Part shown: piece by piece, positions 1-64,000 of the stretch | Layout of the letters: every line of letters begins with the position of its first letter | Position numbering within the stretch: the first letter of the stretch is position 1 | NCBI RefSeq assembly: GCF_040676915.1 | Contig: NZ_JBFAPY010000006.1 | Coordinates: forward strand, 538,277-602,276 | Origin: Asanoa sp. NPDC049475 | GTDB lineage: Bacteria > Actinomycetota > Actinomycetes > Mycobacteriales > Micromonosporaceae | Length of the DNA stretch: 64,000 nt | Direction of reading: 5' to 3' | Translations under genes and position numbers: made by a program | Notes under the pieces: generated by a model | The model's input: only the letters and a program-made list of their open reading frames with translations | Databases searched by the model: none | What the model was told of the DNA's origin: nothing

Positions 1-1359
1 ATCGTCGACGGGCGGCCCGACATCGACGTGACCGGGATGAACATCGACCGGTTGGAGCCTTACCAGTCCACACCGGACTATCGCGCGACCCGTACCGTCG
101 AGTCGTTGGGCAAGGTCTACGCCACCCATTTCCCGGGCCTGTCGATGAAGACCGCGCGGGGCGCGAAGCTCTCCCCCGTCCACGAGAGGTTGGTCGCGCA
201 GCGCGCCTACTTCCGCGACGTGAGCGGTTGGGAAGGCGCCGACTGGTACGCCCCGGAAGGCGTGCGCCCGGAGGTGGAACGCCTGTCCTGGGGCCGGCAG
301 AACTGGTTCCCCTACTGGGAAGCGGAGCACCGCGCCGCCCGCGAGGGCGTGATCCTGATGGACATGTCGTTCATGTCCAAATATCTGGTGCAGGGCGACG
401 AGGCAGGCGCCGCACTCGACCACCTGTCCGCGGGCGCGGTCGACGGCGAGGTAGGCCGAATCACATACACCCAGTGGCTCAACGAGGGCGGCACGCTCGA
501 GGCCGACCTCACCGTCACGAAGCTGGCGGACGACCGGTTCTGGGTGGTGGCCTCGGACACGGCGCATCGCCACGCCCTCAAAATGATGGAACGTTCGTTC
601 AGTTCGAAGCGCGCGCACGTCACCGACGTCACCGGCGGCTACGCGCAGCTCAACATCCAGGGTCCGCGGTCGCGCGCGCTGCTTCAGTCCGTGACCAGCG
701 CCGATCTGTCCAACGAGGCGTTCCCGTTCCGCACCGCCCGCGAGATCGACCTCGGCTTCGCCCGGGTGCTCTGCGTCCGGATCACCTACCTGGGCGAGCT
801 CGGCTACGAGCTCTACATCCCGGCGGAGCAGGCGATCCACGTGTACGACCGGCTGACCGCGGCCGGTGCCGCCGTCGGGTTGCGGCACGCGGGACTGAAG
901 GCATTGTCCAGCCTGCGGATGGAGAAGGGCTACCGGGACTACGGCCACGACATCGACAACACCGACTCGGTGCTGGAGGCCGGCCTCGGCTTCGCGGTCG
1001 CGCTGGACAAGCCCGGCGGTTTCGTCGGCCGCGACGCGGTGCTGGCCCGCAAGGCCGCCGGCCCCCTGAGCCGCCGCCTGGTCCAGGTCCTGCTGACCGA
1101 CCCGGAGCCGCTGATGTTCCATGGCGAGGTCGTCCGCCGCGACGGCATGCCGGTGGGTTACATCCGGGCCGCTTCCTACGGCTTCACGCTGGGTGGCGCG
1201 GTCGGCCTGGCGATGCTGGACCGCGCCGACGGGAAGGCCCTGGACCAGGCCTGGCTGGACAGCGGCGACTGGACCGTCGAGGTCGCCGACCGCCCCGCCC
1301 CGGCCCGCTGCTCGCTACGCCCCCTCTACGACCCGAAGAACGCCCGCATCCACCTGTAG
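1..1359 (+). CDS. C-terminal part of an FAD-dependent oxidoreductase carrying a GcvT-like aminomethyltransferase/folate-binding domain (dimethylglycine/sarcosine dehydrogenase family). The reading frame is open to the window start, so the gene is 5'-truncated here.
   Basis: The translation (…YIPAEQAIHVYDRL…GLKALSSLRMEKGY…) looks like the GcvT C-terminal domain of DMGDH/SoxA-like enzymes. The frame runs from base 1 with no stop, so the N-terminal DAO domain lies upstream of the window. Confidence 0.75.
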   Translation: MVDGRPDIDVTGMNIDRLEPYQSTPDYRATRTVESLGKVYATHFPGLSMKTARGAKLSPVHERLVAQRAYFRDVSGWEGADWYAPEGVRPEVERLSWGRQNWFPYWEAEHRAAREGVILMDMSFMSKYLVQGDEAGAALDHLSAGAVDGEVGRITYTQWLNEGGTLEADLTVTKLADDRFWVVASDTAHRHALKMMERSFSSKRAHVTDVTGGYAQLNIQGPRSRALLQSVTSADLSNEAFPFRTAREIDLGFARVLCVRITYLGELGYELYIPAEQAIHVYDRLTAAGAAVGLRHAGLKALSSLRMEKGYRDYGHDIDNTDSVLEAGLGFAVALDKPGGFVGRDAVLARKAAGPLSRRLVQVLLTDPEPLMFHGEVVRRDGMPVGYIRAASYGFTLGGAVGLAMLDRADGKALDQAWLDSGDWTVEVADRPAPARCSLRPLYDPKNARIHL

Positions 1360-2247
1360 GACCGCCAGTCGGGCGGCGGCCTCCGCGGCGTCGCCGGCAA
1401 GGACGGCGGTGCGGCCGGTGGCCTCGTGGAGCCGCGACTCGACCGCGGCGCGGAGCTCGGGCACGGCGGTCAGGAGGCCGCCGGCCAGCACGATCGGGCC
1501 GTCGCCGGGTGGCAGCGCGAGCAGCGTCGCCGTCAGGCGGTCGGCGCCGGACGCCAGGATCGCCCCAGCGGTCGGGTCGCCGAGCCGGACCGCCTCGAAG
1601 ACCAGCGGGGCCAGGGCCGCCATCTTGTCGCGGGCCAGGGCGTAGAACGAGCTGACGAAGCCCTCCGGGCCGGCCCCGCCCACCGCGGCGTGCACCGCCG
1701 AGACCAGTGCGCCGCCCGTGCCGGCGTGCAGCGCGAGTGCCGTGTGCCGGGCCGCGGCCACGCCGAACCAGAAGCCCGAGCCCTCGTCGCCGAGCAGCCA
1801 GCCGATGCCGTCGACGCGCCGGCCGACGGTCCAGTCGACGATCTCGCAGGCGATGGCGCCAGTGCCCGCGATCAGCACCGACCCGGACGGCGCGTCGCGC
1901 GCACCCGAGGCGTAGGCCACCACGGCGTCGCCGACCGTGCGCAACGGCACGGGCACGCCCGTGGTCGACCACGCGGACGCGTAGGCCGCCGCACCCGAAG
2001 CGGTCGTCAACCGGCTGTAGCCGGCCACGCCGACCACCGCACCGACCACCCGGGCCGGGTCGAGGTCGCCCATCGCCTCGCGGACAGCGCCGACGAGCGC
2101 AGCCGCCGTCTCGGCCGGTGGGCGCGCGACCGGGTTGCCCGGCCCGCCATGCCCCCGGCCGACGACCGCACCGTCCAGTGTGGTCACGACGACACGGGTG
2201 CTGGTGCCGCCGCAGTCCCCGCCGATCACCAACGTCACGAGACACAT
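1315..2247 (-). CDS. BadF/BadG/BcrA/BcrD-type ATPase (N-acetylglucosamine kinase-like sugar kinase)
   Basis: The N-terminus LVIGGDCGGTSTR is the phosphate-1 motif of the ASKHA/BadF family. Both the motifs and the length (310 aa) fit. It is divergent from the RpiR regulator. Confidence 0.8.
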   Translation of the reverse strand: MCLVTLVIGGDCGGTSTRVVVTTLDGAVVGRGHGGPGNPVARPPAETAAALVGAVREAMGDLDPARVVGAVVGVAGYSRLTTASGAAAYASAWSTTGVPVPLRTVGDAVVAYASGARDAPSGSVLIAGTGAIACEIVDWTVGRRVDGIGWLLGDEGSGFWFGVAAARHTALALHAGTGGALVSAVHAAVGGAGPEGFVSSFYALARDKMAALAPLVFEAVRLGDPTAGAILASGADRLTATLLALPPGDGPIVLAGGLLTAVPELRAAVESRLHEATGRTAVLAGDAAEAAARLAVLQVDAGVLRVVEGA

Positions 2248-2254
2248 GCTGCGC

Positions 2255-2330
2255 GACCCGCACCGTCAAGACAAGAGTCTATGTCAAACATCTTGACGCG
2301 AGGGGCACCACGACAATAATTTTGTTCATC
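2255..2330. promoter_or_regulatory. AT-rich divergent promoter/operator region between the BadF-type kinase gene and the RpiR regulator gene
   Basis: This is a locally low-GC stretch (…acaataattttgttcatc…) in a 70%+ GC background. It carries an 8-bp inverted repeat, CGTCAAGA-N19-TCTTGACG, and each arm contains a TTGACG -35-like hexamer facing one of the divergent genes. An ATAATT -10-like element sits 17 bp downstream of the right arm. Confidence 0.4.
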
Positions 2331-2358
2331 ACCGAGCAACAGCGAAAGGAATGACCGC

Positions 2359-3255
2359 ATGGCCGAGACCGGGCTGCTGGGCCGGGTGCGCACCGAGCTG
2401 CCGACGCTCCCCGACGCCCTCCAGCGGGTCGCCGAGCAGCTCCTCGGCGAACCCGAGGAGACGGCGCGCACGACGATCGTCGACCTCGCCGAGCGTGCCG
2501 GCACGTCGACCGCGACGATCACCCGGTTCTGCCGGTTGTTCGGCTACCGCGGCTACGCGGAGCTCCGCGTAGCGGTCGCCACCGAGACTGGCCGGGCCGC
2601 CCAGGCCCGCTGGGACACCGACATCGACCACGAGATCACCCCCGACGCACCGCTCGACCGGGTGCTCGAGGTGGTCGCCAGCGCCGACGCCCGGGCCATC
2701 CAGGACACCGCGGGCCAGGTCGACCTGGCCGCGGTCGAGCGGGTGTCGGCGGCGGTCGCGACGGCGCAGCGGGTCGAGCTGTTCGGCCTGGGCAGCTCCG
2801 GCAACGCCGCCCGCGAGATGGCGTTCCGGCTGGAGCGCATCCGGGTGCCCTGCTGGCACCGATCCGACCCGCACACCGCCCTGACCAACGCGGCGCTGCT
2901 CGGGCCGGGCGACGTCGCGATCGGGCTGTCGCACAGCGGCCGGACCCGGGAGGTGATCGAGGTGCTCAGCGAGGCCGCCGACCACGGCGCGTTGACCGTG
3001 GCCATCACGTCGTTCCCGCGTTCGCCGCTGTCCGAGGTGGCCGACGTGGTGATGACCACGGCAGTGCAGGAGACCACGTTCCGGCTCGCGGCCCTGTCCG
3101 CCCTGCACAGCCAGCTGCTCGTGCTCGACCTGATCTACGTCGCCGTCGCGCAGCGCACCTACGAACGCACCACCGAGGCGTTCGAGGTGACCGCCCGCGC
3201 GGTCGACGCGCACCGCCTGCCCCGCAAGCGCACCAGAACACCGGAGGGATCATGA
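2359..3255 (+). CDS. MurR/RpiR-family transcriptional regulator (N-terminal HTH_6 plus SIS domain)
   Basis: The HTH motif is …TIVDLAERAGTSTATITRFCRLFGYRGYAEL…. The C-terminal SIS phospho-sugar-binding domain shows …GLGSSGNAAREMAFRL…. Confidence 0.85.
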   Translation: MAETGLLGRVRTELPTLPDALQRVAEQLLGEPEETARTTIVDLAERAGTSTATITRFCRLFGYRGYAELRVAVATETGRAAQARWDTDIDHEITPDAPLDRVLEVVASADARAIQDTAGQVDLAAVERVSAAVATAQRVELFGLGSSGNAAREMAFRLERIRVPCWHRSDPHTALTNAALLGPGDVAIGLSHSGRTREVIEVLSEAADHGALTVAITSFPRSPLSEVADVVMTTAVQETTFRLAALSALHSQLLVLDLIYVAVAQRTYERTTEAFEVTARAVDAHRLPRKRTRTPEGS

Positions 3256-4010
3256 CGATCGGCGCCGAAAGCTATCTCGCGGCCGTCACGGCCGCGATCG
3301 ACCAGGTCGCGACAACCCAGGGCGACGCGGTGCGCCGAGCCGCCGACCTGGTGACCGCGTCGCTGCGCGCCGGTGGCGTGGTGCAGGCGTTCGGCGCCGG
3401 CCATTCCGAGGCGCTGGCGATGGAGATCGCCGGGCGGGCCGGCGGTCTGGTGCCCAGCAACAAGATCGCGCTGCGCGACCTGGTGCTGTTCGGCGGCGCC
3501 GACCCCGGCGTGCTGAACGACCCGTTCCTGGAGCGCGATCCCACGGTGGCCCGGCGGCTCTACGAGCTGGCACCGGTCAAGCCCGACGACGTCTTCGTGA
3601 TCGCCTCGAACTCCGGCGTCAACGGCGTGGTGGTCGAGCTCGCCCGGCTCGCCAAGGAGAACGGGCACGGCCTGATCGCGGTCACGTCGCTGGCGCACAC
3701 CCTGGCCGTGGAGCCGAAGCACCCGTCCGGGGCACGGCTGGCCGACCTGGCCGACGTGGTGCTCGACAACTGCGCGCCATACGGCGACGCCACGATCCAG
3801 ATAGGCGACACCCAGGCGAAGACCGGCGCGATCTCCTCCGTCACCGGCGCCCTGCTCGCGCAACAACTCGTGTGCGAGGTGGTTGCCCGGATCGTCGCGG
3901 CGGGCGAGACACCACCGATCTACATCTCGTACAACGTGCCCGGCGGCGACGACCACAACCGACAGCTTGAAGCGCGGTACGCCGGGCGCATCCGGCGTAC
4001 CGCCTCTTAA
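3252..4010 (+). CDS. SIS-domain protein of the UPF0309 family, likely a phospho-sugar-binding protein or isomerase
   Basis: The gene overlaps the RpiR stop in an ATGA arrangement. The fold is SIS (…VQAFGAGHSEALAMEIAG…VFVIASNSGVNG…). Confidence 0.7.
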   Translation: MTIGAESYLAAVTAAIDQVATTQGDAVRRAADLVTASLRAGGVVQAFGAGHSEALAMEIAGRAGGLVPSNKIALRDLVLFGGADPGVLNDPFLERDPTVARRLYELAPVKPDDVFVIASNSGVNGVVVELARLAKENGHGLIAVTSLAHTLAVEPKHPSGARLADLADVVLDNCAPYGDATIQIGDTQAKTGAISSVTGALLAQQLVCEVVARIVAAGETPPIYISYNVPGGDDHNRQLEARYAGRIRRTAS

Positions 4011-4032
4011 CCAGGAAGGTGAGGACACGCTA

Positions 4033-5448
4033 ATGAACCCCTCTTCCCAGCCCAGACGTTACCCGACCCGGCGGGCGGTGCTCGGTGCGGCGGTGGCCGG
4101 CGCGGCCCTGCCGGTGCTCGGCGGCTGCGTCACGGGCGGCGACGACGGCACCACCGAGGCCGCTTCGGGCGCGAAGACGGCCGAGAACCCGCTCGGCGTG
4201 CCCGACAAGACGCCGATCGAGGTGGTCATCTTCAAGGGCGGCTACGGCGACGAGTACGCGGTGAACGCGGAGTCGCTCTACAAGCAGCGCTACCCCGGCG
4301 CGACGGTCGACCACAAGGGCATCCAGAAGGTCGGTGAGGCGCTGCAGCCGAGGTTCGTGGCCGACACCCCGCCCGACGTCGTCGACAACACCGGCGCCGG
4401 CCGGCTCGACCTGGCCACCCTGGTCGGGGCCGGCAAGCTGAGCGACCTGGCCGACCTGCTCGACGCGCCCTCGCTCGACGACCCGGCCAAGAAGGTCCGC
4501 GACACGTTGCTGCCCGGCGTGGTCGACGACGGCACGTTCGACGACAAGGTGCAGACGCTCAACTTCACGTACACCGTCTGGGGTCTCTGGTATTCGAAGC
4601 CCCTGTTCGCCAAGAACGGCTGGACGTTCCCGACCACCTGGGACGCGATGCTGGCGCTCTGCGAGCAGATCAAGAAGGCCGGCGTCGCCCCGTGGACCTA
4701 CCAGGGGAAGTACCCGGAATACCTCAACGACCCGTTGCTCGCGATGGCGGCCAAGGCCGGCGGCCCCGACCTGGTGAAAGCGGTCGACAACCTCGAGCCC
4801 AACGCCTGGAAGCAGCAGGGCCTCGTCGACGCCGCGACCGCGATCGCCGAGCTGGCCGGCAAGGGCTACATCCTGTCGGGCAGCGAGGCGCTCTCGCACA
4901 CCGAGGCGCAGGCGGCGTGGTCGCAGAGCCAGGTCGCGATCATCCCTTGTGGATCATGGCTGGAGGCCGAGCAGAAGGGCATCACGCCCGACGGCTTCGA
5001 CATGGCGATGGCTCCGGCGCCGGCGCTCTCGGGGAGTGACAAGCTGCCGCAGACCGCGCTGCAGGCGGCCAGCAGCGAGTCGTTCATCGTGCCGGCCAAG
5101 GCCAAGAACCCACGAGGCGGCCTGGAGTTCCTGCGCATCCTGTTCTCCACCACCGCGGCCAAGCGCTTCGCCGAGCTCAACAGCACGATGCCGAGCGTGG
5201 CCGGTGCGCTGGAGGGGCTGACCCTGAGCAGCGGGCTCGGCTCGGTGAAGACGGCGGTCGACGCGGCCGGTCCCAACACCTTCACCTACCGGTTCCGGAC
5301 CTGGTACGCGCCGCTGGCCAAGGCCGTCGACGACGCCACCGGCGAGCTCGCCACCAAGCGGATCACGCCGGCCCAGTGGTCCGACCGGGTGCAGAAGGCG
5401 GCCGACGCCGTCGCCACCGACACCGCGGTCAAGAAGTACCAGCGGTAG
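4033..5448 (+). CDS. ABC transporter extracellular solute-binding protein (family 1 sugar-binding lipoprotein)
   Basis: A GGAAGGTGAGG ribosome-binding site precedes the ATG at 4033. The signal peptide with a lipobox-like end (…AALPVLGGCVTGG) is followed by a carbohydrate-SBP fold. I preferred the internal start over the longer track ORF that begins at 3883. Confidence 0.8.
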   Translation: MNPSSQPRRYPTRRAVLGAAVAGAALPVLGGCVTGGDDGTTEAASGAKTAENPLGVPDKTPIEVVIFKGGYGDEYAVNAESLYKQRYPGATVDHKGIQKVGEALQPRFVADTPPDVVDNTGAGRLDLATLVGAGKLSDLADLLDAPSLDDPAKKVRDTLLPGVVDDGTFDDKVQTLNFTYTVWGLWYSKPLFAKNGWTFPTTWDAMLALCEQIKKAGVAPWTYQGKYPEYLNDPLLAMAAKAGGPDLVKAVDNLEPNAWKQQGLVDAATAIAELAGKGYILSGSEALSHTEAQAAWSQSQVAIIPCGSWLEAEQKGITPDGFDMAMAPAPALSGSDKLPQTALQAASSESFIVPAKAKNPRGGLEFLRILFSTTAAKRFAELNSTMPSVAGALEGLTLSSGLGSVKTAVDAAGPNTFTYRFRTWYAPLAKAVDDATGELATKRITPAQWSDRVQKAADAVATDTAVKKYQR

Positions 5449-5450
5449 CG

Positions 5451-6365
5451 ATGGCCCAGGACCGGCATGGCCGATACCGCTTCCTCGCGGGCGCGATCCT
5501 TCCCGCGCTGGCGTTGTACGCGGTGTTCGTGCTCTCCCCGTACGCGCAGGCGTTCTACCTGTCGCTGACCGACTGGACCGGCGTGTCCGGCCAGGTGAAC
5601 TTCGTCGGTCTCGACAACTTCACCCGCCTGTTCGGCGACCCGCTGTTCCTGGCGGCGTTGCGCAACAACGGGTTGATGCTCCTCGTCGTGCCGGTGGTCA
5701 CCATCGCGCTCGGGCTGCTGCTGGCGGTCCTGGTCACGTTCGGCGGGCGCCGCGGGTCGGCGATCCGTGGCGCCTCGACGTACCAGACCGCGTACTTCTT
5801 CCCACAGCTGTTGTCGTTGCCCATCATCGCGCTGCTCTGGCAGTTCGTGTACCACCCCAACGACGGCCTGCTCAACGGCCTGCTGCGGGGCATCGGGCTG
5901 GACGGCCTGGCCCGCACCTGGCTCGGCGACCCACAGCTCGCGCTGTGGGCGGTGATGGCCGTGCTGGTCTGGTCGTCGGTCGGTTTCTACATGGTGCTGT
6001 TCGCGGCCGCCATGGCGGCGATACCGACGGAGATCATCGAGGCCGCGGTGCTGGACGGCGCGGGCAAGCTGGCCACCCTGTGGCGGATCGTGCTGCCGCT
6101 GCTGCGCGACAGCGTGCAGGTGGCCTTCGTCTACCTCGGTGTGCTGGCGCTCGACGGGTTCGCTGTCGTGCAGGTGATGACCGTCGGACCCGGCGGCCCC
6201 GACAACGCCACCGAGGTGATGGGTCTGGGGCTCTACCGCAACGCGTTCACGTTCTCCAAGTTCGGCTACGCGGCCGCGATGGGCGTGACGCTGTTCTTCC
6301 TGACCCTCACGCTGGCCGTGCTGGCGATGCGGGCGGGCCGGCGCGAACGGGTGGAGCTGGCATGA
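5451..6365 (+). CDS. ABC transporter permease (MalF/UgpA-like carbohydrate permease)
   Basis: The protein has multiple transmembrane helices and the EAA-like motif region (…EAAVLDGAGKLATLWRIVLPLL…). Confidence 0.8.
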   Translation: MAQDRHGRYRFLAGAILPALALYAVFVLSPYAQAFYLSLTDWTGVSGQVNFVGLDNFTRLFGDPLFLAALRNNGLMLLVVPVVTIALGLLLAVLVTFGGRRGSAIRGASTYQTAYFFPQLLSLPIIALLWQFVYHPNDGLLNGLLRGIGLDGLARTWLGDPQLALWAVMAVLVWSSVGFYMVLFAAAMAAIPTEIIEAAVLDGAGKLATLWRIVLPLLRDSVQVAFVYLGVLALDGFAVVQVMTVGPGGPDNATEVMGLGLYRNAFTFSKFGYAAAMGVTLFFLTLTLAVLAMRAGRRERVELA

Positions 6366-7171
6366 AACGGGCGCACGCCTTTTTGGTCGCCTGGGCGGCG
6401 GTGGTCACGCTGCCGTTGCTGTGGGCGGTGGTCAGCTCGCTCAAGACCGACCGGGAGATCCTCACCTCGCCCTGGTCGCTTCCGTCGACGCCGCAGTTCG
6501 ACAACTGGTCTCGGGCCTGGAACCAGGCGGAGATCGGCAGGTATTTCGGCAACAGCGCGCTCGTGGTCGGCGGTGCGCTGCTGCTGACGATGCTGTTCGG
6601 TGCCACGACCGCGTACGCCCTGGCCCGCTACCCGTTCCGCGGCAACAGGCTGGTCTACTTCGGCTTCGTCGCGGGCATGCTCTTCCCGGTGTTCCTGGCC
6701 CTCGTGCCGCTGTTCTTCGTGGTCAAGCAGCTCGGCCTGCTCGGCACGTACCCGGGGCTGATCCTGGTCTACACCGCGTACGCGCTGCCGTTCACCATCT
6801 TCTTCCTGCACGCGTTCTTCCGCACGCTGCCCACGGCGCTCGCCGAGGCCGCGTTCCTGGACGGCTGCTCGCACTGGGGCGTGTTCTTCCGGATCATGCT
6901 CCCGCTGGCCCGTCCCGGGCTGGTCACCGTCGCCATCTTCAACTTCCTGGGTCTGTGGAACCAGTACCTGCTGCCGCTGGTGCTCAACCCCGACCCGGAC
7001 CGCTACGTCCTGGCCCAGGGGCTCGCCGCTCTGTCGGTGAGCCAGGGCTACCGCTCCGACTGGAGCGGCCTGTTCGCCGGCCTCACGATCGCGATGCTGC
7101 CGGTGCTGGCCGCCTACGTCATCTTCCAACGCCACATCAGATCCGGCCTGACCGCGGGGGCGGTCCGGTAA
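6362..7171 (+). CDS. ABC transporter permease (MalG/UgpE-like carbohydrate permease)
   Basis: It overlaps the upstream permease in an ATGA arrangement. The conserved permease motif …EAAFLDGCSHWGVFFRIMLP… and TM helices are present. Confidence 0.8.
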   Translation: MKRAHAFLVAWAAVVTLPLLWAVVSSLKTDREILTSPWSLPSTPQFDNWSRAWNQAEIGRYFGNSALVVGGALLLTMLFGATTAYALARYPFRGNRLVYFGFVAGMLFPVFLALVPLFFVVKQLGLLGTYPGLILVYTAYALPFTIFFLHAFFRTLPTALAEAAFLDGCSHWGVFFRIMLPLARPGLVTVAIFNFLGLWNQYLLPLVLNPDPDRYVLAQGLAALSVSQGYRSDWSGLFAGLTIAMLPVLAAYVIFQRHIRSGLTAGAVR

Positions 7172-7241
7172 TCGCCCCGGCTCAACCGCGCACCGTCGCG
7201 CGCTCCCCCTTGTTCGCTTCTGTCCTTTGAGGAGGAAGCTC

Positions 7242-8399
7242 ATGTCCCGCATCCCCAAACTGCTGGGTGGCGCGGCATCCGCCGCGTTACTCGCCGCGGT
7301 CGCCGGCATCGCCGCCGTCAGCGCGGCCGGTCCCGCCGCGGCCGCACCGTGCGGCGCGCTGTTCGACGACTTCACCTACTCGTCGTCGAGCGACCCGGCG
7401 ATCGCCGCGCGCAACTGGACCGTCCGCACCAATGCCGGCGGCCCCGGCGTGCCCGGCGCGTCCTGGCCCGCGTCCAACGTCACCTTCCCCACCGTCGACG
7501 GCCAGAAGGTGCTCCAACTCGCCGCGGCCACCGACGGCACGGCCGGCGGCACCTCGCACGCCGAGATGCTCCACCAGCGCAAGTTCTTCGAGGGCACGTA
7601 CGCGGCCCGCGTGAAGTTCGCCGACGCACCGGTGTCGGGCAACGACGGCGACCACCTGGTGGAGACGTTCTTCACCATTACCCCGCTGGACCGGCCGCTC
7701 GACCCGAACTACGGCGAGATCGACTTCGAGTACCTGCCCAACGGCGGGTGGGGCGAGCAGGGCCCGATCTTCTACCAGACCACCTGGGAGACGTACCAGA
7801 ACGAGCCCTGGCAGGCCGTCAACACCCACACCGAGCAGCGGCAGAGCTTCAACGGCTGGCACAACCTGCAGTTCAACGTGTCCGCCGGGCGGGTCAAGTA
7901 CTACGTCGACGGCGTGCAGGTGGCCGACCACGGCGACCAGTACTACCCCGAGACCAACATGTCGATCAACTTCAACCTGTGGTTCATCGACCTGGTCACG
8001 CACACGGGCGGCCGAGCGGTCTACAACCAGCAGGTCGACTGGCTCTACTACGCGGGCAGCGAGGCGCTGACGCCGGCACAGGTCGCCACGCGGGTGTCCG
8101 GGCTGCGCTCGGCCGGCACCACGCACACCGACACGGTCGGCAACGGCAACTGCCCGACCAACCCGCCGACCCAGAACCCCACCAACCCGCCCACGCAGAA
8201 CCCGACGAACCCGCCGACGCAGAACCCGGTCAACTGCTCCGGCGCGCCCGCGTGGAACTGGGGCACGGTCTACCTCGAGGGCCAGCGGGTGAAGCATCCG
8301 AACCGACAGGGCCAGCCGCACCTCTGGCAGGCCAACTGGTGGACGCAGGGCTCCGAGCCAGGCTGGACCGCGCAATGGCGGGACCTCGGCGCCTGCTAA
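7242..8399 (+). CDS. Secreted glycoside hydrolase family 16 (beta-glucanase/laminarinase-like) with a Pro/Thr-rich linker and a C-terminal CBM5/12 (ChtBD3) carbohydrate-binding module
   Basis: A GAGGAGG site precedes the start and an Ala-rich signal peptide follows. The GH16 catalytic motif is E-I-D-F-E (GEIDFEYLPNGG). A PTNPPTQN x3 linker precedes a C-terminal AWNWGTVYLEGQRVKH…LWQANWWTQG sequence typical of CBM5/12. Confidence 0.75.
   Translation: MSRIPKLLGGAASAALLAAVAGIAAVSAAGPAAAAPCGALFDDFTYSSSSDPAIAARNWTVRTNAGGPGVPGASWPASNVTFPTVDGQKVLQLAAATDGTAGGTSHAEMLHQRKFFEGTYAARVKFADAPVSGNDGDHLVETFFTITPLDRPLDPNYGEIDFEYLPNGGWGEQGPIFYQTTWETYQNEPWQAVNTHTEQRQSFNGWHNLQFNVSAGRVKYYVDGVQVADHGDQYYPETNMSINFNLWFIDLVTHTGGRAVYNQQVDWLYYAGSEALTPAQVATRVSGLRSAGTTHTDTVGNGNCPTNPPTQNPTNPPTQNPTNPPTQNPVNCSGAPAWNWGTVYLEGQRVKHPNRQGQPHLWQANWWTQGSEPGWTAQWRDLGAC
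8154..8228 (+). repeat. Three tandem 24-nt repeats encoding the PTNPPTQN linker inside the GH16 gene
   Basis: The unit ccgaccaacccgccgacccagaac recurs with only minor third-position changes. Confidence 0.7.
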
Positions 8400-8409
8400 A
8401 TGCGCGATC

Positions 8410-9363
8410 ATGGTGGTCATGACGACTGCCACGGTGTACGCGAAGTTCGCGGCGGGTGAGGCGCACGGCGTCTCACCCGCCTACGAACGGCTGGCTTACG
8501 CGGTCTCCGCGGACGACGAGCTGCTCGCGCTGCTCGACCGGCTACCCGAGCCCAAGCGCCAGCCCAACCTGCTCTTCGGCGTGGTGCGCTGGCTCGGTGG
8601 CCCCGTCGAGGAGCCGGACACCTTCCGGGCGTACGCGCTGGCGAACTGGCCGACGATCGAGGCGCTGATGCGGTCGCGGGCGACGCAGACGAACGAGGCC
8701 GGCCGGTGCGCCGTCCTGCTGCCCGTGCTGGCGGCGCTGCCGCAGCCGCTCGCGCTGCTCGAGGTCGGAGCGTCGGCCGGCCTCGGCCTCTACCCGGACA
8801 GGTACGCGTACCGCTACGGCGACCACGTCGTCGGCTCCGGCGACCCGCTGCTGGAATGCGAAGCCACCGGCCTGACTCCGCCGAGCGCGCTTCCCGAGGT
8901 CGTGTGGCGCGCCGGCCTCGACCTCAACCCCCTCGACGTGCGCGAGCCCGCCGACGTGGCCTGGCTCGACGCGCTGATCTGGCCGGAGCACCAGCACCGC
9001 CGCGACCGGCTGCGCGCGGCGGCCGCGGTGGCCGCCGCCGACCCGCCACTGCTGATCAGCGGCGACCTGGTCGACGACCTGCCCGCGCTGGCCGCCCAGG
9101 CGCCGGCCGAGGCGACACTGGTGGTCTTCCACACCTCGGTGCTCTACCAGGTGCCCCAGCAGCGCCGGGACGCGTTCGTGGAGGTGGTGCGCGGGCTGCC
9201 CGGCCACTGGGTGTCGCTGGAGTCGCCGGACGTGCTCGGCCTCGACGACCTGCCCGCGCCGCCGGAGCCCGGCTTCCACAACGTGCTCACCCTGGACGGC
9301 ACGCCGTTGGCGTACGCGCGCGGGCACGGCCAGGCGATGACCTGGTTCGGGGTCACACCCTGA
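8410..9363 (+). CDS. DUF2332-family protein (conserved actinobacterial protein of unknown function)
   Basis: The sequence (…PNLLFGVVRWLGG…LLEVGASAGLGLYPDRY…) matches what I recall of DUF2332 proteins. The family assignment is from memory. Confidence 0.6.
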   Translation: MVVMTTATVYAKFAAGEAHGVSPAYERLAYAVSADDELLALLDRLPEPKRQPNLLFGVVRWLGGPVEEPDTFRAYALANWPTIEALMRSRATQTNEAGRCAVLLPVLAALPQPLALLEVGASAGLGLYPDRYAYRYGDHVVGSGDPLLECEATGLTPPSALPEVVWRAGLDLNPLDVREPADVAWLDALIWPEHQHRRDRLRAAAAVAAADPPLLISGDLVDDLPALAAQAPAEATLVVFHTSVLYQVPQQRRDAFVEVVRGLPGHWVSLESPDVLGLDDLPAPPEPGFHNVLTLDGTPLAYARGHGQAMTWFGVTP

Positions 9364-10441
9364 CCCGTACCCCCTGGGCGAACGCACCGCTGTGCAGTTC
9401 CAGCGTGGTCGGGTCGACGCCGGCCGGCAGCGACCAGGAGACCTGGGCCAGCAAACGGTGTCCGGGCACCACCGGCGCGTCGAACACGTCACGGCCACCG
9501 TTGGCCGCCCGGGTCGCCATCTCGTCGGTCGACACGGACTGGTCGATGCCGAAGGCGAGCCGTTGCAAGTGTGGGTGCCAGTGCTCCGGCGCCGCGCTGT
9601 GGTTGGTCATGCCGACCACAGCGGTACACCGCTGCCCGCCACCCGCCGGTGCGCAGCTGAAGTTGTACGCGGTGAACTCGAACGTGCTCTCCCGCAACGG
9701 TGTGCCCAGCGAGCCGGTGACCACCGGTCCCAGCCAGCCGGAGGGGGGTGTGCGTTGCGCTCCCGCGGCCGTGGACGCCAGTCTCGGCACGGCCAACGCC
9801 GCCACCAGCACGGAGAGCCCGACCAGCAGGACGATCGCGGTCAGCACGGCGACGCCGGCCCGGCCCTTGTCGCTCAGCGCCGCGATCCGCCGTGCGGCGC
9901 GTGGCCACCCGTACCGGGCGAACAGGACGGATGCGGCCACCAGCAGCGTGGCGAGGGCCGGCAGCCACCAGAGCTGCCACCGGTTCTCCTGGCTCGCGGT
10001 CGGGCCGACGTCGGCGGGCGTCCAGACCGACGCCGAGCAGTCGACCGGCTGGCCGGCCAGGCCGACGTAGGCGCACGCCGCTCCGGAGATCGAGGCACGG
10101 CGTTCAGGTGTGAACGTGGTCGTCAACGTCGTGCTCTCGAACGGTCCTAGATGGACAGGCCAGGCGAGCTCGCTCGGCGACCCCGGACCGGGCGAACCGC
10201 CCGGCCCGGGTGCCGGGCTCGTGGCCGTCACACGGGCACCGTCCGGCACGCTCTGCCGGACCGTCAGGTCAGTGGGCGCCTCGGTGCGGTTGCGCACCAC
10301 GACGCGATACTCGGCTTCCCGGCTTCCCTCGCTGGTCATGGCCACGTCCACCTGGCTGGCGTCGGGCTGGGCCGCGGCGGGCGCCGCCGCGAAGGGCAGC
10401 GCTGGTGCCAGGAGCGCGAGGGACAAGGCAGTACGAAGCAT
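9353..10441 (-). CDS. Hypothetical secreted/membrane protein: signal peptide, a Pro/Gly-rich extracytoplasmic region, two transmembrane helices and a C-terminal domain
   Basis: The internal ATG at 10441 gives MLRTALSLALLAPALPFAAAPAAAQ, a signal peptide. Hydrophobic helices follow (WQLWWLPALATLLVAASVLF and VAVLTAIVLLVGLSVLVAALAV). The upstream part of the 672-aa track ORF is Arg-rich shadow frame and was rejected. The gene converges on the DUF2332 gene and overlaps its end by 11 bp. Confidence 0.5.
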   Translation of the reverse strand: MLRTALSLALLAPALPFAAAPAAAQPDASQVDVAMTSEGSREAEYRVVVRNRTEAPTDLTVRQSVPDGARVTATSPAPGPGGSPGPGSPSELAWPVHLGPFESTTLTTTFTPERRASISGAACAYVGLAGQPVDCSASVWTPADVGPTASQENRWQLWWLPALATLLVAASVLFARYGWPRAARRIAALSDKGRAGVAVLTAIVLLVGLSVLVAALAVPRLASTAAGAQRTPPSGWLGPVVTGSLGTPLRESTFEFTAYNFSCAPAGGGQRCTAVVGMTNHSAAPEHWHPHLQRLAFGIDQSVSTDEMATRAANGGRDVFDAPVVPGHRLLAQVSWSLPAGVDPTTLELHSGAFAQGVRVRV

Positions 10442-10530
10442 GGCCGATCTCCCCCCGTTCTCCACGGTAGGAAGATCGCCAGGCCGTCCGGCGCGAACAC
10501 CGGATCCGGGCCGGCATCGCCAGGCCCGGG

Positions 10531-11442
10531 TTACTCTGCGAGCGTCTTCACCGCCGAGCGCTCGGCGCCGATCGGCTGGTAGCCGAGCCACTCGTTGATC
10601 GCCAGCATCGGCTTGTTGACCTCGTCGTTGCCGGTGTATCCCGCGATGAACCCGGCGTCCCGTGCTGCCCGGAATGCGACCGATTTGGCAATCTTGGCGA
10701 GGCCCCGGCCGCGATACGCCCGCCGGGTCCCGGTGCCGGTCGACATGAAGCGTCCCGACTCCCGGTCGGCGTAGAGGTAGGTCATGGTCGCCGGGTCGCC
10801 GTCGACCAGCACGACCTGGCTCAGGTCTCGGTCGACGTTGGGGTCGTGCCAGATGTCCGCGAACCAGTCGTCGTATTCGACCTTGTCGAACGGCGTGTCC
10901 GAGGGCTCGTCGAGCATGGCCTCGCTGTCGACGGCGAACACCGCCTCCGGACCGACCTCGGCGAAGCTGGCGGTCGTGACACCAGACGGGAGCGGGGGTG
11001 CCGGCGGCAGGTCGGCGAGCAGCAGCCGCTGGTAGCGGGCCTCGTGGTTGAGCGTGTAGCCGTGCTTCTCGACGAACCGCAGCGTGTCGGGCTCGTCGAC
11101 GGCGTAACCGACCACCTTGCGCCCGCCGATCGAGCGCAGGTGCGCCTCGGCCGCGGCCAGCAGCGCGGTGCCGATCCCCCGGCCGCGGGCGTCGGGCCGG
11201 ACGATGACCGCGGTGCCGGCCGCGCCCTCTTCGGAGGTCCAGATGTTGAGGTCGGCCCGGGCGAAACCGGCCAGGCCCTGCTCGTCGTCGACGGCGAACA
11301 ACGCGCCCTTGGCGTTGCGGGCGGACAGCGCCCAGCCGTGCCGCAGCCCGGCGACGGTGTTGACCTGCCAAGGGAAGACCTGGGCGCGGATGGCGAGCAG
11401 CGGACCCGCGTCGTCAGGGGTGCCGGGGCGGACGGTCGTCAT
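10531..11442 (-). CDS. GNAT-family N-acetyltransferase with two tandem acetyltransferase domains
   Basis: There are two acetyl-CoA-binding motifs, …RPDARGRGIGTALL… and …RRAYRGRGLAKIA…. Confidence 0.8.
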   Translation of the reverse strand: MTTVRPGTPDDAGPLLAIRAQVFPWQVNTVAGLRHGWALSARNAKGALFAVDDEQGLAGFARADLNIWTSEEGAAGTAVIVRPDARGRGIGTALLAAAEAHLRSIGGRKVVGYAVDEPDTLRFVEKHGYTLNHEARYQRLLLADLPPAPPLPSGVTTASFAEVGPEAVFAVDSEAMLDEPSDTPFDKVEYDDWFADIWHDPNVDRDLSQVVLVDGDPATMTYLYADRESGRFMSTGTGTRRAYRGRGLAKIAKSVAFRAARDAGFIAGYTGNDEVNKPMLAINEWLGYQPIGAERSAVKTLAE

Positions 11443-11484
11443 GCCACTTGTCTAACAGGCGGCGCAAACAGATTTACTGATGCC

Positions 11485-11922
11485 ATGGACATCTCCGTAA
11501 CCCTCCGCCCGGTCGACGCCGACAACTGGCGCGCGGTCGCCGGACTCACCGTCACCGAGCCTCAGCGTGCCTGGGTCGCCGAGCCGGCCTACTACCTCGC
11601 GCTGTGCCACTACAGCCCGGTCGGTTGGCGGCCGCTGGCCGTCACCACCACGGACGGTGGCGTCGTCGGTTTCCTGATGTGGGCGATCGACCCCGAGGAC
11701 GGCGCGGCCTGGCTCGGCGGCATCACGGTGGACGCCGCGCACCAGGGCCGGGGTTACGGACGGGCGGCGGTCAGCGCGGCCCTGGCCGAGATCGACGCGC
11801 CCAGCTTCGCCCTCTCCTACCAGCCGGACAACACCGCGGCCCGCGCCCTGTACGCCAGCCTGGGCTTCGTCGAGTCCGGCGAGCTCGAGGACGACGAGGT
11901 GGTGGCCCGCAGGCCGAAATAG
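11485..11922 (+). CDS. GNAT-family N-acetyltransferase
   Basis: The acetyl-CoA motif is …VDAAHQGRGYGRAAVSAAL…. It is divergent from the tandem-GNAT gene across a short AT-richer spacer. Confidence 0.75.
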   Translation: MDISVTLRPVDADNWRAVAGLTVTEPQRAWVAEPAYYLALCHYSPVGWRPLAVTTTDGGVVGFLMWAIDPEDGAAWLGGITVDAAHQGRGYGRAAVSAALAEIDAPSFALSYQPDNTAARALYASLGFVESGELEDDEVVARRPK

Positions 11923-11923
11923 G

Positions 11924-12580
11924 TCACTCGGAGGCGTCGTGGGCCAGCAGGGCCAACTGGATGCGGTTGGTCAGGTCCAGCTTCGTCAGCGCGCTGGACA
12001 GGTGCGCCTTGACGGTGCCGACCGACATGTAGAGCCGCTCGGCGATGTCGCCGTTGGACAAGCCCTCGGCGACCGCCTGGGCCACGGCACGCTCCCGCTC
12101 GGAGAGCACCGCCAGCCGCTCCCGCGCCCGGTCGCGGCGGTTGCTGCCGACCCGGTCGCCGCCGGTCGCCACATGGTCGATCAGCGTGCGCGCGACGCTC
12201 GGCGAGAGCACCGCCTCGCCGGCCGCCGCGCGGCGCACCGCCTCGACGATCTCCTGGGGCGGCGTGTGCTTGAGCAGGAAGCCGGCGGCACCGGCGCGCA
12301 GCGCCTCGACCACGGTGGCGTCGGCGTCGAAGGTGGTGAGCACGATGACCGCGGGGCCGGGACCGAGCGCCCGGGTCGCCGTGATCCCGTCGACCACCGG
12401 CATGCGCACGTCCATCAGCACGACGTCCGGCTGGGTGCGGCGCACCTGGTCCGGCACGGACGAGCCGTCGACCGCTTCGCCGACCACCTCGATGTCGGCG
12501 GCGCCGCCGAGCATCAGTCGCAGCCCGGCCCGCACCAGCGCGTCGTCGTCGACGAGCAGGACGCGCACCGGTCGGCTCAT
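11924..12580 (-). CDS. Two-component response regulator, NarL/FixJ (LuxR) family
   Basis: The REC domain is MSRPVRVLLVDDDALVR…DVVLMDVRMP and the LuxR HTH is …LSERERAVAQAVAEGLSNGDIAERL…. The start at 12580 overlaps the kinase stop by 4 bp. Confidence 0.85.
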   Translation of the reverse strand: MSRPVRVLLVDDDALVRAGLRLMLGGAADIEVVGEAVDGSSVPDQVRRTQPDVVLMDVRMPVVDGITATRALGPGPAVIVLTTFDADATVVEALRAGAAGFLLKHTPPQEIVEAVRRAAAGEAVLSPSVARTLIDHVATGGDRVGSNRRDRARERLAVLSERERAVAQAVAEGLSNGDIAERLYMSVGTVKAHLSSALTKLDLTNRIQLALLAHDASE

Positions 12581-13848
12581 ACCGGCCACGGTAACCGGGT
12601 CACCAACCGGAAGCAGCCCCCGTGCGGGCCGTGCTCCAGCGTGCCGCCGTCGAGCGCGACCCGTTCGGAAAGCCCGGCCAGCCCGACGCCGGCGCCCGGG
12701 ATGCCGCTGGCGGCCGTCGTGCCGACCGGCAGCGGGTTGCTCACCGTCGCCGTGATCCCGACGCCGGGCGCGCCGGTGACCCGCACGTCGACGAGCGCGC
12801 CGGGCGCGTGCTTGCGGGCGTTCGTCAGTCCTTCCTGGACGGTCCGGTAGACCGTGCGCTGCACGGCGCCGCGCAGTGCCTCGTCCGGCTCGCATTCGAC
12901 AGCGACCGAGACCCGCTGCCCCACGGCCTCCGCGTCGGCGACCAGCCGCCTGATGTCGCCGATCCGCGGCTGTGGCGGCCCGGCAGCCGCCGGCGCCGCC
13001 TCGTCGTCGTCCGTGCGCAGGACCTCGAGCACGTCGCCGAGCTCCACCAGCGCCCGTCGGGCGTTGCCGTGGATCACGTCGACGGCGGCGCTGACGTCGG
13101 AGGCGTCCAATGGCCGCCCCGCGCCGGCCTCGGCCTGTGCACTGCGGTAGGACAGGGCTCCGGCGTGCACAGAGATCAGCGAGATGCGGTGCGCGAGGGT
13201 GTCGTGCATCTCCCGGGCGATCCGCTCCCGCTCGGCCCGACGCGCGTCGGCCAGCCGCCGCTCGTGGTCGCGCGCCGCCCATTCGGCGTCACGGCGCAGG
13301 CTGGCCACGACCTGCCGCCGCCATCGGACCGCCATCCCCCAGGCAAGCGGTGTCACGAACATCAGCAACACGATCACCACCATCGCCTGCCACGCCACGT
13401 TGGGCGGCGGGTGCGCGAAGCTGAACCAGAGCGACGGCACCAGGTAGGCGTCCGCCACGAGCACGGCGACCAGCCACCCCCGGTGCACGGCGACGGTGAG
13501 CACGACCACGAGCGCGGCACCCACGGTGCTGTCGCCGATCATGTAGGCCACGAACACGAGACCAGCCACCACGATGGGGAACCGCCGTCGCCACCACAGC
13601 GCGATGCACGCCGCCAGGCTGACGAACGGGTCAGCCGTGTGGAACCACTGCGGGACCGCGTCGCCGTAGTACGGCGCCCCGCCGGAGTCGAGCACCACGA
13701 AGCCAAGGGCGAAAAGGAACAACGCCGCGTCGGCTGCCCAGTCCCGGGCGGTGCGGCGCCGACGCGGCTCGTCGACCGAGACCCCCGCCAGCTCCGCGGG
13801 CAGCAGCCACCGCGGCGAGCGGAAGGGCTTGGGCCGGGTCGTGCTCAT
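12577..13848 (-). CDS. Sensor histidine kinase, HisKA_3/NarX-type, membrane-bound
   Basis: The H-box is REMHDTLAHRISLISVHAG. A HATPase_c domain and N-terminal TM helices are present. Start chosen at MSTTRPKPF (13848). Confidence 0.8.
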   Translation of the reverse strand: MSTTRPKPFRSPRWLLPAELAGVSVDEPRRRRTARDWAADAALFLFALGFVVLDSGGAPYYGDAVPQWFHTADPFVSLAACIALWWRRRFPIVVAGLVFVAYMIGDSTVGAALVVVLTVAVHRGWLVAVLVADAYLVPSLWFSFAHPPPNVAWQAMVVIVLLMFVTPLAWGMAVRWRRQVVASLRRDAEWAARDHERRLADARRAERERIAREMHDTLAHRISLISVHAGALSYRSAQAEAGAGRPLDASDVSAAVDVIHGNARRALVELGDVLEVLRTDDDEAAPAAAGPPQPRIGDIRRLVADAEAVGQRVSVAVECEPDEALRGAVQRTVYRTVQEGLTNARKHAPGALVDVRVTGAPGVGITATVSNPLPVGTTAASGIPGAGVGLAGLSERVALDGGTLEHGPHGGCFRLVTRLPWPV

Positions 13849-13934
13849 GCCGCGAGGGTACGACGCACGCCGCGCGTCGCTCGACCAGTAATCCTGGCCA
13901 ACCAGCCAAGCCTCATAGCCGATGGATGGCTGTG

Positions 13935-15332
13935 CTAGTGCAGGGCCGCCGCGAGCAGGGCCAGCCCCGCGTCGATCTCGGGCGGGTCGAGGGTGGCGTA
14001 CCCGAAGATCAGCCCGGCGGGACCGGGAGTGAGCCGGTAGCGACCGACGCCCGCGACTCCGACCCCGGCGGACCGGGCGGCGGCGACGACCTCGTCCTCG
14101 GCGAGCCCGGACGGGAGCCACGCGACGAGGTGCAGGCCGGCAGCCACTCCGGCGGGCCGGAATCCTGGTAGGTGCCGGGCCAGACCGGCCAGCAGAGCGT
14201 CCCGGCGCCGCCGATAGATCGGGCGCATCCGGCGCAGGTGCCGGTCGAACTCGCCGTGGGCGAGAAAGTCGGCCAGCGCGAGCTGGTCCACGGCCGACGA
14301 GCCGCGGTCGGCCCGCACCTTGGCCCCGGCGAGCTCGTCGACCAGGCCGGCCGGCGTCACCAGCCAGCCGATCCGCAGCCCGGGCGCGAGGGTCTTGCTC
14401 GCCGTGCCCGCGTAGATCACCCGGTCCGGGTCGAGTCCCTGCAGCGCCCCGACCGGGGCGCGGTCGTAGCGGTGCTCGGCGTCGTAGTCGTCCTCCACCA
14501 CCACCGCGTCGTGCTCCCTGGCCCAGCGCAGCACCGCCGCCCGGGCCGGTGGCGGCAACACACCGCCGGTCGGCCACTGGTGCGACGGGGTCAACACCAG
14601 GGCGTCCGCCGACACCCGGTCAAGGGCGGCCACGTCGACACCGTCGGGGCCGACCGGCACGCCGACCACCTCGATGCCGGCGGCCAGGGCGTGTTCCCGG
14701 GCGTCGTCGTCGGGTGACGGGTCTTCCACGGCGATCCGGCGGGCGCCCCGCTGGGCGAGCACCTGCACGACCAGCGCGATGCCCTGTGCGAACCCGTTCG
14801 TCACCACCACATTGGACGCTGACGCGTCGGTGCCGCGAACGCGGTTGAGGTAGTCGGCCAACGCGTGCCGGAGCTCCGGCACGCCACCGCCGCTGGCGTA
14901 GCCGAACCGGTCGTCGGGCGCGTGGTTCAGCACCCGCCGCAGCGACCGCAGCCAGGCGGCCCGCGGGAAGTGCGCGACGTCGGCCCGACCGTACCCGAAG
15001 TCGATCCGGACCAGTGCCGCCGGCCGCACCGGCGCCCGGGGTGGCGCCGGTGACGGACCTGCCGCCACCCGGGTGTAGCCACCGGGCCGACTGCTCAGGT
15101 AACCCTCGGCGACGAGCTGCTGATAGGCCTCGACCACGATGCCGCGGGACACCCCGAGGTCGGCCGCGAGCGTGCGGGTGGGCGGCACGGACGCGCCCAG
15201 CGGGAGCCGGCCCGACCGGACGCCCTCGCGGATCGCCGCCTCGATCTGGCGATGCAACGCGACCGGTGCGGCCCGGTCGAGGGGAATCAGCAGGTCGCTC
15301 GCGGCTCCAGAATTGGTCCAGGATCCCACCAT
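13935..15332 (-). CDS. MocR-like transcriptional regulator (GntR HTH fused to a PLP-dependent aminotransferase fold)
   Basis: The GntR HTH is …PTRTLAADLGVSRGIVVEAYQQL…. The aminotransferase class I/II domain carries the PLP-binding motif region …YAGTASKTLAPGLRIGW…. Confidence 0.85.
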   Translation of the reverse strand: MVGSWTNSGAASDLLIPLDRAAPVALHRQIEAAIREGVRSGRLPLGASVPPTRTLAADLGVSRGIVVEAYQQLVAEGYLSSRPGGYTRVAAGPSPAPPRAPVRPAALVRIDFGYGRADVAHFPRAAWLRSLRRVLNHAPDDRFGYASGGGVPELRHALADYLNRVRGTDASASNVVVTNGFAQGIALVVQVLAQRGARRIAVEDPSPDDDAREHALAAGIEVVGVPVGPDGVDVAALDRVSADALVLTPSHQWPTGGVLPPPARAAVLRWAREHDAVVVEDDYDAEHRYDRAPVGALQGLDPDRVIYAGTASKTLAPGLRIGWLVTPAGLVDELAGAKVRADRGSSAVDQLALADFLAHGEFDRHLRRMRPIYRRRRDALLAGLARHLPGFRPAGVAAGLHLVAWLPSGLAEDEVVAAARSAGVGVAGVGRYRLTPGPAGLIFGYATLDPPEIDAGLALLAAALH

Positions 15333-15379
15333 GGAATCGGAGCTTATTGGTAGTACCGATTCTTGGCACCGTCAGTGAC

Positions 15380-16693
15380 ATGACGACGACATCCCTCACC
15401 GGCCAGGTCCTGCACCCCACCGACCCCGGCTATGACGAAGCCCGCTCCGTCTGGAACGCGATGGTCGACCGCCGGCCCGCCCTGATCGTGCGCTGCGGCA
15501 CGGTCACCGACGTGGTCAACGCCGTCCGCCACGCCCGCGACCACGACCTCGAGATCGGCGTCCGGTGCGGCGGCCACAGCGTGCTCGGCCTCGCGGTGCC
15601 GGCCGGCGGCCTGATGATCGACCTGACGCCGATGGGCGGGGTGACGGTGGACCCGCGTACCCGGCGCGCGCGGGTGCAGGGCGGTGCCATGCTCGGCGCC
15701 CTGGACCGGGCGGCGCAGCGCTACGGCCTGGCCACCACGGCCGGCAACGTCTCGCACACGGGCGTCGGCGGGCTCACCCTCGGCGGCGGCATGGGCTGGC
15801 TGGCCCGGCGGTACGGGCTGTCGTGCGACAACGTCGTGTCCTACGAGGTGGTCACCGCCGACGGGGCCGTGGTCACCGCGACCCGCGACGAGCACCCCGA
15901 GCTGTTCTGGGGCCTGCGTGGCGGCGGCGGCAACTTCGGCATCGTGACCTCGTTCGAGTTCCAGCTCCACGAGATCGGCACCAGTGCGCTGCTGGCCAGC
16001 TACGTGTTCGACCCGGCGGACGGTGTCGCCGTGCTGGATGGCTGGCGGGAGCTCAGCGCGGCCGCGCCGCGGGAGGCCACCTACCAGGCCACCATCGGTG
16101 CGGCCGGGGTCGACGTCGGCTTCGTCTGGGTGGGCGACCCGGTGCGGGGGCGTCGGCTCACCCGCGACCTCGCCGGCCTCGGTCGCACCCGCCGCGAGAC
16201 CGTCCGTGAACTGTCCTATCTGGAGCTTCAGACGATCGACGACGCCGTGGACGGCCACCACTTCCGCCGCTACTGGAAGGGCCTCTACCTCGACCGCCTG
16301 CCCGCCGAGGCGGCCGCCGCGTTGGTCGACCGCGGCGACGCCGCCGAAGCGCTGCGGCCGACGATGTCGTTGCAGGCCTACGGCGGTGCGATCCAGGACG
16401 TGCCGGACGACGACGCCGCGTACGGCCAGCGGGGCACGCTGTTCGAGCTCGTCGCGGCGGCGCGCTGGGACGACCCGGCCGAGGACGCCGACCGGATGGC
16501 CGCCGCCCGGAGCGCGGTCGCGCCGCTGACGCCGTACTCCAGCGGGATGTATCTCAACACCCTCAGCGACGAGGGCGCCGCCGGCGTCCGGCGGGCCTTT
16601 CCGCCCGCGAAGCTGGCGCGGCTGGCCGCTCTGAAGCGCACCTACGACCCGACCAACGTCTTCCACCTGAACCAGAACATCGCGCCGGCCTGA
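15380..16693 (+). CDS. FAD-linked oxidase of the berberine-bridge-enzyme-like / FAD_binding_4 family
   Basis: The FAD-binding domain (…VRCGGHSVLGLAVPAGGLMIDL…) and a C-terminal BBE-like domain are present. It is divergent from the MocR regulator with a 47-bp spacer. Confidence 0.85.
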   Translation: MTTTSLTGQVLHPTDPGYDEARSVWNAMVDRRPALIVRCGTVTDVVNAVRHARDHDLEIGVRCGGHSVLGLAVPAGGLMIDLTPMGGVTVDPRTRRARVQGGAMLGALDRAAQRYGLATTAGNVSHTGVGGLTLGGGMGWLARRYGLSCDNVVSYEVVTADGAVVTATRDEHPELFWGLRGGGGNFGIVTSFEFQLHEIGTSALLASYVFDPADGVAVLDGWRELSAAAPREATYQATIGAAGVDVGFVWVGDPVRGRRLTRDLAGLGRTRRETVRELSYLELQTIDDAVDGHHFRRYWKGLYLDRLPAEAAAALVDRGDAAEALRPTMSLQAYGGAIQDVPDDDAAYGQRGTLFELVAAARWDDPAEDADRMAAARSAVAPLTPYSSGMYLNTLSDEGAAGVRRAFPPAKLARLAALKRTYDPTNVFHLNQNIAPA

Positions 16694-16758
16694 CGCGAAT
16701 CCATCACTTGGCACTACCCGTCAATTCGGGATGACCGATCTTCGATCGAAGCCGATAG

Positions 16759-18225
<1,467 letters not shown>

Positions 18226-18234
18226 TCCGCCTAT

Positions 18235-18321
18235 GATGGCCGGGTGACTGCCGGGTCGGCCCTGACGGGCCTTACTTCGATCGGTTACCCGGCCATCTCT
18301 TGACCGCCCCGCGGGCCCGCG
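18235..18321. terminator. Hairpin-forming inverted repeats downstream of the protease gene
   Basis: An 11-bp perfect inverted repeat GATGGCCGGGT…ACCCGGCCATC spans 18235-18297. A 12-bp perfect palindrome CGCGGGCCCGCG sits at 18310-18321. No clear U-tract follows. Confidence 0.35.
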
Positions 18322-18385
18322 GCCCGCCGGCGCACCTCCTCCATCGCTTTCGCAGGCGTGTTTTCGAGAGGAGGTGAATTCCTAC

Positions 18386-18622
18386 ATGTCTGTTACCGAC
18401 GCGGCCTGGTCCGCGTTCGTCGCTCGCTATGCGGTCGGCTCGGTCGTCCACGGCGACGTGGTGAGCGTCGTGCCGTTCGGCGCGTTCGTGCGCATCGGCG
18501 AGGTCGACGGCTTCGCGCCGCTGCGCGAGTGGCCGACCCCGCTCGAGGAGGGCGCGATCGTCCCGGTGCGCATCGCCGCCATCGACCCGGACGCCCGCCG
18601 CTTCGCGGTGCATCCGGCCTGA
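18386..18622 (+). CDS. Small protein (78 aa) with an S1-like RNA-binding (OB-fold) domain
   Basis: A GAGAGGAGG site precedes the ATG. The pattern GSVVHGDVVSVVPFGAFVRIGE-VDGF…VPVRIAAIDP resembles an S1/CSD-like OB fold. Confidence 0.5.
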   Translation: MSVTDAAWSAFVARYAVGSVVHGDVVSVVPFGAFVRIGEVDGFAPLREWPTPLEEGAIVPVRIAAIDPDARRFAVHPA

Positions 18623-18660
18623 TCGAGGTTGTCCGGGGGTGGGCCCGCCCCCGGAAAATC

Positions 18661-19695
18661 TCAGCTCCCCGGGTAGCGGGTCGTCCACCTGCCGTCGGCG
18701 TGGAGTTCGGCGCCGTGCAGGAACTCCAGCGCCAGGTCGTCGGCCACCTCGAGGATCGTGCCCCGGCCCTCCAGACGGAACACCCAGTCCGCCGGCAGGG
18801 CCGCTTCGCCGTGCCACGCGCCGAGCAGGTTGCCGGCGATGGCCGCGGTCGAGTCGCTGTCGCCCGAGTGGTTGGCCGCGACCAGCAGCGCGCGCCGCAC
18901 GTCGGTGGGGTGGGCCAGCGCCGCGTACACGCCGATGGCCAGCGCCTCCTCGGCCACCCAGCCGCCGCCGAGCGTCTCCACCCGCTCGGGCGTCGCGGCC
19001 CGGTCCAGGGCCAGCGCCTGCTCCAGCGCCGCGCTGACCTCCTCGTGCTTCGGCCGTTGCCGCACCAGCCCGAGGGCCCTGTTGGCCGCATCGACCAGGT
19101 CCCGCTCGGCGTGCACCAGCGCGTGCGTGATCGCCGCGAACGCGCCTGCCGCGAGGTAGCCGGACGGGTGCCCGTGGGTCTGGACCGCGCACTCGACAGC
19201 GGTGTCGAACGCCTCCTCAACCGTCCATCGTGGATCGAGGCCGAACGGCGCGGAGCGCATCACCGCGCCGCAGCCCTTGGAGTCCGGGTTCGCCGGGTCG
19301 GTCGGCGTGCCCATCCGGCCGGTCGACAGACCGGAGAGGCAGGCGTTGCCTGGCGCGCGCCGCGCGTAGAGGAAGGCGTGCCCCGCGAGCCAACCGTCAG
19401 GGGCCGCCGCCGGCCCGGGCAGCCGCTGGGTGTCGAGCCACCTCAGATAGGCCCGATGGACGACGCCGGCGCGGTCGGCGCCCCGCACGCTCGCGCGGAT
19501 CAGGCCTTCGGCGGTGAACAGCGTCATCTGGGTGTCGTCGGTGATCAGAGCCGGCTCGCCGAGCAGCTCCACCAGCCCTTCTGACCCGAATCGCTCCTGA
19601 ATTCGGTGTGTTGAGAGGAATTCGACGGGATTGCCCAGTGCATCCCCGATCGCGCCGCCCAACAGGCAACCGCGTACCCGTGCCCGATATGACAT
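18661..19695 (-). CDS. ADP-ribosylglycohydrolase (ARH/DraG family)
   Basis: The N-terminus R-V-R-G-C-L-L-G-G-A-I-G-D-A-L-G and the C-terminal …SGDSDSTAAIAGNLLGAWHGE… are the two metal-binding motifs of the ARH family. Start chosen at MSYRARV (19695) rather than the upstream ATG at 19746. Confidence 0.8.
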   Translation of the reverse strand: MSYRARVRGCLLGGAIGDALGNPVEFLSTHRIQERFGSEGLVELLGEPALITDDTQMTLFTAEGLIRASVRGADRAGVVHRAYLRWLDTQRLPGPAAAPDGWLAGHAFLYARRAPGNACLSGLSTGRMGTPTDPANPDSKGCGAVMRSAPFGLDPRWTVEEAFDTAVECAVQTHGHPSGYLAAGAFAAITHALVHAERDLVDAANRALGLVRQRPKHEEVSAALEQALALDRAATPERVETLGGGWVAEEALAIGVYAALAHPTDVRRALLVAANHSGDSDSTAAIAGNLLGAWHGEAALPADWVFRLEGRGTILEVADDLALEFLHGAELHADGRWTTRYPGS

Positions 19696-19812
19696 CCGAT
19701 CGATCCTAGATCGTGAGGTAGTTGCCGCCTGGCACGGAATTGACACGGCGGTGGTAGCGTCTGCCCGGCTGGCGCCCCGAGAGCGACCGGCTCGTTACCG
19801 GGGAGGGCGTGG

Positions 19813-20664
19813 ATGAGACTGACCGAGGCGGAGAGCGGCCGCATCGCTGCGCTGCTCGACACTCACACCGAGAAGCTGACCGCGAGCTGGACCGACGCGG
19901 TCGCGGCGTCGCTGCGCGGGCGCCTGACGAGGACCGAGCTGCTCAAGCAGGTGCAGGATCTGCACCGGGCGATCCTCGAATCGCTGCGCTCCGGCGACTC
20001 CGACCTGACCGGTGACGGCTCGGGCGCCCTGCGCGCCGCGCTCGTCGACCTGTCCCGCAGCCGCGCCCGGCAAGGGTTCAGCGCTCCTGAGACCGCCGTC
20101 ACCGTGTTCGGGCTCAAGAAGGCGCTCTTCGACGTCGTCGACGTGCGCGCCGCCGAGCCGCAGGTCCTCACCGACCTGATCGCGGCCGGGCTGATGATCG
20201 ACGACCTGGGCCTGTTCACCTTCGAGAGCTACTCCAAGACCCGCGAGGAGCTGATCGCCGACCAGGCCGAGCAGCTCCTGGAGCTGGCCACACCGGTGGT
20301 CAAGCTGTGGGAGGGCGTCGTCGCGATCCCGCTGGTCGGCACCCTCGACTCGGCGCGAGCCCAGGTGGTCATGGAACGCCTGCTGGAGACGCTGGTCGAC
20401 ACGGGCTCGCCGTACGCCATCATCGACATCACCGGCGTGCCGGCCGTCGACACCCAGGTCGCCCAGCACATCCTCAAGACCGTGGTGGCGGCCCGGCTGA
20501 TGGGCGCCGAGTGCATCATCTCCGGCATCCGCCCGCAGATCGCCCAGACGATCGTCGCCCTCGGCATCGAGTTCGGCGACATCGCCACGAAGGCGACGCT
20601 CGCCGACGCGCTCCGGCACGCACTGCGGATGATCGAGTCGGCACGCAAGGGCCGGAGCAACTGA
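19813..20664 (+). CDS. rsbR: RsbR-like stressosome sensor protein (N-terminal non-haem globin-like domain plus C-terminal STAS domain)
   Basis: The C-terminal STAS domain (…VKLWEGVVAIPLVGTLDSARAQVVMERLL…IIDITGVPAVDTQVAQHIL…) is typical of RsbR. It heads an operon with overlapping RsbS and RsbT genes. Confidence 0.8.
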   Translation: MRLTEAESGRIAALLDTHTEKLTASWTDAVAASLRGRLTRTELLKQVQDLHRAILESLRSGDSDLTGDGSGALRAALVDLSRSRARQGFSAPETAVTVFGLKKALFDVVDVRAAEPQVLTDLIAAGLMIDDLGLFTFESYSKTREELIADQAEQLLELATPVVKLWEGVVAIPLVGTLDSARAQVVMERLLETLVDTGSPYAIIDITGVPAVDTQVAQHILKTVVAARLMGAECIISGIRPQIAQTIVALGIEFGDIATKATLADALRHALRMIESARKGRSN

Positions 20665-21092
20665 TGGAACGCGTCCCGGTCCTCAAGATCGGCGACATCC
20701 TGCTCGTCTCCATCCAGGTCGACATGCAGGACCAGACCGCGCTGGCGCTTCAGGAGGACCTCGCCGACCGGATCGTCGCGACCGGTTGCCACGGTGTGAT
20801 CATCGACATCACGGCGCTCGACATCGTCGACTCGTTCGTCGGCCGGATGCTCTCCTCGATCGCCTCGATCTCCCGGGTGCTCGACGCGGAGACGGTGGTG
20901 GTCGGGATGCGCCCGGCCGTGGCCATCACGCTGGTCGAGCTCGGCCTCTCGCTCGACGGCATCCGCACCGCGCTCAACGTCGAGCGGGGCATGGAGCTGC
21001 TGGCCCAGGCCCGGGCGAACCACCACGACCTGGGCCTCGACCTCGACGAACTCGGCGACCTCGACAGCTTCGGCCCGACGGCGACGCCGTGA
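20664..21092 (+). CDS. rsbS: RsbS-like STAS-domain stressosome scaffold protein
   Basis: It overlaps the RsbR stop in a TGATG arrangement. It is a single STAS domain (…PVLKIGDILLVSIQVDMQDQTALALQEDL…VIIDITALDIVDSFV…). Confidence 0.8.
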   Translation: MERVPVLKIGDILLVSIQVDMQDQTALALQEDLADRIVATGCHGVIIDITALDIVDSFVGRMLSSIASISRVLDAETVVVGMRPAVAITLVELGLSLDGIRTALNVERGMELLAQARANHHDLGLDLDELGDLDSFGPTATP

Positions 21093-21508
21093 CCACCGAC
21101 GTCGGGCTCGGCGAGCCACAGGTCGTCACCATCGCCGCCGACGAAGACGTGGTCCGCGTGCGCCAGTTGGTGCGCACCGTCGCGGTCGCGGCGAAGCTGT
21201 CGCTGGTCGACCAGACCAAGCTGGTCACCGCCGCGAGCGAGCTGGCCCGCAACACCCTCGTGTACGGCGGTGGCGGCGGCGCCGAGGTGACCGTGATCGA
21301 CGGAGGCCGGCGCAAGGGCATCCGCATCGTCTTCCGTGACGACGGCCCCGGCATCGCCGACCTCGACCTGGCGCTGACCGACGGATACACCACCGGCGGC
21401 GGGCTCGGCCTCGGGCTCAGCGGCGCCCGTCGGCTCGTCGACGAGTTCGACATCGACACGGCGGCCGGCCAGGGCACCCGGATCACCGTCACGAAATGGG
21501 CGCGGTAG
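21089..21508 (+). CDS. rsbT: RsbT-like serine/threonine kinase (HATPase_c, switch kinase of the stressosome)
   Basis: A GTG start overlaps the RsbS stop. The GHKL ATPase motifs are …LARNTLVYGGGG… and …DDGPGIADLDLAL…GLGLGLSGARRL…. Confidence 0.75.
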   Translation: MTTDVGLGEPQVVTIAADEDVVRVRQLVRTVAVAAKLSLVDQTKLVTAASELARNTLVYGGGGGAEVTVIDGGRRKGIRIVFRDDGPGIADLDLALTDGYTTGGGLGLGLSGARRLVDEFDIDTAAGQGTRITVTKWAR

Positions 21509-22518
21509 CGGTGACCCGCGACAGCGGGCTCGTCGACGGCGGACTCTGGTTCCGGCTCGACGAGTCCAGCGCGGTCAGTGCGGTCCGCCGGGCCGCACAG
21601 GACCTCGGCAACGAGGTGGGGCTTCCCGCCAACCAGGTCGGCGCGCTCGGGATCGTCGCCACGGAGCTGGCCAGCAACCTGGTGAAGCACGCCGACGACG
21701 GCCGGTTGATGCTGCGTGCGGTGCGCACCGGCGACGTCGCGGGCGTCGAGCTCGTGGCGGTCGACTCCGGCCCCGGCATGGGCGACCTCGCGCGGTCGGC
21801 GCGGGACGGGCACTCCACCGCCGGCACGCTCGGCATCGGCCTCGGCGCCATCGCCCGCCAGGCGGGCTGGCTCGACATGAGCTCGGTCGCCGGCCGCGGC
21901 ACGGTCGCCATCGCCCAGGTCTGGCCCGGCCCCGCACCGACGCCCGCCCGAGCGGCCGCGATCAGCCGGGCGATGAGCGGCGAGGAGGTCTGCGGCGACG
22001 GCTACGCGGTGCGCGTCGCGGACGGCCGCACCCAGGTGCTGGTCTGCGACGGGCTCGGGCACGGGCCGTTGGCGGCGGCCGCGACCTCGGCGGTGGTGCA
22101 GGCGTTCCACGTCGCTCCGGCCGGGCCTCCCGCGGCGGTGGTCGAGCATCTGCACCGTGCCGTGCGACACACCAGGGGCGCCGCCGTCGCGGTCGCCCAA
22201 CTCGATGACGACGAGATCAGGTACGCCGGACTCGGCAACATCACCGGAGTCCTCGTCGACGACACCACCCGGCGCGGCCTGGTCTCGCTCCCCGGCATCG
22301 CCGGTCACCAGCGCCGCGCGGTCCGGGAGTTCGGCTATCCCGTCACCCCGGACGCGCTGCTGGTCATGCACTCCGACGGTGTCGTCGACCGGTGGAACCT
22401 CGACGACTACCCCGGGCTGCGCGGGCGTTCGCCGCAGGTGATCGCCGCCACCCTCGTACGCGATGCCGGTGTGCGGCGGGACGACGCGTGCGTGCTGGTG
22501 GCGAGGGCCGGCCGATGA
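21496..22518 (+). CDS. Fusion protein: N-terminal RsbT/RsbW-like HATPase kinase domain plus C-terminal PP2C (SpoIIE) phosphatase
   Basis: The N-terminal part has …ATELASNLVKHA… and …VDSGPGMGDL…GTLGIGLGAIAR…. The C-terminal PP2C motifs are …CGDGYAV… and …VCDGLGHGPLAAAA…. It overlaps RsbT by 13 bp. Confidence 0.75.
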   Translation: MGAVAVTRDSGLVDGGLWFRLDESSAVSAVRRAAQDLGNEVGLPANQVGALGIVATELASNLVKHADDGRLMLRAVRTGDVAGVELVAVDSGPGMGDLARSARDGHSTAGTLGIGLGAIARQAGWLDMSSVAGRGTVAIAQVWPGPAPTPARAAAISRAMSGEEVCGDGYAVRVADGRTQVLVCDGLGHGPLAAAATSAVVQAFHVAPAGPPAAVVEHLHRAVRHTRGAAVAVAQLDDDEIRYAGLGNITGVLVDDTTRRGLVSLPGIAGHQRRAVREFGYPVTPDALLVMHSDGVVDRWNLDDYPGLRGRSPQVIAATLVRDAGVRRDDACVLVARAGR

Positions 22519-23861
22519 CCACCCGCCTGCTGCACGTGGTGCTGCGTACCGAATCCGACGTGTTCGTGGCCCGGCAACGGGCCCGCGAGGTGGCCGAGGC
22601 GGTCGGCCTCGAACACCAGGACCAGGTGCGGCTGGCCACCGCTCTCAGCGAGGTCGGCCGAACCCTGTTCACGGCCAGGGGCGGACCGCCGGCCACCGGC
22701 GCCGAAGTGTGGTTCGCGGTCAACGGTGGGAAACTCGATGTCGAGGTCGTCGCGATCGGCCCGAGCCAGGCGGCGCAGCTGCCGAGCCTCGGTCGCCTGG
22801 TCGACAGCCTGACGATCGACGACGGACCGACGACGACGGTGGTGCGGATGAGCCGGCGGATCCCGGGTGGGGTCGAGCTGACGCCCGACGACCTCGACCG
22901 CGTCCGCGACGCGCTGGCCGCGTCGGCGCCACGCACCCCGCTCGACGAGATGGCCGAGCAGAACGAGCAGCTGCTCGCCGCGCTCGAGGAGACCCGGGCG
23001 CATCGCGACGACCTGGTCCGGCTCAACGCCGAGCTCGAGGAGACCAACCGCGGTGTGATGGCCCTCTACACCCAGCTTTCCGGCGAGCTGGAGGAGACCA
23101 ACCGCGGCGTGGTCGCGCTCTACGCCGAGCTCGACGAGCGATCCGCCCAGCTGCGGGCGGCGAGCGAGGCGAAGACCCGGTTCCTGGCCAACGTGAGCCA
23201 CGAGCTGCGAGCGCCGGTCACGGCGGTGATCGGGCTGGCCCGGCTGCTCGACGACCCCGAGTCGGACCCGCTGACCGGCGACCAGACCCAACAGGTGGCA
23301 CTGATCCGCGGTTCCGCCGACGACCTGCTGCGTCTGGTGAACGACCTGCTGGACCTGGCCAAGGCCGAGTCGGGCACGATCGAGCCGGACTGGTCCGAAG
23401 TGGACCTGCGTGCGCTGTTCAGCCAACTGCGGGGCACCGTGCGGGCCATGGCCACCGGCGCCGTCGAGCTCGTGGTCACCGACCCGGAGCAACCCGCGAC
23501 GATCCGCTCCGACGAGGTGCTGCTCGCCCAGGTGCTGCGCAACCTGCTGCACAACGGGCTCAAGTTCACGACCGCCGGCGAGGTGCGGATGACCGCGACG
23601 CGCAGCGGCGACGAATGGCTGATCCAGGTCTCCGACACCGGCGTCGGCATCCCGGCGGAGCTGCACGAGCGGATCTTCGAGGAGTTCTACCAGGTGCCCG
23701 GCCGCACGCTTGCCGGCGTGAAGGGCACAGGGCTCGGCCTGCCGTACGCCCGCCGCCTGGTCACCCTGCTCGGCGGCACACTGAGCGTGGCCAGCGAGCC
23801 CGGCGCGGGCAGCACGTTCACCGTCCGGCTGCCGGCGGCGGAGCACTATGGAGCATCCTGA
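22515..23861 (+). CDS. Histidine kinase (HisKA plus HATPase_c) with an N-terminal RsbT-like (GHKL-like) domain and a coiled-coil linker containing a tandem 17-aa repeat
   Basis: It overlaps the upstream gene in an ATGA arrangement. The H-box is ANVSHELRAPV and the G-box region is …SDTGVGIP…GTGLGLPYARRL…. The first ~120 aa resemble the N-terminal domain of the preceding kinase-PP2C protein. Confidence 0.8.
   Translation: MTTRLLHVVLRTESDVFVARQRAREVAEAVGLEHQDQVRLATALSEVGRTLFTARGGPPATGAEVWFAVNGGKLDVEVVAIGPSQAAQLPSLGRLVDSLTIDDGPTTTVVRMSRRIPGGVELTPDDLDRVRDALAASAPRTPLDEMAEQNEQLLAALEETRAHRDDLVRLNAELEETNRGVMALYTQLSGELEETNRGVVALYAELDERSAQLRAASEAKTRFLANVSHELRAPVTAVIGLARLLDDPESDPLTGDQTQQVALIRGSADDLLRLVNDLLDLAKAESGTIEPDWSEVDLRALFSQLRGTVRAMATGAVELVVTDPEQPATIRSDEVLLAQVLRNLLHNGLKFTTAGEVRMTATRSGDEWLIQVSDTGVGIPAELHERIFEEFYQVPGRTLAGVKGTGLGLPYARRLVTLLGGTLSVASEPGAGSTFTVRLPAAEHYGAS
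23031..23135 (+). repeat. Near-identical tandem 51-nt repeat inside the histidine kinase gene, encoding ELEETNRGV(M/V)ALY(T/A)(Q/E)L(S/D) twice
   Basis: The unit gagctcgaggagaccaaccgcggtgtgatggccctctacacccagctttcc is followed by gagctggaggagaccaaccgcggcgtggtcgcgctctacgccgagctcgac. Confidence 0.7.
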
Positions 23862-25404
23862 GTCCGCCACGGTGCTGGTCGTCGACGACAGCGACGCCAA
23901 GCGCTACCTGCTGGTCCGCTGGTTGACCCGGGCCGGGCTCACCGTGGTCGAGGCCGACAGCGGCACGGCCGCGCTGGAGCGGGTGGCGCACGGTGACATC
24001 GACCTGGTCGTGCTCGACGTGCGCCTGAGCGACATGAGCGGCTTCGAGGTCGCCGAGCAGATCAAGTCGCATCCGGTGCTCGCGGCGATCCCGGTCATCC
24101 ACGTGTCGGCGCACGCGGTCGACGTCGCCGACCGGGCACAGGGCCTGACCCGGGGAGCCGACGCCTACCTGGCCGAGCCGATCGAGCCCGACGAGCTGGT
24201 GGCGACGGCGCACGCGGTGCTGCGGTACTACCGTGCCCGCCGACAGGCCGAGACGCTGGCCGCGGGGTTGACCCGCCTCGCCGAGACGACGGTCGCGGTC
24301 AACTCGGCGCGTACGCTCACCGAACTGTTGACCGCCGCCTCGCTCGGGGCGGCCGAGATCTTCGGCAGCGGCGCGGTGGTCGCGGCGGACACGGTCACCG
24401 CGGGCAGCTCGGCCGGCGATCGCTTGGTGGCCGCGGTCACCGACCCGACGGGGCCGCCGATCGTCCGCGAATGGCCCGCCGCGACGGCGGTCGTACCGGT
24501 CGGCGCGATGGTCCGCAGCGACCCCCGCGAACAGTGGCCGCAACTCGACTGGCCGGGCGACGAGGTCGCGGTCGGCACCGCCCGCATTCGCGGCGACCGG
24601 CCGCCGCTGCACGTGGCCATCCCGGCCAGCGCGCTGCGCGACCAGGCCGACGTGCTCCGGCTCCTGGTCCAGGCGTTGGCGACGGCGGTCGAGGCGCAGC
24701 GGACGTACGACGAGGAACACCGGATCGCGGTCACCCTCCAACGCAGCCTGTTGCCGCAACGGATTCCCGAGGTGCCGGGCTACGACCTGGCGGTCCGCTA
24801 CATGCCGGCCAGCGCCCAAACCGAGGTCGGTGGCGACTTCTACGAGCTGACGATGATCGACGGGCAGCTCCTGGCGGCGATCGGTGACGTCACGGGCCAC
24901 TCCCTCTACGCCGCGACGGTCATGGCCGAGCTTCGGCACGCGGTCCGGGCGTACGCGGTCGAAGGCCACCCGCCGGCGACGTTGTTGGCGATGACCGACC
25001 AGTTGCTGCGCAAGCTGTTGCCGGGCGAACTGGCCACGATCTGCGTGCTGATGCTCGACCCGGCGACGGGCCAGATCTGCCTGGCGAACGCCGGCCATCT
25101 GCCACCGGTGCTGATCGTCGACGGAGTGGTGACGTTTGTCGAACACCCGGCACCACTGCTCGGCATCGACGCACCTCGGCCGGGCGACCTCGACCTGGTC
25201 CTCCCGCCGGGCGGCACGCTCGTCCTCTACACGGACGGCCTGATCGAACGCCGAACCCACGACATCGACCACGGCCTGGCCGAGCTCGCGGAAGCTGCGA
25301 GGGAGGTCGACCCGGACCTGGAACGCTACGCCGACCACCTGCTGTCCCTGGCCACTCCCCCGGTCGGCGACGACATAGCCGTGGTCGCCCTGCACCGACA
25401 CTGA
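23848..25404 (+). CDS. Response regulator (REC domain) fused to a PP2C/SpoIIE serine phosphatase (RsbU/RsbP-like output)
   Basis: The REC domain is …VLVVDDSDAKRYLL…DLVVLDVRLSDMSG…. The PP2C motifs are …GGDFYEL…, …GDVTGHSLYAA… and …LVLYTDGLIE…. It overlaps the kinase by 14 bp. Confidence 0.8.
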   Translation: MEHPESATVLVVDDSDAKRYLLVRWLTRAGLTVVEADSGTAALERVAHGDIDLVVLDVRLSDMSGFEVAEQIKSHPVLAAIPVIHVSAHAVDVADRAQGLTRGADAYLAEPIEPDELVATAHAVLRYYRARRQAETLAAGLTRLAETTVAVNSARTLTELLTAASLGAAEIFGSGAVVAADTVTAGSSAGDRLVAAVTDPTGPPIVREWPAATAVVPVGAMVRSDPREQWPQLDWPGDEVAVGTARIRGDRPPLHVAIPASALRDQADVLRLLVQALATAVEAQRTYDEEHRIAVTLQRSLLPQRIPEVPGYDLAVRYMPASAQTEVGGDFYELTMIDGQLLAAIGDVTGHSLYAATVMAELRHAVRAYAVEGHPPATLLAMTDQLLRKLLPGELATICVLMLDPATGQICLANAGHLPPVLIVDGVVTFVEHPAPLLGIDAPRPGDLDLVLPPGGTLVLYTDGLIERRTHDIDHGLAELAEAAREVDPDLERYADHLLSLATPPVGDDIAVVALHRH

Positions 25405-25405
25405 G

Positions 25406-25441
25406 GCAAGGGCCCCTCGGCGCAGCGCGAGGGACCCTTGC
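25406..25441. terminator. Bidirectional hairpin between convergent genes
   Basis: GCAAGGGCCCCTCG-gcgcagcg-CGAGGGACCCTTGC forms a 14-bp stem with one mismatch. It lies between the stop at 25404 (+) and the stop at 25451 (-). Confidence 0.5.
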
Positions 25442-25450
25442 TCACCAGCG

Positions 25451-27502
25451 CTAGCGCAGGCCGTTGCGGATCGCTACCTGGATCAGCAGCCGGGGGTTGT
25501 CGGTGATGATGCCGTCGACGCCGAGGTCGATCACCCGTTGCATGACGGCCGGGTCGTCCACCGTGTACGGGACGACCTTGAGCTTGTCGCGGCCCTGGAG
25601 CACCGGGACGTCGGGGCCGAAGTAGTAGCTCGGGTCCTGGCGCAGGTACCAGTCGGGGCTGACGACGGTGCCCTGCGTCGGGTCGTGGACCTGCCAGTTG
25701 GCCGAGACCGTGCCGGCGCCCGCGGCGCGGACCAGCTTGCCGAGGTCGCGGTACTTCCACCAGTCGAGGCCGCCGGTCCACTGGCTCTTGACGGACCTGT
25801 CGCCGTAGACCGCCTGCAGCGAGCACTCGTCGGCCGGCGACGCGCACTCGGCCGGGCCGTACTGCCAGACCAGCGCGACCGTCTCGATCTTCTTGTCGAG
25901 CTCGCGCGCCCGGATGATCGTGCGCCAGTCGAACGACTGGATCGTGACCCGGTCCTCGAAGCGCGCCTTCTTGATCGCCTTGACCAGCTTGGCGGTGAAC
26001 GGGCCGAACGCCTCGGTGTCGTTCGCCGTCGGGCTGATCTTCGTCTCGATGTTCATCCGGACGTCCGGCCGGTCGCTCCCCTTGACCAGCGAGAAGACCT
26101 CGTCGAGCGTCGGGATCCGGGCGCCGGGCACGGCCACCTGGTCGGGCAGTTCCGGCAGCGTCTTCGTGCCACAGTCGATGGTCTTGATCTGCGCCAGCGT
26201 GAGGTCGTGCACGAGCTTGCCGACGTACGGGAACATCGGGTCCTTCGGCCGCACCGGCGCCGTGTCGACGCAGTGCGAGCCGTTGATCGCCCGGTCGTGC
26301 AGCACGACGAGCTTGCCGTCCTTGGTGACGCCCGTGTCGAGCTCGAGCGTGGAGACGGCGGGGTTGGCCAGCGCCTTCGCGAACGCCGGGAGGGTGTTCT
26401 CGGGCAGGTCGGCCCGGCCGCCGCGGTGAGCCTGCACGTCGAACGGCGACGCGTACGCCTTGGGCAGCTTGAACCGCGACTGGCCCAGCAGGGTGCGCAG
26501 CCGGTCGGGGTAGTCGGTGATGATGCCGTCGACGCCGTCGTTGATCAGCTTCGTCATCGTGGGCACGTCGTCGACGGTCCACGGAATGACCTTGATGCCG
26601 TTCTTGTGCGCGTGGTCGACCATCTCCCTGGTCACGTACGGCTTGTAGTTGGCGTCGGTCACCTTGCCGTTCTGCGGGTCGCCGTGCACCGGCGAGAACG
26701 CGGAAGCGCCGAAGGTCTTGATCGCCTTGATCGGGTCGCCGCCGAAGTCGTCGATGTCGAGCCCGCCCAGCCACGGCGACTTGCCGGGCATACCGGTCTG
26801 GTTCATCGCGGGGTTGCCCAGCGCGACCAGCGGCAGCCGCGGCTCGACCTGGCGCATCCGCATCAGCGCGCCCCAGTCGAACGACTGGATCGTGACCTGG
26901 TCGAGCAGGCCGGAATCGCGGATCTCGCGGGCGGTCACCTGCACGAACTGCTCGCGCGGCGCGGTCTCGCTGGGCGCGCCGGCCTCGACCTTGGTCTCGA
27001 CGTTGAGCTTCACGTCGCGCGCCTGGTAGCGGTTGACCAGCGCGAAAACCTCACTGAGCAGCGGCATCCGCGCACCCGGCACGGCGACCTGGCCCGGGAA
27101 GTCGGCCAGCGTCAGGCTGCCGCAGTCGAGCGTGCGCACCTGCGCCAGTGAGAGGGTGTTGATGTACTTGCCGATGTACGGGAACTCCGGGTCGCCCGGG
27201 AACGCCGGCGCGGTGTCCTTGCACTTCGAGCCGGTGGTCCTGCGGTCGTGGGTGACCACCGCCTGCCCGTCCTGCGTGATCTGCACGTCGAGCTCCAGCG
27301 TGGAGACGCCGAGCTGTAGCGCGTTGCCGAACGACGCGAGCGTGTTCTCCACCCGCAGCCCGATGCCGCCGCGGTGCGCCTGCAGGTCAAAGGTCTTGGG
27401 TGCGGCCGAGGCAGGGCTGATGCCGGCGGTCAGGCCGGCCACCCCGCTCAGGGCCACGGTGGCGGCGAGTGCCGTCACGGCACGTCGTTGCCAACGGGAC
27501 AT
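25451..27502 (-). CDS. Secreted glycerophosphodiester phosphodiesterase with two tandem GDPD domains
   Basis: A signal peptide is followed by two copies of the HRG motif region (…DLQAHRGGIGLRVENTL… and …DVQAHRGGRADLPENTL…). The two halves are about 45% identical. Confidence 0.85.
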   Translation of the reverse strand: MSRWQRRAVTALAATVALSGVAGLTAGISPASAAPKTFDLQAHRGGIGLRVENTLASFGNALQLGVSTLELDVQITQDGQAVVTHDRRTTGSKCKDTAPAFPGDPEFPYIGKYINTLSLAQVRTLDCGSLTLADFPGQVAVPGARMPLLSEVFALVNRYQARDVKLNVETKVEAGAPSETAPREQFVQVTAREIRDSGLLDQVTIQSFDWGALMRMRQVEPRLPLVALGNPAMNQTGMPGKSPWLGGLDIDDFGGDPIKAIKTFGASAFSPVHGDPQNGKVTDANYKPYVTREMVDHAHKNGIKVIPWTVDDVPTMTKLINDGVDGIITDYPDRLRTLLGQSRFKLPKAYASPFDVQAHRGGRADLPENTLPAFAKALANPAVSTLELDTGVTKDGKLVVLHDRAINGSHCVDTAPVRPKDPMFPYVGKLVHDLTLAQIKTIDCGTKTLPELPDQVAVPGARIPTLDEVFSLVKGSDRPDVRMNIETKISPTANDTEAFGPFTAKLVKAIKKARFEDRVTIQSFDWRTIIRARELDKKIETVALVWQYGPAECASPADECSLQAVYGDRSVKSQWTGGLDWWKYRDLGKLVRAAGAGTVSANWQVHDPTQGTVVSPDWYLRQDPSYYFGPDVPVLQGRDKLKVVPYTVDDPAVMQRVIDLGVDGIITDNPRLLIQVAIRNGLR

Positions 27503-27579
27503 ATCTCGTTCCTCCTGGGATCGGTGGTCCCGCCGATCCTGGAGGCCCGTTACGGCCCGTGAGCGTGCAAAAGATGAAC

Positions 27580-28644
27580 TTATGGAAATGTCTGGCGGAT
27601 CAACCGTCGCAGGTCTTCCATCGGGTCGTCCTTGCCTGCCGACAGCAGGGTCTTCGTGGCGGCGACGGTCAGCCCAAGGGCCGGGAACGCGTACGCGATG
27701 CTGCCGCCGTTGCCGCTCGCGCCGAAGAACTCGTCGTCGAGCTGGTAACCGAGGCCGCGCGGGGCCGGGGAGCCGGTCGCCCAGTCGTCGCCCGTCATCG
27801 CCAGCGTGGTCGCCTCCCGCAGCCGCTCCGGCGAGATCAGCCGCACGCCGTCGACCTCGCCGATCAGCGCCGCGTACATCCGTGCTGCCGCCCGCGCGGT
27901 GACCGTGCCGACCGCCGGCACCTCGGCCCGGAGCACCGCCGGGTCGTTGCCGAGCTCGACGCCGGGTCGCACGCCAGGCGGGGCGATCCGGTCGAAGTTG
28001 ACCAGGAACTTGCTGATCGACTCCATCGCCTCCGACAGGTTGCCGTCCTCGAGCGTGGCCAACCGCGGCAGATCGCCATCGGGTACGGCCAGGAACAGCT
28101 CACCGTCGGCGCCCAGCGGCGCGGCGACGTCGTCGGCCAACACCTGCGACAGTGCGCGCCCGGTGGCCCGGCGGACGGTCTCACCGACCAGAAAGCCGTA
28201 CGTCCAGGCGTGGTAGCCGTAACGCGACCCTGGTGTCCACAGTGGCGTCATGTCGGCCAGTAGCGCGCACATGTGGTCCCAGTCGGTCAGCTCGGCCCGG
28301 GTGATGTCTGCCGGCAACGCGGGCACGCCGGCGCTGTGCGTGAGCGCGTGCCGCAGGGTGGTGTCGCCCTTGCCGTGTGCCGCGTACTCCGGCCAGACGT
28401 CGGCGATCCGCAGGTCGTAGTCGATCTCCCCGCGCTCGGCCAGCACGTGCACGACCGTCGCGGTCAGCCCCTTGCCGGTGGAGAAACTGAAGATCGGTGT
28501 GTCGTGGGCCACGCCGAACGCCTCGTCGAGGAGCACCTCGCCGCCGAGGTAGGCGCACACCTGCACGCCGGTCTCGCGCCCGTCGGCGATCAGGCCGGCC
28601 ACCGTCGCGCGGACCTGTTCCCGCAGCTCATCCTTCTCGATCAC
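27580..28644 (-). CDS. Serine hydrolase of the beta-lactamase/transpeptidase-like (class C / esterase) family
   Basis: The S-x-x-K active-site motif is SFSTGK, and the mid-region …YGYHAWTYGFLVGE… fits the family. Confidence 0.8.
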   Translation of the reverse strand: MIEKDELREQVRATVAGLIADGRETGVQVCAYLGGEVLLDEAFGVAHDTPIFSFSTGKGLTATVVHVLAERGEIDYDLRIADVWPEYAAHGKGDTTLRHALTHSAGVPALPADITRAELTDWDHMCALLADMTPLWTPGSRYGYHAWTYGFLVGETVRRATGRALSQVLADDVAAPLGADGELFLAVPDGDLPRLATLEDGNLSEAMESISKFLVNFDRIAPPGVRPGVELGNDPAVLRAEVPAVGTVTARAAARMYAALIGEVDGVRLISPERLREATTLAMTGDDWATGSPAPRGLGYQLDDEFFGASGNGGSIAYAFPALGLTVAATKTLLSAGKDDPMEDLRRLIRQTFP

Positions 28645-28780
28645 ACGACCACGCTACGGCGACGCACAACCGGATTAGTGGGGCTTTCCCTACCGTCGAT
28701 ACGCCCGCTCACGGCAATGACCCCGGCCCGGTGCTCGGGCGATCGTGGAGGCACCACACAAACGCGAAGGGGTGCCAGCC

Positions 28781-30304
28781 ATGCAGCGCAGCAACTTCTC
28801 CCGTCGTTCGGTGCTCGCCGGGGCATTCGGGCTGGCAGCCGGGGCGGCCGTCGGGACCGGCCGGGCAAGCGCGACGCCCCGGGTGCCGTCCGCCGTCGAC
28901 CACGTGACCGCCATCACCCACGTGACCGTCATCGACGCGACCGGTGCGCCCGCGAAGCGGGACATGACCGTGCTGCTGAGGGGCGGACGCATCCTCGCCG
29001 TCGAACCGAGCCGCCGCCTCGGCGTGCCGCTGGGCGCCGACGTGGTCGACGGGCGCGGCAGGTTCCTCATCCCCGGCCTGGCGAACATGCACAACCACAC
29101 GTTCGACGGCGAGGCGATCGAGCCGCCGTTGAACATCGCCAACGGCATCACCACCGTCCGCGAGATGAGCGCGAACGCGGACGTCGCCCGCTGGGGCCGC
29201 GAGGTGGAGGCCGGCACCCGGCTCGCGCCGCGCTACACCGTCGGCAGCCCGATCGTCGACGGCTCGCCGTCGCTGTGGGAGGGGCTCGGAGCGCCGTACA
29301 TCGCCGTCGCCACGCCCGAGGAGGCCCGGGCCACGGTCCGGGCGCAGCAGGCCGCCGGCGCCGACTTCGTGAAGGTCTACACCCGACTGTCACGACGGTC
29401 CTTCTTCGCCATCGCCGACGAGGCGCGACGGCACCGGATCCCGTTCCTGGGGCACGTCTCCGACTTCGTCCAGCTGACCGAGGCCAGCGACGCCGGCCTC
29501 GCGAGCGTCGAGCATCTCTTCCAGGTCTGGTACGACACGTCGAGCCGCGAGGACGAGCTGCGCCGCGCGATCACGTCGGTGCCGATCGCGGGCGGCGAAT
29601 ACAACGGCTGGCTCAACAAGATGCATCCGTACGAGTACGCGGCCGCCCGCAGCTTCGACCGGCACAAGGCCGCCGGCGTCTTCGCCCGGCTGGCCCGCAA
29701 CGGCACGCGGGTCACACCGACGCTGGTGCTGCACACGTTCACCGACCTGCCGGGCGACACCCCGATGACCGACCCCCGCTACGCGTACGTCCCGGCGGCG
29801 ACGCAGGAGTTCTGGCAGTTCGCCCTGGACATGATCTACCTGGACGGGCGTACCCCGGAGCAGGACGCCCGCGGTCGCGAGATCTTCGAGCGCCGCCTCC
29901 GCCTGGTCCACGACCTCGACCGCGCGGGCGTCCCACTGATGGCCGGCACCGACAACGGCACGGCCTACCTGGTGCCCGGCTTCAGCCTGCACGACGAGCT
30001 GGCCCGGCTGTCCCAGGCGGGCCTGTCGAACCTGCGGGTGCTCCAGACGGCGACGCTGGAGCCGGCGCGCTACCTCGGCGCCGACGACCGCGGCACGATC
30101 GAGCGCGGCAAGGTCGCGGACCTGGTGCTGCTGGACGCCGACCCGCTGCGCGACATCCGCAACACGACCCGCATCAACTCGGTGGTCGTCGGCGGCCAGG
30201 TGATCGACCCGGCCTCCCGCCGACGGATGCTCGACGACGTCAAGAAGGCGGCCTCCGCCGCACCGCCCGCGCCGACACCGCTCGTTGCGCGCTGCCCCTG
30301 CTAG
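28781..30304 (+). CDS. Amidohydrolase-family protein, secreted via a Tat-type signal (RRSVLAGAFGLAAGAAVG)
   Basis: A twin-arginine signal is followed by the metal-dependent hydrolase fold (…LIPGLANMHNHTF…, …LMAGTDNGTAYLVPGFSLHDEL…). Start chosen at MQRSNF (28781) after a GAAGGGG site. Confidence 0.8.
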   Translation: MQRSNFSRRSVLAGAFGLAAGAAVGTGRASATPRVPSAVDHVTAITHVTVIDATGAPAKRDMTVLLRGGRILAVEPSRRLGVPLGADVVDGRGRFLIPGLANMHNHTFDGEAIEPPLNIANGITTVREMSANADVARWGREVEAGTRLAPRYTVGSPIVDGSPSLWEGLGAPYIAVATPEEARATVRAQQAAGADFVKVYTRLSRRSFFAIADEARRHRIPFLGHVSDFVQLTEASDAGLASVEHLFQVWYDTSSREDELRRAITSVPIAGGEYNGWLNKMHPYEYAAARSFDRHKAAGVFARLARNGTRVTPTLVLHTFTDLPGDTPMTDPRYAYVPAATQEFWQFALDMIYLDGRTPEQDARGREIFERRLRLVHDLDRAGVPLMAGTDNGTAYLVPGFSLHDELARLSQAGLSNLRVLQTATLEPARYLGADDRGTIERGKVADLVLLDADPLRDIRNTTRINSVVVGGQVIDPASRRRMLDDVKKAASAAPPAPTPLVARCPC

Positions 30305-30399
30305 ACCGCGACAGCCTGGGGTCATCCGGCCATTCGGATGACCCCGTGCTTGTGCGCCCATGCCATCATCCTGAGGAACATTCATGGGGGTGGTTTCGA

Positions 30400-30993
30400 C
30401 CGGTGGGCGACTTCATCGACACGACTCTGGGCTTTCCGTCCGTGGTCTTCACCGTCCTGCTGACGGTCGTCGTCTGCTATTGGATCGTCGTGCTGGCGGG
30501 TGGGCTCGACACCGAGACCGACGGCGGGCTCGACGGCATTCTCGACCGGCTCGGGCTCGGTGGCACACCGGCGACGATCGTGCTGTCCATTGTGGTCGCG
30601 GTTGCCTGGTTCGCGAGTCTCGTCGGCACGGTCGTGCTGCCCGACAACGCCGTCTTCGAGGTCCTGGTGCTGGTCGCCAGCCTGGTGGTCGGCTGGGCCG
30701 TCGCCAACCTGCTTCGCCGGCCGTTGCGCCGGTTCTTCCCTACCGCGCCCGAGGCTTCTCGTCATGACTTCGTCGGCCGGGAGTGCGTCATTCGCACCGG
30801 CCGCGTGGCCATCGACTTCGGCCAGGCCGAGGTGCACGCCGCCGACGGGTCGTCGGCCATCGTGCAGGTGCGCCAGACCGGTGTCGACACGTTCGCGGTC
30901 GGCACCCGCGCGGTCATCTACGACTACGACTCCGCCGGCGAGTTCTTCTGGGTCGTGCCGGCCGACCTCTCGAATCGATCGAAGGACCGTTGA
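30400..30993 (+). CDS. NfeD-like / YqiJ-like (DUF1449-type) membrane protein: N-terminal TM helices plus a C-terminal OB-fold domain. It is the first gene of the flotillin operon.
   Basis: Only one frame gives a sensible protein (…FTVLLTVVVCYWIVVLAGGL…LVLVASLVVGWAVANLL… then …VIRTGRVAIDFGQAEVHAADGSSAIVQVRQ…). It ends TGATG-coupled to the flotillin gene. The start is uncertain: GTG 30400 is the first in-frame start, while the only good SD (GAGGAA) precedes an out-of-frame ATG at 30384. Confidence 0.5.
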   Translation, partial: PVGDFIDTTLGFPSVVFTVLLTVVVCYWIVVLAGGLDTETDGGLDGILDRLGLGGTPATIVLSIVVAVAWFASLVGTVVLPDNAVFEVLVLVASLVVGWAVANLLRRPLRRFFPTAPEASRHDFVGRECVIRTGRVAIDFGQAEVHAADGSSAIVQVRQTGVDTFAVGTRAVIYDYDSAGEFFWVVPADLSNRSKDR

Positions 30994-33008
30994 TGGACGT
31001 CATCTCGCTCGGGTTCCTCGTCCTCGTCGTGGTGCTCATCCTCGTACTCCTTGGCGTCCTGCTGCTCGTCAGCCGGCTGTTCAAGAAGGTCGAGCAGGGC
31101 AAGGCGCTGATCATCTCGAAGACCCGCAAGGTGGACGTCACGTTCACCGGTGCCGTGGTGCTGCCGGTGTTCCACAAGTCCGAGATCATGGACATCTCGG
31201 TGAAGACCATCGACATCGAGCGGTCCGGCAACGACGGCCTGATCTGTCAGGACAACATCCGGGCCGACATCAAAATCACCTTCTTCGTGCGCGTCAACAA
31301 GACCGCCGAAGACGTGGTGAAGGTGGCCCAGGCGATCGGCACCGCGCGCGCCAGCGACCAGGCGACGCTCCAGGAGCTGTTCAGCGCCAAGTTCTCCGAG
31401 GCGCTGAAGACGGTCGGCAAGCAGCTCGACTTCGTCGACCTCTACACCAAGCGCAACGAGTTCCGCGACCGCATCCTCGCCGTCATCGGCACCGACCTCA
31501 ATGGATACTCGCTCGAGGACGCGGCGATCGACGTGCTGGAGCAGACTCCGCTCGACCAGCTCGACCCGCGCAACATCCTCGACGCGCAGGGCATTCGTAA
31601 GATCACCGAGCTGACCGCCACCGAACACGTGCGCACCAACGAGTTCCGGCGCAACGAGGAGAAGGAGATCACACGCCAGAACGTCGACGCGAAGGAAGCC
31701 ATACTCGAGCTGGAGCGCCGACAGGCCGACGCGGAGATCAAGCAGAAGCGCGAGATCGACACCATGCGGGCACGCGAGGAGGCCGAGACCGAGCTGGTCC
31801 GGGCCGAGCAGCGGCTGCGCTACAACTCCGCGAACCTGCGCACCGACGAGCAGCTCGGCGTCCAGCGGGAGAACCAGGCCCGGGAGATCGCGGTCGCGGA
31901 GAAAAACCGGGAACGCGTCATCGCGATCGAGACCGAGCGGATCGAGAAGGACCGCATGCTCGAGGTGATCGGTCGCGAGCGGGAGACCGAGCTCTCGACG
32001 ATCGCCAAGAACAAAGAGGTCGAGGCGGAGAAGCGGTCGATCGCCGAGGTGATCCGCGAGCGGATCGCCGTGGAGAAGACCGTCGCCGAGCAGGAGGAGC
32101 ACATCAAGCGCCTGCGGGTGGTCGAGGAGGCCGAGCGCCTGCGCCAGTCGACGATCATCCAGGCCGAGGCGATGGCGCAGGAGAACCTGGTCAAGGACAT
32201 CAAGGCGGCCGAGGCCGCGGAGGTTTCGGCCAAGCACCGCGCCCGCGAGCAGCTCGTCCTCGCCGAGGCCCGGCAGCAGGCCGCCGAGCTCGACACCCGG
32301 GCGAAGATCCGGCTGGCCGAAGGCGCGCAGGCCGAGGCAGCCGCCGCCGGGCTGGCCGACGTGCAGGTGCGCGAGCGCGACGCCGAGGCGATCGAGAAGG
32401 TCGGCCGGGCCGAAGCGGTGGTCGAGCGGGAGAAGGCGATCGCGGCGGCCGAGGGCATGCGCGAGAAGCTCAAGGGCGAGGCCGAGGGTCTGACCGAGAA
32501 GGCGGCCGCGATGGCGGCGCTGGACGACGCGACCCGCGAGCACGAGGAATACCGCCTTCGCCTGGAGGCCGAGAAGGAGATCCGGCTCGCCGGCATCGAC
32601 GTGCAGCGGCAGGTGGCCGAGGCGCAGGCCGAGCTCATCGGCAAGGGCCTCGAGAAGGCCGACATCGACATCGTCGGCGGCGACAGCATCTTCTTCGACC
32701 GCCTGATCGGCGCGATCTCGACGGGCAAGAGCGTCGACGGCTTCGTCGGCAACTCGACCGTGGCCACCTCGCTGGCCGGCCCGTGGCTCGACGGCTCGTC
32801 CAGCTTCGCCGACGACCTCGGCAAGCTGCTCGGCAAGGTGAACACGGCCGACGTGACCAACTTGACCCTCTCGGCGTTCCTGCTCCAGCAGATCAAGGCA
32901 GGCGGCAACGACTCCGGCAAGCTGCGCGAGCTCCTGACGGCCGCCGAGAAGCTCGGTGTCGCGGACGCGCCGCTGGCCGCGCTCAACTCGTCGGCCGCCC
33001 GTGGCTGA
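30993..33008 (+). CDS. Flotillin-family SPFH/Band-7 protein (FloT/YqiK-like) with a long coiled-coil C-terminal region
   Basis: An N-terminal membrane anchor LGFLVLVVVLILVLLGVLLLV is followed by the SPFH domain (…ALIISKTRKVDVTF…VLPVFHKSEIMDISVKTIDI…) and an extended Glu/Ala/Arg-rich coiled coil. It is TGATG-coupled to the NfeD-like gene. Confidence 0.85.
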   Translation: MDVISLGFLVLVVVLILVLLGVLLLVSRLFKKVEQGKALIISKTRKVDVTFTGAVVLPVFHKSEIMDISVKTIDIERSGNDGLICQDNIRADIKITFFVRVNKTAEDVVKVAQAIGTARASDQATLQELFSAKFSEALKTVGKQLDFVDLYTKRNEFRDRILAVIGTDLNGYSLEDAAIDVLEQTPLDQLDPRNILDAQGIRKITELTATEHVRTNEFRRNEEKEITRQNVDAKEAILELERRQADAEIKQKREIDTMRAREEAETELVRAEQRLRYNSANLRTDEQLGVQRENQAREIAVAEKNRERVIAIETERIEKDRMLEVIGRERETELSTIAKNKEVEAEKRSIAEVIRERIAVEKTVAEQEEHIKRLRVVEEAERLRQSTIIQAEAMAQENLVKDIKAAEAAEVSAKHRAREQLVLAEARQQAAELDTRAKIRLAEGAQAEAAAAGLADVQVRERDAEAIEKVGRAEAVVEREKAIAAAEGMREKLKGEAEGLTEKAAAMAALDDATREHEEYRLRLEAEKEIRLAGIDVQRQVAEAQAELIGKGLEKADIDIVGGDSIFFDRLIGAISTGKSVDGFVGNSTVATSLAGPWLDGSSSFADDLGKLLGKVNTADVTNLTLSAFLLQQIKAGGNDSGKLRELLTAAEKLGVADAPLAALNSSAARG

Positions 33009-36000
33009 GCAGGCCACGGCAACTCTGGACGCCGGCACCTATGAGGTCCTGCGCGACCGGCTGGCGGCGCGGTCCGCCGAGCTGGCCAGCCGGGCGGAGG
33101 AGCTCAACGCCCGGCGGCTGGCCGAGTTCGGCAGCACCGAGCTCCGGCTGGTCGGCACCGACCGGGTCCGCACCGAGCACAACTGCGTGCCGCGCGACAT
33201 CGTGCCGGCCGCCGGCGTGATGCTGTTCGGCTACAACGTGTTCCTGGGCCTCAAGCCCGAGACCTCGGTCGGCGACGTGTTCTCGCTGCACCGGTTCCTG
33301 CGCGACGGCGACGCCTTCCGGTTCGACGACGTGCCGCCGGCCGAGGTGCCCGGGTTGCTCGACGACGAGACGTTCCAGCGCGACTTCGCGGAGCTCTACC
33401 GCTACTACCGGGAGACCCGCCTCGCCACGCTGCGCGAGGTCGACGGGAAGCTGCTCGCCGTCTTCCAGACCGGCCCGCGCACCGAGGACATCCGCGTGCT
33501 GCGCTGGGCCACGGCCCCGGACGGCACCGTCGCATACGTCGACAACCGGGGTGAGCGCGACCACGTCTTCCCGCCCAGCCACGACCTTGAGTGGGTGGAG
33601 ACCACCCGCGACGACCACGTGCTCGGCCGGCACCCGCACATCTCGATCGCCGGTGAGCTGTTCGTGGAGACGGTCGGCGGCGACCTCACCCTCAAGATCG
33701 AAGACAACACCGAGTCCGGCGAAGGCATCTACGCGGAGCCGGTGGAGCAGCCGCTGCAGAGCCTGGCCGACGCCGACGTGCACTGGGCGCGGGTCGGTCC
33801 GCTGATCCTGCTCCGCGTCCGGCCGTACAAGGAAAGCGCCTGGCGTCATCTGGTCTTCAACACGCGCACCAAGGACGTGGTGCGGCTCGACGGCATCGGG
33901 CAGTCCTGCCAGCGGCTGCCGGAGGACCACGGGATCATCTTCCCGGGCGGCTACTACCTGACCACGGGCGTGGTGAAGACGTTCGAGACCGACACGGCCG
34001 ACCTGGTGTTCGAGCGGCTGATCCGGTCACCCAACGGCGAGGACGTGCTCTACGTCTTCCACGCGGTCGTCGAGGGACGCAGCCTGCTGCTGCCCTACAA
34101 CGTGATCCGCAAGGAGGTCGCGACGCCGCTCGCGTGCCACGGCTACTCGCTGTTCGACGACGGCACGCTCGTGGTCTTCCGGGCCACCTCCGACGAGCCG
34201 ACCCGCGTACACCCGATGCAGGTCTGGCAGACCCCGTTCCGATCCGACGCGTACGCCGCCCGCCAGCCCGCCGGCACCGGCCCGCTGGCCCGGGTGGGCA
34301 ACGCCGATCTCGTCCGCGGCATCTCCGACGCGCTGTCGGTGGCGCGGATGGTCGGCGAGATGAGCCCGTCGGTGCCGGTGTTCGAGGCGCTGATCGCCGC
34401 GTGCGTGCGGGTCTTCGACCACTACCACTGGCTGGGCGAGGCGGAGCTGTGCGACCTGCGCACCCCGCTCGCCGAGGTACGCGCGACCGCCGAACAGGTG
34501 CTCGACGAGTACGAGCGCGTGCAGGCCCTCACCGCCGCCGCCGGCACCGCACTGGACACGGCCGCGGCCGATCTGGCCTCGCTCCTGCGCCGGGTCAACG
34601 GCGAACCACCGACGAGCACCGACGGCTGGATCCGCCAGCTCGCCGACCTGCGTCGCGCCCAGGGTCACCTGGAGACACTGCGGGAGCTGCGCTACGTCGA
34701 CCTGGCCCGGATCGACGCACTGGCCGCGGAGCTGGCCGCCGAGCTCGACGCCACGGCCCGGCGGGCGGTCGGTTTCCTCGAGCGCGACGACGCGTTCGCC
34801 GCTTACGGCGCCGAGGTCGAGCGGCTCACCGCCGAGGGTGCCGAGGTGCCCACCGTCGCGGCCGCCGCACCGGTCGGCGAGAAGCTCACCGAGCAGGCCG
34901 ACGCGCTGCGCCTGGTGACCGACGTGGTCGGCACGCTGGACATCGCGGACGCGACCGTGCGCACCGCCATCCTCGAACGAATCGGCGACGTGCTCGGCGC
35001 GGTCAACCGGGCGCGGGCCACCCTCGAAGCCCGCCGCCGCGAGCTGGCCGCGGTCGAGGGCCGGGCCGGCTTCGCGGCCGAGTTCGCGCTGCTCAACCAG
35101 GCCGTGACCGGCGCACTGGCGGCCTGCGACACCCCTGAGGCGTGCGACGACCAGCTCGGCCGTCTGCTGCTCCAGGTGGAGGTCCTGGAGTCCCGCTACG
35201 GCGAGTTCGACGACTTCCTGACCGAGCTCTCGACCAAGCGCACCGACGTCTACGAGGCGTTCTCGGCCCGCAAGCAGGCACTGGTCGATGAGCGCTCGCG
35301 GCGCGCGGACCGCCTGGTCGAGTCGGCGGACCGGATCCTGACCAGCGTCCGCCGCCGCGCGTCCACGATGGACACTCTCGACGACGTCAACACGTACTTC
35401 GCCGGCGACCCGATGGTGGCCAAGCTCCGCTCGGTCGCCGACGAGCTGCGCGCGCTCGGCGACGCGGTCCGCGGCGAAGAGCTCGACGGCCGGGTCAAGG
35501 CGACCCGGCAGGAGGCCGGCCGGGCGCTGCGCGACCGGATCGACCTGTTCCGCGACGGCGGCGAGACGATCCAGCTCGGCCGGCACCGGTTCGCCGTCAA
35601 CACCCAGGCGATCGAACTGGCGCTGGTGCCGCACGACGGGGCCATGGCGGTCGCGGTCACCGGCACCGACTTTCGCGCGCCGGTCGACGATCCGGAGTTC
35701 CGCACGACCGGCGAGTTCTGGGACCAGCCGCTGGTCTCCGAGTCGCCGTCGGTCAGTCGCGCGGAGTTCCTGGCCACCTCGATCCTGGCCACGGCCGACC
35801 TTGACGCGCTGCACGCGGCCGCCGCCGGCGGCACCCTGGGCGAGCTGGTGCGGCGGGCCGCCGAGGAGCGCATCGACGAGGGCTACGAGCGGGGCATCCA
35901 CGACGCCGACGCCACCGCGGTCCTCGACGCGCTGCTGCGCCTGCACGCCGGCGCCGGCCTGTTGCGCTACCCGCCGGCGGCCCGGGCGGCGGCCCAGCTC

Positions 36001-37872
36001 TTCTGGGCCCACGGCGCGGCCGAGGCGACGAAGCCACTGTGGACCCGCCGAGCCGCGTCGCTCGCCCGCGCCCGCGCGGCGTTCGGGGGCTCACCGGCGA
36101 TCGACGAGCTCCAGGCCGAGTTGTCGGCTGCGGTCACCGCCTTCGTCGGTGGCCCGGGACTGCCCGACCATCCGCTGGCCGGCGAGTATCTGTTCGAGGA
36201 GCTGGCCGCGGGCAACGGCTTCGGCACCAGCGCGGGCGCCAGGTCGCTGCTGGCCGGTTTCCGCAAGGCGCTGGGCCGCCCGCGCGCCCGCGAGCTCGAC
36301 GAGGACCTACGCGCGCTCGGCACGGACCTGGCCGCGCGGCACCAGCTCGTCGAGGCCTGGCTGGCCGCGTACGCGGGGCAGAGCGAGTTCCTGGCCGAAG
36401 CGGTGGCGATCGAGCTCTGTGACGTCCCGCGGTACGAATCGTCGGCCGAGCTGACCGCGACCGTCGACGGCCTGCTGGGCACGCACCCCCGGATCGTCTC
36501 GCGGCAGCTCACGTTGCGGCTGGACGAGGTGCTGGCCCGCACGGCAGGGTTCCGGGACAACCGGGTGCCGGCATACCGCGCGTACCAGCGGCTCCGAACG
36601 CGGGTCGCAGAGGAGGCCGGCCGGCGGCTGCGGCTGGACGAGCACAAGCCGCGGGTGATGTCGGGCTTCGTGCGCAACCGCCTGCTCGACGAGGTCTACC
36701 TACCGTTGATCGCCGACAACCTGGCCCGGCAGGTCGGCGCGGCCGGTGACGCCAAGCGCGTCGACCAGTCCGGCCTGCTGCTGCTCATCTCCCCGCCCGG
36801 CTATGGCAAGACCACGCTGATGGAGTACGTGGCCAGCCGCCTCGGGCTGGTTTTCGTCAAGGTCAACGGCCCGGCCCTGGGCACCGCGGTCACGTCGGTC
36901 GACCCGGCGTCAGCTCCCGACGCGACCGCGCGCCAGGAGGTCGAGAAGATCTCGTTCGCGCTGGAGATGGGCAGCAACGTGCTGCTCTACCTGGACGACA
37001 TCCAGCACACGTCGCCCGAGCTCCTCCAGAAGTTCATCTCGCTGTGCGACGGCCAGCGCCGCATGGAGGGGGTCTGGAACGGCCAGACGCGGACGTACGA
37101 CCTGCGCGGCAAACGGTTCGCGGTGTGCATGGCCGGCAACCCGTACACCGAGTCGGGCAAACGCTTCCGGGTGCCCGACATGCTCGCGAACCGCGCGGAC
37201 GTGTGGAACCTGGGCGACGTGCTGTCCGGTCGGGACGAGCTGTTCGCGCTCAGCTACGTCGAGAACGCGCTGACCGCCAACCCGGTGCTGGCTCCACTGT
37301 CCACTAGGGATAGAGGGGACGTGGAGCTGCTGGTCCGCATGGCCCGGGGCGACACGTCCGTGCTGCCGGACCAGCTCGCACACCCGTACCCGGCGGTCGA
37401 GCTCACCCAGATCCGTTCGGTGCTGGGCAAGCTGCTGCGGGTGCGCGACGTGGTGCTGTCGGTCAACCGGGCCTACATCGCGTCCGCGGGCCAGGACGAC
37501 GCGTCCCGCACGGAGCCGCCGTTCCTGCTCCAGGGCTCGTACCGCAACATGAACAAGCTCGCCGAGCGCATCCTGCCGGTGATGAACGACGACGAGCTGG
37601 AAGCGGTCCTCGACGACCACTACGTCGGCGAGGCCCAGACGCTGGCCGCGGCGGCCGAGGCGAACCTGCTCAAGCTGGCCGACCTGCGGGGCCGGCTGAC
37701 CCCGTCGCAGGCGGCTCGCTGGTCGGAGGTCAAGGCGGCCTACCTGCGCCAGCGCGCCCTCGGCGGCGCCGACGACGACCCGATGGCCCGCGCGGTCGGC
37801 GCGGTCGGCCTGGTCGCCGACCGCATCAGCGAAGTCGAAGCAACCCTAAGAAGATCAATTTCCGGAGCATGA
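33001..37872 (+). CDS. Giant (about 1620 aa) protein with a C-terminal MoxR/AAA_5-type AAA+ ATPase domain. The first ~1200 aa are of unknown function and include long helical/coiled-coil segments.
   Basis: Walker A is LLLISPPGYGKTTL (about 36790-36830) and Walker B is VLLYLDDIQH (about 36980-37010). The signature …RFAVCMAGNP…RVPDMLANRADVWNL… is typical of AAA_5/MoxR. The GTG at 33001 overlaps the flotillin stop by 8 bp (GTGGCTGA); an alternative ATG lies at 32956. Confidence 0.75.
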   Translation: MAEQATATLDAGTYEVLRDRLAARSAELASRAEELNARRLAEFGSTELRLVGTDRVRTEHNCVPRDIVPAAGVMLFGYNVFLGLKPETSVGDVFSLHRFLRDGDAFRFDDVPPAEVPGLLDDETFQRDFAELYRYYRETRLATLREVDGKLLAVFQTGPRTEDIRVLRWATAPDGTVAYVDNRGERDHVFPPSHDLEWVETTRDDHVLGRHPHISIAGELFVETVGGDLTLKIEDNTESGEGIYAEPVEQPLQSLADADVHWARVGPLILLRVRPYKESAWRHLVFNTRTKDVVRLDGIGQSCQRLPEDHGIIFPGGYYLTTGVVKTFETDTADLVFERLIRSPNGEDVLYVFHAVVEGRSLLLPYNVIRKEVATPLACHGYSLFDDGTLVVFRATSDEPTRVHPMQVWQTPFRSDAYAARQPAGTGPLARVGNADLVRGISDALSVARMVGEMSPSVPVFEALIAACVRVFDHYHWLGEAELCDLRTPLAEVRATAEQVLDEYERVQALTAAAGTALDTAAADLASLLRRVNGEPPTSTDGWIRQLADLRRAQGHLETLRELRYVDLARIDALAAELAAELDATARRAVGFLERDDAFAAYGAEVERLTAEGAEVPTVAAAAPVGEKLTEQADALRLVTDVVGTLDIADATVRTAILERIGDVLGAVNRARATLEARRRELAAVEGRAGFAAEFALLNQAVTGALAACDTPEACDDQLGRLLLQVEVLESRYGEFDDFLTELSTKRTDVYEAFSARKQALVDERSRRADRLVESADRILTSVRRRASTMDTLDDVNTYFAGDPMVAKLRSVADELRALGDAVRGEELDGRVKATRQEAGRALRDRIDLFRDGGETIQLGRHRFAVNTQAIELALVPHDGAMAVAVTGTDFRAPVDDPEFRTTGEFWDQPLVSESPSVSRAEFLATSILATADLDALHAAAAGGTLGELVRRAAEERIDEGYERGIHDADATAVLDALLRLHAGAGLLRYPPAARAAAQLFWAHGAAEATKPLWTRRAASLARARAAFGGSPAIDELQAELSAAVTAFVGGPGLPDHPLAGEYLFEELAAGNGFGTSAGARSLLAGFRKALGRPRARELDEDLRALGTDLAARHQLVEAWLAAYAGQSEFLAEAVAIELCDVPRYESSAELTATVDGLLGTHPRIVSRQLTLRLDEVLARTAGFRDNRVPAYRAYQRLRTRVAEEAGRRLRLDEHKPRVMSGFVRNRLLDEVYLPLIADNLARQVGAAGDAKRVDQSGLLLLISPPGYGKTTLMEYVASRLGLVFVKVNGPALGTAVTSVDPASAPDATARQEVEKISFALEMGSNVLLYLDDIQHTSPELLQKFISLCDGQRRMEGVWNGQTRTYDLRGKRFAVCMAGNPYTESGKRFRVPDMLANRADVWNLGDVLSGRDELFALSYVENALTANPVLAPLSTRDRGDVELLVRMARGDTSVLPDQLAHPYPAVELTQIRSVLGKLLRVRDVVLSVNRAYIASAGQDDASRTEPPFLLQGSYRNMNKLAERILPVMNDDELEAVLDDHYVGEAQTLAAAAEANLLKLADLRGRLTPSQAARWSEVKAAYLRQRALGGADDDPMARAVGAVGLVADRISEVEATLRRSISGA

Positions 37873-37900
37873 CTCGGATCCGAGTCAGATCGGTTATGGA
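37870..37900 (+). terminator. Intrinsic-terminator-like hairpin immediately after the giant ATPase gene
   Basis: There is a perfect 18-bp palindrome TGACTCGGATCCGAGTCA (7-bp stem, GAUC loop), followed by the U-richer tail UUAUGGAUCUUUCUC. The next gene converges on it. Confidence 0.45.
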
Positions 37901-37906
37901 TCTTTC

Positions 37907-38869
37907 TCAGAGGGGTTTCCAGACCTGTTCCGCCACCCGGCGGAAGTTGCCGCCGAGGATGCCGGTGACGGCCTCCGCCGGGTAGCCGCGGTCGAGCAGC
38001 GCCCGCTCGACCCGGAGCAGGTCCTCCGGCGGCATGATCTTGATCGGGCCGTAGCGCCGGTACGGCTCCGGGAACAGCTCCGGGTTCAGGGCCATCTCGC
38101 GGTTGAGGTCCTCGAGATCGAAGGAGTAGTCCGAGGCGACGCCGACGTGCTCCGGGCCGATGAGCTCCACCGCGTAGTCGATGTGGCGCACCATCGCCTC
38201 CACGCTGGCGTCGTTCGGGCCGAGGAACACGCCCACGCCGGTGATGCCGACCACCCCGCCCGTCTCCGCGCAAGCCTTCGCCTGGTCGTCGGTGATGTTG
38301 CGTTCGTGCTCCCAGACCGACCGCATGCAGGAGTGGCTGTAGACCATCGGCGCCTGGGTCATCGCGGCCAGGTCGAGCCCGGTGCGGATGCTGCAGTGCG
38401 AGCCGTCGACCACCATCCCCACCGCGTTCATCTCTCGAACCAGGTCCTGCCCGTACGCGGTCAGACCCCCGTCGAACTCGTCCATGCAGCCCGAGCCCGC
38501 GGCGTTGCGGAGGTTGTAGGTCGGGAGAAGCGTGCGTACGCCCAGGTCGTAGAACTCCTTGACCCGCTCCAGCCGCCCGCCGAGCGGTCCCGAGTCCTCC
38601 AGGTCGAAGGCCACGCCGATCCGGCCCGCGCGGGTCGCCGCGTCGATGTCGGCCACCCCGTCGACCAGGGTCAGCTGGTCGTGCTCGGTCACCCCGCGGC
38701 GCCAGGTGTGCAGGAGCTCGAAGACCAGCTCCGTCGAGTGCGGCGAGAAGCCGACGTTGACCGACACGTACGCGCCGCCGGGTCGGGCGTAGCGGGTCAG
38801 CTCGTCGAGGTCGGCCGTGGGCACCAGCGGGAGGCAGCAGTGCTGCTCCCAGAGCAGCCGTTGATCCAT
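37907..38869 (-). CDS. Membrane dipeptidase (peptidase family M19, renal dipeptidase-like)
   Basis: Family sequence features include …VSVNVGFSPHS…, …VDGSHCS… and …VGVASDYSFD…. Start chosen at MDQRLLWEQH (38869); the upstream part of the track ORF is Arg/Gly-rich shadow frame. Confidence 0.8.
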   Translation of the reverse strand: MDQRLLWEQHCCLPLVPTADLDELTRYARPGGAYVSVNVGFSPHSTELVFELLHTWRRGVTEHDQLTLVDGVADIDAATRAGRIGVAFDLEDSGPLGGRLERVKEFYDLGVRTLLPTYNLRNAAGSGCMDEFDGGLTAYGQDLVREMNAVGMVVDGSHCSIRTGLDLAAMTQAPMVYSHSCMRSVWEHERNITDDQAKACAETGGVVGITGVGVFLGPNDASVEAMVRHIDYAVELIGPEHVGVASDYSFDLEDLNREMALNPELFPEPYRRYGPIKIMPPEDLLRVERALLDRGYPAEAVTGILGGNFRRVAEQVWKPL

Positions 38870-38883
38870 CTCCGCATCATGCC

Positions 38884-39633
38884 TCAACCCGCGGCCCGGA
38901 ACCTCCGCAGTGCCAGAGGCGCGAAGACCGCGGTCAGCAGCGCACACCCGAGCAGCAGCCAACCGAGCGCCGCCCCGGGTGCGGTGCCGGCCATCAGCGC
39001 CCGGATCGTGCTGACGAGATGGCTGACCGGGTTGACGTCCACGAACGCCTGGAGCCAGCCCGGCAGGGTCGCCGGTGTGGTGAAGATGTTGCTGAAGAAC
39101 GACAACGGGTAGAGGACCGCCTGGGTCAAAGCGAGCACCGCGCCGGGCGTCTTCAACGTCAGCGCCAGGAGGGTCCAGACCCACGACAGGCTGACCGCGA
39201 ACAGCAGAACCAGCAGGACGGCGCCCACCACGCCGACGAGCCCGCCGCCCGGCCGGAAGCCGAGTGTGAAGCCGAGCACCAGCACCACGATCGAGGCCAG
39301 CACATAACGGACCAGATCCCCGAGCAGGGCGCCGAAGAGCACCGAGCTCGGGCGAATCGAGAGCGTGCGGAAGCGGTCGTACACCCCGGTGGCGATGTCG
39401 ACGCTGAGCGCGGCGCCGGTGGTGCCGGTCGTCACCAGGAGCGTCATCACCAGAATGCCCGGGACCAGATAGCCGATGTACGCGTCGATCGAGCCGCCGA
39501 CCGCCCCACCGAACAGGAAGCTGAAGATCAGCGTGAACACCACCGGGTGCACGGCGACGTCCAGGAGCTGGATCGGGGTGCGGCGGAACTTCTTCAGTGC
39601 CCGGCCGCCGAACACCAGCGTCGTAGTGGTCAT
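38884..39633 (-). CDS. ABC-2 type transporter permease
   Basis: A GAAGGAG site sits 6 nt upstream of ATG 39633 ([18 protein letters not shown]…). The protein has six TM helices and overlaps the ATPase gene by 4 bp. Confidence 0.8.
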
Positions 39634-40574
39634 GCGACCGTCTCCTTCGGTGCGGCGGTGAGGGCGAGGAAGACCTCGTCCAGGGTGGGCTGGCTCAACG
39701 CGAACTCGGCGATCTCGATGCCGGCCCACGACAGTTCGGCGAGCGCCGCCGCCGCGCCCCCGGCCGCGTCGGCCCGTGCGGTCAGCTCGGCCGGATCGTT
39801 CGCGGCCGGCTCGGTCGCGCCCAGCGCCCGGGCCAACACGCGCCGGGCGGCCTCCCGCTCGGCCGGGTCGTGCAGCCGCACCCGCAGCGTGCCGCCGCCG
39901 ATCGACGACTTCAGTGAGCCGTTGGTGCCTTCGGCGACCAGCCGCCCGTGGTCGATGACCGCGATCCGATCGGCCAGCTGGTCGGCCTCGTCCAGGTACT
40001 GCGTGGTGAGCAGCACGGTCGCACCGTCGGCGACCAGCTCACGCACGAGCCGCCACACCTCGCGCCGGCTGCGCGGGTCCAGGCCGGTGGTCGGCTCGTC
40101 GAGGAAGAGCAGGTCGGGCGGCACCACGAGGCCGGCGGCCAGGTCGAGTCGCCTGCGCATGCCCCCGGAGTAGGTCCGGACCAGCCGGTCCCCGTCGTCA
40201 GCCAGGTGGAACGCGGTCAGCAGCTCGTCGGCCCGGTCCGCGGTGGCGGCTCGCGACAGCTTGTGCAGCCGGCCGAGCAGGGTCAGGTTCTCGCGACCGG
40301 TCAGCGTCTCGTCGACCGACGCGTACTGGCCGGTGAGGCTGATCCGGGCGCGCACCTCGGCCGGTTCGGCGACCACGTCGTGGCCGAACACCCGCGCCTG
40401 CCCGGCGTCCGGGCGCAACAGCGTGGCCAGCATCCGGATCGTCGTCGTCTTGCCGGCACCGTTCGGGCCGAGGAAGCCGCAGACCGAGCCGGTCGGGACG
40501 GTCAGGTCGATGCCGTCGACCGCCCTCGTCGCGCCGAAGGCCTTGACCAGCCCCGACGCCTCGACAGCGTGCAT
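39630..40574 (-). CDS. ABC transporter ATP-binding protein (DrrA-like exporter ATPase)
   Basis: Walker A is GPNGAGKTT, the signature motif is YSGGMRRRL, and Walker B is [12 protein letters not shown]. An AGGAG site lies upstream. Confidence 0.85.
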
Positions 40575-40691
40575 CGTGATCTCCTTAGAGGCGAACTCTA
40601 TAGTCGGACTCTAGTGTTGCACTACAGTCCCAGCGGCCGTCAAGGTGTGGGTCGGAAATGCGGGGGAAAGAGCGGGTCGAGGAGGCATGTC

Positions 40692-40880
40692 ATGCAAGCC
40701 GAGGTAGGTGACCGACTCGTCGTCGAGGGCATCCACGTGGGTGATCCGCGGCGGCTCGGTGAGATCGTCGAGGTACGCCATTCCGATGGCAGCCCGCCGT
40801 ACCTGGTTCGTTGGCCGGACGGCACCGAAGGACTGGTGTTCCCGGGCACCGAGGCCCACGTCGAGCGCCAGGAGGAGTGA
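40692..40880 (+). CDS. DUF1918-domain small protein (62 aa)
   Basis: A GGAGG site sits 6 nt upstream. The sequence MQAEVGDRLVVEGIHVGDPRRLGEIVEV…YLVRWPDG is typical of DUF1918. Confidence 0.6.
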   Translation: MQAEVGDRLVVEGIHVGDPRRLGEIVEVRHSDGSPPYLVRWPDGTEGLVFPGTEAHVERQEE

Positions 40881-42152
40881 TCAGCCGCTGACCGCGGCCG
40901 CCGGCTCGACGCCGGTGGGCAGCTCGTCCCTGTCGAGCTCGCGCCACGTGCGCCGGAAGACCAGCGGGAGCAGGGTGACCCCGAGGTAGAGGAACGCCGA
41001 GAGCAACAGTCCCGGCGTGCGACCCAGCGTGTCCAGAACCAGGCCGCCGAGCAGCCCGCCGAGCGGAATACCCGCCCACGCCAGTGACCCGGTGAAGCCG
41101 AACACCCGGGCATGCAGGTCCTGCGGCACCCGCTCGAACATGGCGCTGCTGATGATGGGATTGATCGACGCCGACATCGCGCCGGCCCAGACGCAGATGG
41201 CGAGCAGCAGGGGCAGGGTGGTGGTCAAGGCCATGCCGAAGAGCAGAGGTGAACCGGCCAGCAGCAGAGACACCGCGAACGTGGCGTAGCGCGGCAGGCG
41301 CGGCCCCAGCCAGGCGAACACCATCGAACCGAACACCGCGCCCAGGCCGTACGCGCCGGCGATCGTGCCCAGCAGCGACGGGTTGTCGAAGACCTGCTTG
41401 ATCCAGGCCGGCACGTACACCGCCATCGTCGCCTGGTCGATCAGGTTCGCGAACAGCAGCAGCGCCGAGATGGCCAGCAGCAGCCGGTCGGTGCGCACGT
41501 AACGCAGCCCGACCCGCAACGACTCCAGGTAGCCGTCGGTGCTCTCCTGCCGGGGCGCCGCCGGCACCGCGGCCGCGATCAGCGACGCCGCCAGCAGTGC
41601 CGCGGCCGCGTCGAGGAGCAGCACGTTCACCGCGCCCAGCAAGGTGATCAGCAGGCCGGCGGCCGGTGTGCCCAGGAGGAACGAGAGCCGCTCGACGCCG
41701 GCGTACAGCGAGGTCACCCGTTCCAGCGGCGCACCGCTGGCAGCGACGAGGTCGGGCACCATCAGTCGCTTGGCCGCGTCGGTGATGCTCTGCACCGCGC
41801 CGAGCGCGGCGACGATCACCAGCAGCGCGGCGAACGGCAGGCCGGCCGAGTGGCTCAGCACCGGCGCGGCGGCGAGCACTGCGGCGCTGGCCACCCCACC
41901 GGCGACCGCGCAGCGCTTGCGACCCAGCCGGTCGATCCACGGCGCGCCGGCGATCTTCACCAGCACGTAGCAGCCGGTCTGGGCGAACGCGACCAGGCCG
42001 ACCCGGGTCAGGGAGCCGCTGGTGTCGAGCACCAGCCAAGGCAGCGCCAGCATGGTCATCTTGTTGCCGGCCAGCGACGCGCCCTCGGCGACCAGGAACG
42101 CCACCAGCGGTCGCCGTCTCACCTGCCCCATGGGTAACGACCCAACAGGCAT
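40881..42152 (-). CDS. MFS transporter (EntS/MFS_3-like efflux permease)
   Basis: There are twelve predicted TM helices and an MFS signature region …WIDRLGRKRCAVAG…. An alternative start is at 42131. Confidence 0.8.
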   Translation of the reverse strand: MPVGSLPMGQVRRRPLVAFLVAEGASLAGNKMTMLALPWLVLDTSGSLTRVGLVAFAQTGCYVLVKIAGAPWIDRLGRKRCAVAGGVASAAVLAAAPVLSHSAGLPFAALLVIVAALGAVQSITDAAKRLMVPDLVAASGAPLERVTSLYAGVERLSFLLGTPAAGLLITLLGAVNVLLLDAAAALLAASLIAAAVPAAPRQESTDGYLESLRVGLRYVRTDRLLLAISALLLFANLIDQATMAVYVPAWIKQVFDNPSLLGTIAGAYGLGAVFGSMVFAWLGPRLPRYATFAVSLLLAGSPLLFGMALTTTLPLLLAICVWAGAMSASINPIISSAMFERVPQDLHARVFGFTGSLAWAGIPLGGLLGGLVLDTLGRTPGLLLSAFLYLGVTLLPLVFRRTWRELDRDELPTGVEPAAAVSG

Positions 42153-42242
42153 CCATGGCCGTACGCAACCTGTCGCGATTTCATTAGTTGACTCTGACTA
42201 TTCAGTCATGGATAGTTGGACTCAACTGAAGGAGGTCCCGCG

Positions 42243-42857
42243 GTGGCTTCGAAGCGGAAGGTCGGCAATCTGCTGGCTCTGGCGGTGCTGTCCTACCTGA
42301 CGATGGGGCCGAAACACCCCTACGAGCTGTCGCGGATGCTGCGCGACAACGGCGACGACCGGAGCATCCGGTTCAACCACGGCTCGCTCTACATGGTGAT
42401 CGGGCAGCTCGCCAAGGCCGGCTTCGTCGCCGAGCAGGAGACCACGCGGGAGGGGCAGCGGCCGGAGCGCACGGTCTACGCGATCACCGACGCCGGCCGT
42501 TCGGAGTTGCGCGACTGGCTGCGCGAGCTCGTCGGCGAGCCCGACCACGAATACCCGCACTTCGTCGCGGCGCTCTCCCTGATCGCGGCGCTGCCGCCCG
42601 ACGAGGCGGTCACCCTGCTCCGGCAGCGCCTGGAACGCCTGGCCTCCCTGCGCGAGCAGACCCGTTCACTGGTCGACGGCGCGCTCGCGAACGGGCTGCA
42701 CCCGCTGTTCCTCGTCGAGGAGGACTACCGAGGCGCGCTGCTCGACGCCGAGATCGCCTTCGTCGAGCGGTTCATCGGCCAGATCACCGATCCAGACACG
42801 GGCTGGGGTCCGCAATGGGCTGCCTTCCACACAGGACAGAAGGGGCACGAGTCATGA
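42243..42857 (+). CDS. PadR-family transcriptional regulator
   Basis: A GAAGGAGG site lies 7 nt upstream of GTG 42243. The winged-HTH PadR motif is …LAVLSYLTMGPKHPYELSRML…GSLYMVIGQLAKAGFV…. The track ORF begins earlier, at TTG 42216. Confidence 0.7.
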   Translation: MASKRKVGNLLALAVLSYLTMGPKHPYELSRMLRDNGDDRSIRFNHGSLYMVIGQLAKAGFVAEQETTREGQRPERTVYAITDAGRSELRDWLRELVGEPDHEYPHFVAALSLIAALPPDEAVTLLRQRLERLASLREQTRSLVDGALANGLHPLFLVEEDYRGALLDAEIAFVERFIGQITDPDTGWGPQWAAFHTGQKGHES

Positions 42858-44017
42858 TTCGCACCGCACTCGTCATCGGTGGTGGCATCGCCGGGCCGGC
42901 GACCGCCATGGCGCTCCGCAAAGCCGGCATCGACGCCACCGTCTACGAGGCGTCGACCACGCCGCGCGGCGGCGCGTTCCTCACCCTGGCCCCCAACGGC
43001 GTCGACGCGCTGCGCGTCCTCGACGCCGACGAGTCGGCCCTCGCCGATGCCTTCCCGACGCCGGGCATCACTCTGCGCAGCACCACGGGCAAGGTGCTGG
43101 GCGAGTCGAGCACCGGCGGGTCGCGCAGCTTCACGCTCCGCCGCGCTGACCTCTACCGGGGCATGCACGACGAGGCCATCGCGCGCGACATCCCGGTGGT
43201 GACCGGCAAACGGCTCGTGGGGTTGACCGAGACGTCGACCGGCGTGCGGGCCTCGTTCGCCGACGGCAGCACCGCATCGGCCGACGTGTTGATCGGCGCC
43301 GACGGGATCCACTCCGCGGTCCGCCGGGCCATCGACCCGGCCGCCCCGCCGCCGGCCTACGCCGGGCTGGTCGGGAACGGTGGCTTCGCGCCACCGGTGG
43401 CCGCGGTCGACGCACCTCCGGGCCACTACGAAATGATCTTCGGCCGGCGGGCGTTCTTCGGCTACCTGGTCGCGCCGGGCGACGAGGTGTGGTGGTTCGC
43501 CAACGTGCCGCACCGCCGCGAGCCGGCCCGCGGCGAGCTGGCGTCGGTCGACTGGCGGTCCCGGCTGCGCGAGCTGTTCGCCGACGACGCCGGACCGGCG
43601 CTGGCGGTCATCGACGCGACGACGGAGCTGGTGCCGATGGACGCGATCTCGTCCGTACGCGGCCTGCGCTCCTGGCACTCCCACCGGGTCGTGCTGGTCG
43701 GCGACGCGGCACACGCACCCACACCGACGTCGGGCCAGGGAGCCTCACTGTCCATCGAGGACGGATTGGTGCTGGCCAAGTGCCTGCGCGACCACGCTTC
43801 ACCGGCGGACGCCTTCGCCCGCTACGAGGCCGCGCGGCGCCCGCGGGTCGAAGCCATCATCAAGGCCGCCGCCCGCAACAACAGCAGCAAGGCCGCCGGC
43901 CCGGTCGGGCGGGTGATCCGCGACGCGATGCTGCCCACGATCCTGCGCCTGGCCGCCAACAGCGCGGCCCAGCGCAAGGTCTTCGACTACCACGTCGACT
44001 GGGCGGCTGCGGCCTAA
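42854..44017 (+). CDS. FAD-dependent monooxygenase (flavin aromatic hydroxylase family, salicylate-hydroxylase-like)
   Basis: The GxGxxG motif is ALVIGGGIAGPATA. The DG motif is …VLIGADGIHSAVR… and the GD motif is …VVLVGDAAHAPTPTSGQGASLSIEDG…. It overlaps the PadR stop in an ATGA arrangement. Confidence 0.85.
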   Translation: MIRTALVIGGGIAGPATAMALRKAGIDATVYEASTTPRGGAFLTLAPNGVDALRVLDADESALADAFPTPGITLRSTTGKVLGESSTGGSRSFTLRRADLYRGMHDEAIARDIPVVTGKRLVGLTETSTGVRASFADGSTASADVLIGADGIHSAVRRAIDPAAPPPAYAGLVGNGGFAPPVAAVDAPPGHYEMIFGRRAFFGYLVAPGDEVWWFANVPHRREPARGELASVDWRSRLRELFADDAGPALAVIDATTELVPMDAISSVRGLRSWHSHRVVLVGDAAHAPTPTSGQGASLSIEDGLVLAKCLRDHASPADAFARYEAARRPRVEAIIKAAARNNSSKAAGPVGRVIRDAMLPTILRLAANSAAQRKVFDYHVDWAAAA

Positions 44018-44427
44018 GCGGAGTCCATCGCCGCGAGCAGGTCTCGGCAGGCCTGCTCGCAGGCGCGGCAGGCGTCGGCGCAGATGCCGCAGTGTTCGTG
44101 CATCTCGGCGTGCAGGCCGCACTCCTGGGCACAGGCGGAGCAGGCGATGACACAGGCCTGGAGCATCGCCCGGCCGATCGTTGCGTCGTAGCCGGTGTGC
44201 CGCGACAGCACCCGCGCGGTCGTCGCGCAGACGTCGGCGCAGTCGAGGTTCGTGCGGATGCACCTGACGAGCTCGGCCACGTCGGGCTCGCTCAGGCACG
44301 CGTCGGCACAGGCCGTGCACGCCTCCGCGCAGTCGTCGAGAATGTCGATGGTGGCCGCGAGCTGGATGCGATCCAGGCTGATCGCCTGCGGGTAGGTCTC
44401 CAGCATGGGCAGCGTGGACGTCGTCAT
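44014..44427 (-). CDS. Cysteine-rich four-helix-bundle protein (DUF326-type)
   Basis: There are about 17 cysteines in 137 aa, in repeated C-x-x-C/C-A-x-x-C helical motifs (…DCAEACTACADACL…, …CADVCATTARVL…, …ACVIACSACAQECGLH…, …CGICADACRACEQACR…). Confidence 0.65.
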   Translation of the reverse strand: MTTSTLPMLETYPQAISLDRIQLAATIDILDDCAEACTACADACLSEPDVAELVRCIRTNLDCADVCATTARVLSRHTGYDATIGRAMLQACVIACSACAQECGLHAEMHEHCGICADACRACEQACRDLLAAMDSA

Positions 44428-44634
44428 GATTGCCTCCTTGTCGTCACGTGCCGCATTCCCGCATCCGTCGACCTCATGCCGTCAGCCGGCGTTCGAGCAG
44501 TGGCCTACCGGGCACCGTGTCGCCATGAGTGACTTCACGGACAAGGCGAAGGCGACCAGGGAGCTGAGCCGCCAAGAAACCAGCGCCGTTTCGAAGCCAT
44601 GCCCGTCGATGTGCCCCGGCGGCCAGCGCCTCAA

Positions 44635-45855
44635 TCATCGGGTCGCGGCGGCCGCGCGTTCCATCAACAGGTTGCGCTCCTGGCGGGTGGGTGCCAGGCC
44701 GGCCGCCCGTTCCAGCTCCTCCGCGGCCTCGGCCCGGCGGCCCAGGCGCAGCAGCAGGTCACCGCGGATCGCTCCGTACAGGTGGTAGCGGCCCAGTCGG
44801 GGATCGCTCCCGAGCTCGTCGACCGCGTCCAGGGCCGCCTGCGGACCGTCCACCTGCAACAGGACCACCGCCCGGTTGAGCCGCACGATCGGCGACGGGG
44901 CCAACTGGGACAGGGCGTCGTAGAGCGCCAGGATCGCGGCCCAGTCGGTGTCGGCGAAGCTGGGCGCACGGGCGTGGCAGGCGGCGATCGCGGCCTGCAC
45001 CGTGTACGGCCCGAGCGGCTTGCGCAACCGCCGGGCGCGCGCCAAGGCGGTCAAGCCGTGGGCGATCAGCGTGCGGTCCCAGCGCGACCGGTCCTGGTCC
45101 TCGAGCAGCACCGCCTCGCCGGACGGGCCGATCCGGGCCGCGAAGCGCGACGCCTGGAGCTCCATCAGCGCGACGAGCCCGTGCACCTCGGGCTCGGCGG
45201 GCATCAACGCGGCCAGGACGCGGCCGAGGCGCATCGCCTGCTCGGCCAGGTCCCGGCGGATCCAGTCGTCGCCGGAGGTGGCCGCGTGGCCCTCGGTGAA
45301 GATCAGGTAGACGACCTCCAGCACGGCGTTGAGCCGGGCCGGCAGCTCGTCGGGGTCGGGCAGCGCGAACGGGACCTCGGCCTCGGCCAGGGTGCGCTTG
45401 GCCCGCGAGATCCGCTGGCCGATGGTGGCCGACGGCAGCAGGAACGCGCGGCCGATCTCGTCGGTGCTCAGGCCGCCGACCATCCGCAGGGTCAGCGCCG
45501 CGCGGGACTCCTGCGCCAGCACGGGGTGGCACGCCACGAACACCAGTGACAGCAGCTCCTCGTCGGTCGCCGTGGCGGCGCCGGCCTCCTCGTCCACCGC
45601 CAGCAGGGCGTACTTCTGGTCGCGTACCCCCTCTCGACGAATCATGTCGATCGCCCGGCGGCGGGCCGTGGTGAGCAACCACCCGGCCGGCTCGTCCGGC
45701 ACGCCGTCGCGCGGCCACTGCTCGAGCGCCGCCAGATACGCGTCCTGCGCGAAGTCCTCGGCCAGCCCGACGTCGTTGACCAGCCGGGTGAGGGAGGCGA
45801 CCAGCCGCCCGGAATGCATCCGCCACACCGCCTCGACGGTCCGCCGTGCGTCCAT
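44635..45855 (-). CDS. ECF-type RNA polymerase sigma-70 factor with a long C-terminal extension (SigJ-like ECF41/56-type architecture)
   Basis: The sigma-70 region 2 (…DFAQDAYLAALEQW…) and region 4 (…LSTDEIGRAFLLPSATIGQRISRAKRTL…) are followed by about 200 aa with a TPR/SnoaL-like tail. Confidence 0.8.
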   Translation of the reverse strand: MDARRTVEAVWRMHSGRLVASLTRLVNDVGLAEDFAQDAYLAALEQWPRDGVPDEPAGWLLTTARRRAIDMIRREGVRDQKYALLAVDEEAGAATATDEELLSLVFVACHPVLAQESRAALTLRMVGGLSTDEIGRAFLLPSATIGQRISRAKRTLAEAEVPFALPDPDELPARLNAVLEVVYLIFTEGHAATSGDDWIRRDLAEQAMRLGRVLAALMPAEPEVHGLVALMELQASRFAARIGPSGEAVLLEDQDRSRWDRTLIAHGLTALARARRLRKPLGPYTVQAAIAACHARAPSFADTDWAAILALYDALSQLAPSPIVRLNRAVVLLQVDGPQAALDAVDELGSDPRLGRYHLYGAIRGDLLLRLGRRAEAAEELERAAGLAPTRQERNLLMERAAAATR

Positions 45856-45886
45856 GTCGCCCCTCCCCTCCCCGATCAGCCGTCCG

Positions 45887-46261
45887 TCAGCTCAGGTCCG
45901 CGAAGTCGGCCTCGTCGTAGTACGGCCGGAGCTCCAGCACCGAGCGCACGCCGAGGTTGGGGTCGCTCGGGCACTGCCGCGCCCACTCCACGGCCTCCTC
46001 CATCGAGCTGACCTGCCACACCCAGTACCCGGCGATGATCTCCTTGGACTCGGTGAACGGGCCGTCGACGACCGAGGTCGTGCCGCCCTCGAAGACGATC
46101 TGGCGACCGTCGGAGCTGGGGCGCAGCCCACCGCCGTCCAGCATGATGCCGGCCTTGATCAGCTTGTCGTTGTACTCGCCCATCGTCTTCAGCATCTCGG
46201 CGGTCGGAGCGATCTTGCCCTCGTCGGCGCCGGTCCCCTTGATCATGACCATGACCTTCAC
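45887..46261 (-). CDS. YciI-like (DGPF-domain) protein
   Basis: An AGGAGG site sits 7 nt upstream of GTG 46261 (VKVMVMIKG…). The domain shows …GPFTESKEIIAGYWVWQVSSMEEAVEW…, and the gene is paired with the ECF sigma factor. Confidence 0.7.
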   Translation of the reverse strand: MKVMVMIKGTGADEGKIAPTAEMLKTMGEYNDKLIKAGIMLDGGGLRPSSDGRQIVFEGGTTSVVDGPFTESKEIIAGYWVWQVSSMEEAVEWARQCPSDPNLGVRSVLELRPYYDEADFADLS

Positions 46262-46391
46262 GATGTTTCCTCCTGTGTCTCGGGCCGCCCTCGGCGACCT
46301 TCCTCTGCCCGGTGGTCGAACGGGGAGCCGCCGTTTTCGACAGCACCCCAGATTAATTTCGAGCTCCCTCCTGGGAGGGAGGCGCGGGCCG

Positions 46392-47585
46392 GTGGGCGCG
46401 GCGGATACTGCCAGCGTGGTCGAGCAGGCGCGCCGAGCCGTCCGGCAGGTGACCGACGCGGCATACCGGCTGCCGCCGCTGGTCGTCGACTCGGTCATCG
46501 CATTGCTCTGCTATCTCGCGACGATCGCCTCACCGGTGGTCGACGGTGAGGACACCCTGACGATGTACGTCTTCGCCGCGCTCAGCTCCCTGCCGCTCGC
46601 GTGGCGCCGGCGCTGGCCCGTCCCGGTCACGCTCCTCACCGGCTGTGCCACCTGCGTCCTCGCGGTCAACGACCTGATCAAAGAAGTCCCGTTCGGACAG
46701 CTCGTCGCGACCTACACGTTCGCCTCGTTGGCGAACCCGGCCTGGCGGGCGTTCGGCATCATCGGCACGGTGGTCGGGCTGAGCGTCTCGCTGACACCGA
46801 AGAACAGCCTGTTGCCGGTGAGCGCCTCGGTGATCCTGTTCGGCGGTGCGTACGCCCTCGGCGCCATCGCCCGCTCCCGGCGCGGCCTGATCGCCAACCT
46901 GGAGGCCCGCGCGGAGCAGCTCGCGGCCGACTACGCCCAGGCCGCCGCCCGCGAGCGCGAACGGATCGCCCGCGACATGCACGACATCCTCGCGCACTCG
47001 GTGAGCCTCATCGTCGTGCAGGCCGAGGCCGGCCCGGTGGTGGTCCGGCGCGACCCGGCCCGGGCGGAGCAGGTGTTCGACGCGATCGCCGACGCCGGCC
47101 GCGACGCGCTCACCCAGCTGCGCCGCACGCTGGGCGTGCTGCGCTCGGAGCCCGCGACCCGGGCACCGCAGCCCGGGTTGGACGCCATCGCGCCGCTGGT
47201 AGAGCAGGCCCGGGTGGCCGGCCTCGCCGTCACGCTCGACGAGACCGGCGACCGGCGGCCGATCGCCGCGGACACCGCCGTCGCCGCCTATCGGGTGGTG
47301 CAGGAGGCACTGACCAATGTGGTCCGACACGCCCGCGCGGCCCGGGTCGAGGTGGAGCTGAGCTGGTCCGACGACGCGCTGGTGCTGGAGGTGCGCGACG
47401 ACGGGCGCGGCCCGAGCCGGCGTCCGGGCGGCACCGGCGGGCACGGCCTGATCGGCATGCGGGAACGGGTGGCGGCGTGTGGCGGCACGTTGTCGACCGG
47501 GGCCGCGACGGATGGCCCCGGGTTCCGCGTGCACGCTACGCTGCCCGTCGTGGAGAAGGTCGTACCCGCGCGGCCGCATGGCTGA
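46392..47585 (+). CDS. Sensor histidine kinase, HisKA_3 type
   Basis: GGGAGGGAGG lies upstream of GTG 46392. TM helices are followed by the H-box RDMHDILAHSVSLIVVQAE and a HATPase_c domain (…VRDDGRG…GGHGLIGMRERV…). Confidence 0.75.
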   Translation: MGAADTASVVEQARRAVRQVTDAAYRLPPLVVDSVIALLCYLATIASPVVDGEDTLTMYVFAALSSLPLAWRRRWPVPVTLLTGCATCVLAVNDLIKEVPFGQLVATYTFASLANPAWRAFGIIGTVVGLSVSLTPKNSLLPVSASVILFGGAYALGAIARSRRGLIANLEARAEQLAADYAQAAARERERIARDMHDILAHSVSLIVVQAEAGPVVVRRDPARAEQVFDAIADAGRDALTQLRRTLGVLRSEPATRAPQPGLDAIAPLVEQARVAGLAVTLDETGDRRPIAADTAVAAYRVVQEALTNVVRHARAARVEVELSWSDDALVLEVRDDGRGPSRRPGGTGGHGLIGMRERVAACGGTLSTGAATDGPGFRVHATLPVVEKVVPARPHG

Positions 47586-48246
47586 CCCGATCCGCGTGCT
47601 CGTCGCCGATGACCAGGAGCTGGTCCGGGGCGGGTTCGCGCTCATCCTGGACGCCCAGCCCGACATCACCGTGGTCGGCGAGGCCGCCGACGGCGCGCAG
47701 GCGATCGTCGCGGCGGAGCGGCTGCGCCCTGACGTCGTGCTGATGGACGTGCGGATGCCGCACGTCGACGGCATCGCGGCGACGGCACAGATCTGCGCCG
47801 CCTCCGACACCCGGGTCCTCGTGCTGACCACCTTCGACCTCGACGAGTACGTCTACGACGCGCTGCGGGCGGGCGCGAGCGGCTTCCTGCTCAAGGACAT
47901 GCGCCGCGACGACCTGGTCAACGCGGTGCGCGTGGTGGCCGGCGGCGAGGCCCTGCTGGCACCGACGGTGACCCGGCGGCTGATCGCCGACGTGGTGTCG
48001 CGCGCCGCGGCCCCGCGACCGTCCGACACGCGATTGTCCGCCCTCACCGTGCGGGAGACCGAGACGCTCAAGGCCGTCGCTCGTGGGCTGTCCAACGCGG
48101 AGATCGCCGCCGAGCTCTACGTCACCGAGCACACCGTCAAGACGCACGTCAGCAACCTGCTCACCAAGCTCGGACTGCGCGACCGGGTGCAGGCGGTAGT
48201 CCTCGCGTACGAGGCCGGACTGGTGGTTCCTCGCTCCGGCGAGTGA
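47578..48246 (+). CDS. Two-component response regulator, NarL/LuxR family
   Basis: The REC domain is MADPIRVLVADDQELVR…DVVLMDVRMP and the LuxR HTH is …LTVRETETLKAVARGLSNAEIAAEL…. It overlaps the kinase stop by 8 bp. Confidence 0.85.
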   Translation: MADPIRVLVADDQELVRGGFALILDAQPDITVVGEAADGAQAIVAAERLRPDVVLMDVRMPHVDGIAATAQICAASDTRVLVLTTFDLDEYVYDALRAGASGFLLKDMRRDDLVNAVRVVAGGEALLAPTVTRRLIADVVSRAAAPRPSDTRLSALTVRETETLKAVARGLSNAEIAAELYVTEHTVKTHVSNLLTKLGLRDRVQAVVLAYEAGLVVPRSGE

Positions 48247-48305
48247 GCCGGAGTCCACTCCGGACGGCGATCCTCTTTCGACGCGATCAGCGTTGGATTT
48301 CGTCC

Positions 48306-50384
48306 ATGACAACCTCACTCGCACGTTTCTCCGTACGCCGCCCGGTCATCGTGCTGGTGATCTGGCTGGCCGTCGTCGCTGCCGGCTTCACTGTCGGCGT
48401 CGGCGTCTTCGAGCGCCTCGTCGGCGACGTCGGCCTGGTGCCGGGCAGTGAGTCGGACCGCGCCGCCGATCGCCGCGACGCGCTGGCGCCCGCGCCGGAA
48501 GAGATCACCGCCATCGTGAGCGGGATCGACGCGACCGACCCGGCGGTCACGGCGGCCATCGACCGGGTCAGTGCCGACGTGCGGTCGATGCCGGGCGTGG
48601 CCGAGGTGAGCCCGCCGGTGCCGGCACCGGACACGGGACAGGCGCTGCTGTTCACCGTCACGATGGATGTCAGCGAGGACGCGGACGACGTGGCGGCTTC
48701 GGCGGCCGAGCGGATCCGCGCCGGGACCTCCTTGGCGGGCGGCAACCTCATCGTCTCCGGCGGCTCACTCAGCGAGGACGAGTTCGCCGACCAGGCCGCC
48801 AGCGACGTGGCCCGCGCCGAGATCTTCAGCACGCCGGTCATGCTGCTGCTCCTGCTGATCGTCTTCGGCGGCCTCCTCGCCGCCGGTCTGCCACTGCTGA
48901 TCGCACTGGTCGGCGTCGGTGGCACGTTCGGTGTGCTGTTCGCGTTCAGCCAGGTCACCGACGTGTCCGTGTACTCGATCCAGATCGTCTCGATGCTCGC
49001 CGTCGGCCTGGCCGTCGACTACGCGCTGCTGATCGTCTACCGGTTCCGCGAGGAGCGGGCGGTGGACCCCGAGGTGCGGGCGGCCATCCTGCGTACCGCC
49101 GCTTCCGCCGGGCGCACCGTGCTGTTCTCCGGCCTGACCGTCGCGGTCGCGCTGGCCGGGCTGACCGTCTTCGCCGACCCGTTCCTGCGCTCGATGGGCA
49201 TCGCCGGCACCGCCGTGGTCCTGCTCGACCTGCTGGCCGCGCTGACCCTGCTGCCCGCCCTGCTCGCGTTGTTCGGCAAGCGGATCAAGCCCCGGGCACC
49301 GCGTCCGGCCGGCGTCGGCGTGTTCGCCCGACTCGCGCGACGGGTGCAGCGACGGCCCGTCCTGACCGCGGTCCTGGTGCTGGTTCCGATGCTGATCATC
49401 GCGGTCCCGGTGCTGGACATGCGACTGTCCGCAGGCGACGCCCGCCTGCTGCCGGCGAGCACACAGACCCGCGCGCTCTACGACCAGCTGGCCGTCCACT
49501 ACCCCGACGAGGTCGGGCCGGACGAGGTCTCCGCGGTCGTCGCCGCCGCACCCGACAGCCCCGCCGTCACGACGCTGCGCGACCGGATGCGGACCATGCC
49601 GGGCGTACGCGAGGTCGAAGTGGAGCCGATCGGCGACCACTCGCTGGTCCAGGCCTCGGTCGACGAGACGCACCAGAACGCGGTCGTGACGGCCGTGCGT
49701 GACCTGCCGGCCCCGGTCGAGACCCTGGTCGGCGGCGACACGGCCCAACTGGTCGACTACCGGGCCATGCTCGCCGAACGGGCTCCGTGGGCGATCGCGT
49801 TGGTCCTGCTCGGCACGCTGGTGCTGCTGTTCCTGTTCACCGGCTCGGTCATCCTGCCGATCAAGGCGGTGCTGACCAACCTGCTCAGCATCGGAGCCGC
49901 CCTCGGTGCGGTGGTCTGGGTGTTCCAGCAGGGCAACCTGGGCCTGCCGGAGCTGGACGGCACCAACCTGACGGTGCCGGTGCTGGTCGCGGCGATCGCC
50001 TTCGGCCTGTCGGTCGACTACGAGGTGTTCCTGCTGTCCCGGATGCGCGAACGCTGGCTGGCCGGCGCCTCGCCGGAGGCCGCGGTCGCGGAGGGCCTGC
50101 AGCTGACGGGCCGAATCGTGACGGCGGCGGCCCTGCTGCTGGCGATCGTGTTCGCCGGTTTCGTGGCCGGCGGCTTCGTCCCCATCCGGTCGATCGGACT
50201 GGGCCTGGTCCTGGCCGTCCTGCTGGACGCGACGATCGTCCGCATGTTCCTGGTCCCGGCGACCATGACCCTGCTGGGCCGCTACAACTGGTGGGCGCCG
50301 GCCTGGCTGGCCCGCATCCACGCCCGGTTCGGCGTCAGTGAGACCGCACCCGCTGCCGCGCCTGAGCTGGCTTTGACCCGCTGA
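48306..50384 (+). CDS. MMPL-family (RND superfamily) membrane transporter
   Basis: The topology is two 6-TM bundles with extracytoplasmic loops. Conserved segments include …MLAVGLAVDYALLIVYRFREE… and …AFGLSVDYEVFLLSRMRE…. Confidence 0.85.
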   Translation: MTTSLARFSVRRPVIVLVIWLAVVAAGFTVGVGVFERLVGDVGLVPGSESDRAADRRDALAPAPEEITAIVSGIDATDPAVTAAIDRVSADVRSMPGVAEVSPPVPAPDTGQALLFTVTMDVSEDADDVAASAAERIRAGTSLAGGNLIVSGGSLSEDEFADQAASDVARAEIFSTPVMLLLLLIVFGGLLAAGLPLLIALVGVGGTFGVLFAFSQVTDVSVYSIQIVSMLAVGLAVDYALLIVYRFREERAVDPEVRAAILRTAASAGRTVLFSGLTVAVALAGLTVFADPFLRSMGIAGTAVVLLDLLAALTLLPALLALFGKRIKPRAPRPAGVGVFARLARRVQRRPVLTAVLVLVPMLIIAVPVLDMRLSAGDARLLPASTQTRALYDQLAVHYPDEVGPDEVSAVVAAAPDSPAVTTLRDRMRTMPGVREVEVEPIGDHSLVQASVDETHQNAVVTAVRDLPAPVETLVGGDTAQLVDYRAMLAERAPWAIALVLLGTLVLLFLFTGSVILPIKAVLTNLLSIGAALGAVVWVFQQGNLGLPELDGTNLTVPVLVAAIAFGLSVDYEVFLLSRMRERWLAGASPEAAVAEGLQLTGRIVTAAALLLAIVFAGFVAGGFVPIRSIGLGLVLAVLLDATIVRMFLVPATMTLLGRYNWWAPAWLARIHARFGVSETAPAAAPELALTR

Positions 50385-50460
50385 GGAGTCAACCGGGGTG
50401 CCCGCACACGGGGGCGGGCACCCCGGTTTCCCGGCTGTCCCGCTAGCTGGCGCTGTCTGT

Positions 50461-50487
50461 CCTGTAGCATACAAATCTATGACAGGT
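50461..50487. promoter_or_regulatory. Putative GntR/HutC-type operator overlapping the GntR regulator start codon
   Basis: CCTGTAGCATAC-aaat-CTATGACAGG is an imperfect palindrome with a GT…TA…TA…AC arrangement. The gene ATG lies inside it. Confidence 0.35.
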
Positions 50488-51228
50488 CCGCGGTTCGAGG
50501 CCGTCGCTGCTGAGCTGAGGGAACGCATCGCGCTCGGTGACTTCGCGGCCTCCGGTGCGCTGGAGAGCGAGGCCGAACTCGGGCGCCGCTACGAGGTCAG
50601 CCGGGTCACCGTGCGCAAGGCGCTCGAGCGGCTGCGCGACGAGGGGCTGATCGCCGCCCGTCGCGGCGCCGGGTGGTACGTGCGGTCCGGCACCTCGTTC
50701 GGCCAGACCCTGGCCCTGGGCAGCTTCCGCCACGCCCGCTCCGCCGTAGCCGATGCCGGTCTGGCGCTCACCCGCACCGTGACCGGCTACGAGTACCGGC
50801 CCGCACCGCCCGACGTCGCCGCCCTGTTGCGCACCAGCGGCGAGGCGCTGCGGGTGCGGGCGGTCCGGCTCGCGGGTGGCAACCCGCTCGACGTGGTCAC
50901 CGAATGGGTGCCGCTGGAGTTCGCCAGCCCGGTCAGCCGAGCCGACGCCGAAGAGCCCGGCGCGTGGGAGACCCTGCGCCGGCAGGGCCACGACATCGAC
51001 GTCGTCCGGCAGAGCATCGCCGCCACCGCGGCCACCGAATCGGTCGCGCGCGGTCTCGACACCACCACCGGGGCGCCCGTGCTGCTGGTCCGCCGGCTCG
51101 CGGTGCGCGCCGACGGCACGCCGCTCGCGCTGTCCGAGCACCGCTACCTCGGGCACCGGTTCCGGCTGGAGGTCGAGTTCCGCGGCGGCCCCGGCACCGA
51201 GCCGCCCGGCGTCACACCCGTTTCTTGA
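50479..51228 (+). CDS. GntR-family transcriptional regulator, HutC subfamily (UTRA effector-binding domain)
   Basis: The HTH is …ESEAELGRRYEVSRVTVRKALERLRDEGLI…, followed by a C-terminal UTRA-like domain. Confidence 0.8.
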   Translation: MTGPRFEAVAAELRERIALGDFAASGALESEAELGRRYEVSRVTVRKALERLRDEGLIAARRGAGWYVRSGTSFGQTLALGSFRHARSAVADAGLALTRTVTGYEYRPAPPDVAALLRTSGEALRVRAVRLAGGNPLDVVTEWVPLEFASPVSRADAEEPGAWETLRRQGHDIDVVRQSIAATAATESVARGLDTTTGAPVLLVRRLAVRADGTPLALSEHRYLGHRFRLEVEFRGGPGTEPPGVTPVS

Positions 51229-51242
51229 GGAGGAGGATCCGC

Positions 51243-52211
51243 GTGCAGCTTCTGGTCACCGGCGCCGCCGGTTTCATCGGCAGCAACTTCGTGCGTTACT
51301 GGTTGCGGCACCACCCCGGCGACACGGTCGTGGCGCTCGACGCGCTCACCTACGCCGGCAACCGCGCCAGCCTGCCGGCCGAGGTCGCGTTCGTCCACGC
51401 CGACATCGCCGACGCGGCGCTCGACGGGGTCGACGTTGTCGTCAACTTCGCCGCCGAGTCGCACAACAGCCGCGCCGTGCAGGATCCGCAGAAGTCCTTC
51501 ACCACCAATGTGCTCGGCACCCAACGCCTGTTGGAGGCGGCACGTCGGGCCGGCATCGCGCGCTTCCACCACGTCTCGACCTGCGAGGTGTACGGGGACT
51601 TGGCGCTCGACGACCCCGGCGCGTTCACGGAGGAGTCGCCGTACCGGCCGCGCACCCCGTACAACGCCAGCAAGGCCGGTGCCGACCACGCGGTGCGCGC
51701 TTACCACGAGACCTACGGGCTGCCGGTCACCGTCACGGTCTGCGCCAACAACTACGGGCCGCGCCAGTTCCCGGAGAAGGTGATCCCGCTGTTCGCCACG
51801 CGAGCGTTGCGCGGCCTGCCGCTGCCGGTCTACCGCTCCAGCGCCAACCGCCGCGAGTGGCTCCACGTCGACGACCACTGCGCGGCGATCGACCGCGTGC
51901 TGCACGACGGTCGCGTGGGTGCGACGTACCACGTCGGATCCGGTGTCGAGGTCAGCGTGGCGGACCTGGCGACGGCGATCCTCGACCGCCTGGGTCTGCC
52001 GCACGACCTGATCGAGACCGTGCCGGACCGGCCGGGCCACGACCGCCGCTATCTCCTCGACTCCACCCTGATCCGGCGCGAGCTGGGCTGGTCACCGACG
52101 ATCGCTTTCGAGCAGGGCCTTGACGAGACCATCACCTGGTACGAGGAAAACCGTGACTGGTGGCAGCCCCTGCTGGCGCGCGAGGCCGTCGACGAGGCCG
52201 CCTGGGCCTGA
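51243..52211 (+). CDS. rmlB: dTDP-glucose 4,6-dehydratase
   Basis: GAGGAGGAGG lies upstream of GTG 51243. The Rossmann motif is LLVTGAAGFIGSNF. The catalytic motif is YNASKAG in the context …CEVYGD…. Its length and overall sequence are typical of RmlB. Confidence 0.85.
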   Translation: MQLLVTGAAGFIGSNFVRYWLRHHPGDTVVALDALTYAGNRASLPAEVAFVHADIADAALDGVDVVVNFAAESHNSRAVQDPQKSFTTNVLGTQRLLEAARRAGIARFHHVSTCEVYGDLALDDPGAFTEESPYRPRTPYNASKAGADHAVRAYHETYGLPVTVTVCANNYGPRQFPEKVIPLFATRALRGLPLPVYRSSANRREWLHVDDHCAAIDRVLHDGRVGATYHVGSGVEVSVADLATAILDRLGLPHDLIETVPDRPGHDRRYLLDSTLIRRELGWSPTIAFEQGLDETITWYEENRDWWQPLLAREAVDEAAWA

Positions 52212-52214
52212 GCG

Positions 52215-55200
52215 CTAGTTGCGCTTCAAAACGTCCGCGATCTCGCCGCTGTCGAGCTCCGACAGCAGTGCCAGCGCGGCGTGCCATTGCTCCCGGGCGA
52301 TGGTGCCGAGGCCGTTCGCGCGGGCGATGTCGCCGAGGAGCCGCAGGGAGCGCGCCTCACCGAGCCGGTGGCCCGTCTGTCGGTGCAGGGTGAGCGCGCG
52401 CTGTCCACTGTCGACAGCGCCGTCGATGTCGCCGTTCCGCAGGTGGATGCTGCCGAGCAGCAGGTGGGCGTTGCCGGCCAGCACCCGGTGTCCGGCGCGC
52501 CAGGCGTGGGCCAGCGCGTCGGCGGCGACGGTCGTCGCGGAGGCCGGATCGCCGGTGTCCCGCAGTGCCGCGGCGAGGCCGATGGTGGTCCGCGTGCGCA
52601 CGTACTCGCTTCCGGTGCCCAACATCGCCAACCCGCGCCGGTGCTCCTCGACGGCCCGCTGCGGGTCGCCGAGCCAGTGGTGCACGGTGCCGAGCAGCGA
52701 CAGGATGTCGCCCTCGACCATCGGGTCCGCCGCTTCCCGGGCCTTGACCAGGGCGGCCTCCGCGTTGGCCAGGGCCTCGGTCAGCTCGCCGCGGTCGCGT
52801 TGCACGGCGGCCAGTCCACCGAGCAGGTGCGCCTCCGAGTACGCCTTCGCCACGTCGGACTGGAGCTCCATCGCGGCCCGGAACCGGTCGGCGGCGGTCG
52901 CTTCGCCCAGCAGGTGCTCGACCGCGCCGAGGTTGTTCAGCGCGATCATCTGGCCGATCGAGGACCCGATCTCCTCGTGCATGGCCAGCGCCGTCACGCA
53001 GTAGTCCGCCGCCCGGCGGAGCTCGCCCAGATCGTGATAGAGCCCGCCGAGCGTGATCAGCGTGCTGGCCTCGCCGGGCCGGTACTCGTTGGCCCGGTGC
53101 AGCTCCAACGCCCGTTCACTGCTGCGCGCCGACCCCGCGAAGTCGCCCATGTTCTTGAGGACCACGCCGAGGTTGCCGGCCGCGGCGGCCTGCCCGCGCG
53201 ACCAGCCGGCCCGGTCGGAGAGCTCGGCGGCCGTCTCGAACTCGGCCGCCGCACCGGCGAGGTCACCCTGGTTCTGCCGGGCCAGCGCGATGCTGGTGCG
53301 CATCGCGGCCTGGGCCTGCAGGTCACCCTCCGCCTCGGCGGCCCCGAGGCTGGCATTGACCGCGGCGAGCCAGTCGACGGTGTGGCTGCCCTGCCAGAAG
53401 TAGCCGCGCAGGGCGTCGGTGAGCTGCCACGCCCCGGCCTTCGGGCCGGCCGAGGCGGCATGGCCGATCGCGGCGAGCAGGTTGCGGTGCTCGGCGTCCA
53501 GCCACGCCAGCGCGGCCGGGTTGGAGTCGAAGCCGGCCACCTCCGGAAGCTCCGCGAGCGGCAGCCGGATCATGTGCGGATAGAGCCGCCGCGCTGCCGC
53601 GTCGGCCGTGGCCAGATAGTGAGCATGCAGGCCGCCCAGGGCCACCGCGGCTTCGTCGTCGCCGGTCAGCTCGCGGGCGTACGTGCGGAGCAGGTCGTGC
53701 AGGCCGAACCGCCCCGGCCGGGGCGTGGTGACCAGGTGCGCCTTGCGGAGGCCGTCGAGCGCGCCGGCGGCCGCGGCCCGGGTCAGCCCCGCGAGCGCGG
53801 CGGCCCCGGCGGCGTCGACGTCTGTGCCGGGCACGGCGCCGAGCAGCCGGAACACGTCGCGCTCCAGCGGGCCGAGCCGCTCGTAGGAGGCGCGGAAGGT
53901 CGCTCGCACACCGGACAGCTCGTCGCCCTCGATCGTCAGCCGGTCGAGCGGACCCTTGTCGAGCAGGCGGAGGTAGTCACCCAGCGTGGTCGCCGGCTCG
54001 GCGTCGAGCTGCGCGGCGGCGATCCGCACGGCGAGCGGGAGAAGGCCGCAGGCGCGTACGAGGTCGGCCGCGGCGGCCGGCTCGGCATCGACCCGGCGCT
54101 CGCCGATGATCGTGCGGAGCAGCAGCAACGCCTCGGGCTCCGTGAGCAGGTCGACGGTGAGCCGCCGAGCGCCGTGGCTGGCGGTCAGGCCGCCGAGCTG
54201 AGCGCGGCTGGTCACGACCACCACGCACGTCGGCGCGCCCGGCAGCAGCGGCCGCACCTGCTCGGCGGTGGCGGCGTTGTCGAGCACCATCAGCACCCGA
54301 CGGCCGGCGATCTCACTCCGGAACAGCGCGCCGGCTTCGTCGGGGTCGGGCGGAATGCGATCACCGGGTACGCCGAGCGCGCGCAGGAACCGGGCCAGCG
54401 CGTCGACGGGCCGGACGGGAGGCGCCGACTCGTACCCCCGGAGGTTGACGAAGAGCTGCCCGTCGGGGAACCGGTCGGCGACGTGGTGCCCCCAGCGGAC
54501 GGCGAGAGCGGTCTTGCCGACCCCACCGGCACCGTCGATCGCGGAGATGACCACCGGCGTGCGGCCGGCGGTGAGCAGCTCGTCGAGCTGTCCGAGCAGC
54601 GCGGTCCGCCCGACGAAATCGGGCACGGCGGCCGGGAGCTGAGCGGGCAGCTTCCCGGCCGGTGCCGGGCGCAGTGCCGGGTCGTCGCGCAGGATCTGGG
54701 TGTGCAGCCGGCGGAGCTCGTCGCCGGGCTCCAGGCCGAGCTCGGTGCGGACCCGGTCGCGGATCCGCCCGTACGCGGCCAGCGCGTCAGGCCGCCGCCC
54801 GTCCCGGAAGAGCGCGGTCATCAGATGCCCGGCGAGCCGCTCGTCCAGCGGCGCCCCCGCGCACAGCTCGGTCAGCTCACCGACCAGCTCGCCGTGGCGC
54901 CCGGTCTCGAGATCGGCGGCGATCCGCAGGTCGAGCGCGGTCCTGCGGCCCTCTTCGAGCCGGGCGGCCAGCCGCTCCCGCCCGGGCCCGACATCTTCGA
55001 GGGCCGGCCCCCGCCAGAGCGCCAGGGCGTCCCGAAGCAGCTCGGCGCGGTGGTGGGGGTCGTCGCTGTCACGGGCCTCTGCCACGAGCGCGGCGAACTG
55101 GTGCGCGTCGACCGTCTTCGGGTCGACGTCGATCCGGTAGGAGCCGTTGGTCAGCTCGATCCGGGCCGCGTCACCGAGCAGGGCCCGCAGCCTCGAGATG

Positions 55201-55394
55201 TAGGTCTGCACGACGCCGCGCGCGCCACGCGGGGGCTCGCCCTCCCAGATCAGCTCGACCAGGCGCCCGACGGGCACGCCCTGGCCGGCCTCGAGCAGCA
55301 GGATGGCCAGCACCCACCGCTCCTGCCGCCGCCCGATCCCGACACGACCGCCACAGACACTGACCTCGACCGGACCGAGCAGGCGAAACTCCAC
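52215..55394 (-). CDS. AfsR-type large SARP regulator: N-terminal OmpR-like winged helix plus BTAD, a central NB-ARC/P-loop NTPase, and a C-terminal TPR array
   Basis: The start is the GTG at 55394 (VEFRLLGPVEV…). Walker A is GAGGVGKT, and TPR repeats run to the C-terminus. The first 365 codons of the track ORF are shadow frame and were rejected. Confidence 0.8.
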   Translation of the reverse strand: MEFRLLGPVEVSVCGGRVGIGRRQERWVLAILLLEAGQGVPVGRLVELIWEGEPPRGARGVVQTYISRLRALLGDAARIELTNGSYRIDVDPKTVDAHQFAALVAEARDSDDPHHRAELLRDALALWRGPALEDVGPGRERLAARLEEGRRTALDLRIAADLETGRHGELVGELTELCAGAPLDERLAGHLMTALFRDGRRPDALAAYGRIRDRVRTELGLEPGDELRRLHTQILRDDPALRPAPAGKLPAQLPAAVPDFVGRTALLGQLDELLTAGRTPVVISAIDGAGGVGKTALAVRWGHHVADRFPDGQLFVNLRGYESAPPVRPVDALARFLRALGVPGDRIPPDPDEAGALFRSEIAGRRVLMVLDNAATAEQVRPLLPGAPTCVVVVTSRAQLGGLTASHGARRLTVDLLTEPEALLLLRTIIGERRVDAEPAAAADLVRACGLLPLAVRIAAAQLDAEPATTLGDYLRLLDKGPLDRLTIEGDELSGVRATFRASYERLGPLERDVFRLLGAVPGTDVDAAGAAALAGLTRAAAAGALDGLRKAHLVTTPRPGRFGLHDLLRTYARELTGDDEAAVALGGLHAHYLATADAAARRLYPHMIRLPLAELPEVAGFDSNPAALAWLDAEHRNLLAAIGHAASAGPKAGAWQLTDALRGYFWQGSHTVDWLAAVNASLGAAEAEGDLQAQAAMRTSIALARQNQGDLAGAAAEFETAAELSDRAGWSRGQAAAAGNLGVVLKNMGDFAGSARSSERALELHRANEYRPGEASTLITLGGLYHDLGELRRAADYCVTALAMHEEIGSSIGQMIALNNLGAVEHLLGEATAADRFRAAMELQSDVAKAYSEAHLLGGLAAVQRDRGELTEALANAEAALVKAREAADPMVEGDILSLLGTVHHWLGDPQRAVEEHRRGLAMLGTGSEYVRTRTTIGLAAALRDTGDPASATTVAADALAHAWRAGHRVLAGNAHLLLGSIHLRNGDIDGAVDSGQRALTLHRQTGHRLGEARSLRLLGDIARANGLGTIAREQWHAALALLSELDSGEIADVLKRN

Positions 55395-55646
55395 GCCGAC
55401 CGACCTTATAGAGCTGCACAACCGGACGAAACCCCAGACGGTAAGCGATCCGGTATGCGCGGTCCGCCACGCTGTCCCCATCGGGGGCGGCGAGGGTCGC
55501 GACTCACCGCAAAGCGGCACCGACGGTGGGGCGGTGCCGCTTCGTCCCCGACGGCTGTGGCGGAGGCGGCCGCCTCCGGCATCCGGGGTCGTGAGACGTA
55601 GCGTGTAACTGTGGATGCACCGCCGGTCGTTGTTGATCGCCCGGTT

Positions 55647-56327
55647 ATGTTTCAGACCTGGCGTGAGCTCACCTTTCTGCACTGGCGTTATCCCGCGCCC
55701 GTGGTGCAGGCCCTGCTGCCTGACGGGCTGACCGTCGACACGCACGACGGCGACGCCTGGGTCGGGCTCGTGCCGTTCGTCATGGCCGGCATTCGGGCTC
55801 CGTACGTGCCCGCGCTCCCCTGGCTCTCCCGCTTCCCCGAGACCAACGTCCGCACGTACGTCATCGGGCCTGATGGGCGGGCCGGCATCTGGTTCTTCTC
55901 CCTCGACGCCGCGCGGCTGGTGCCGGTAGTGGTCGCCCAGCTGACGTACTCGCTGCCCTACGTGTGGTCGGCGATGTCCGTGCGGGTCGACGGGCCGGTG
56001 CACCACTACCGCTGCCGCCGGCATCGGCGACCGGATCGGCGGTGCGACGCGACCGTGCGGGTCGGCCGGCCCATCCCCCAGCCCACGCCGCTCGAAGAGT
56101 TCCTGACCGCCCGCCACCGGCTCTACAGCGTGCGGTCCGGGCGGATGGTCGCCGCCGACGCCGAGCACGGCCCCTGGCCGCTGCGTCAGGGCGAGCTTCT
56201 CGACCTCGACCAGAACCTGTTGGAAGCCGCCCACCTGCCGACGCCGACCACCGACCCGCTGGTCCACACCTCGGCCGGCGTGCTGGTGCGGGTCAGCGGC
56301 TGGCGCGAGGTCAGGGCCGGTTCGTGA
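55647..56327 (+). CDS. DUF2071-domain protein (YqjF-like)
   Basis: The N-terminus MFQTWRELTFLHWRYP matches the conserved start of DUF2071. The track ORF begins at GTG 55611. Confidence 0.6.
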   Translation: MFQTWRELTFLHWRYPAPVVQALLPDGLTVDTHDGDAWVGLVPFVMAGIRAPYVPALPWLSRFPETNVRTYVIGPDGRAGIWFFSLDAARLVPVVVAQLTYSLPYVWSAMSVRVDGPVHHYRCRRHRRPDRRCDATVRVGRPIPQPTPLEEFLTARHRLYSVRSGRMVAADAEHGPWPLRQGELLDLDQNLLEAAHLPTPTTDPLVHTSAGVLVRVSGWREVRAGS

Positions 56328-56724
56328 TCTGCTGCACCGCCCACGCGTTGCCGTCCGGGTCCGTGAAGTTGATGAAGCCGACGTTGTTGAGGTCGTCGCC
56401 CTCCTCACGCGGCCGCGGACCGTTGGCGCCGTAGACGACGATCTCGCTGACCTCGACCCCGCGCGAGACGAGCTGTGCCCGCGCCGCATCCAGGTCGTTG
56501 ACCACGAGCTGGAGGCCTTTGAGCGAGCCCGGCGGCATGTCGGCGACCGCGCCGAAGCCGATCACCACCGAGCAGCCCGAACCGGGCGGGGTGAGCTGCA
56601 CGATCCGGAAACCCGGGCCGGCCGTGTCGTGGTCGACCGCGAACCCGAGCTTCGAAGCGTAGAACTCCTTGGCCCGGTCCACATCGGATACCGGAACGAT
56701 GACGACTTCCAGGGTCCAGTTCAT
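56311..56724 (-). CDS. VOC-family protein (glyoxalase/bleomycin-resistance fold)
   Basis: The fold signature is …VVIVPVSDVDRAKEFYASKLGF… and …FTDPDGNAWAV…. Start chosen at MNWTLEV (56724). Confidence 0.75.
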   Translation of the reverse strand: MNWTLEVVIVPVSDVDRAKEFYASKLGFAVDHDTAGPGFRIVQLTPPGSGCSVVIGFGAVADMPPGSLKGLQLVVNDLDAARAQLVSRGVEVSEIVVYGANGPRPREEGDDLNNVGFINFTDPDGNAWAVQQITNRP

Positions 56725-56729
56725 GGAGG

Positions 56730-57758
56730 TCAGGCTAGCCGCCAGTGGTCGACGTCGCCGTCCTGCCGCACCACCGCGCCGCGGGCGGCCAGGTGGGCCA
56801 GGTGGGCGTAGGTCTCCCCCACGGCCGAACGCCGGATCATGCCCTGGACCTGGGGCCACGGGCGCGACCAGGTGAGTTGCTCGGCGAGCTCCCAGGTCGT
56901 CGCGCCGGGTGAGGCGGCGACCAGCCGGGTCACCTCCGCCAGCCGCTCCGCGTGGTGGGCGTGCAGCGCGGCGACGCGGTCGCGCAGCCCCGCGAACCGG
57001 TACTCGTGTGCCGGCAGCACCTCGTCCGCCTCCAGTTCACCCGTGCGGGTAAGGGACTCGAGGAAATCGCCCAGCGGGTCGGCGGTCTGTCCTGGATGGA
57101 GCGTGATGTTCGGGCTGATGCGCGGCAGCACGTGGTCACCGGCGAGCAGCAGCCGCCGCTCTTCGTCGAAGAAGCAGAGATGGCCGGCCGTGTGTCCGGG
57201 CGTCCATACGGCACGGATGCCGGCCACCGGCCGCTCGCCGTCCTCGATCAGGCGGTCGGGCTCGGCCAGCGAGCGGAACCGGCGCGCGTCCTCGACCGAG
57301 CCGACCGTCTCGGCGACGTCGGCGTCCGTGCCGCCCCGGTTGCGTACCCAGGCGGAGATGTTGGTGACGAACGCCCCCGCATCGCGGCGGCCCTTGATCG
57401 CCGCGGCGTCCAGGGCGTGCATGCCGATCCACGCGCCCGACGCCTCGCGCACCGAGCCGGCCAGGCCGTGGTGGTCGGCGTGCCAATGGGTGACCAGCAC
57501 GGCACGCACGTCGGTGAGCGCGTAGCCGCACCGCGCCAGGCCCTCGACCAGCGCCGTCCAGGCGTCGTCGGTCGGCCAGCCGGCGTCGACCAGGGCCACG
57601 CCGTCGGGCAGAGCGAGCGCGTAGACCAGGACGTAGCGCAGCGGACTGCCGGTCATCGGCACCGGGATCGACCAGAGGCCAGGCCGGACGATCTCCACCG
57701 GCGGCAGTGTCTTACGCTGCCAGGCGGCGCGCTGCTCGGTGCCGGTGACCTCGACCAT
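56730..57758 (-). CDS. MBL-fold metallo-hydrolase with a C-terminal winged-helix domain
   Basis: The zinc-binding motif is THWHADHHG, and further motif regions are …TPGHTAGH… and …LLAGDH…. Confidence 0.75.
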   Translation of the reverse strand: MVEVTGTEQRAAWQRKTLPPVEIVRPGLWSIPVPMTGSPLRYVLVYALALPDGVALVDAGWPTDDAWTALVEGLARCGYALTDVRAVLVTHWHADHHGLAGSVREASGAWIGMHALDAAAIKGRRDAGAFVTNISAWVRNRGGTDADVAETVGSVEDARRFRSLAEPDRLIEDGERPVAGIRAVWTPGHTAGHLCFFDEERRLLLAGDHVLPRISPNITLHPGQTADPLGDFLESLTRTGELEADEVLPAHEYRFAGLRDRVAALHAHHAERLAEVTRLVAASPGATTWELAEQLTWSRPWPQVQGMIRRSAVGETYAHLAHLAARGAVVRQDGDVDHWRLA

Positions 57759-57809
57759 GCGTCGATCAGACCGCGACCGGCCGGTCAGGACAATCGGCGG
57801 TGACCAATT

Positions 57810-58459
57810 TCATGGTGTACGCCGACCGTCGAGCAGTGGCCGGCTCGGGTCCCAGGTGCCGCCGCCACGGCGGAACGCGATCGCGGACAAGGCCTCCAGC
57901 ACGACCCGGTTGGCGAGGAACGCGGTCACCTCGGCTCGATCAGCCGGCGCATCGGCTGGCCGTGCCCGAGCAGCGAACCGAACTCGCTGTAGCCGGTGTC
58001 GGCGTGCGCGTCGAAGTGCACCACCGACACGCGGCCGAAGCCCTTGGCGCGCGCGACGCCGGTGACGTCGGGCAGCGCGATCGTGTGGTCGCCGCCGAGT
58101 ACGACCGGGATGGCACCGGCGCCGGCGATCGTCGCGACCGCCGCCTCGATCACCCGGACGCTGCGTTCGATGTCGCCGGAGAAGCACTCGACGTCGCCGG
58201 CGTCGTACACCTTGAGGTCCTTGAGCCCGTCGGTCCGCAGGGCGAGCGCCGGTCGCGACCCGTCGTGCGGCAGATAGCAGGCCTGGCGCATGGCCGACGG
58301 GCCGAAGCGGGTGCCGGGCCGGTGCGAGGTGCCGCCGTCGAACGGCGCGCCCAGGATGACGACGTCCGCGTCCGCCCACGCGTCCGGAACATCCAGGTCA
58401 CACGGAGGTACGCCGAGGAAGGTGATGTCGGGTCCGTACATCGCGCCGTACCGGGTCAT
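57810..58459 (-). pseudogene. Disrupted agmatinase/arginase-family (ureohydrolase) gene: the N-terminal two-thirds is intact, then a frameshift/premature stop with the C-terminal metal-binding region missing
   Basis: The 177-aa ORF 57926-58459 carries the GGDHTIALP and VHFDAHADT motifs but ends at …GQPMRRLIEPR*. The remaining 115 bp continue in another frame (…EVTAFLANRVVLEALSAIAF…). The D-x-D-x-x-D-P motif is absent, and the total locus (about 650 bp) is about 280 bp short of a typical agmatinase. Confidence 0.5.
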
Positions 58460-58603
58460 TGTCCGCCACGCTAGCGGGTCCGGCGGTGCGGGTGGGATCG
58501 CGAGATCGCAGAGGGACGGACGGGTTCGGCCGATCCCCTTTACAGCATGGTGTGACCGCCGTCACTATCGGTGCAGAGGTCGCTTCAGACCAGGAGGTGT
58601 GCG

Positions 58604-59062
58604 GTGGGCGGCACACAACCGAGCTCTACCGACGCGTTGTCCTTGCAGATCGCACGACGGCACCGGGCGGCACTGCTCCGCGAGATCCATCTCTTCGAGC
58701 ATGCGATCGCGTCACCGAGCGCCGAGCCCGGCTGGCGCGAGCGGGTGGGCGTGCGGCTGCGGTCGCTGCGGGGTGCGTTCGCCGAACACATCGTGGTGAC
58801 CGAGGGCGAGGACGGGCTCTACGCCGAACTGCTCGAGCACGCGCCGCGGCTGCACCGTCGGGTCCAGATGCTCACCCGGGAGCACGCCGCGATCGCCGTG
58901 TCGATGTCGGCGTTGCAACGCCGCGCCGACCTCGCCGGGTCGCGGGTGGACGAGCTTCGCCGGTGCGGTGGCGAGGTGCTGCGCGCGCTCTCCCGGCATC
59001 GGCAGCGGGGTGCCGACCTGGTCTACGACGCCTACGAGACCGACATCGGGGGAGAAACCTGA
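58604..59062 (+). CDS. Hypothetical protein, possibly a hemerythrin-like (HHE cation-binding) domain protein
   Basis: AGGAGG lies 6 nt upstream of GTG 58604. Spaced His/Glu pairs occur in predicted helices (…EIHLFEHAIA…, HIVVTEGE…ELLEHAPRLHRRVQMLTREHAAI…). Confidence 0.4.
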   Translation: MGGTQPSSTDALSLQIARRHRAALLREIHLFEHAIASPSAEPGWRERVGVRLRSLRGAFAEHIVVTEGEDGLYAELLEHAPRLHRRVQMLTREHAAIAVSMSALQRRADLAGSRVDELRRCGGEVLRALSRHRQRGADLVYDAYETDIGGET

Positions 59063-59115
59063 CCCGATCGGGTGATCTCGCGGAACCGTCGGCCGGGCAG
59101 GGCCGTCACACCCGC

Positions 59116-60048
59116 ATGGGTCGTCATCGTGCCGCCGTTGCCTGTGTTGTCGTCGTCGTGGCGCTGTCGGCGTGCGCCACGCCCGGTGGCGATGCCGGCG
59201 ACGGCGGCGGGTCCACGTCCTCGGGCCACGAGGCGATCGAGCAGTGGGCCGACGAGGTGGCCGACGCGTGGTCCCCGACCGACACCGCCTGGAAACAGGG
59301 GTACGTGCCGCTGCAGGAGCCGACCTCCGTCGACGGGTCGCTGATCGGGTCGGAGAAGCAGGCTCTGGCTGCCGGGTGGTGGGCGACGGCGATCGCTTTG
59401 CCCACCGACCGGCCGGCTCCCGGGACGGTGGTGTTCCGCGACGGCTCGTTGACCGCGCCCTTGCTGAGCGCCGCATCGTCGTACCAGAAAATGGATCTGG
59501 GTGAGCCGCCTCCGTGCGGCCCTTCCGCCCCTCCGCCCGCTCCTGCTGCTTCGGGTCCTGACGGCTCCGTGTCCGCGCCCGCTGTCGGTGACTGTGTCGG
59601 GCTGACCGTGTCCGGGGTGTCGTTGCGCACGATGGAGATCCGCACCAGCCGCGGTGTCGCCACCGTGCCGGCGTGGCGGTTCGAGATCGGCGACGGACGG
59701 GCGGTGTTGCGTGCCGCGGTCGCCGATCCCGCGCCGTTGCCGTCGCCCGCGCCGACGCCGACCGACCGCTCCGCGCCCGCGGGGATGGTCGCCGTGCAGC
59801 ACGTCACCGGCGCTGACGGTCTGGACCTGCACTATTCGCTCGGTGTCGGTGCGTGCGACCACGACATCACCCCGATCGTGGCCGAGCGCGAGCACGTCGT
59901 CGTCGTGTCCGGCGGCGTCACCCGGGACGACGGGGTGTGCACGGACCAGCTGATCATTTCGCCGGTGACGGCGACGCTGTCCGAGCCGTTGGGTGACCGG
60001 CCCGTGCTCGACGGGCTCAACGGGACGTTGTTGCCAATCGGTTCCTGA
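59116..60048 (+). CDS. Hypothetical lipoprotein with a Pro/Ala-rich linker
   Basis: MGRHRAAVACVVVVVALSAC is a signal peptide with an L-S-A-C lipobox. The upstream 220 codons of the track ORF 58459-60048 are shadow frame. Confidence 0.5.
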   Translation: MGRHRAAVACVVVVVALSACATPGGDAGDGGGSTSSGHEAIEQWADEVADAWSPTDTAWKQGYVPLQEPTSVDGSLIGSEKQALAAGWWATAIALPTDRPAPGTVVFRDGSLTAPLLSAASSYQKMDLGEPPPCGPSAPPPAPAASGPDGSVSAPAVGDCVGLTVSGVSLRTMEIRTSRGVATVPAWRFEIGDGRAVLRAAVADPAPLPSPAPTPTDRSAPAGMVAVQHVTGADGLDLHYSLGVGACDHDITPIVAEREHVVVVSGGVTRDDGVCTDQLIISPVTATLSEPLGDRPVLDGLNGTLLPIGS

Positions 60049-60050
60049 AT

Positions 60051-60860
60051 CTAGGGAAGCTCGATCGGCAGCTTCAGGCCGTCGAGGGCGTGGCCGCACG
60101 GGCAGTCGCGGTCCAGGGGGATCGTCTTCAGGGCGTCCATGAGTACGCCGCGCAGCTTCTCGGTGTTCTCGCCGAAGACGCGGAACACCTCCTCCTGGGT
60201 GACACCGTGGTCGCCTTCGACGCCGGCGTCGAGGTCGGTGACGAGAGCGATGGCCGTGTAGCAGAGGGCCAGCTCGCGAGCCAGCACGGCCTCCGGGTGG
60301 CCGGTCATGTTGACGACAGCGCCGCCGATCTCGCTGTACCAGCGGGACTCGGCGCGGGTGGAGAACCTCGGCCCTTCGATGACGACCATGGCGCCGCCGT
60401 CGGTCGCGGCGATCTGGTTTCGCTGGGTCGCGCCTTGGAGGGTGGCGCGGCCGACCGGGCAGTAGGGGTCGGCGAAGTTCACGTGGACGGCGCCTTCGTC
60501 GTAGTAGGTCTGCACCCGGCTCGTCGTGCGGTCCACGAGCTGGTCGGGGATCACGAAGCTGCCGGGGCCGAGCTCCGGGCGCAGGCCGCCGACCGCGCAC
60601 GGAGCGATGATCTGGCGCACGCCGAGCGCGCGCAAGGCCCAGAGGTTCGCGCGGTACGGGATCCGATGTGGCGGGAAACGGTGGTCGCGACCGTGGCGGG
60701 GCAGGAACGCCACTTTCCGGTCCCCGACGGTGGCCACGGTGATCGGGTCGGACGGAGGCCCGTACGGGGTGTCCATCTCGTGTTCCGTGGCGTCGTCGAG
60801 AAGGGCGTAGAGACCCGAACCGCCGATTACCGCAAGCTCCGCACGTGCTGTCACTTTCAT
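60051..60860 (-). CDS. mtnP: S-methyl-5'-thioadenosine phosphorylase
   Basis: The N-terminus is …LAVIGGSGLYAL…, with the PNP/MTAP family motif regions …VAFLPRHGRDHRFPPHRIPYRAN… and …NMTGHPEAVLAREL…. The length is 269 aa. Confidence 0.85.
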   Translation of the reverse strand: MKVTARAELAVIGGSGLYALLDDATEHEMDTPYGPPSDPITVATVGDRKVAFLPRHGRDHRFPPHRIPYRANLWALRALGVRQIIAPCAVGGLRPELGPGSFVIPDQLVDRTTSRVQTYYDEGAVHVNFADPYCPVGRATLQGATQRNQIAATDGGAMVVIEGPRFSTRAESRWYSEIGGAVVNMTGHPEAVLARELALCYTAIALVTDLDAGVEGDHGVTQEEVFRVFGENTEKLRGVLMDALKTIPLDRDCPCGHALDGLKLPIELP

Positions 60861-61067
60861 CCCTCTCGCCGAGGCTGTCAGCCTTAACCATGGCCGTAGG
60901 TCAGGCTAGGGTGCGATGCATGGCAACGACTCGCCGGATGTGTTGCGCGTGGATGGCCGACCCTGATGTCCTGTCCACGTGCGGCAGCGACGGGTCGCGG
61001 CCGCCCACCGGTGGGTTCGGAGGGTAGGCGCGTGCAAGGCGAAGGCCAGGCGATCGGGGGCCGATCG

Positions 61068-61622
61068 ATGGAGTCGATGACCGGTCGACTCCTGGTGGCC
61101 GCGCCGGCGCTCAAAGACCCCAATTTCGACCGTACGGTCGTGCTGCTGGTCGCCCACGAGCCGGGCGGCGCGCTCGGTGTCGTGCTGAACCGAGCGACCG
61201 AGGTGCCGGTCTCCGAGGTGCTGGGCGCGTGGGGCACGTTGGCCCGCGACCCCGCGGTGCTGTTCGAGGGCGGCCCGGTCCAACCCGAGTCGGCGATCTG
61301 CCTGGCCCGCATGCGAGCGCAGCGCCCCCGGATGCGCGGCTTCCACCCGGTGTCGGGCTCGATCGGCACGCTGGACCTCTCGATCGACCCGGACGCGATG
61401 CGGGAGAAGCTGACCTGCATACGGGTGTTCGCCGGCTACTCGGGCTGGTCGCCGGGCCAACTCGAGGAAGAGATCCAGAGCGGCTCGTGGTTCGTCTTCG
61501 ACGCCCTCCCGGGTGACGCCTTCGTCGACCGACCGGACGACCTGTGGCCGATGGTCCTCCGGAGGCAGGGAGGCATCCTGTCGGCGGTAGCCCACTTCCC
61601 GGCTGACGTGGCGCTGAACTGA
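61068..61622 (+). CDS. YqgE/AlgH-family protein (UPF0301)
   Basis: The N-terminus …LTGRLLVAAPALKDPNFDRTVVLLVAHEPGGALGVVLNR… is the conserved start of the family. An alternative start is at 61077. Confidence 0.75.
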   Translation: MESMTGRLLVAAPALKDPNFDRTVVLLVAHEPGGALGVVLNRATEVPVSEVLGAWGTLARDPAVLFEGGPVQPESAICLARMRAQRPRMRGFHPVSGSIGTLDLSIDPDAMREKLTCIRVFAGYSGWSPGQLEEEIQSGSWFVFDALPGDAFVDRPDDLWPMVLRRQGGILSAVAHFPADVALN

Positions 61623-61697
61623 CCCACCCCCTGCGAGATGACCCACGGGTGGGGCATGTGTAATATTGCGCGAGTGCCCGGGACACCGGGTGCGAAT

Positions 61698-61770
61698 TGG
61701 GGCCGTGGCGCAGCTGGTAGCGCACCACACTGGCAGTGTGGGGGTCAGGGGTTCGAGTCCCCTCGGCTCC
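61698..61770 (+). tRNA. tRNA-Ala (anticodon GGC)
   Basis: The sequence folds as a cloverleaf with a 7-bp acceptor stem GGGGCCG/CGGCUCC containing the G3:U70 alanine identity pair. The D-arm is GCGC…GCGC, the anticodon loop is CUGGCAG, the T-arm is AGGGGTTCGAGTCCCCT, and the discriminator is A. No CCA is encoded. Confidence 0.85.
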
Positions 61771-61771
61771 A

Positions 61772-61832
61772 CAAATGGCCGGTTGGATTTTGTTCGCAGA
61801 GAGCGCGAACAGGATCCAACCGGCCATTTGTG
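61772..61832 (+). terminator. Long hairpin immediately 3' of tRNA-Ala
   Basis: AAATGGCCGGTTGGATTTTGTTCGC-agagag-GCGAACAGGATCCAACCGGCCATTT forms a 25-bp stem (two G·U pairs in RNA). It is followed by UUUGUGUCG. Confidence 0.45.
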
Positions 61833-61961
61833 TCGCATCCTCCTATTCCGGGGGCGACCCCCGGACCCCACGGTGTGATGGGCGCTCTGCGCGGGACGCG
61901 CGAGGTTGGTCCCGGCCGACCATGTCGGTGTGGCCTCTGACCGATCCTCTGCCGCTGATCG

Positions 61962-62450
61962 TCACGCGCCCTGGTGATCTGGTGATTCGCTGGTGGTCAG
62001 TGCCGCCGCCAAGGCGGGCAAACGGCCGAACGCGCGGGCACCGGCCACGTGGTCGACGTAGTCGCGGGACTCGACGATCTCGCCGTCGCGGACCCGCACC
62101 ACGAAGATGCACGGTATCGAGAAGGTGCGGCTGTCGATCACGCCGGCGTACCGGAACTCGAAGATCACGACTTCGGGGTCGGCCGTCGTGTGCACATGGT
62201 CGTCGACGACGTCGTAACGCTCGACGCCGGTCGGGGCAGCGCCGCCGGAGAAGTGTTCGCGCAGCGCGGCTCGGCTGCGCAGGGGGTTGTCGCCGAACGG
62301 GTTCAGCGGGTGCCGCACGTCGGTGTGCTCGGCGTAGCAGGCGGCCAGTTCGTCGAACTGGGCCGCTTCTTCGGCTGAGGTGAGGCCGCCGCGCATGAGG
62401 CGACAGACCCCGGCGGCCACGGTGCGGACGGTTTCTTCGGGGGTGCGCAT
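61962..62450 (-). CDS. NTF2-like / SnoaL-like family protein
   Basis: Its size and pattern (…DHVHTTADPEVVIFEFRYAGVIDSRTFSIPCIFVVRVRDGEIVESRDY…) fit the SnoaL/ketosteroid-isomerase-like cone-shaped fold. Confidence 0.65.
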   Translation of the reverse strand: MRTPEETVRTVAAGVCRLMRGGLTSAEEAAQFDELAACYAEHTDVRHPLNPFGDNPLRSRAALREHFSGGAAPTGVERYDVVDDHVHTTADPEVVIFEFRYAGVIDSRTFSIPCIFVVRVRDGEIVESRDYVDHVAGARAFGRLPALAAALTTSESPDHQGA

Positions 62451-62464
62451 GGTCTCTGCCCTTC

Positions 62465-62510
62465 AACGAAGTCTGGACTCCGTTTACCGTAGCGGAGTCC
62501 CCACTTCGGT
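62465..62510. promoter_or_regulatory. Nested palindrome in the divergent intergenic region between the NTF2-like gene and the TetR gene; candidate TetR operator
   Basis: The inner pair is GGACTCCG-N10-CGGAGTCC (8-bp perfect inverted repeat). It is flanked by an outer pair, AACGAAGT…ACTTCGGTT. Confidence 0.35.
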
Positions 62511-62522
62511 TAAAGTGCTTCC

Positions 62523-63062
62523 ATGCGCCAGGATGCACGGGAGAACCGCGAACGCATCCTCGCCGCCGCCGAACAGGTCTTCGGCACGCGCGGCGAAACC
62601 GGCTCGACCGAAGAGGTGGCGCGGCTGGCCGGCGTCGGCATCGCCACCGTGTTCCGGCACTTCCCGACGAAGGAGGCGCTGATCGAGGCCGCGCTGGTGC
62701 GGCACTTCGTCGGCCTGCTCGACCGCGCCCGGGCCGCGGCCACGGCAACCGACCCGTACGCGGCACTGGCCACCCTGATCCACGAGATGATCGAGAGAGG
62801 CGCCAGCAAGCTCACGCTGGCCTCGATGCTGGGCGACGATGCCCCGCCGGCCGTCGTCGCGGCGTCGACCGAGCTCAAGTCGGCGGTCAACACGGCACTG
62901 CACCGCGCCCAGGCCGCAGGCAGCGTCCGGCCGGACGTCGGTGTCGAGGAGCTCTACCTGCTGATCCGCGGCCTGGCCCAGACCACCGCGGCGACGCCGG
63001 TCCCGGCAGCCGTGCTCGACAGTGCCGTCGAGGTCATCCTGGCCGGCTTCGCCACCCGATGA
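62523..63062 (+). CDS. TetR/AcrR-family transcriptional regulator
   Basis: The N-terminal HTH is …ENRERILAAAEQVFGTRGETGSTEEVARLAGVGIATVFRHFPTKEALIEA…. Confidence 0.8.
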   Translation: MRQDARENRERILAAAEQVFGTRGETGSTEEVARLAGVGIATVFRHFPTKEALIEAALVRHFVGLLDRARAAATATDPYAALATLIHEMIERGASKLTLASMLGDDAPPAVVAASTELKSAVNTALHRAQAAGSVRPDVGVEELYLLIRGLAQTTAATPVPAAVLDSAVEVILAGFATR

Positions 63063-63203
63063 CCCTCGGCCGACCGGGACAGGAATAGCCGCCGATGGTC
63101 TATCCACTGTGCTCGAACGCTGAGGTGTCGAGGAGTTGGGACAACCGCTGACGCGTGTTTCCGCAGGTTGTGACGCCTCGAAAGCCGGTGGCGCTAATTA
63201 CTT

Positions 63204-63641
63204 GTGAGCGACGACTACGAACCGGACCCGAGTGGCAAGTCTCTTGTTACGCCGCAGCTCGAGTACGACGTCGACGGGGCGGGCGGCCGGCAGCTCGTCG
63301 TCGTCCAGTCGCCGACTCTTGACGATGTCGTCAGCGCGCTCGACGCCTTGGATCAGCGGTCTCGCACCGCGATGACGCTCATCGACGGGACCGGCGCCTT
63401 CATCAGCGTCGGCGGCGGCATCGGGCGGTATCACGTCTACATCGCTGCGTTCGATCATGACGATCGCGCGGTCCTTCAGGCTCCGGACGTCAGCGATACG
63501 CCCGTGGAGATCGTCAACGACGGTCAAGCGCACCGCTACGCGCAAAGCGACATCGTCGACCGCACCCTGGCGCTGGCCGCGCTCAAGGAGTTCTGCCATA
63601 GCGGCCGGCCCGATCTAAGCCTGACCTGGCGCACCGGCTGA
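63204..63641 (+). CDS. Imm1-family immunity-protein-like protein (polymorphic-toxin system immunity component), apparently an orphan
   Basis: The overall pattern (…LDDVVSALDALD…ISVGGGIGRYHVYI…, C-terminal …LKEFCHSGRPDLSLTW…) matches what I recall of the Imm1 family. The assignment is from memory. Confidence 0.45.
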   Translation: MSDDYEPDPSGKSLVTPQLEYDVDGAGGRQLVVVQSPTLDDVVSALDALDQRSRTAMTLIDGTGAFISVGGGIGRYHVYIAAFDHDDRAVLQAPDVSDTPVEIVNDGQAHRYAQSDIVDRTLALAALKEFCHSGRPDLSLTWRTG

Positions 63642-63691
63642 TCGTTGACGCCGGCCATCCGCGCTGGAAGTCCGAGCCCTCGTGAATGGCG

Positions 63692-64000
63692 TCAAACTGC
63701 CGAGCAGGCCGCGTTCAGTTCCTTGACGGCGGCTTCCAGGTCCTTCTTGCTGGGCTTGGCGTCGGCCGATTTGTTGGTTGCTTCGCCCAGGTCGGCCATT
63801 TCCTGTTGGACCTTGTCGGCGGCAGCGCTGACCGAGTCGTTCGCTCCGATGGAGTGCGCGATGACCTGCGCCGAGCCCGCCATCCACTGTGCACTGACGG
63901 CGATATGACCGGCCGGCGGACCGATTTTCTCGGCCTTGGCGATCTTGTCCGCGTTGTCCTCGATATCCTTCTTGATGTCGTCGCAGGCTTTCGCGGTGAC
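63692..64000 (-). CDS. Hypothetical protein. The reading frame stays open from the stop at 63692 to the window edge on the minus strand, so the gene may be 5'-truncated by the window.
   Basis: The ORF continues in frame to base 64000 (…VTAKACDDIKKDIEDNADKIAKAEKIGPPAGHIAVSAQWMAGSAQVIAHSIGAN…KKDLEAAVKELNAACSAV*). The composition is Ala/Lys/Asp-rich and helical, with no recognisable family. Confidence 0.35.
   Translation of the reverse strand, partial: VTAKACDDIKKDIEDNADKIAKAEKIGPPAGHIAVSAQWMAGSAQVIAHSIGANDSVSAAADKVQQEMADLGEATNKSADAKPSKKDLEAAVKELNAACSAV

Follow-up and report, generated by a model that had tools for sequence, protein, structure and literature searches.

Our interest in this locus arose from a stressosome-like gene cluster of the soil actinomycete Asanoa sp. 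NPDC049475 in which no sigma factor accompanies the stressosome genes, raising the question of what such a cascade acts upon. A sequence-only reading had answered that its output is phosphorylation of targets rather than direct sigma-factor release. To answer the question, the cluster was analysed within its 64,000-nucleotide stretch of DNA (the window) and compared with related loci.

Gene content and conservation of the locus

A third-position GC frame plot and a start-codon scan delimit six contiguous genes on the plus strand at positions 19813-25404 (g1 to g6, Table 1). Pfam, NCBIfam and PDB matches confirmed the identities first assigned to all six. The described overlaps of start and stop codons were likewise found at every junction; from g1/g2 to g5/g6 they measure 1 (TGATG), 4 (GTGA), 13, 4 (ATGA) and 14 nt, and the median gaps over 80 Micromonosporaceae loci are -1, -4, -13, -4 and -4 nt. 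None of the six proteins contains a transmembrane segment.

Table 1 Features of the locus, with positions counted from the first nucleotide of the window
Feature	Length or residues	Position	Strand	Matches and remarks
Promoter-like element TGGTAGCGTC		19752..19761	+	extended -10 type, TGnTAnnnT; 61 nt upstream of g1 start
g1, RsbR-type co-antagonist	283 aa	19813..20664	+	Pfam RsbRD_N 1.4e-22, STAS 5e-15
g2, RsbS-type scaffold/antagonist	142 aa	20664..21092	+	Pfam STAS 2e-11; 1-nt overlap with g1
g3, RsbT-type switch serine kinase	139 aa	21089..21508	+	Pfam HATPase_c 6e-14, HATPase_c_2 1.5e-9
g4, RsbT/RsbW-like kinase domain and RsbX-type PP2C		21496..22518	+	Pfam HATPase_c_2 4e-9, SpoIIE 1e-13
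g5, soluble class-I histidine kinase	448 aa	22515..23861	+	Pfam HisKA 2.6e-19, HATPase_c 2.6e-29
g5 N-terminal domain, RsbT-derived pseudokinase	residues 1-116	22515..22862	+	anti-sigma Ser-kinase fold
g5 linker, two tandem ELEETNRGV[MV]ALY helix motifs	residues 173-185, 191-203	23031..23123	+	
g6, response regulator-phosphatase	518 aa	23848..25404	+	Pfam Response_reg 2.8e-23, SpoIIE 7e-41
GC-rich hairpin		25405..25442	+	directly 3' of g6 stop; RNA fold
Secreted tandem glycerophosphodiesterase-like gene		25451-27502	-	convergent with g6, hairpin between
ECF-like sigma gene		44635-45855	-	sole sigma gene within the window; 19 kb away

The six genes are colinear at the loci of all 80 Micromonosporaceae species, and the flanks vary outside Asanoa. 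Because the same genes recur in the same order in 80 of 80 loci, the operon lies far beyond chance, and it is family-wide, neither rare nor special to one genome. No catalytic or phospho-acceptor residue varies among the 79-81 orthologues. An identical six-gene order is found in Actinomadura and Dactylosporangium, Deinococcus radiodurans carries the first five genes in the same order on pMP1, and variants of the cluster occur in Streptomyces, Deinococcus and Xanthomonas. This recurrence across Micromonosporaceae, other actinomycetes, Deinococcus and Xanthomonas makes the cluster widespread. The final gene in Deinococcus and Xanthomonas encodes a REC-histidine kinase, not a PP2C, and the output of the stressosome module therefore varies. 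The searchable literature contains no experiments on this system from any actinomycete.

Stressosome core proteins

Judged by their sequence matches, g1 and g2 are the STAS core and g3 is the RsbT switch kinase. The g1 protein joins an N-terminal RsbRD_N sensor (residues 11-109), a domain of the non-heme RsbR globin family (PMC8717448), to a C-terminal STAS domain (residues 164-266) matching RsbR of Vibrio (5.7e-34) and Listeria (1.9e-29) in the PDB. The earlier label "globin-like" holds as a predicted family membership whose sole basis is the Pfam RsbRD_N match; neither the Protoglobin nor the Globin family is among the Pfam matches listed for this domain. Both phospho-acceptor equivalents, T214 (in VDT) and S237 (in SGIRP), are invariant in 80 sequences. 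Sensor, STAS domain and T214, the equivalent of B. subtilis T171, together identify an RsbR, and the second acceptor, at the B. subtilis T205 site, is an invariant Ser rather than Thr. The g2 protein is a single STAS domain with an acidic C-terminal tail that matches RsbS of B. subtilis (1.9e-33) and Listeria (2e-31) as well as Moorella MtS (7e-26). Its Ser57 (DIVDSF, aligned to DMIDSF) corresponds to RsbS Ser59 and is invariant in 81 sequences, as befits an RsbS. Directly after these two genes lies g3, a small GHKL kinase with the N, G1 and G2 boxes of RsbT; across 81 sequences there is no change in the N-box E51/N55, the G1 D84xGxG88 or the G2 glycines. A PDB sequence search with g3 returned no RsbT chain, the nearest match being SpoIIAB (1e-3).

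The histidine kinase and the response regulator-phosphatase

The description of g5 as a cytoplasmic HisKA kinase was correct in both respects but overlooked its input domain. From the N-terminus, g5 consists of an RsbT-like pseudokinase, a coiled-coil linker, HisKA with H229, and HATPase_c. As in class-I histidine kinases generally, H229, N347, D374xGxG378 and the G2 glycines are all present, and they are invariant. The N-terminal domain has lost the N-box Asn, the G1 and G2 boxes and the ATP lid; its equivalent in other phyla is an intact kinase. RsbU_N gave no match in any of the six proteins (Pfam, E<=0.01), the g5 N-domain having the RsbT/RsbW fold instead. Between the pseudokinase and the H-box stand the two linker motifs, of which every relative examined has one or two copies in the form EL-x-x-TN-x-G-V-x-AL-[YH], nearly invariant in the alignment. 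These relatives include Streptomyces PP2C fusions and a Xanthomonas kinase without the RsbT-like N-domain, which makes that domain dispensable to the architecture. Over its full length, g5 is 39% identical to the D. radiodurans pMP1 kinase at the same operon position.

The g6 protein begins with a REC domain (residues 9-120), continues with a conserved region of about 200 residues (121-320) lacking any Pfam or PDB sequence match, and ends with an RsbU-type PP2C domain (about 321-518). In the PDB the PP2C domain is closest to the RsbU domain of Rv1364c (2.4e-25), with a further match to P. aeruginosa RssB (7e-18). Invariant residues comprise D13, D14, D57 and S87 in REC and D330, D347, D463 and D508/509 in the PP2C. 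The canonical REC Lys (CheY K109) is replaced by Glu110 in g6 and all 79 orthologues, which may make both phosphotransfer and activation atypical. In the RsbU family, phosphatases with a coupled REC domain included, activation proceeds through a linker (PMC12143880). Two PP2C phosphatases are thus encoded, as had been noted, but they are not equivalent: that of g4 is RsbX-type, whereas that of g6 is RsbU-type and probably the output phosphatase. Since the terminal enzymes are phosphatases, the proposed output by phosphorylation of targets gives way to dephosphorylation.

A plasmid of S. microflavus connects g5 and g6 more directly. After R-S-T-(kinase-PP2C) it encodes a 458-aa protein whose residues 12-229 resemble the N-domain and linker of g5 (36% identity, E 7e-25) and whose residues 218-405 resemble the PP2C of g6 (53% identity, E 5e-61). 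This fusion of a g5-type N-domain and linker straight onto a g6-type PP2C is new, and because it joins both, it is Rosetta-stone evidence for placing g5 input and g6 output in one pathway. A dead copy of RsbT as the input of g5 suggests how a stress sensor is joined to a two-component relay. Going further, we tentatively put forward, at somewhat less than even odds, that N-domain and ELEETNRGVxALY linker constitute an undescribed, exchangeable input device. Having lost ATP binding in actinomycetes and kept its partner-binding helices, the device would connect an effector physically with the stressosome, either in competition with RsbT or as its partner; that effector would be a histidine kinase in Asanoa and Deinococcus and the PP2C directly in Streptomyces.

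Target of the response regulator-phosphatase

The operon lacks rsbV, rsbW and sigB, as originally observed, and no RsbV, RsbW or SigB-type gene was found among the scanned genes of the 64-kb window either. The picture in relatives is different. Upstream of rsbR, at a distance of 150-217 nt, 72 sister-genus loci carry a divergent RsbV/SpoIIAA-type STAS gene that has the DSTG phospho-serine motif; no adjacent RsbV-like gene is present in the window or in five other Asanoa species, and this adjacency is thus lost in Asanoa. The Streptomyces versions have sigma genes of the SigB/F family and additional STAS/RsbW-like genes on their flanks. Given the RsbV-type gene at 72 loci and the SigB/F genes in Streptomyces, a functional sigma link probably exists, and the exclusion of sigma-factor release is probably wrong.

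The same stressosome and phosphorelay could instead, in line with the sequence-only reading, serve a g6 target outside any sigma partner switch. Examples would be STAS proteins of the stressosome itself, a transporter with a STAS domain or some metabolic enzyme. The missing partner-switch genes in operon and window, the want of an adjacent RsbV-like gene in Asanoa loci, the variable last gene of Deinococcus and Xanthomonas and the c-di-GMP enzymes fed by Vibrio-type modules (PMC9237108) are all compatible with such a target. We nevertheless consider it unlikely, because the g6 PP2C has as its nearest match an RsbU domain whose target is an anti-anti-sigma STAS protein and because both the RsbV-type neighbour with its phospho-serine motif and the sigma B/F genes beside the Streptomyces versions point to a partner switch.

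The kinase-PP2C fusion

The g4 protein combines a kinase domain (residues ~22-144) with a PP2C domain (residues ~155-340). In a profile search of the PDB, residues 155-339 matched MtX (3zt9, 2.8e-20), RsbX (3w40, 4e-9) and, only weakly, SpoIIE (1e-3). A PP2C of the RsbX/MtX subgroup encoded with rsbRST is what defines RsbX, from which g4 differs by its N-terminal RsbT-like kinase domain. The kinase boxes and PP2C residues D168, D185, D294 and D329/330 are all invariant among orthologues, and g4 has at least 6374 relatives under the NCBI name "ATP-binding SpoIIE family protein phosphatase". From these matches g4 is probably the feedback or reset phosphatase; because its ATP-binding motifs are intact, it may have a role beyond reset.

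One such role would be that of an RsbW-like partner-switch kinase, perhaps an anti-sigma factor, phosphorylating the antagonist that g6 dephosphorylates, in which case the operon would hold an anti-sigma element. Besides the invariant ATP-binding motifs, g4 has a weak match to the RsbA anti-sigma family (NCBIfam, 1.7e-6), and its relatives are labelled "anti-sigma regulatory factor" in the sources. In S. coelicolor, RsbW homologues near RsbV (SCO7328), possible orthologues of g4, are reported to phosphorylate BldG and to bind several sigma factors of the SigB type (PMC8346170). The g4 N-domain is, however, nearer to RsbT than to anything else compared (98.8%, hhalign), and its PP2C is RsbX-type and occupies the RsbX position after rsbT in every lineage examined, some of them with no sigma gene nearby, leaving an RsbW-like role doubtful. 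It would be compatible with sigma release through g6, the two not being exclusive.

Probable transcription unit

Upstream of g1, the family consensus CCGGTG[AG]TAnnGTCCGCCCG has TGGTAGCGTC as its core. The pattern TG[GA]TAnnGT[CT] precedes g1 by 36-61 nt in 79 of the 80 loci (shuffled upstream regions, 0.41/80), and a SigB-type GTTT-N-GGGTA motif is absent upstream of g1 from every one of the 80 Micromonosporaceae loci. We infer that the conserved element acts as a promoter. The hairpin behind g6 folds at -30 kcal/mol (z = -3.8; 0 of 200 shuffles equally stable); it has no T-tract and is therefore missed by a simple terminator scan. It is a putative terminator and probably the end of the operon. 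Judging from the overlaps, g1 to g6 are probably co-transcribed as a single transcript, from the conserved extended -10 element to this hairpin.

An internal promoter at 22400-22520 had been named as the sign of a separate g5-g6 operon; at the g4/g5 junction the promoter scan showed nothing resembling a promoter, and the 4-nt overlap there, kept in 65 of 80 species, leaves no intergenic space. That g5 and g6 are an independent two-component pair merely adjoining stressosome genes is very improbable: an internal promoter is conceivable on sequence grounds and the analogous interaction of RsbT with D1 in Vibrio has resisted demonstration (PMC9237108), but the conserved overlap, the placement beside rsbRST across families and phyla, the RsbT-derived input domain and the Streptomyces fusion that bypasses the relay all speak against it.

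Comparison with known systems

With the sigma-B cascade of B. subtilis and Listeria (RsbR-RsbS-RsbT-RsbU-RsbV-RsbW-SigB-RsbX) the Asanoa operon shares the RsbR-RsbS-RsbT order, coupled junctions, a non-heme globin-family RsbR N-domain, conserved phospho-acceptor residues and the presence of both RsbX-type and RsbU-type PP2Cs. Unlike that cascade, it has no RsbU_N, rsbV, rsbW or sigB, its RsbX, encoded directly after rsbT, has an RsbT-like kinase domain as fusion partner, and a histidine kinase and a receiver separate the stressosome from the RsbU-type phosphatase.

The comparison with Vibrio made at the outset was apt (PMC9237108). In V. vulnificus and V. brasiliensis, genes for a histidine kinase and a receiver protein (VvD1-VvD2) begin a few bases beyond the RsbRSTX genes, with no sigma factor (PMC9237108, PMC4976288), much as g5 and g6 directly follow the RSTX genes with 4- and 14-nt overlaps. 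RsbU_N is missing from the proteins encoded downstream in Vibrio, and how RsbRST(X) modules couple to non-sigma outputs is an acknowledged open question (PMC9237108). Vibrio RsbR is described as having a heme globin-coupled sensor and RsbX as single-domain, and the outputs point to c-di-GMP control (PMC9237108). The Asanoa proteins differ in an RsbRD_N-type RsbR, an RsbX fused to a kinase domain, an RsbT-like kinase input and a PP2C output.

In B. cereus, the hybrid kinase RsbK acts through the REC-PP2C protein RsbY on RsbV, a system reportedly described by de Been et al. in 2011 (cited in PMC8115616); RsbK is a multi-sensor hybrid kinase that works without a stressosome and with the RsbM methyltransferase. 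The logic predicted for Asanoa, histidine kinase to REC-PP2C as a route to a partner switch, is the same, and g5-g6 has the domain pair with invariant His229, Asp57 and PP2C aspartates, but with Glu110 in place of the REC Lys. Unlike RsbK, the Asanoa kinase has an RsbT-like input and lies within an rsbRST operon, and no RsbK-type sensors or methyltransferase are found among the six genes. To our knowledge, M. tuberculosis Rv1364c has no linkage to an rsbRST module. That protein is a PAS-RsbU-RsbW-RsbV fusion without histidine kinase or receiver (PMC12143880), and domain order and partners differ in the Asanoa operon.

The Moorella thermoacetica system MtR-MtS-MtT-MtX-MtG, to which g4 (through its phosphatase, most similar to MtX) and g2 are related, likewise has an operon-encoded output other than a sigma factor, there a diguanylate cyclase under stressosome control. 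MtG takes RsbT via an RsbU_N domain (PMC12143880), whereas the Asanoa input domain is a paralogue of RsbT. According to the literature, S. coelicolor SCO7324 is RsbR/RsbS-related and first in a five-gene operon, SCO7325 (RsbV) is the SigB anti-anti-sigma factor, SCO7327 (OsaD) is a hybrid kinase and SCO7328 is an RsbW homologue. By literature descriptors and synteny, this region resembles in composition a S. viridosporus locus in which RsbW-like, hybrid HAMP kinase, PP2C and single STAS genes precede R-S-T-(kinase-PP2C)-(N-linker-GAF-PP2C) and a gene for a SigB-like sigma lies close by. The histidine kinase/REC step of Asanoa is missing from the Streptomyces versions.

Proposed pathway and implications

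The reading we favour, with a probability of roughly 55%, is a stressosome module, expressed as one transcript, that signals via a two-component phosphorelay to an RsbU-type phosphatase and on to an RsbV-like antagonist and sigma release, with g4 as reset. At rest, the RsbR/RsbS core would hold RsbT; under stress, RsbT would phosphorylate RsbS Ser57 and RsbR Thr214/Ser237. The g5 pseudokinase, incapable of binding ATP but retaining the partner-binding helices shared with RsbT, would dock on RsbT's STAS surface or pair with free RsbT, and stress would therefore alter the state of the g5 linker and lead to autophosphorylation at His229. Transfer of the phosphoryl group to Asp57 of g6 would activate the PP2C domain, which would remove phosphate from an RsbV/SpoIIAA-type anti-sigma antagonist, encoded beside the operon in most sister genera but elsewhere in Asanoa, and the dephosphorylated antagonist would release a SigB/F-type sigma from its RsbW-type anti-sigma kinase. 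For reset, g4 would dephosphorylate RsbS-P and RsbR-P, its RsbT-like domain being a docking or timing device.

Although widespread and automatically annotated, the cluster, a variant of the known "RsbRST(X) + alternative output" scheme, has gone unstudied. If the proposed input device of pseudokinase domain and linker is real, it would provide a second, RsbU_N-independent answer to how stressosomes reach non-sigma outputs.

Gene calls and protein identities

In the window, which has a GC content of approximately 72%, a third-position GC frame plot displayed a single unbroken plus-strand coding run at 19813-25404 with five frame changes, and the gene starts were fixed by a start-codon scan. Consecutive genes from g1/g2 to g5/g6 overlap by 1, 4, 13, 4 and 14 nt, respectively. 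The coordinates and overlapping start and stop codons proposed in the sequence-only reading proved to be exact, and the domain sets that it had listed were recovered by Pfam and NCBIfam. No membrane segments were detected in any of the six proteins.

Table. Coordinates of the operon genes, the g5 linker repeat and the motif upstream of g1
Feature	Position	Strand	Basis or remark
g1	19813-20664	+	frame plot, start-codon scan
g2	20664-21092	+	frame plot, start-codon scan
g3	21089-21508	+	frame plot, start-codon scan
g4	21496-22518	+	frame plot, start-codon scan
g5	22515-23861	+	frame plot, start-codon scan
g6	23848-25404	+	frame plot, start-codon scan
ELEETNRGV[MV]ALY, 13 residues, two copies 18 residues apart	23031-23123		g5 residues 173-185 and 191-203
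Extended -10 form TG[GA]TAnnGT[CT]	19752-19761		conserved motif upstream of g1

Comparison with solved structures identified the STAS domain of g1 as RsbR-type (Vibrio RsbR, 5.7e-34; Listeria RsbR, 1.9e-29) and g2 as RsbS (B. subtilis RsbS, 1.9e-33, DIVDSF aligned with DMIDSF). By its Pfam match, the N-terminal domain of g1 is predicted to belong to RsbRD_N, a family of non-heme globins found in RsbR proteins (PMC8717448). The 3' end of g2 (21022-21065) contains 6- and 9-nt short tandem repeats (CGACCTCGA three times) that encode an acidic RsbS tail, DLGLDLDELGDLD, making the protein about 25 residues longer than that of Bacillus. At the RsbT position, g3 encodes a 139-aa GHKL kinase; no RsbT chain was present among its PDB sequence matches, the nearest being SpoIIAB (1e-3). 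The phosphatase domain of g4 is RsbX-type (Moorella MtX, 2.8e-20; B. subtilis RsbX, 4e-9; SpoIIE only 1e-3) whereas that of g6 is of the RsbU type (M. tuberculosis Rv1364c, RsbU domain, 2.4e-25; next the REC-PP2C protein RssB), and distinct roles are therefore assigned to the two PP2C domains.

The catalytic and acceptor residues of all six proteins are invariant across 79-81 orthologues. These include T214 and S237 of RsbR and S57 of RsbS, the N, G1 and G2 boxes both in g3 and in the N-terminal domain of g4, the PP2C aspartates of both g4 and g6, His229 and the catalytic boxes of g5, and Asp13, Asp14, Asp57 and Ser87 of g6. Because its ATP-binding motifs are intact, the g4 kinase domain may also serve as a partner-switch kinase.

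The input domain and linker of the g5 kinase

Residues 1-140 of g5 had no Pfam match. Profile-profile comparison of ortholog alignments nevertheless aligned residues 6-104 with RsbT (g3) at 97.5% probability (E 6e-12, 36% identity), and the same approach failed to align this domain with the g4 N-terminal domain (0.4%) or with the catalytic domain of g5 itself (0.5%). An AlphaFold2 model of the g5 N-terminal domain built on 51 homologues was confident (pLDDT 92.9), and in the structural evidence from this model histidine-kinase catalytic domains reached only 8.3. The domain retains the two N-terminal helices common to RsbT (D-V-x-x-x-R-Q...D-Q-x-R-x-x-T-A-x-S-E) and has lost the elements of nucleotide binding: the N-box Asn position is D, V, L, T or E and never N in 81 sequences, the G1 box is lost, and the ATP lid and G2 box are deleted.

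When this domain was searched against 1.84 billion representatives, 790 relatives were found; most full-length matches are proteins of 440-720 aa whose matching region is N-terminal, and all ten relatives inspected are kinases of the same build. HATPase_c_2 is still recognisable with all motifs in the kinases of Deinococcus and Terracidiphilus and in two from metagenomes, and the N-terminal domain of the Deinococcus kinase is RsbT-like at 99.7% (hhalign). The simplest history would be an RsbT-kinase fusion whose RsbT part turned into a pseudokinase in actinomycetes.

Between the N-terminal domain and the H-box, g5 carries a linker signature, EL-x-x-TN-x-G-V-x-AL-[YH], which was found in every relative inspected. 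When a strict pattern was applied to the g5 alignment of 81 sequences (the window and 80 Micromonosporaceae loci), 36 had two copies and 45 had one, and relatives from other phyla have one copy. At the DNA level, the g5 linker repeat was not reported by Tandem Repeats Finder. On Xanthomonas vasicola plasmid pXVH29 (comparison locus L087, 6975-7850) the kinase that follows R-S-T-(kinase-PP2C) is only 291 aa long and begins at the ELEETNQGVLALY linker motif; as it lacks the RsbT-like domain, it constitutes a natural deletion variant and a possible control. A literature search for RsbT-like domains on kinases returned nothing relevant. The RsbT-derived input domain and its linker, supported by the natural fusion described below, represent a feature for which we found no description in the searchable literature, and an earlier mention may exist.

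A natural fusion of input and output

On a 608-kb plasmid of S. microflavus, the gene that follows R-S-T-(kinase-PP2C) encodes a 458-aa protein with neither a kinase core nor a receiver domain. Its residues 12-229 match the N-terminal domain of g5 together with the linker (E 7e-25 at 36% identity; 98.3% by hhalign), and its residues 218-405 match the g6 PP2C domain (53% identity, E 5e-61). This arrangement indicates that a single pathway has the RsbT-like domain as its input and the RsbU-type PP2C as its output, with a His-Asp relay inserted between them in the version found in the window. The counterparts in S. fungicidicus and S. viridosporus (572-577 aa) consist of the linker motif, a GAF domain and PP2C. 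Their N-terminal domains matched that of g5 at only 8-34% probability, too diverged to call, and for this reason the Rosetta-stone argument is built on the S. microflavus protein.

Nearly all receivers carry a conserved Lys (CheY K109, PhoB K105), and at this position g6 has Glu110 (codon 110, 24175-24177), as do 79 of 79 orthologues. In related receivers of this operon family the residue is Asp (Actinomadura) or His (Deinococcus, Xanthomonas) and never Lys, and the receivers of the family share the motif GADAYLxxP[IV][DE]P around the position. The approximately 200 residues between REC and PP2C (121-320) yielded only noise in a per-member Pfam scan of 40 orthologues (E<=1) and no match in a profile search of PDB sequences. 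Comparison with the GAF regions of relatives reached at most 56% (hhalign) and covered only the pre-PP2C helix, and a single-sequence AlphaFold2 model (pLDDT 46) was too low to use.

Conservation, distribution and transcription

The g4 protein is 100% identical to that of Asanoa sp. NPDC049518 (GCA_040676785.1, contig JBFAPQ010000006; locus L001); that public contig ends inside g5, 35 nt past the g4 stop codon, and the window continues beyond this point. A locus scan of one genome per species, queried with an alignment of g4 relatives, returned at least 520 loci, the best 80 of which all belong to Micromonosporaceae, the family of Asanoa. Among these 80 are Asanoa, Micromonospora, Actinoplanes, Paractinoplanes, Plantactinospora, Catenuloplanes, Polymorphospora, Pseudosporangium, Winogradskya and Melissospora. 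By tblastn with the six window proteins, g1-g6 are colinear in all loci long enough to contain them (median intergenic gaps -1, -4, -13, -4 and -4 nt), and the flanking genes g0 and g7 are common to Asanoa loci only; the six genes, and not their surroundings, are the conserved unit.

Beyond this family, the six-gene order also occurs in Actinomadura latina and Dactylosporangium fulvum, whose g5 is a hybrid (kinase plus REC). Plasmid pMP1 of D. radiodurans has the first five genes in order, followed by a REC-histidine kinase and not by a REC-PP2C protein, and on pXVH29 R-S-T-(kinase-PP2C) is followed by a kinase core and, after it, by a REC-containing hybrid. The operon family accordingly spans at least 80 Micromonosporaceae species together with Actinomadura, Dactylosporangium, Streptomyces, Deinococcus and Xanthomonas. 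Since the g4-type fusion has at least 6374 relatives, an NCBI product name and 99 plasmid records ranging from Phaeobacter to Deinococcus and Streptomyces, the architecture is widespread and routinely annotated automatically. Experimental work on it in actinomycetes was not found in the searchable literature.

The TG[GA]TAnnGT[CT] motif lies 36-61 nt before the g1 start codon in 79 of 80 loci, compared with 0.41 of 80 in shuffled sequences, and forms the core of CCGGTG[AG]TAnnGTCCGCCCG. A SigB-type promoter upstream of g1 (GTTT-N13-18-GGG[TC]A) was rejected, with 0 of 80 loci, in favour of this conserved extended -10-like motif. The sequence-only reading had left room for a separate promoter at the g4/g5 junction, and no sigma-70-like site was found there. 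A hairpin follows the g6 stop (-30 kcal/mol, z -3.8). The -10 motif, the junction and the hairpin all fit a single predicted transcription unit.

An operator-like dyad was also observed at approximately 19720-19740, some 10-20 nt before the -10-like motif. In Actinoplanes-type loci (L029, L041, L072 and others) it reads TTAGTTGGC-N4-6-GCAA[CG]TAA, and in the window it is weaker (GTAGTTGCCGCCTGGCAC). In most genera it falls inside the region common to g1 and a divergent STAS gene.

Sigma factors and antagonists

The absence of RsbV/RsbW/SigB-type genes, originally remarked for the operon, holds across the window: Pfam analysis of 29 further ORFs revealed neither a STAS protein nor a separate RsbW-type anti-sigma kinase, and STAS, RsbW and sigma sequences from Streptomyces and Micromonosporaceae, used as tblastn queries, gave no match in the window. 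The sole HATPase_c_2 match among these ORFs is part of a HisKA_3 histidine kinase, inside its catalytic domain. The window holds a single sigma gene (44635-45855, minus strand, 406 aa, 19 kb from the operon), which is ECF-like, with regions 2 and 4 and a C-terminal DUF6596, and is not SigB-type because there is no sigma-70 region 3 match. A DUF326 cysteine-rich protein gene adjoins it (together 44014-45855, minus strand).

Other genes in the window include a plus-strand, conserved-looking pair at 30783-37872, in which an SPFH/Band-7 gene (741 aa) is followed by an overlapping gene whose 1638-aa product combines an AAA domain with DUF7902 and DUF3686 ('ATPase involved in DNA repair', 2e-220). 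A large AfsR-like regulator of 1424 aa with Trans_reg_C, BTAD, NB-ARC and TPR domains is encoded at 52215-56489 (minus strand), and a small Imm1 immunity family protein (polymorphic-toxin immunity) is encoded near the window end (63204-63641, plus strand).

In 72 non-Asanoa Micromonosporaceae loci (Micromonospora, Actinoplanes and allies, within comparison loci L008-L081), a highly conserved, divergent single-STAS gene of about 116 aa lies 150-217 nt upstream of g1 on the minus strand (5801-6154 in L029, for example). Its product (MSLTVTTEQRGDMVVVSVAGELDMATAPQLQDQISDLLEKGRTRLVFDLAEVSFCDSTGLSV... in Actinoplanes) is SpoIIAA/RsbV-type (STAS 1e-25; SpoIIAA 3e-14, RsbV 4e-12, M. tuberculosis RsfB 4e-10) and keeps the phospho-serine motif (FCDSTGLSV versus FMDSSGLGV). 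The window and five other Asanoa loci lack this gene and have an ADP-ribosylglycohydrolase gene instead. In Streptomyces, a single-STAS gene that shares 31% identity with that of Micromonosporaceae lies ahead of the operon, and its neighbours are an RsbW-like gene, a HAMP-rich hybrid kinase, more PP2C genes and a SigB/F-family sigma gene. In published descriptions of S. coelicolor, the RsbR/RsbS-like SCO7324 heads a five-gene operon, SCO7325 is RsbV, the SigB anti-anti-sigma factor, SCO7327 is the hybrid kinase OsaD and SCO7328 is an RsbW homologue. Compared by description, the composition of the Streptomyces locus fits SCO7324-SCO7328, which we regard as a lead.

Proposed pathway

As judged from the protein sequences, the operon comprises a full RsbR-RsbS-RsbT set with acceptor and catalytic residues intact, a fusion protein in which an RsbT-like kinase domain with intact ATP motifs is joined to an RsbX-type phosphatase (g4), a kinase with an RsbT-derived pseudokinase input (g5) and a receiver-coupled RsbU-type phosphatase (g6). 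We propose that the STAS core would hold RsbT and that, under stress, RsbT would phosphorylate the core. The g5 pseudokinase domain would then either take RsbT-type sites on the core or pair with released RsbT, shifting the state of the signature linker and promoting g5 autophosphorylation. Phosphoryl transfer to g6 Asp57 would activate its PP2C domain, which would dephosphorylate an RsbV-type antagonist and thereby free a SigB/F-type sigma factor, and g4 would reset RsbS-P and RsbR-P. In the published framework, the activation of RsbU-family phosphatases, and likewise that of kinases with common N-terminal domains, centres on the linker (PMC12143880). The stressosome identity of the operon is very likely and functional coupling of g5-g6 to it is likely; to the whole chain, sigma end included, we assign a probability of about 0.55. 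The view that g5 and g6 form an independent two-component system was considered and rejected.

Relation to known systems and significance

Stressosomes occur in many phyla, and the present operon is ordinary in its distribution and overall logic. It can be likened to a Bacillus stressosome joined to a relay of the B. cereus RsbK-RsbY kind. Unlike the Bacillus-type operon, it has no RsbU_N and no rsbVW-sigB; unlike the Vibrio type, it has no heme sensor globin, and its RsbX is not a single domain. To our knowledge, the route from RsbT to output is largely unknown outside Bacillus and Listeria. The operon belongs to a known class, the alternative-output RsbRST(X) modules (Pané-Farré 2005, cited in PMC9237108). 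According to the Vibrio study, the RsbU_N receptor is missing from most downstream proteins, and an RsbT-kinase interaction was not demonstrable (PMC9237108). The RsbT-like domain and linker bear directly on this acknowledged gap, the stressosome route to outputs without RsbU_N, and offer a concrete, testable coupling element on the first output protein. Natural controls exist in the form of versions that keep an intact kinase domain, versions with a pseudokinase, one without the domain, and one whose direct phosphatase fusion bypasses the relay. For actinomycete biology, the operon suggests that stress feeds into SigB/F-type sigma control in the Micromonosporaceae, a family rich in antibiotic producers.

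Follow-up and report, generated by a model that had tools for sequence, protein, structure and literature searches.

Three genes lie one after the other on the forward strand of the window, the 64-kb stretch of DNA analyzed here, flanked by unrelated metabolic and transport genes. The genes and the sequence features at their borders are:

30317..30346, + strand: strong GC-rich hairpin (-33.6 kcal/mol, z = -4.65, 0 of 200 shuffles equally stable)
30403..30993, + strand: gene 1, small membrane protein of 196 aa, GTG start
30993..33008, + strand: gene 2, flotillin-like SPFH protein of 671 aa, ATG at 30993
33001..37872, + strand: gene 3, ATPase of 1623 aa, GTG start
37870..37887, + strand: 18-nt perfect palindrome TGACTCGGATCCGAGTCA, overlapping the gene 3 stop codon

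The chaining of the three genes, noted in the initial annotation, was verified in the sequence at both stop/start overlaps. The gene 1 stop overlaps the gene 2 ATG in TGATG at 30991-30995, and the GTG start of gene 3 and the TGA stop of gene 2 share the 8-nt overlap GTGGCTGA at 33001-33008. The likeliest start of gene 1 is the GTG at 30403, not 30400, with an N-terminus (MGDFIDTTLGFP...) that fits the family consensus start. All three ORFs show the codon bias expected for 71% GC (GC3 of 0.91 to 0.94). The preceding gene, an Amidohydro_1/3 amidohydrolase, stops at 30304, and the hairpin downstream of it is probably its terminator, setting the operon apart and marking its 5' boundary. At the other end, a perfect palindromic terminator had been placed at 37870-37900. 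The 18-nt palindrome stands, but its role as a terminator is possible rather than demonstrated: shuffled sequence folds just as well (z = 0.17), there is no T-run, and a terminator scan made no call there. Beyond the palindrome, at 37907, lies the end of a convergent M19 dipeptidase gene, and the palindrome could possibly serve as a bidirectional terminator.

The gene 1 protein has three predicted transmembrane (TM) helices, the first two (TM1 and TM2) joined by a short acidic loop, followed after TM3 by the basic stretch RRPLRRFF and a beta-rich C-terminal domain of ~70 aa, which is predicted to be cytoplasmic. Its description as YqiJ/NfeD-like holds for the family but not for the protein itself, which has zero Pfam matches even at E = 10. 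In a family alignment of 22 proteins taken from syntenic loci, 8 match YqiJ_N (best E of 5e-6) and 2 match NfeD, and the best PDB match of the family profile is B. subtilis YuaF (2K14; E of 0.005), over the C-terminal domain. These matches suggest a YqiJ/YuaF (short NfeD-like) type, an assignment valid at the family level only.

In the gene 2 protein, a TM anchor at the N-terminus (residues ~5-27) precedes a Band_7/SPFH domain (residues 32-175; Pfam E of 9e-10, 39 bits versus a cut-off of 23.6). A long E/A/R/K-rich helical region follows, and after it come a conserved IDIVGGD..FFD segment and a C-terminal extension of ~100 aa. The protein is flotillin-like, as proposed, with a length of 671 rather than 672 aa. 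Its orthologues across Actinomycetes share 65-82% identity. The protein sequence gave no direct match in the PDB, and the only match of the family profile was E. coli QmcA (8z5g; E of 0.005). By sequence reading, both the gene 1 protein and the flotillin appear to have their soluble parts on the cytoplasmic side. The arrangement resembles the NfeD-SPFH pairs of E. coli (yqiJK, ybbJ-qmcA) and B. subtilis (yuaF-floT), in which the gene for a small OB-like membrane protein lies immediately upstream of the SPFH gene, and the family profiles match YuaF and YqiJ_N/NfeD (gene 1) and QmcA (gene 2). However, the window proteins are too diverged for a direct match to these families, and we know of no third gene for a giant ATPase in the classical pairs.

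The length of the gene 3 product, 1623 aa, is also that of an NCBI-annotated Asanoa orthologue (P0001; 94% identity). More than 7382 homologues were found. Clusters at 50% identity with E < 1e-10 number 1010, and homologues keep the full-length architecture down to ~27% identity. A C-terminal AAA_5/MoxR ATPase had been named as the only recognizable domain, which is contradicted by two Pfam matches toward the N-terminus, DUF3686 (residues 27-476; E of 2e-220) and DUF7902 (residues 597-681, nt 34789-35043; E of 8e-29). A well-characterized family that explains the N-terminal region, which would have spoken against the proposal, was not matched: besides the two DUFs, the region shows only a beta-propeller and helical bundles of a generic kind. 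Confident AF2 models (pLDDT of 90 and 88), together with translations and family alignments, give an architecture of helix, propeller, helical region and AAA+ domain:

33037..33129, + strand: residues 13-43, single long N-terminal helix (AF2 model m2140b9826e6b, mean pLDDT of 90)
33145..34230, + strand: residues 49-410, beta-propeller-like all-beta domain of ~28 strands in about seven blades, the DUF3686 core (AF2)
34246..36678, + strand: residues 416-1226, helical bundles with helices of 20-55 residues, including DUF7902 (AF2)
35566..35682, + strand: residues ~856-894, small five-strand beta insertion in the helical region
36679..37260, + strand: residues ~1227-1420, AAA+ core (translations, family alignments, AF2)
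36790..36816, + strand: Walker A, SPPGYGKTT
36982..36999, + strand: Walker B, LLYLDD, in which Asp replaces the usual catalytic Glu
37126..37200, + strand: region holding both sensor-1 (AGNP) and the putative Arg finger R1398 in ANRAD
37261..37869, + strand: residues 1421-1623, helical lid and conserved C-terminal helical domain (AF2, invariant columns)

The motif residues of the AAA+ core (Walker A, Walker B Asp, sensor-1 and Arg finger) are invariant across the family in four alignments. The motif EPPF.LQGSYRNM within residues 1421-1623 is also invariant. In addition, residues 1354-1367 are predicted to form a pre-sensor-1 beta-hairpin. No TM-typical hydrophobic stretch is apparent by eye, and the ATPase appears to be soluble and cytoplasmic.

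The assignment of the ATPase to the MoxR type is not supported. The AAA_5 match is weak (E of 3e-6) and not better than that to generic AAA (7.5e-6). Foldseek with the AAA+ core returned RuvB, CbbQ/NorQ, ClpC1, Lon, MCM and dynein at E-values from 2.5e-4 to 4e-3, with RuvB equal to or better than MoxR proteins; by fold, none of RuvB, Clp, Lon and MoxR is closer than the others. There is no MoxR chain among the best 60 sequence-profile PDB matches of the family, and no VWA/MIDAS partner gene lies beside the operon in the window. Likeness to the MoxR family (RavA, CbbQ, NorQ) extends to the AAA_5 match, the predicted pre-sensor-1 hairpin, and CbbQ2 and NorQ having the highest target-normalized TM-scores (0.45-0.53) among the fold matches. 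Unlike the solved MoxR chains matched, which have 235-267 residues, the ATPase has an N-terminal extension of 1200 aa.

The same matches bear on the name "DNA repair ATPase," which is used by NCBI, UniRef and JGI and appears in the Pfam description line of DUF3686. A role in DNA repair would agree with RuvB having the best Foldseek E-value (2.5e-4) and with weak RuvB_N and NCBIfam RuvB matches. However, the RuvB likeness is restricted to the generic AAA+ core (19 bits versus a family cut-off of 282), and CbbQ/NorQ, Clp, Lon and MCM match equally well. No DNA-binding, nuclease or helicase accessory domains were found in the ATPase, the conserved neighbors are all membrane or membrane-stress proteins, and the literature search returned no paper supporting the name. 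The name is thus without support, and we regard such a role as scarcely credible.

Conservation of the gene order was assessed in loci with enough upstream DNA, which include Actinomycetota, Myxococcota, Bacteroidota, Clostridia/Lachnospiraceae and proteobacterial metagenome-assembled genomes. In all 75 genome loci and in 61 of 64 divergent metagenome loci, the ATPase gene is immediately preceded by a flotillin gene of the same orientation, and the small gene 1 is present in 61/75 and 55/57, respectively. The expected synteny with flotillin and NfeD genes is thereby upheld, and the three genes are a real operon, a conserved unit across many bacterial phyla. Contrary to the earlier claim, the coupling is not obligate: three loci (L090, L101 and L121) have the ATPase without flotillin, and it presumably can work in other settings too, while the small gene is missing from a Streptomyces subclade.

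Some lineages have genes for CesT/Tir-like and PspA (ESCRT-III superfamily) proteins directly before the trio. In two loci (L100 and L104), 4 nt separate PspA_IM30 from the small gene downstream of it. A PspA family is found directly upstream in 16 metagenome loci, and DUF2170 (YjfI, CesT/Tir-like) lies farther upstream in 10. In Flavobacterium tegetincola, the order is CesT_Tir_1, PspA_IM30, a 221-aa protein, a 686-aa protein and the ATPase. No PspA was found in the 64-kb window, and the locus is the abbreviated (PspA-less) form of the operon.

These neighborhoods also bear on the earlier suggestion of a defense module, taken here as an anti-phage or abortive-infection system whose membrane scaffold and large NTPase would sense infection. 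Large multidomain NTPases are common in defense systems, the distribution is patchy, and the module travels as a self-contained cassette, with neighbors that differ between genera. A HipA toxin gene is found near it in L101, and L162 has genes for an S24-type repressor, SSB and HRDC nearby. However, the recurrent neighbor is PspA rather than defense genes, and metabolic and transport genes flank the operon in the window. Identities of 60-80% across Actinomycetes orders are housekeeping-like, unlike those of fast-evolving defense genes. PADLOC gave P-loop-level noise on the ATPase (IetA, E of 0.003-0.004 over ~30 residues) and nothing on the gene 1 and gene 2 proteins, and no nuclease, protease, TIR, Sir2 or other effector domain is present. 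A defense function is thus very unlikely.

The association, implied to be undescribed in the initial annotation, had in fact been published as exactly this trio, linked to PspA. By comparative genomics, Ravi et al. (2024, mSystems, PMC11237479; bioRxiv 2020) described operons of CesT/Tir-PspA, YqiJ/YuaF, Band-7/flotillin and "beta-propeller + coiled-coil + AAA+" proteins, related the trio to phage-shock (PspA) membrane-stress operons, reported abbreviated forms without PspA to be widespread, and gave ANH61663.1 of Dokdonia donghaensis as an example. Theirs is a domain-level description without experiments, and the "coiled-coil" is the N-terminal helix of the ATPase. The window matches their description in both the three proteins and the order of their genes (3-TM YqiJ/YuaF-like; TM, Band-7 and coiled coil; propeller, coiled coil and AAA+), and related loci analyzed here have the full PspA-containing form. 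The CesT/Tir-PspA dyad is missing from the window copy.

Taken together, the locus may represent an abbreviated copy of a widespread membrane-stress module, in which a YqiJ/YuaF-type NfeD-like protein and a TM-anchored flotillin-like scaffold are served by a dedicated ~1600-aa AAA+ ATPase that drives scaffold remodeling. We favor this tentatively, as a reading just short of probable, and the ATP-driven assembly or remodeling machine on a flotillin platform proposed at the outset stays the best interpretation. It draws on the overlapping-codon operon insulated from its neighbors, the synteny, the upstream PspA genes, the operon of Ravi et al., the YqiJ_N/NfeD/YuaF kinship, the Band_7 domain, the AF2 architecture, the invariant motifs, and a precedent from B. 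subtilis, where the SPFH protein YdjI is required for PspA localization (PMC8581546).

In the proposed mechanism, the flotillin would form an oligomeric cage or platform beneath the membrane, onto which the C-terminal OB-like domain of gene 1 may dock, by analogy with other NfeD-SPFH pairs. The ATPase would oligomerize through its AAA+ domain and bind the scaffold with its propeller and helical arms. Its target may be the extended C-terminus of the flotillin or PspA polymers recruited to it, and ATP binding and hydrolysis would power assembly, remodeling or recycling of the scaffold in membrane stress or repair, with a logic comparable to that of Vps4 with ESCRT-III or FtsH with HflK/C. A recycling or remodeling role is the natural hypothesis for an AAA+ ATPase encoded with PspA, as in the extended operons, which parallel Vps4 and ESCRT-III in this respect. 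However, Vps4 is about one quarter the size of the gene 3 ATPase, which has no MIT domain, fold matches of the RuvB/MoxR/Clp type rather than the classical clade, and the DD Walker B. Reading of the sequence also revealed no evident aromatic pore-loop motif between Walker A and B, which argues against simple Vps4-like threading. Without the canonical Glu, robust ATP hydrolysis is uncertain, and the invariant Asp suggests that the ATPase works slowly, like a switch, and not as a fast unfoldase.

Alternatively, the ATPase could extract, unfold or assemble client membrane proteins corralled by the flotillin cage, in what would be a counterpart, lacking a protease, of quality control by HflK/C-FtsH, prohibitin-m-AAA or erlin-p97. 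SPFH scaffolds are recurrently paired with AAA+ machines, as in HflK/C-FtsH, in which the HflK/C cage is a 24-mer, and prohibitin-m-AAA. The conserved flotillin-ATPase synteny fits this alternative, as does the L101 locus, where the ATPase gene adjoins genes for an M48 (HtpX-like) membrane protease and AIM24 in place of flotillin. It is also in line with the "chaperone-like assembly of membrane-linked complexes" favored by Ravi et al. (PMC11237479). However, the ATPase has no protease domain and the operon no protease gene, no conserved client gene occurs among the neighborhoods, and the Walker B and pore-loop features speak against it. The resemblance to HflK/C-FtsH and prohibitin-m-AAA, a scaffold coupled to an AAA+ ATPase at the membrane, goes no further than the logic. 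FtsH is an AAA protease of the classical clade, anchored in the membrane and with no homology outside the AAA+ core, whereas the gene 3 ATPase is apparently soluble and has a propeller and a pre-sensor-1 hairpin by prediction, and the scaffold would be cytoplasmic rather than periplasmic. We consider a client-directed function unlikely.

The Pfam names DUF3686 and DUF7902 are absent from the text of Ravi et al. (PMC11237479), and DUF3686 from one of its supplementary files. Literature searches on DUF3686, on DUF7902 and on "DNA repair ATPase" together with flotillin returned no papers, and no report of a functional test of the operon was found. This kind of operon is known computationally and is experimentally uncharacterized; given here are the DD Walker B of its ATPase, the predicted pre-sensor-1 hairpin and the quantitative synteny of the flotillin-ATPase unit.

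The operon at 30403-37872 is an instance of a computationally described, experimentally uncharacterised bacterial module. The window has a GC content of 71.5% and its nearest relatives are Asanoa species (Micromonosporaceae), among which a protein from Asanoa hainanensis shares 94% identity with the gene 3 product. The operon consists of three ORFs in one direction with a strong third-position GC bias, and the overlapping stop/start codons by which the initial annotation had chained them are borne out at both junctions. The gene 1 stop overlaps the gene 2 ATG within TGATG at 30991-30995, and the gene 3 GTG overlaps the gene 2 stop within GTGGCTGA at 33001-33008. The features of the locus are as follows.

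30317-30346, very stable hairpin (z = -4.65) after an unrelated amidohydrolase gene, probably its terminator
30403-30993 (+), gene 1, small YqiJ/YuaF-type protein, 196 aa
30993-33008 (+), gene 2, flotillin-like SPFH protein, 671 aa
33001-37872 (+), gene 3, ATPase, 1623 aa
36982-37008, Walker B motif LLYLDDIQH in gene 3 (ATPase residues 1328-1336)
37870-37887, perfect palindrome of 18 nt, possible terminator
37907, end of a convergent M19 dipeptidase gene downstream of the operon

The proposal that the operon closes with a palindromic terminator stands in part: the palindrome exists and is perfect, but it has no T-run and its fold is no more stable than shuffled controls. The wider neighbours encode a GDPD phosphodiesterase, a beta-lactamase-fold protein, an ABC ATPase, an MFS transporter and a PadR regulator, none of which is functionally connected with the operon. 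Elsewhere in the window, a response-regulator receiver is fused to a SpoIIE/PP2C phosphatase approximately 5 kb upstream (23785-25401, + strand), with no operon link seen, and a 1448-aa ORF at 52215-56561 (- strand) shows gene-like codon bias (GC3 0.88).

Direct annotation of the gene 1 protein gave no Pfam match, even at E = 10, and its assignment was obtained solely from a family alignment. To this end, positional homologues were gathered from 118 syntenic loci and 22 diverse members were aligned. All share three transmembrane (TM) helices, a basic stretch after TM3 and a beta-rich C-terminal domain of about 70 residues. Pfam YqiJ_N matches eight of the 22 and NfeD two, while the best PDB match of the family profile is Bacillus subtilis YuaF (2K14; E = 0.005), across the C-terminal domain. 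The label "YqiJ/NfeD-like" is therefore right at the family level. Between TM1 and TM2, the family carries a strongly acidic D-x-D-x-D repeat loop that is highly variable and reaches approximately 60 residues in some members; it is very short in the window protein (LDTETDGGLDG). This loop may bind cations or polyamines, which is of interest because polyamine genes are reported in related PspA operons by Ravi et al. (PMC11237479).

The gene 2 product contains a Band_7/SPFH domain (PF01145; E = 9e-10; 39.3 bits against a gathering cut-off of 23.6), preceded by an N-terminal hydrophobic anchor and followed by a long charged helical region, both read off the translation. With a limit of E <= 0.01, Band_7 is the only Pfam family matched, and NCBIfam yielded nothing. 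A direct sequence search of the PDB returned no match, including none to flotillin-1/2 or HflK/C, and the sole PDB match of the family profile is Escherichia coli QmcA. For this reason, "flotillin-like" is best read as a description of the architecture of the protein and not of orthology to FloT or YqiK.

Gene 3 had been thought to contain AAA_5 as its only recognisable domain. This is contradicted by Pfam matches to DUF3686 at residues 27-476 (E = 2e-220) and DUF7902 at residues 597-681 (E = 8e-29). Two AlphaFold2 (AF2) models were built; the 55-57 homologues in the underlying alignments are 24-90% identical to the segment of the window protein being modelled. In the first (residues 1-720; mean pLDDT 90), a long helix (13-43) leads into approximately 28 beta strands (49-410), after which the chain is helical. 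The other (residues 691-1623; mean pLDDT 88) comprises further long helices with a small insertion of five strands (~856-894), a helical domain, the alpha/beta core of the AAA+ domain and, at the C terminus, another domain of helices. When queried against the PDB with Foldseek, the beta domain matches many unrelated beta-propellers (E = 2e-6 to 1e-4, with low TM-scores), including those of Elp1, paraoxonase, Ski8, the clathrin terminal domain and prolyl oligopeptidase. Since these fold matches are diverse and unrelated, the N-terminal 1200 residues are predicted to form a propeller with helical arms that has no well-characterised relative. Several weak Foldseek matches (E ~1e-4) also extend over 550-710 aligned columns of the clathrin heavy-chain terminal domain and its linker, a propeller with a helical leg behind it; this likeness is not strong enough to be claimed. 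In one homologue of 1876 aa (P0302), N-terminal ankyrin repeats are fused onto the DUF3686 ATPase, which suggests that the N terminus is a modular protein-binding end.

In NCBI, UniRef and JGI, these proteins go by "DNA repair ATPase", a product name that has spread widely. A role in DNA repair, to which only this name points, is most improbable, as the protein has neither family-level similarity to DNA repair ATPases nor DNA-binding, nuclease or helicase accessory domains, and the name is probably a misannotation.

Within the AAA+ core, the Walker A motif SPPGYGKTT, the sensor-1 motif AGNP and the candidate Arg finger ANRAD are invariant in family alignments, including the Walker A Lys and the sensor-1 Asn. 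The Walker B motif reads LLYLDD, with Asp at the catalytic Glu position in every family member examined; its DDIQ-type form in LLYLDDIQH resembles that of DnaA. A beta-hairpin is modelled at residues 1354-1367, between the Walker B and sensor-1 strands, and no aromatic-hydrophobic-Gly motif was found between Walker A and Walker B on reading the sequence.

The initial assignment of the core to the MoxR class was dropped as unproven. The core matches Pfam AAA_5, AAA, AAA_22 and RuvB_N about equally weakly, with AAA_5 at 27.6 bits (E = 3e-6) against 26.9 bits (E = 7.5e-6) for AAA, and AAA_3 has no match in gene 3. Its Foldseek neighbours are RuvB, CbbQ/NorQ (MoxR), ClpC1, Lon, MCM and dynein (E = 2.5e-4 to 4e-3). 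RuvB has the best E-values, CbbQ2 and NorQ reach a TMt of 0.45-0.53, and Clp, Lon, MCM and dynein are similar. Among the top 60 PDB matches of the AAA+ sequence profile there is no MoxR chain, and the operon and its eight flanking genes encode no VWA domain that could mark a VWA/MIDAS partner. An affinity to classical AAA proteins, indicated by PDB sequence searches with the whole ATPase and with the AAA+ profile, was likewise set aside, as the matches to NVL, Rix7 and p97 span only some 40 residues around Walker A. These local matches are misleading as to clade because the fold search gives another neighbourhood, with no classical-clade chain (Vps4/p97/FtsH) among the top 50 matches. In the model and on reading of the sequence, the core displays neither of the two classical-clade features, the absence of a pre-sensor-1 hairpin and an aromatic pore loop 1. 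We conclude that the core, as modelled, resembles AAA+ proteins with a pre-sensor-1 hairpin, without assignment to one clade.

The ATPase family is a large one: its matches at E <= 1e-5 exceed 7382 proteins, and 1010 clusters at 50% identity match with E < 1e-10, the full-length architecture being retained down to approximately 27% identity. Members occur in Actinomycetota, Myxococcota, Gammaproteobacteria, Victivallales, Bacteroidota and Lachnospiraceae, and at least 587 species-representative genomes carry the module, with carriers in Streptomyces, the Micromonospora family, Myxococcus and Flavobacterium. Synteny was counted in those 75 of 80 genome loci that had enough upstream DNA; in 75/75, the next gene upstream is co-directional and encodes a flotillin homologue, and the small gene is detectable in 61/75. 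In a divergent set of 80 metagenome loci, 31-51% identical to a distant query, flotillin adjoins the ATPase gene in 61 of the 64 loci with enough upstream DNA, and 55 of 57 have the small gene. The three flotillin-less exceptions (L090, L101 and L121) have other neighbours; on one of these metagenome contigs (L101; 4479-6292), genes for AIM24 and an M48 (HtpX-like) peptidase precede the ATPase in place of flotillin. The conserved synteny of ATPase and flotillin thus holds in both sets, and the two form a core pair that is nearly, not strictly, obligate. This claim concerns adjacency only, as intergenic gaps from HMM coordinates are too rough to give the frequency of overlap coupling.

The genome loci in which the small YqiJ-like gene escapes detection include eight or more from one Streptomyces subclade (L042, L053, L058, L060, L062, L076, L078 and L079). 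These keep flotillin and ATPase, and inspection showed no plausible small ORF upstream. There, the small protein is thus either not needed or encoded elsewhere. No fourth gene is universally conserved, PspA and DUF2170 being present among the flanking ORFs of a subset only. Approximately 27-30 Streptomyces loci share an upstream neighbour, which was rejected as a fourth operon gene and attributed to lineage synteny; the copy in L032 (2691-4247) is PucR-like (GGDEF_2 + HTH_30) and co-directional with the module. Some Nonomuraea-type loci (e.g., L011) have a NarL-type response regulator gene 4 nt upstream. Both neighbours are candidate module regulators.

Clustering of flanking ORFs into families, followed by Pfam identification, linked the module to PspA. 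In 16 metagenome loci, a gene of a PspA_IM30 family ends 4 nt before the small gene; in ten, a DUF2170 (YjfI) family lies further upstream. In Flavobacterium tegetincola, the gene order is CesT_Tir_1 - PspA_IM30 - 221 aa - 686 aa - ATPase; next to this operon, at 2229-3636 of L162, are an SSB fragment, an HRDC protein and an HTH_3/S24 repressor-like gene, which may mark the edge of a mobile element. The initial annotation had implied that the association of such an ATPase with flotillin is undescribed. An operon matching the F. tegetincola order exactly was, however, already reported by Ravi et al. 2024 (PMC11237479; bioRxiv 2020; Table S3 example, Dokdonia ANH61663.1), together with an abbreviated form lacking PspA. 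The window contains their trio: a multi-TM YqiJ/YuaF-type protein encoded first, an SPFH/Band_7 protein, and an ATPase combining helix, propeller and AAA+ (from the AF2 model, the propeller matches and the AAA+ core), whose family is also present in the Flavobacterium locus with the full gene order. In contrast to the full form, the CesT/Tir-PspA dyad is missing, and the amidohydrolase gene and its probable terminator hairpin stand in its place. As tblastn gave no match to PspA or DUF2170 within the 64-kb window, the window operon is the abbreviated form. The initial observation was largely correct and its interpretation partly so: the synteny survives, the MoxR class is not established, and the association is not new. 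Literature searches found no experimental paper on any member of the DUF3686 ATPase operon, and nothing on DUF3686, DUF7902, "DNA repair ATPase" with flotillin, or YqiJ and YqiK with an ATPase; a paper on the Streptomyces coelicolor sigma-E regulon does not mention the operon.

Alongside the observed operon structure, conserved trio and recurrent PspA/CesT linkage, a mechanism can be proposed. On reading its sequence, the ATPase contains no segment as hydrophobic as a typical TM helix, and the soluble parts of the proteins are predicted to face the cytoplasm. Flotillin would form an oligomeric sub-membrane platform onto which the NfeD-like protein docks, and the ATPase would oligomerise via its AAA+ domain and bind this platform through its propeller and helical arms. 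Its target could be the conserved C-terminal extension of flotillin, or PspA polymers recruited to flotillin. Nucleotide binding and hydrolysis would then drive scaffold assembly, remodelling or recycling under membrane stress. Because the Walker B motif is DD and no aromatic pore loop is evident, the ATPase would more probably act as a slow switch or remodeller in preference to a Vps4-like threading unfoldase.

Two other roles were weighed. Client-protein quality control inside an SPFH cage is plausible, if rather unlikely. Phage defence is weakly supported and very unlikely: in PADLOC-DB v2, the ATPase matches only IetA (E = 0.003-0.004, over a P-loop of ~30 residues) and the other two proteins match nothing. 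With PADLOC negative, an effector domain absent, conservation housekeeping-like and the genomic context also against it, this reading was dropped. A bolder reading, less likely than not, is that the DUF3686 ATPase may be the dedicated energy-consuming partner of flotillin cages and, where present, of PspA/ESCRT-III polymers. It would then be a megadalton machine, attached by its propeller and helical arms to the cytoplasmic dome of flotillin, that drives assembly, turnover or membrane repair. If true, this machine would be the bacterial equivalent of a scheme used by eukaryotes and archaea, a membrane scaffold plus an AAA+ recycler, and the ATPase N terminus a convergent or distant analogue of the clathrin heavy-chain propeller and helical leg.

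The role of bacterial flotillins is still disputed, and we know of no energy-consuming partner assigned to them. The module offers a candidate: a very large, highly conserved ATPase whose gene nearly always follows immediately on a flotillin-like gene, with PspA in the same operon in some lineages. Since the association was already published computationally, what is new here is confirmation, quantification and structural detail, and the value rests with the family and not with this window. Given a conserved ATPase beside flotillin in so many genomes, sometimes with PspA, the module provides a genetically tractable handle on the assembly and recycling of SPFH scaffolds and ESCRT-III-like polymers in bacteria, with Streptomyces, Micromonospora-family, Myxococcus and Flavobacterium carriers as possible hosts for such work, and makes the family a suitable way into the biology of flotillin and PspA.

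Follow-up and report, generated by a model that had tools for sequence, protein, structure and literature searches.

The ATPase gene and its cassette

The window, a stretch of 64,000 nucleotides of Asanoa sp. NPDC049475 DNA, carries a translationally coupled cassette in which genes for a putative YqiJ/NfeD-like membrane protein and a flotillin are followed, in third position, by that of a giant ATPase.

30403..30993, forward strand: small membrane protein of 196 aa, first gene of the cassette (GTG start; hydropathy)
30993..33008, forward strand: flotillin-family (SPFH/Band 7) protein of 671 aa (Pfam Band_7 at aa 32-175; hydropathy)
33001..37872, forward strand: giant AAA+ ATPase of 1623 aa (GTG start; RefSeq identity)

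Read from the GTG codon at 33001, the ATPase is identical to RefSeq protein WP_364361982.1, a "DNA repair ATPase" of Asanoa sp. NPDC049518. The flotillin is identical to WP_364361984.1 ("flotillin family protein") and the small protein to WP_364361986.1. The stop codon of the small-protein gene overlaps the flotillin ATG by 1 nt (TGATG, 30991-30995), and the GTG of the ATPase gene overlaps the flotillin stop codon by 8 nt. Hydrophobic segments were located within aa 4-107 of the small protein, the C-terminal part of which is beta-rich. The flotillin combines a single transmembrane segment at its N-terminal end with a long tail rich in Glu, Ala and Arg. In contrast to both partners, the ATPase showed no transmembrane segment in the hydropathy analysis.

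The small protein has no match in Pfam or NCBIfam. A Hymenobacter protein labelled DUF1449 by PGAP is among its homologues (E = 1.6e-11) and gave no match to these two collections either. Homologues of the small protein lie upstream of the flotillin gene at 63 of 80 loci and were also detected in distant phyla (E = 5e-22 to 3.5e-6). Judged by these sequence features, it is a putative YqiJ/YuaF-like (NfeD-like) partner.

A flotillin homologue was found directly upstream of the ATPase gene, on the same strand, at all 76 loci with upstream DNA and at each of nine distant loci inspected. The same trio occurs in Planctomycetota and Bacteroidota, on a Pseudomonas megaplasmid and on metagenomic contigs. 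Conservation is limited to the trio and does not extend to the flanking genes, which in the window encode an amidohydrolase and an M19 dipeptidase. Neither PspA nor CesT was found among the 30 window genes scanned. At four of the nine distant loci (L083, L084, L087 and L089, the last from Hymenobacter) a CesT/Tir-type (or DUF2170) gene and PspA adjoin the cassette; at a fifth, on pQBR103, PspA lies further upstream, together with polyamine genes.

A three-gene cassette with variable flanks might also represent a conflict or anti-phage defence module, in which a large NTPase with a propeller sensor would be coupled to a membrane effector. The occurrence of the cassette on some megaplasmids, including pQBR103, a TerB-domain gene downstream at two Bacteroidota loci and weak IetA/IteA matches at Walker A are consistent with such a module. 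Nevertheless, the sole PADLOC match, to IetA, covers aa 1252-1288 of the ATPase with about 15 bits, and there was none for the flotillin, the small protein or the upstream gene. No match was obtained in 50,697 phage records, and the plasmid matches (13 of 72,556 records) include several chromids or chromosome-sized replicons. The ATPase is under unusually strong purifying selection (about 70% identity, invariant rod length), which is atypical of defence genes, and the genes repeatedly found with it are those of PspA, CesT and polyamine functions. A defence function is considered very unlikely.

Family assignment

The sequence-only reading had found no assignable motifs and no recognisable family ahead of the AAA domain. 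Pfam searches identified two families in this region. DUF3686 (PF12458) matches aa 27-476 (profile positions 1-448 of 448, E = 2.3e-220, 732.2 bits against a cutoff of 25), and DUF7902 (PF25472) matches aa 597-681 (profile positions 1-85 of 85, E = 8.2e-29, 100.1 bits against a cutoff of 26). More than 7382 homologues were found, all with the DUF3686, DUF7902 and AAA architecture. The N-terminal region, aa 1-1199, is conserved colinearly in 1404 clusters (50% identity), down to 27-30% identity. The ATPase is thus a member of a widespread and already catalogued DUF3686/DUF7902 family. NCBIfam profiles returned nothing meaningful for it.

The family is present in Actinomycetota, Bacteroidota, Planctomycetota, Myxococcota, Gammaproteobacteria and Deinococcus, and also in the tractable hosts Streptomyces, Proteus mirabilis, Pseudomonas fluorescens (pQBR103) and Vibrio. 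Between actinomycete families, about 70% identity is maintained over 1600 residues.

As the database name has it, the protein would be a DNA repair ATPase acting on DNA. Support for this comes from Pfam, where DUF3686 is described as "ATPase involved in DNA repair", and from the NCBI product name, which was derived from that entry. Weak RuvB_N and RuvB matches over the Walker A region point the same way, but they do not extend beyond Walker A and remain far under cutoff (18.9 versus 27 bits and 19 versus 282 bits). Searches with Pfam and NCBIfam revealed no domain for DNA binding, nuclease or helicase activity. In every phylum it is membrane proteins, not repair genes, that are conserved next to the ATPase, and a literature search found no paper supporting the name. 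Searches by family name or accession (DUF3686, PF12458) and by the combination of flotillin, AAA and "DNA repair ATPase" also yielded no paper, and one on Streptomyces flotillin/ATPase returned nothing relevant. Because the flotillin gene is always adjacent, action on a membrane scaffold is the most likely function, and DNA repair is scarcely credible.

Predicted structure of the N-terminal region

AlphaFold2 models, with an input alignment of 44 sequences, were obtained for aa 1-1200 (mean pLDDT 83.9) and aa 411-1200 (mean pLDDT 88.5). The pTM of both is only about 0.5, so that the relative placement of the following predicted domains is uncertain.

33037..33129, forward strand: N-terminal helix, aa 13-43 (AlphaFold2, pLDDT 78-93)
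33145..34230, forward strand: beta-propeller of about 27 strands, aa 49-410, the core of DUF3686 (Pfam, AlphaFold2, Foldseek)
34246..34422, forward strand: helical linker, aa 416-474, at the end of DUF3686 (Pfam, AlphaFold2)
34459..35550, forward strand: helical rod, aa 487-850, containing DUF7902 (both AlphaFold2 models, pLDDT 82-94)
35566..35682, forward strand: small beta unit, aa 856-894 (AlphaFold2 models)
35758..36597, forward strand: compact, mostly helical domain with few strands, aa 920-1199 (AlphaFold2, pLDDT about 90-96)

The beta-rich N-terminal part recognised from the letters corresponds to the strands predicted at aa 49-410, where both peptides quoted for it are located (aa 169-202, nt 33505-33606, and aa 211-235, nt 33631-33705). 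As modelled, the propeller is probably seven-bladed. Its Foldseek matches in the PDB (E = 2e-5 to 1e-3) are, with hardly an exception, proteins that contain a beta-propeller. Many of its residues are invariant across phyla, among them HPH.S, ET.GGDLT.K.E.NT and SPNGED.

Further along the chain, Ala, Leu, Arg and Glu together make up 43-58% of each 100-residue segment between aa 501 and 1200, the richness that had been described. Several hundred helical residues had been proposed here, and aa 416-849 and 920-1199 are indeed mostly helix in the models; the region is nevertheless not uniform and comprises three units. The hinge preceding the small beta unit is weakly defined, with pLDDT below 50 in the model of aa 1-1200 and about 54-68 in that of aa 411-1200. 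The length of this part is 63-65 residues in all homologues compared. The compact domain at aa 920-1199 directly precedes the AAA+ module and is the most length-variable part of the N-terminal region (276-383 residues across homologues). Foldseek gave no significant PDB fold match for it.

The helical rod

For the rod, ten helices are predicted, each 15-58 residues long and connected to the next by a loop of 3-6 residues. Its length hardly varies: of 115 homologues from different phyla, nearly every one has exactly 364 residues, the minimum and the median both being 364 and the maximum 378 (sd 1.3). Comparison with solved structures produced no significant match and a weak spectrin-like or three-helix-bundle resemblance, the proteins retrieved being spectrin repeats, three-helix bundles and designed helical repeats. 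Spectrin repeats are repeated three-helix bundles of about 106 residues. Assignment of the rod to this class was rejected on the basis of the missing Pfam spectrin match, the Foldseek values (E = 0.31, TM-scores 0.16/0.32) and the hhalign comparison, which revealed no internal sequence repeat in the helical region (probability below 10%). The rod resembles the repeats of spectrin, alpha-actinin and plakin rods in shape only.

A long stalk or coiled coil had been suggested for this region, paired with the flotillin tail. The first part agrees with the predicted rod of long helices; the second, as a two-stranded coiled coil, fits poorly with the short loops and the bundle-type fold matches. In the pairing model, the Ala/Leu/Arg/Glu-rich region would form an open intermolecular coiled coil by zipping up with the flotillin's own coiled-coil tail, as one half of a matched pair. 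Very long predicted helices (48-58 residues), a flotillin tail that is likewise long and helical, and strict gene linkage with translational coupling are in keeping with this. Furthermore, the identities of flotillins and ATPase N-terminal regions to the window proteins co-vary across loci (r = 0.74), a correlation that is not taken as evidence of contact because shared phylogeny alone explains it. Against pairing, no classic long two-stranded coiled-coil protein appears among the top fold matches, and the helical tails in solved SPFH cages build the cage wall. The combination of 3-6-residue loops with high pLDDT in a monomer model implies a self-contained antiparallel bundle. Two home-made heptad scans flagged only aa 713-756 and 1097-1126 or nothing at all. 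The positive control, the flotillin tail, scored zero as well, which leaves these scans without power. Taken as modelled, the data point to an intramolecular antiparallel bundle instead of a two-stranded coiled coil free to pair, and zipping onto the flotillin tail is unlikely.

The AAA+ module

36778..37155, forward strand: AAA+ ATPase core (Pfam AAA_5 and AAA; motifs)

A single AAA+ module is present, detected by Pfam AAA_5 (27.6 bits against a cutoff of 22) and AAA (26.9 bits against a cutoff of 21.2). Walker A (SPPGYGKTT, aa 1264-1272) and Walker B (LLYLDDIQH, aa 1328-1336, with Asp-Asp in place of Asp-Glu) are both invariant in the family and place the protein in the AAA+ superfamily. With Walker A at this position, about 1215-1260 residues precede the AAA domain, in agreement with the earlier estimate of roughly 1250. 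From motif order alone, the invariant N of MAGNPY (within CMAGNPY, aa 1376-1382) is the probable sensor-1 Asn, and the invariant R of ANRAD is a candidate arginine finger. PDB sequence searches with the protein and with a 20-sequence profile matched in the Walker A region only (E about 1e-3).

By sequence, the enzyme does not belong with Vps4 or the classical clade of AAA+ proteins. Despite the AAA_5 match, membership of a MoxR-type system was not adopted because a VWA partner is lacking: no VWA gene was found in the window cassette or in the nine distant neighbourhoods. In addition, there is no sequence match to RavA or MoxR structures, and the N-terminal arm has no counterpart in the chaperone-like ATPases of the MoxR/RavA (AAA_5) type. 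A search of the ATPase for MIT, VWA and other known substrate-adaptor domains found none.

The order of a propeller followed by helices resembles membrane-coat proteins. The ATPase could accordingly be a mainly static scaffold or coat-like protein, its AAA+ module acting only in oligomerisation or as a nucleotide switch. The top Foldseek matches of the aa 1-1200 model do include IFT-A and the terminal domain and linker of clathrin heavy chain, and the fixed rod length suggests a structural spacer. However, the IFT-A and clathrin TM-scores are about 0.1 (E = 1e-5 to 1e-3), values of a generic propeller match, and the coat-like resemblance was rejected. The helical part also forms long-helix bundles rather than an alpha-solenoid. 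Invariance of the Walker A, Walker B, sensor-1 and Arg-containing motifs from phylum to phylum argues, as far as motifs indicate, for real catalysis. A static coat is quite unlikely.

Comparison with known systems

Ravi et al. (2024; PMC11237479) described a flotillin-PspA-associated operon of the same architecture. Pfam families, domain order and the three-gene arrangement are shared with the window, and nothing essential differs. The window has both the flotillin and the AAA+ ATPase with an N-terminal helix and a beta-propeller (here aa 13-43 and aa 49-410) by which that operon is defined. The CesT/Tir-PspA pair, which in the full form lies in the same operon, is absent from the window, so that the cassette represents an "abbreviated" form. 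The N-terminal region is consequently not the unassigned novelty it had seemed, as Pfam families cover part of it. The RefSeq protein, the two Pfam DUFs and, since 2024, the operon with its gross architecture are already known. What is new is the predicted structural detail of the 800 residues that separate the propeller from the AAA+ module, together with the constant rod length of 364 residues and the finding that aa 411-1200 have no relative among solved structures.

SPFH proteins form closed cages, as seen in the 44-mer flotillin dome and in HflK/C, which surrounds the AAA+ protease FtsH. HflK/C-FtsH likewise couples an SPFH membrane scaffold genetically and functionally to an AAA+ ATPase, and offers an analogy for how the cassette might work. 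The window ATPase is nevertheless not a member of that system: FtsH is a membrane-anchored AAA+ protease of the classical clade, whereas the window ATPase is soluble, lacks a protease domain and combines a divergent AAA+ module with a 1200-residue N-terminal arm.

PspA belongs to the ESCRT-III superfamily. As with Vps4 on ESCRT-III polymers, an AAA+ enzyme that is encoded beside PspA in some relatives could remodel a membrane-bound polymer. According to a 2025 review, a Vps4-like ATPase for PspA appears to be absent in bacteria.

Proposed role

AAA+ proteins generally oligomerise. From family membership, the predicted domain layout, conservation and gene linkage, we infer that the protein would oligomerise via its AAA+ module, and that its substrate would be a membrane scaffold on which it exerts a remodelling activity. 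The region 33001-36780 would then be the N-terminal "arm" of a cytoplasmic AAA+ ATPase, its rods holding the propellers at a fixed distance and its propellers recognising a partner at the membrane. Within this arm the intramolecular rod would be rigid and the hinge ahead of the small beta unit flexible. ATP hydrolysis may assemble, disassemble or reshape large membrane-scaffold polymers. The likeliest targets would be the flotillin (SPFH) cage and, where they are encoded nearby, PspA/ESCRT-III-like polymers, with a role in membrane maintenance or the envelope stress response. A cytoplasmic AAA+ remodeller of flotillin and/or PspA assemblies, serving these processes, is a reading with about an even chance of being correct.

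A more specific and more doubtful proposal is that bacterial membrane scaffolds have their missing energy-consuming partner in a ring-forming DUF3686 ATPase. Propellers carried on 364-residue rods would dock on the flotillin cage, and on co-encoded PspA/ESCRT-III-like polymers, and drive their assembly or disassembly. If true, the ATPase would correspond in function to Vps4 or an uncoating ATPase, in a lineage for which reviews state that none exists.

An ATPase of about 1600 residues, under unusually strong constraint and always encoded with a flotillin, bears a "DNA repair" name that is misleading. Handles for structural and genetic work come from the constant length of the rod, from the lack of any relative of aa 411-1200 among solved structures and from the occurrence of family members in tractable organisms. 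At issue are the function of bacterial flotillins and the energetics of SPFH and PspA polymers, for which the DUF3686 family is the obvious candidate for the ATP-driven component.

The cassette of the giant AAA+ ATPase

In the window (GC content about 72%), the ATPase gene is the last of three genes on the forward strand:

30403–30993, + strand: small protein, 196 aa; identical, with the chosen start, to WP_364361986.1 ('hypothetical protein')
30993–33008, + strand: flotillin, 671 aa; identical, with the chosen start, to WP_364361984.1 ('flotillin family protein')
33001 (GTG)–37872, + strand: ATPase, 1623 aa; identical to WP_364361982.1

The last record, which comes from Asanoa sp. NPDC049518 and is named 'DNA repair ATPase', is 100% the same from the GTG at 33001. 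The genes of the small protein and the flotillin overlap in TGATG (30991–30995), and those of the flotillin and the ATPase in GTGGCTGA (33001–33008). Overlapping genes of this kind are the usual signature of translational coupling. Hydropathy analysis placed hydrophobic segments inside aa 4–107 of the small protein, a single N-terminal transmembrane segment in the flotillin and no hydrophobic segment in the ATPase (19-residue maximum of 1.5). The cassette lies between an amidohydrolase gene upstream and an M19 dipeptidase gene downstream on the opposite strand, both unrelated to it.

Family membership and distribution

The region ahead of the AAA+ module had been described, from sequence alone, as having no recognisable family. 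This was wrong: Pfam DUF3686 (PF12458) gives a full-length profile match to aa 27–476 (E = 2.3e-220) and DUF7902 (PF25472) a match to aa 597–681 (E = 8.2e-29). Other parts of the description held. The two quoted peptides were located at aa 169–202 and 211–235; the Walker A motif at aa 1264–1272 leaves roughly 1215–1260 residues before the module; and Ala, Leu, Arg and Glu make up 43–58% of every 100-residue window of aa 501–1200.

A word-indexed search returned more than 7382 homologues. The best 120 of these (68–94% identity) all carry DUF3686 and DUF7902, nearly all have AAA-type families too, and most bear the NCBI name 'DNA repair ATPase'. With aa 1–1200 as the query, exhaustive HMMER searching gave 1404 clusters at 50% identity, of which full-length members are colinear with aa 1–1199 down to 27–30% identity. 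Members from Bacteroidota and Planctomycetota were retrieved by profile search, and further searches extended the family to Myxococcus, Deltaproteobacteria and Clostridia MAGs, Deinococcus, Proteus, Pseudomonas, Halomonas, Vibrio and Photobacterium. The ATPase is a member of this family and is under strong purifying selection. Pfam describes DUF3686 as 'ATPase involved in DNA repair', a name for which domains, gene context and literature give zero support; neither 'DUF3686' nor 'PF12458' is named in any paper found by literature search.

The protein has one AAA+ module, in which Walker A, Walker B (Asp-Asp), the Asn of MAGNPY and the Arg of ANRAD are invariant. Pfam AAA_5 and AAA both score above their cutoffs. 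PDB sequence and profile searches matched the Walker A region alone (E about 1e-3) and so place the module in no particular AAA+ clade.

Predicted structure of the N-terminal region

AlphaFold2 models of aa 1–1200 and aa 411–1200 were calculated, each from an alignment of 44 sequences that share 27–94% identity with the segment modelled. They reached mean pLDDT values of 83.9 and 88.5, respectively, and a pTM of about 0.5. The predicted domain layout is as follows:

aa 13–43: helix
aa 49–410: about 27 beta strands (the propeller)
aa 416–474: helices
aa 487–849: ten helices joined by loops of 3–6 residues (the rod), about 48, 22, 26, 15, 27, 58, 21, 51, 26 and 28 residues long, in order
between the aa 849 helix and the beta unit: hinge, low confidence in both models (pLDDT <50 in the longer, about 54–68 in the shorter)
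aa 856–894: small beta unit
aa 920–1199: compact, mostly helical domain (pLDDT 90–96)

When compared with the PDB using Foldseek, the aa 1–1200 model matched essentially only beta-propeller-containing proteins (E = 2e-5 to 1e-3, low TM-scores), among them IFT-A, Elp1, paraoxonase, the clathrin terminal domain plus linker, prolyl oligopeptidase and Ski8. These matches confirm the modelled propeller, which is probably seven-bladed, and single out no specific relative. Within the propeller (33145–34230), motifs including HPH.S, ET.GGDLT.K.E.NT..G.G, LP...G..F..GYYL and SPNGED are invariant across phyla. Conservation to this degree is unusual in a propeller that is only a scaffold, and speaks for a specific binding or catalytic face.

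The aa 411–1200 model found no PDB match at E ≤ 1e-3 with Foldseek; the best E value was 0.1, and the match of highest probability was to beta-spectrin repeats (E = 0.31). This segment therefore has no solved relative and no match to a known enzyme fold; a confident match of that kind was what the sequence-only reading had named as refuting its proposal. That reading had suggested that the helices could pair with the flotillin tail as a coiled coil. The short loops and the Foldseek matches point to a predicted rod that is intramolecular and antiparallel, rather than a free two-stranded coiled coil, and such modelled packing does not support the pairing. No internal sequence repeats were detected in the rod by hhalign.

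The rod (aa 487–850; 34459–35550) measures 364 residues in almost all of 115 homologues from several phyla (minimum 364, median 364, maximum 378, SD 1.3), the non-actinomycete homologues being about 30–37% identical to the query. The linker and the beta unit beside it vary hardly more, and length differences fall mostly in aa 916–1200 and the C-terminal tail. Because its length is so strictly fixed, the rod is suggested to be a molecular spacer with a geometric role.

Gene neighbourhood

A flotillin and a YqiJ-like membrane protein are obligatory neighbours of the ATPase, and PspA is a recurrent one. Among 80 genome loci compared, all 76 with upstream DNA have a flotillin homologue (47–81% identity) directly ahead of the ATPase in the same orientation, and the small protein was found at 63 of the 80. 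The genes flanking the cassette in the window are not conserved at other loci. De novo clustering of flanking ORFs left the trio alone as common, apart from an antisense ORF and a Streptomyces-specific divergent regulator. The former, within the flotillin gene on the opposite strand (e.g. L001, 5907–6371), recurs in 44 loci and is almost certainly no gene but a shadow ORF of the kind that high-GC DNA typically shows. The latter, a protein of about 350–490 aa whose C-terminus carries a helix-turn-helix (PucR/CdaR-like by eye), lies some 3–4 kb upstream of the ATPase in 31 of the 80 loci (Streptomyces and Embleya, within L021–L079), is mostly divergent from the cassette and has no counterpart in the Asanoa window.

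Nine distant neighbourhoods (Gimesia, Limibacter, a Chitinophagaceae MAG, four metagenomic or MAG contigs, Pseudomonas pQBR103 and a Hymenobacter plasmid) all have a membrane protein of 206–232 aa, then a flotillin homologue of 643–722 aa, then the ATPase. The flotillin was confirmed by phmmer in six (E = 1e-104 to 1e-172) and the small protein confirmed in eight (E = 5e-22 to 3.5e-6). A CesT/Tir-type or DUF2170 gene and PspA adjoin in four of the nine; PspA is absent among the 30 window genes scanned. Locus L087 additionally has AdoMet decarboxylase, spermine synthase and an MscS-type channel. On pQBR103, a 425-kb environmental megaplasmid of Pseudomonas fluorescens SBW25 (85551–104269), the cassette stands behind PspA, a rhomboid protease, DUF2491, DUF350, DUF1190 and glutathionylspermidine synthase. 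The small partner on the plasmid of Hymenobacter sp. DG25B (3777–4427) is named 'DUF1449 family protein' by PGAP; no Pfam model in the copy searched hits it at E ≤ 0.01, so the small-protein family assignment is annotation-based. At two Bacteroidota loci, the ATPase gene is followed, directly or at a short distance, by a small gene with a TerB domain (L082, 12992–13366; L086, 12429–12830).

Of 72,556 plasmid records, only 13 gave a match, most of them megaplasmids or chromids, and of 50,697 phage records none did; PADLOC returned nothing meaningful.

Elsewhere in the window, three further regions were observed:

19813–25404, + strand: partner-switching or stressosome-type signalling cluster (RsbR_N+STAS; HATPase_c_2+SpoIIE phosphatase; HisKA/HATPase_c kinase; response regulator fused to SpoIIE phosphatase), about 5 kb upstream of the cassette; arrangement not conserved in other genera
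44638–50381: ECF-type sigma factor with DUF6596 (– strand), then HisKA_3 kinase, LuxR-type response regulator and MMPL transporter (+ strand)
52218–56489, – strand: 1424-aa regulator with Trans_reg_C, BTAD, NB-ARC and TPR; AfsR/SARP-like architecture

Proposed function

An operon of three components (flotillin, YqiJ-type protein and AAA+ ATPase), to which a CesT/Tir–PspA pair is sometimes added, was described by Ravi et al. (mSystems 2024; PMC11237479), who reported that abbreviated operons lacking this pair are widespread. The window cassette is such an abbreviated form. The feature is real, and is already catalogued and described.

SPFH proteins are known to build closed cages: flotillin forms a dome of 44 subunits, and HflK/C encloses the AAA+ protease FtsH. 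PspA is a polymer of the ESCRT-III superfamily, and a 2025 review states that bacteria appear to lack a Vps4-like ATPase for it. For these reasons, a soluble AAA+ enzyme whose translation is coupled to that of flotillin is best read as a putative energy-consuming partner of SPFH/PspA scaffolds. The ATPase would oligomerise and use ATP to remodel a membrane-associated polymer, with the propeller acting as a recognition module and the rod as a fixed spacer. The pQBR103 cassette offers a tractable system for genetics, and the family is worth pursuing for specialists in bacterial membrane organisation.
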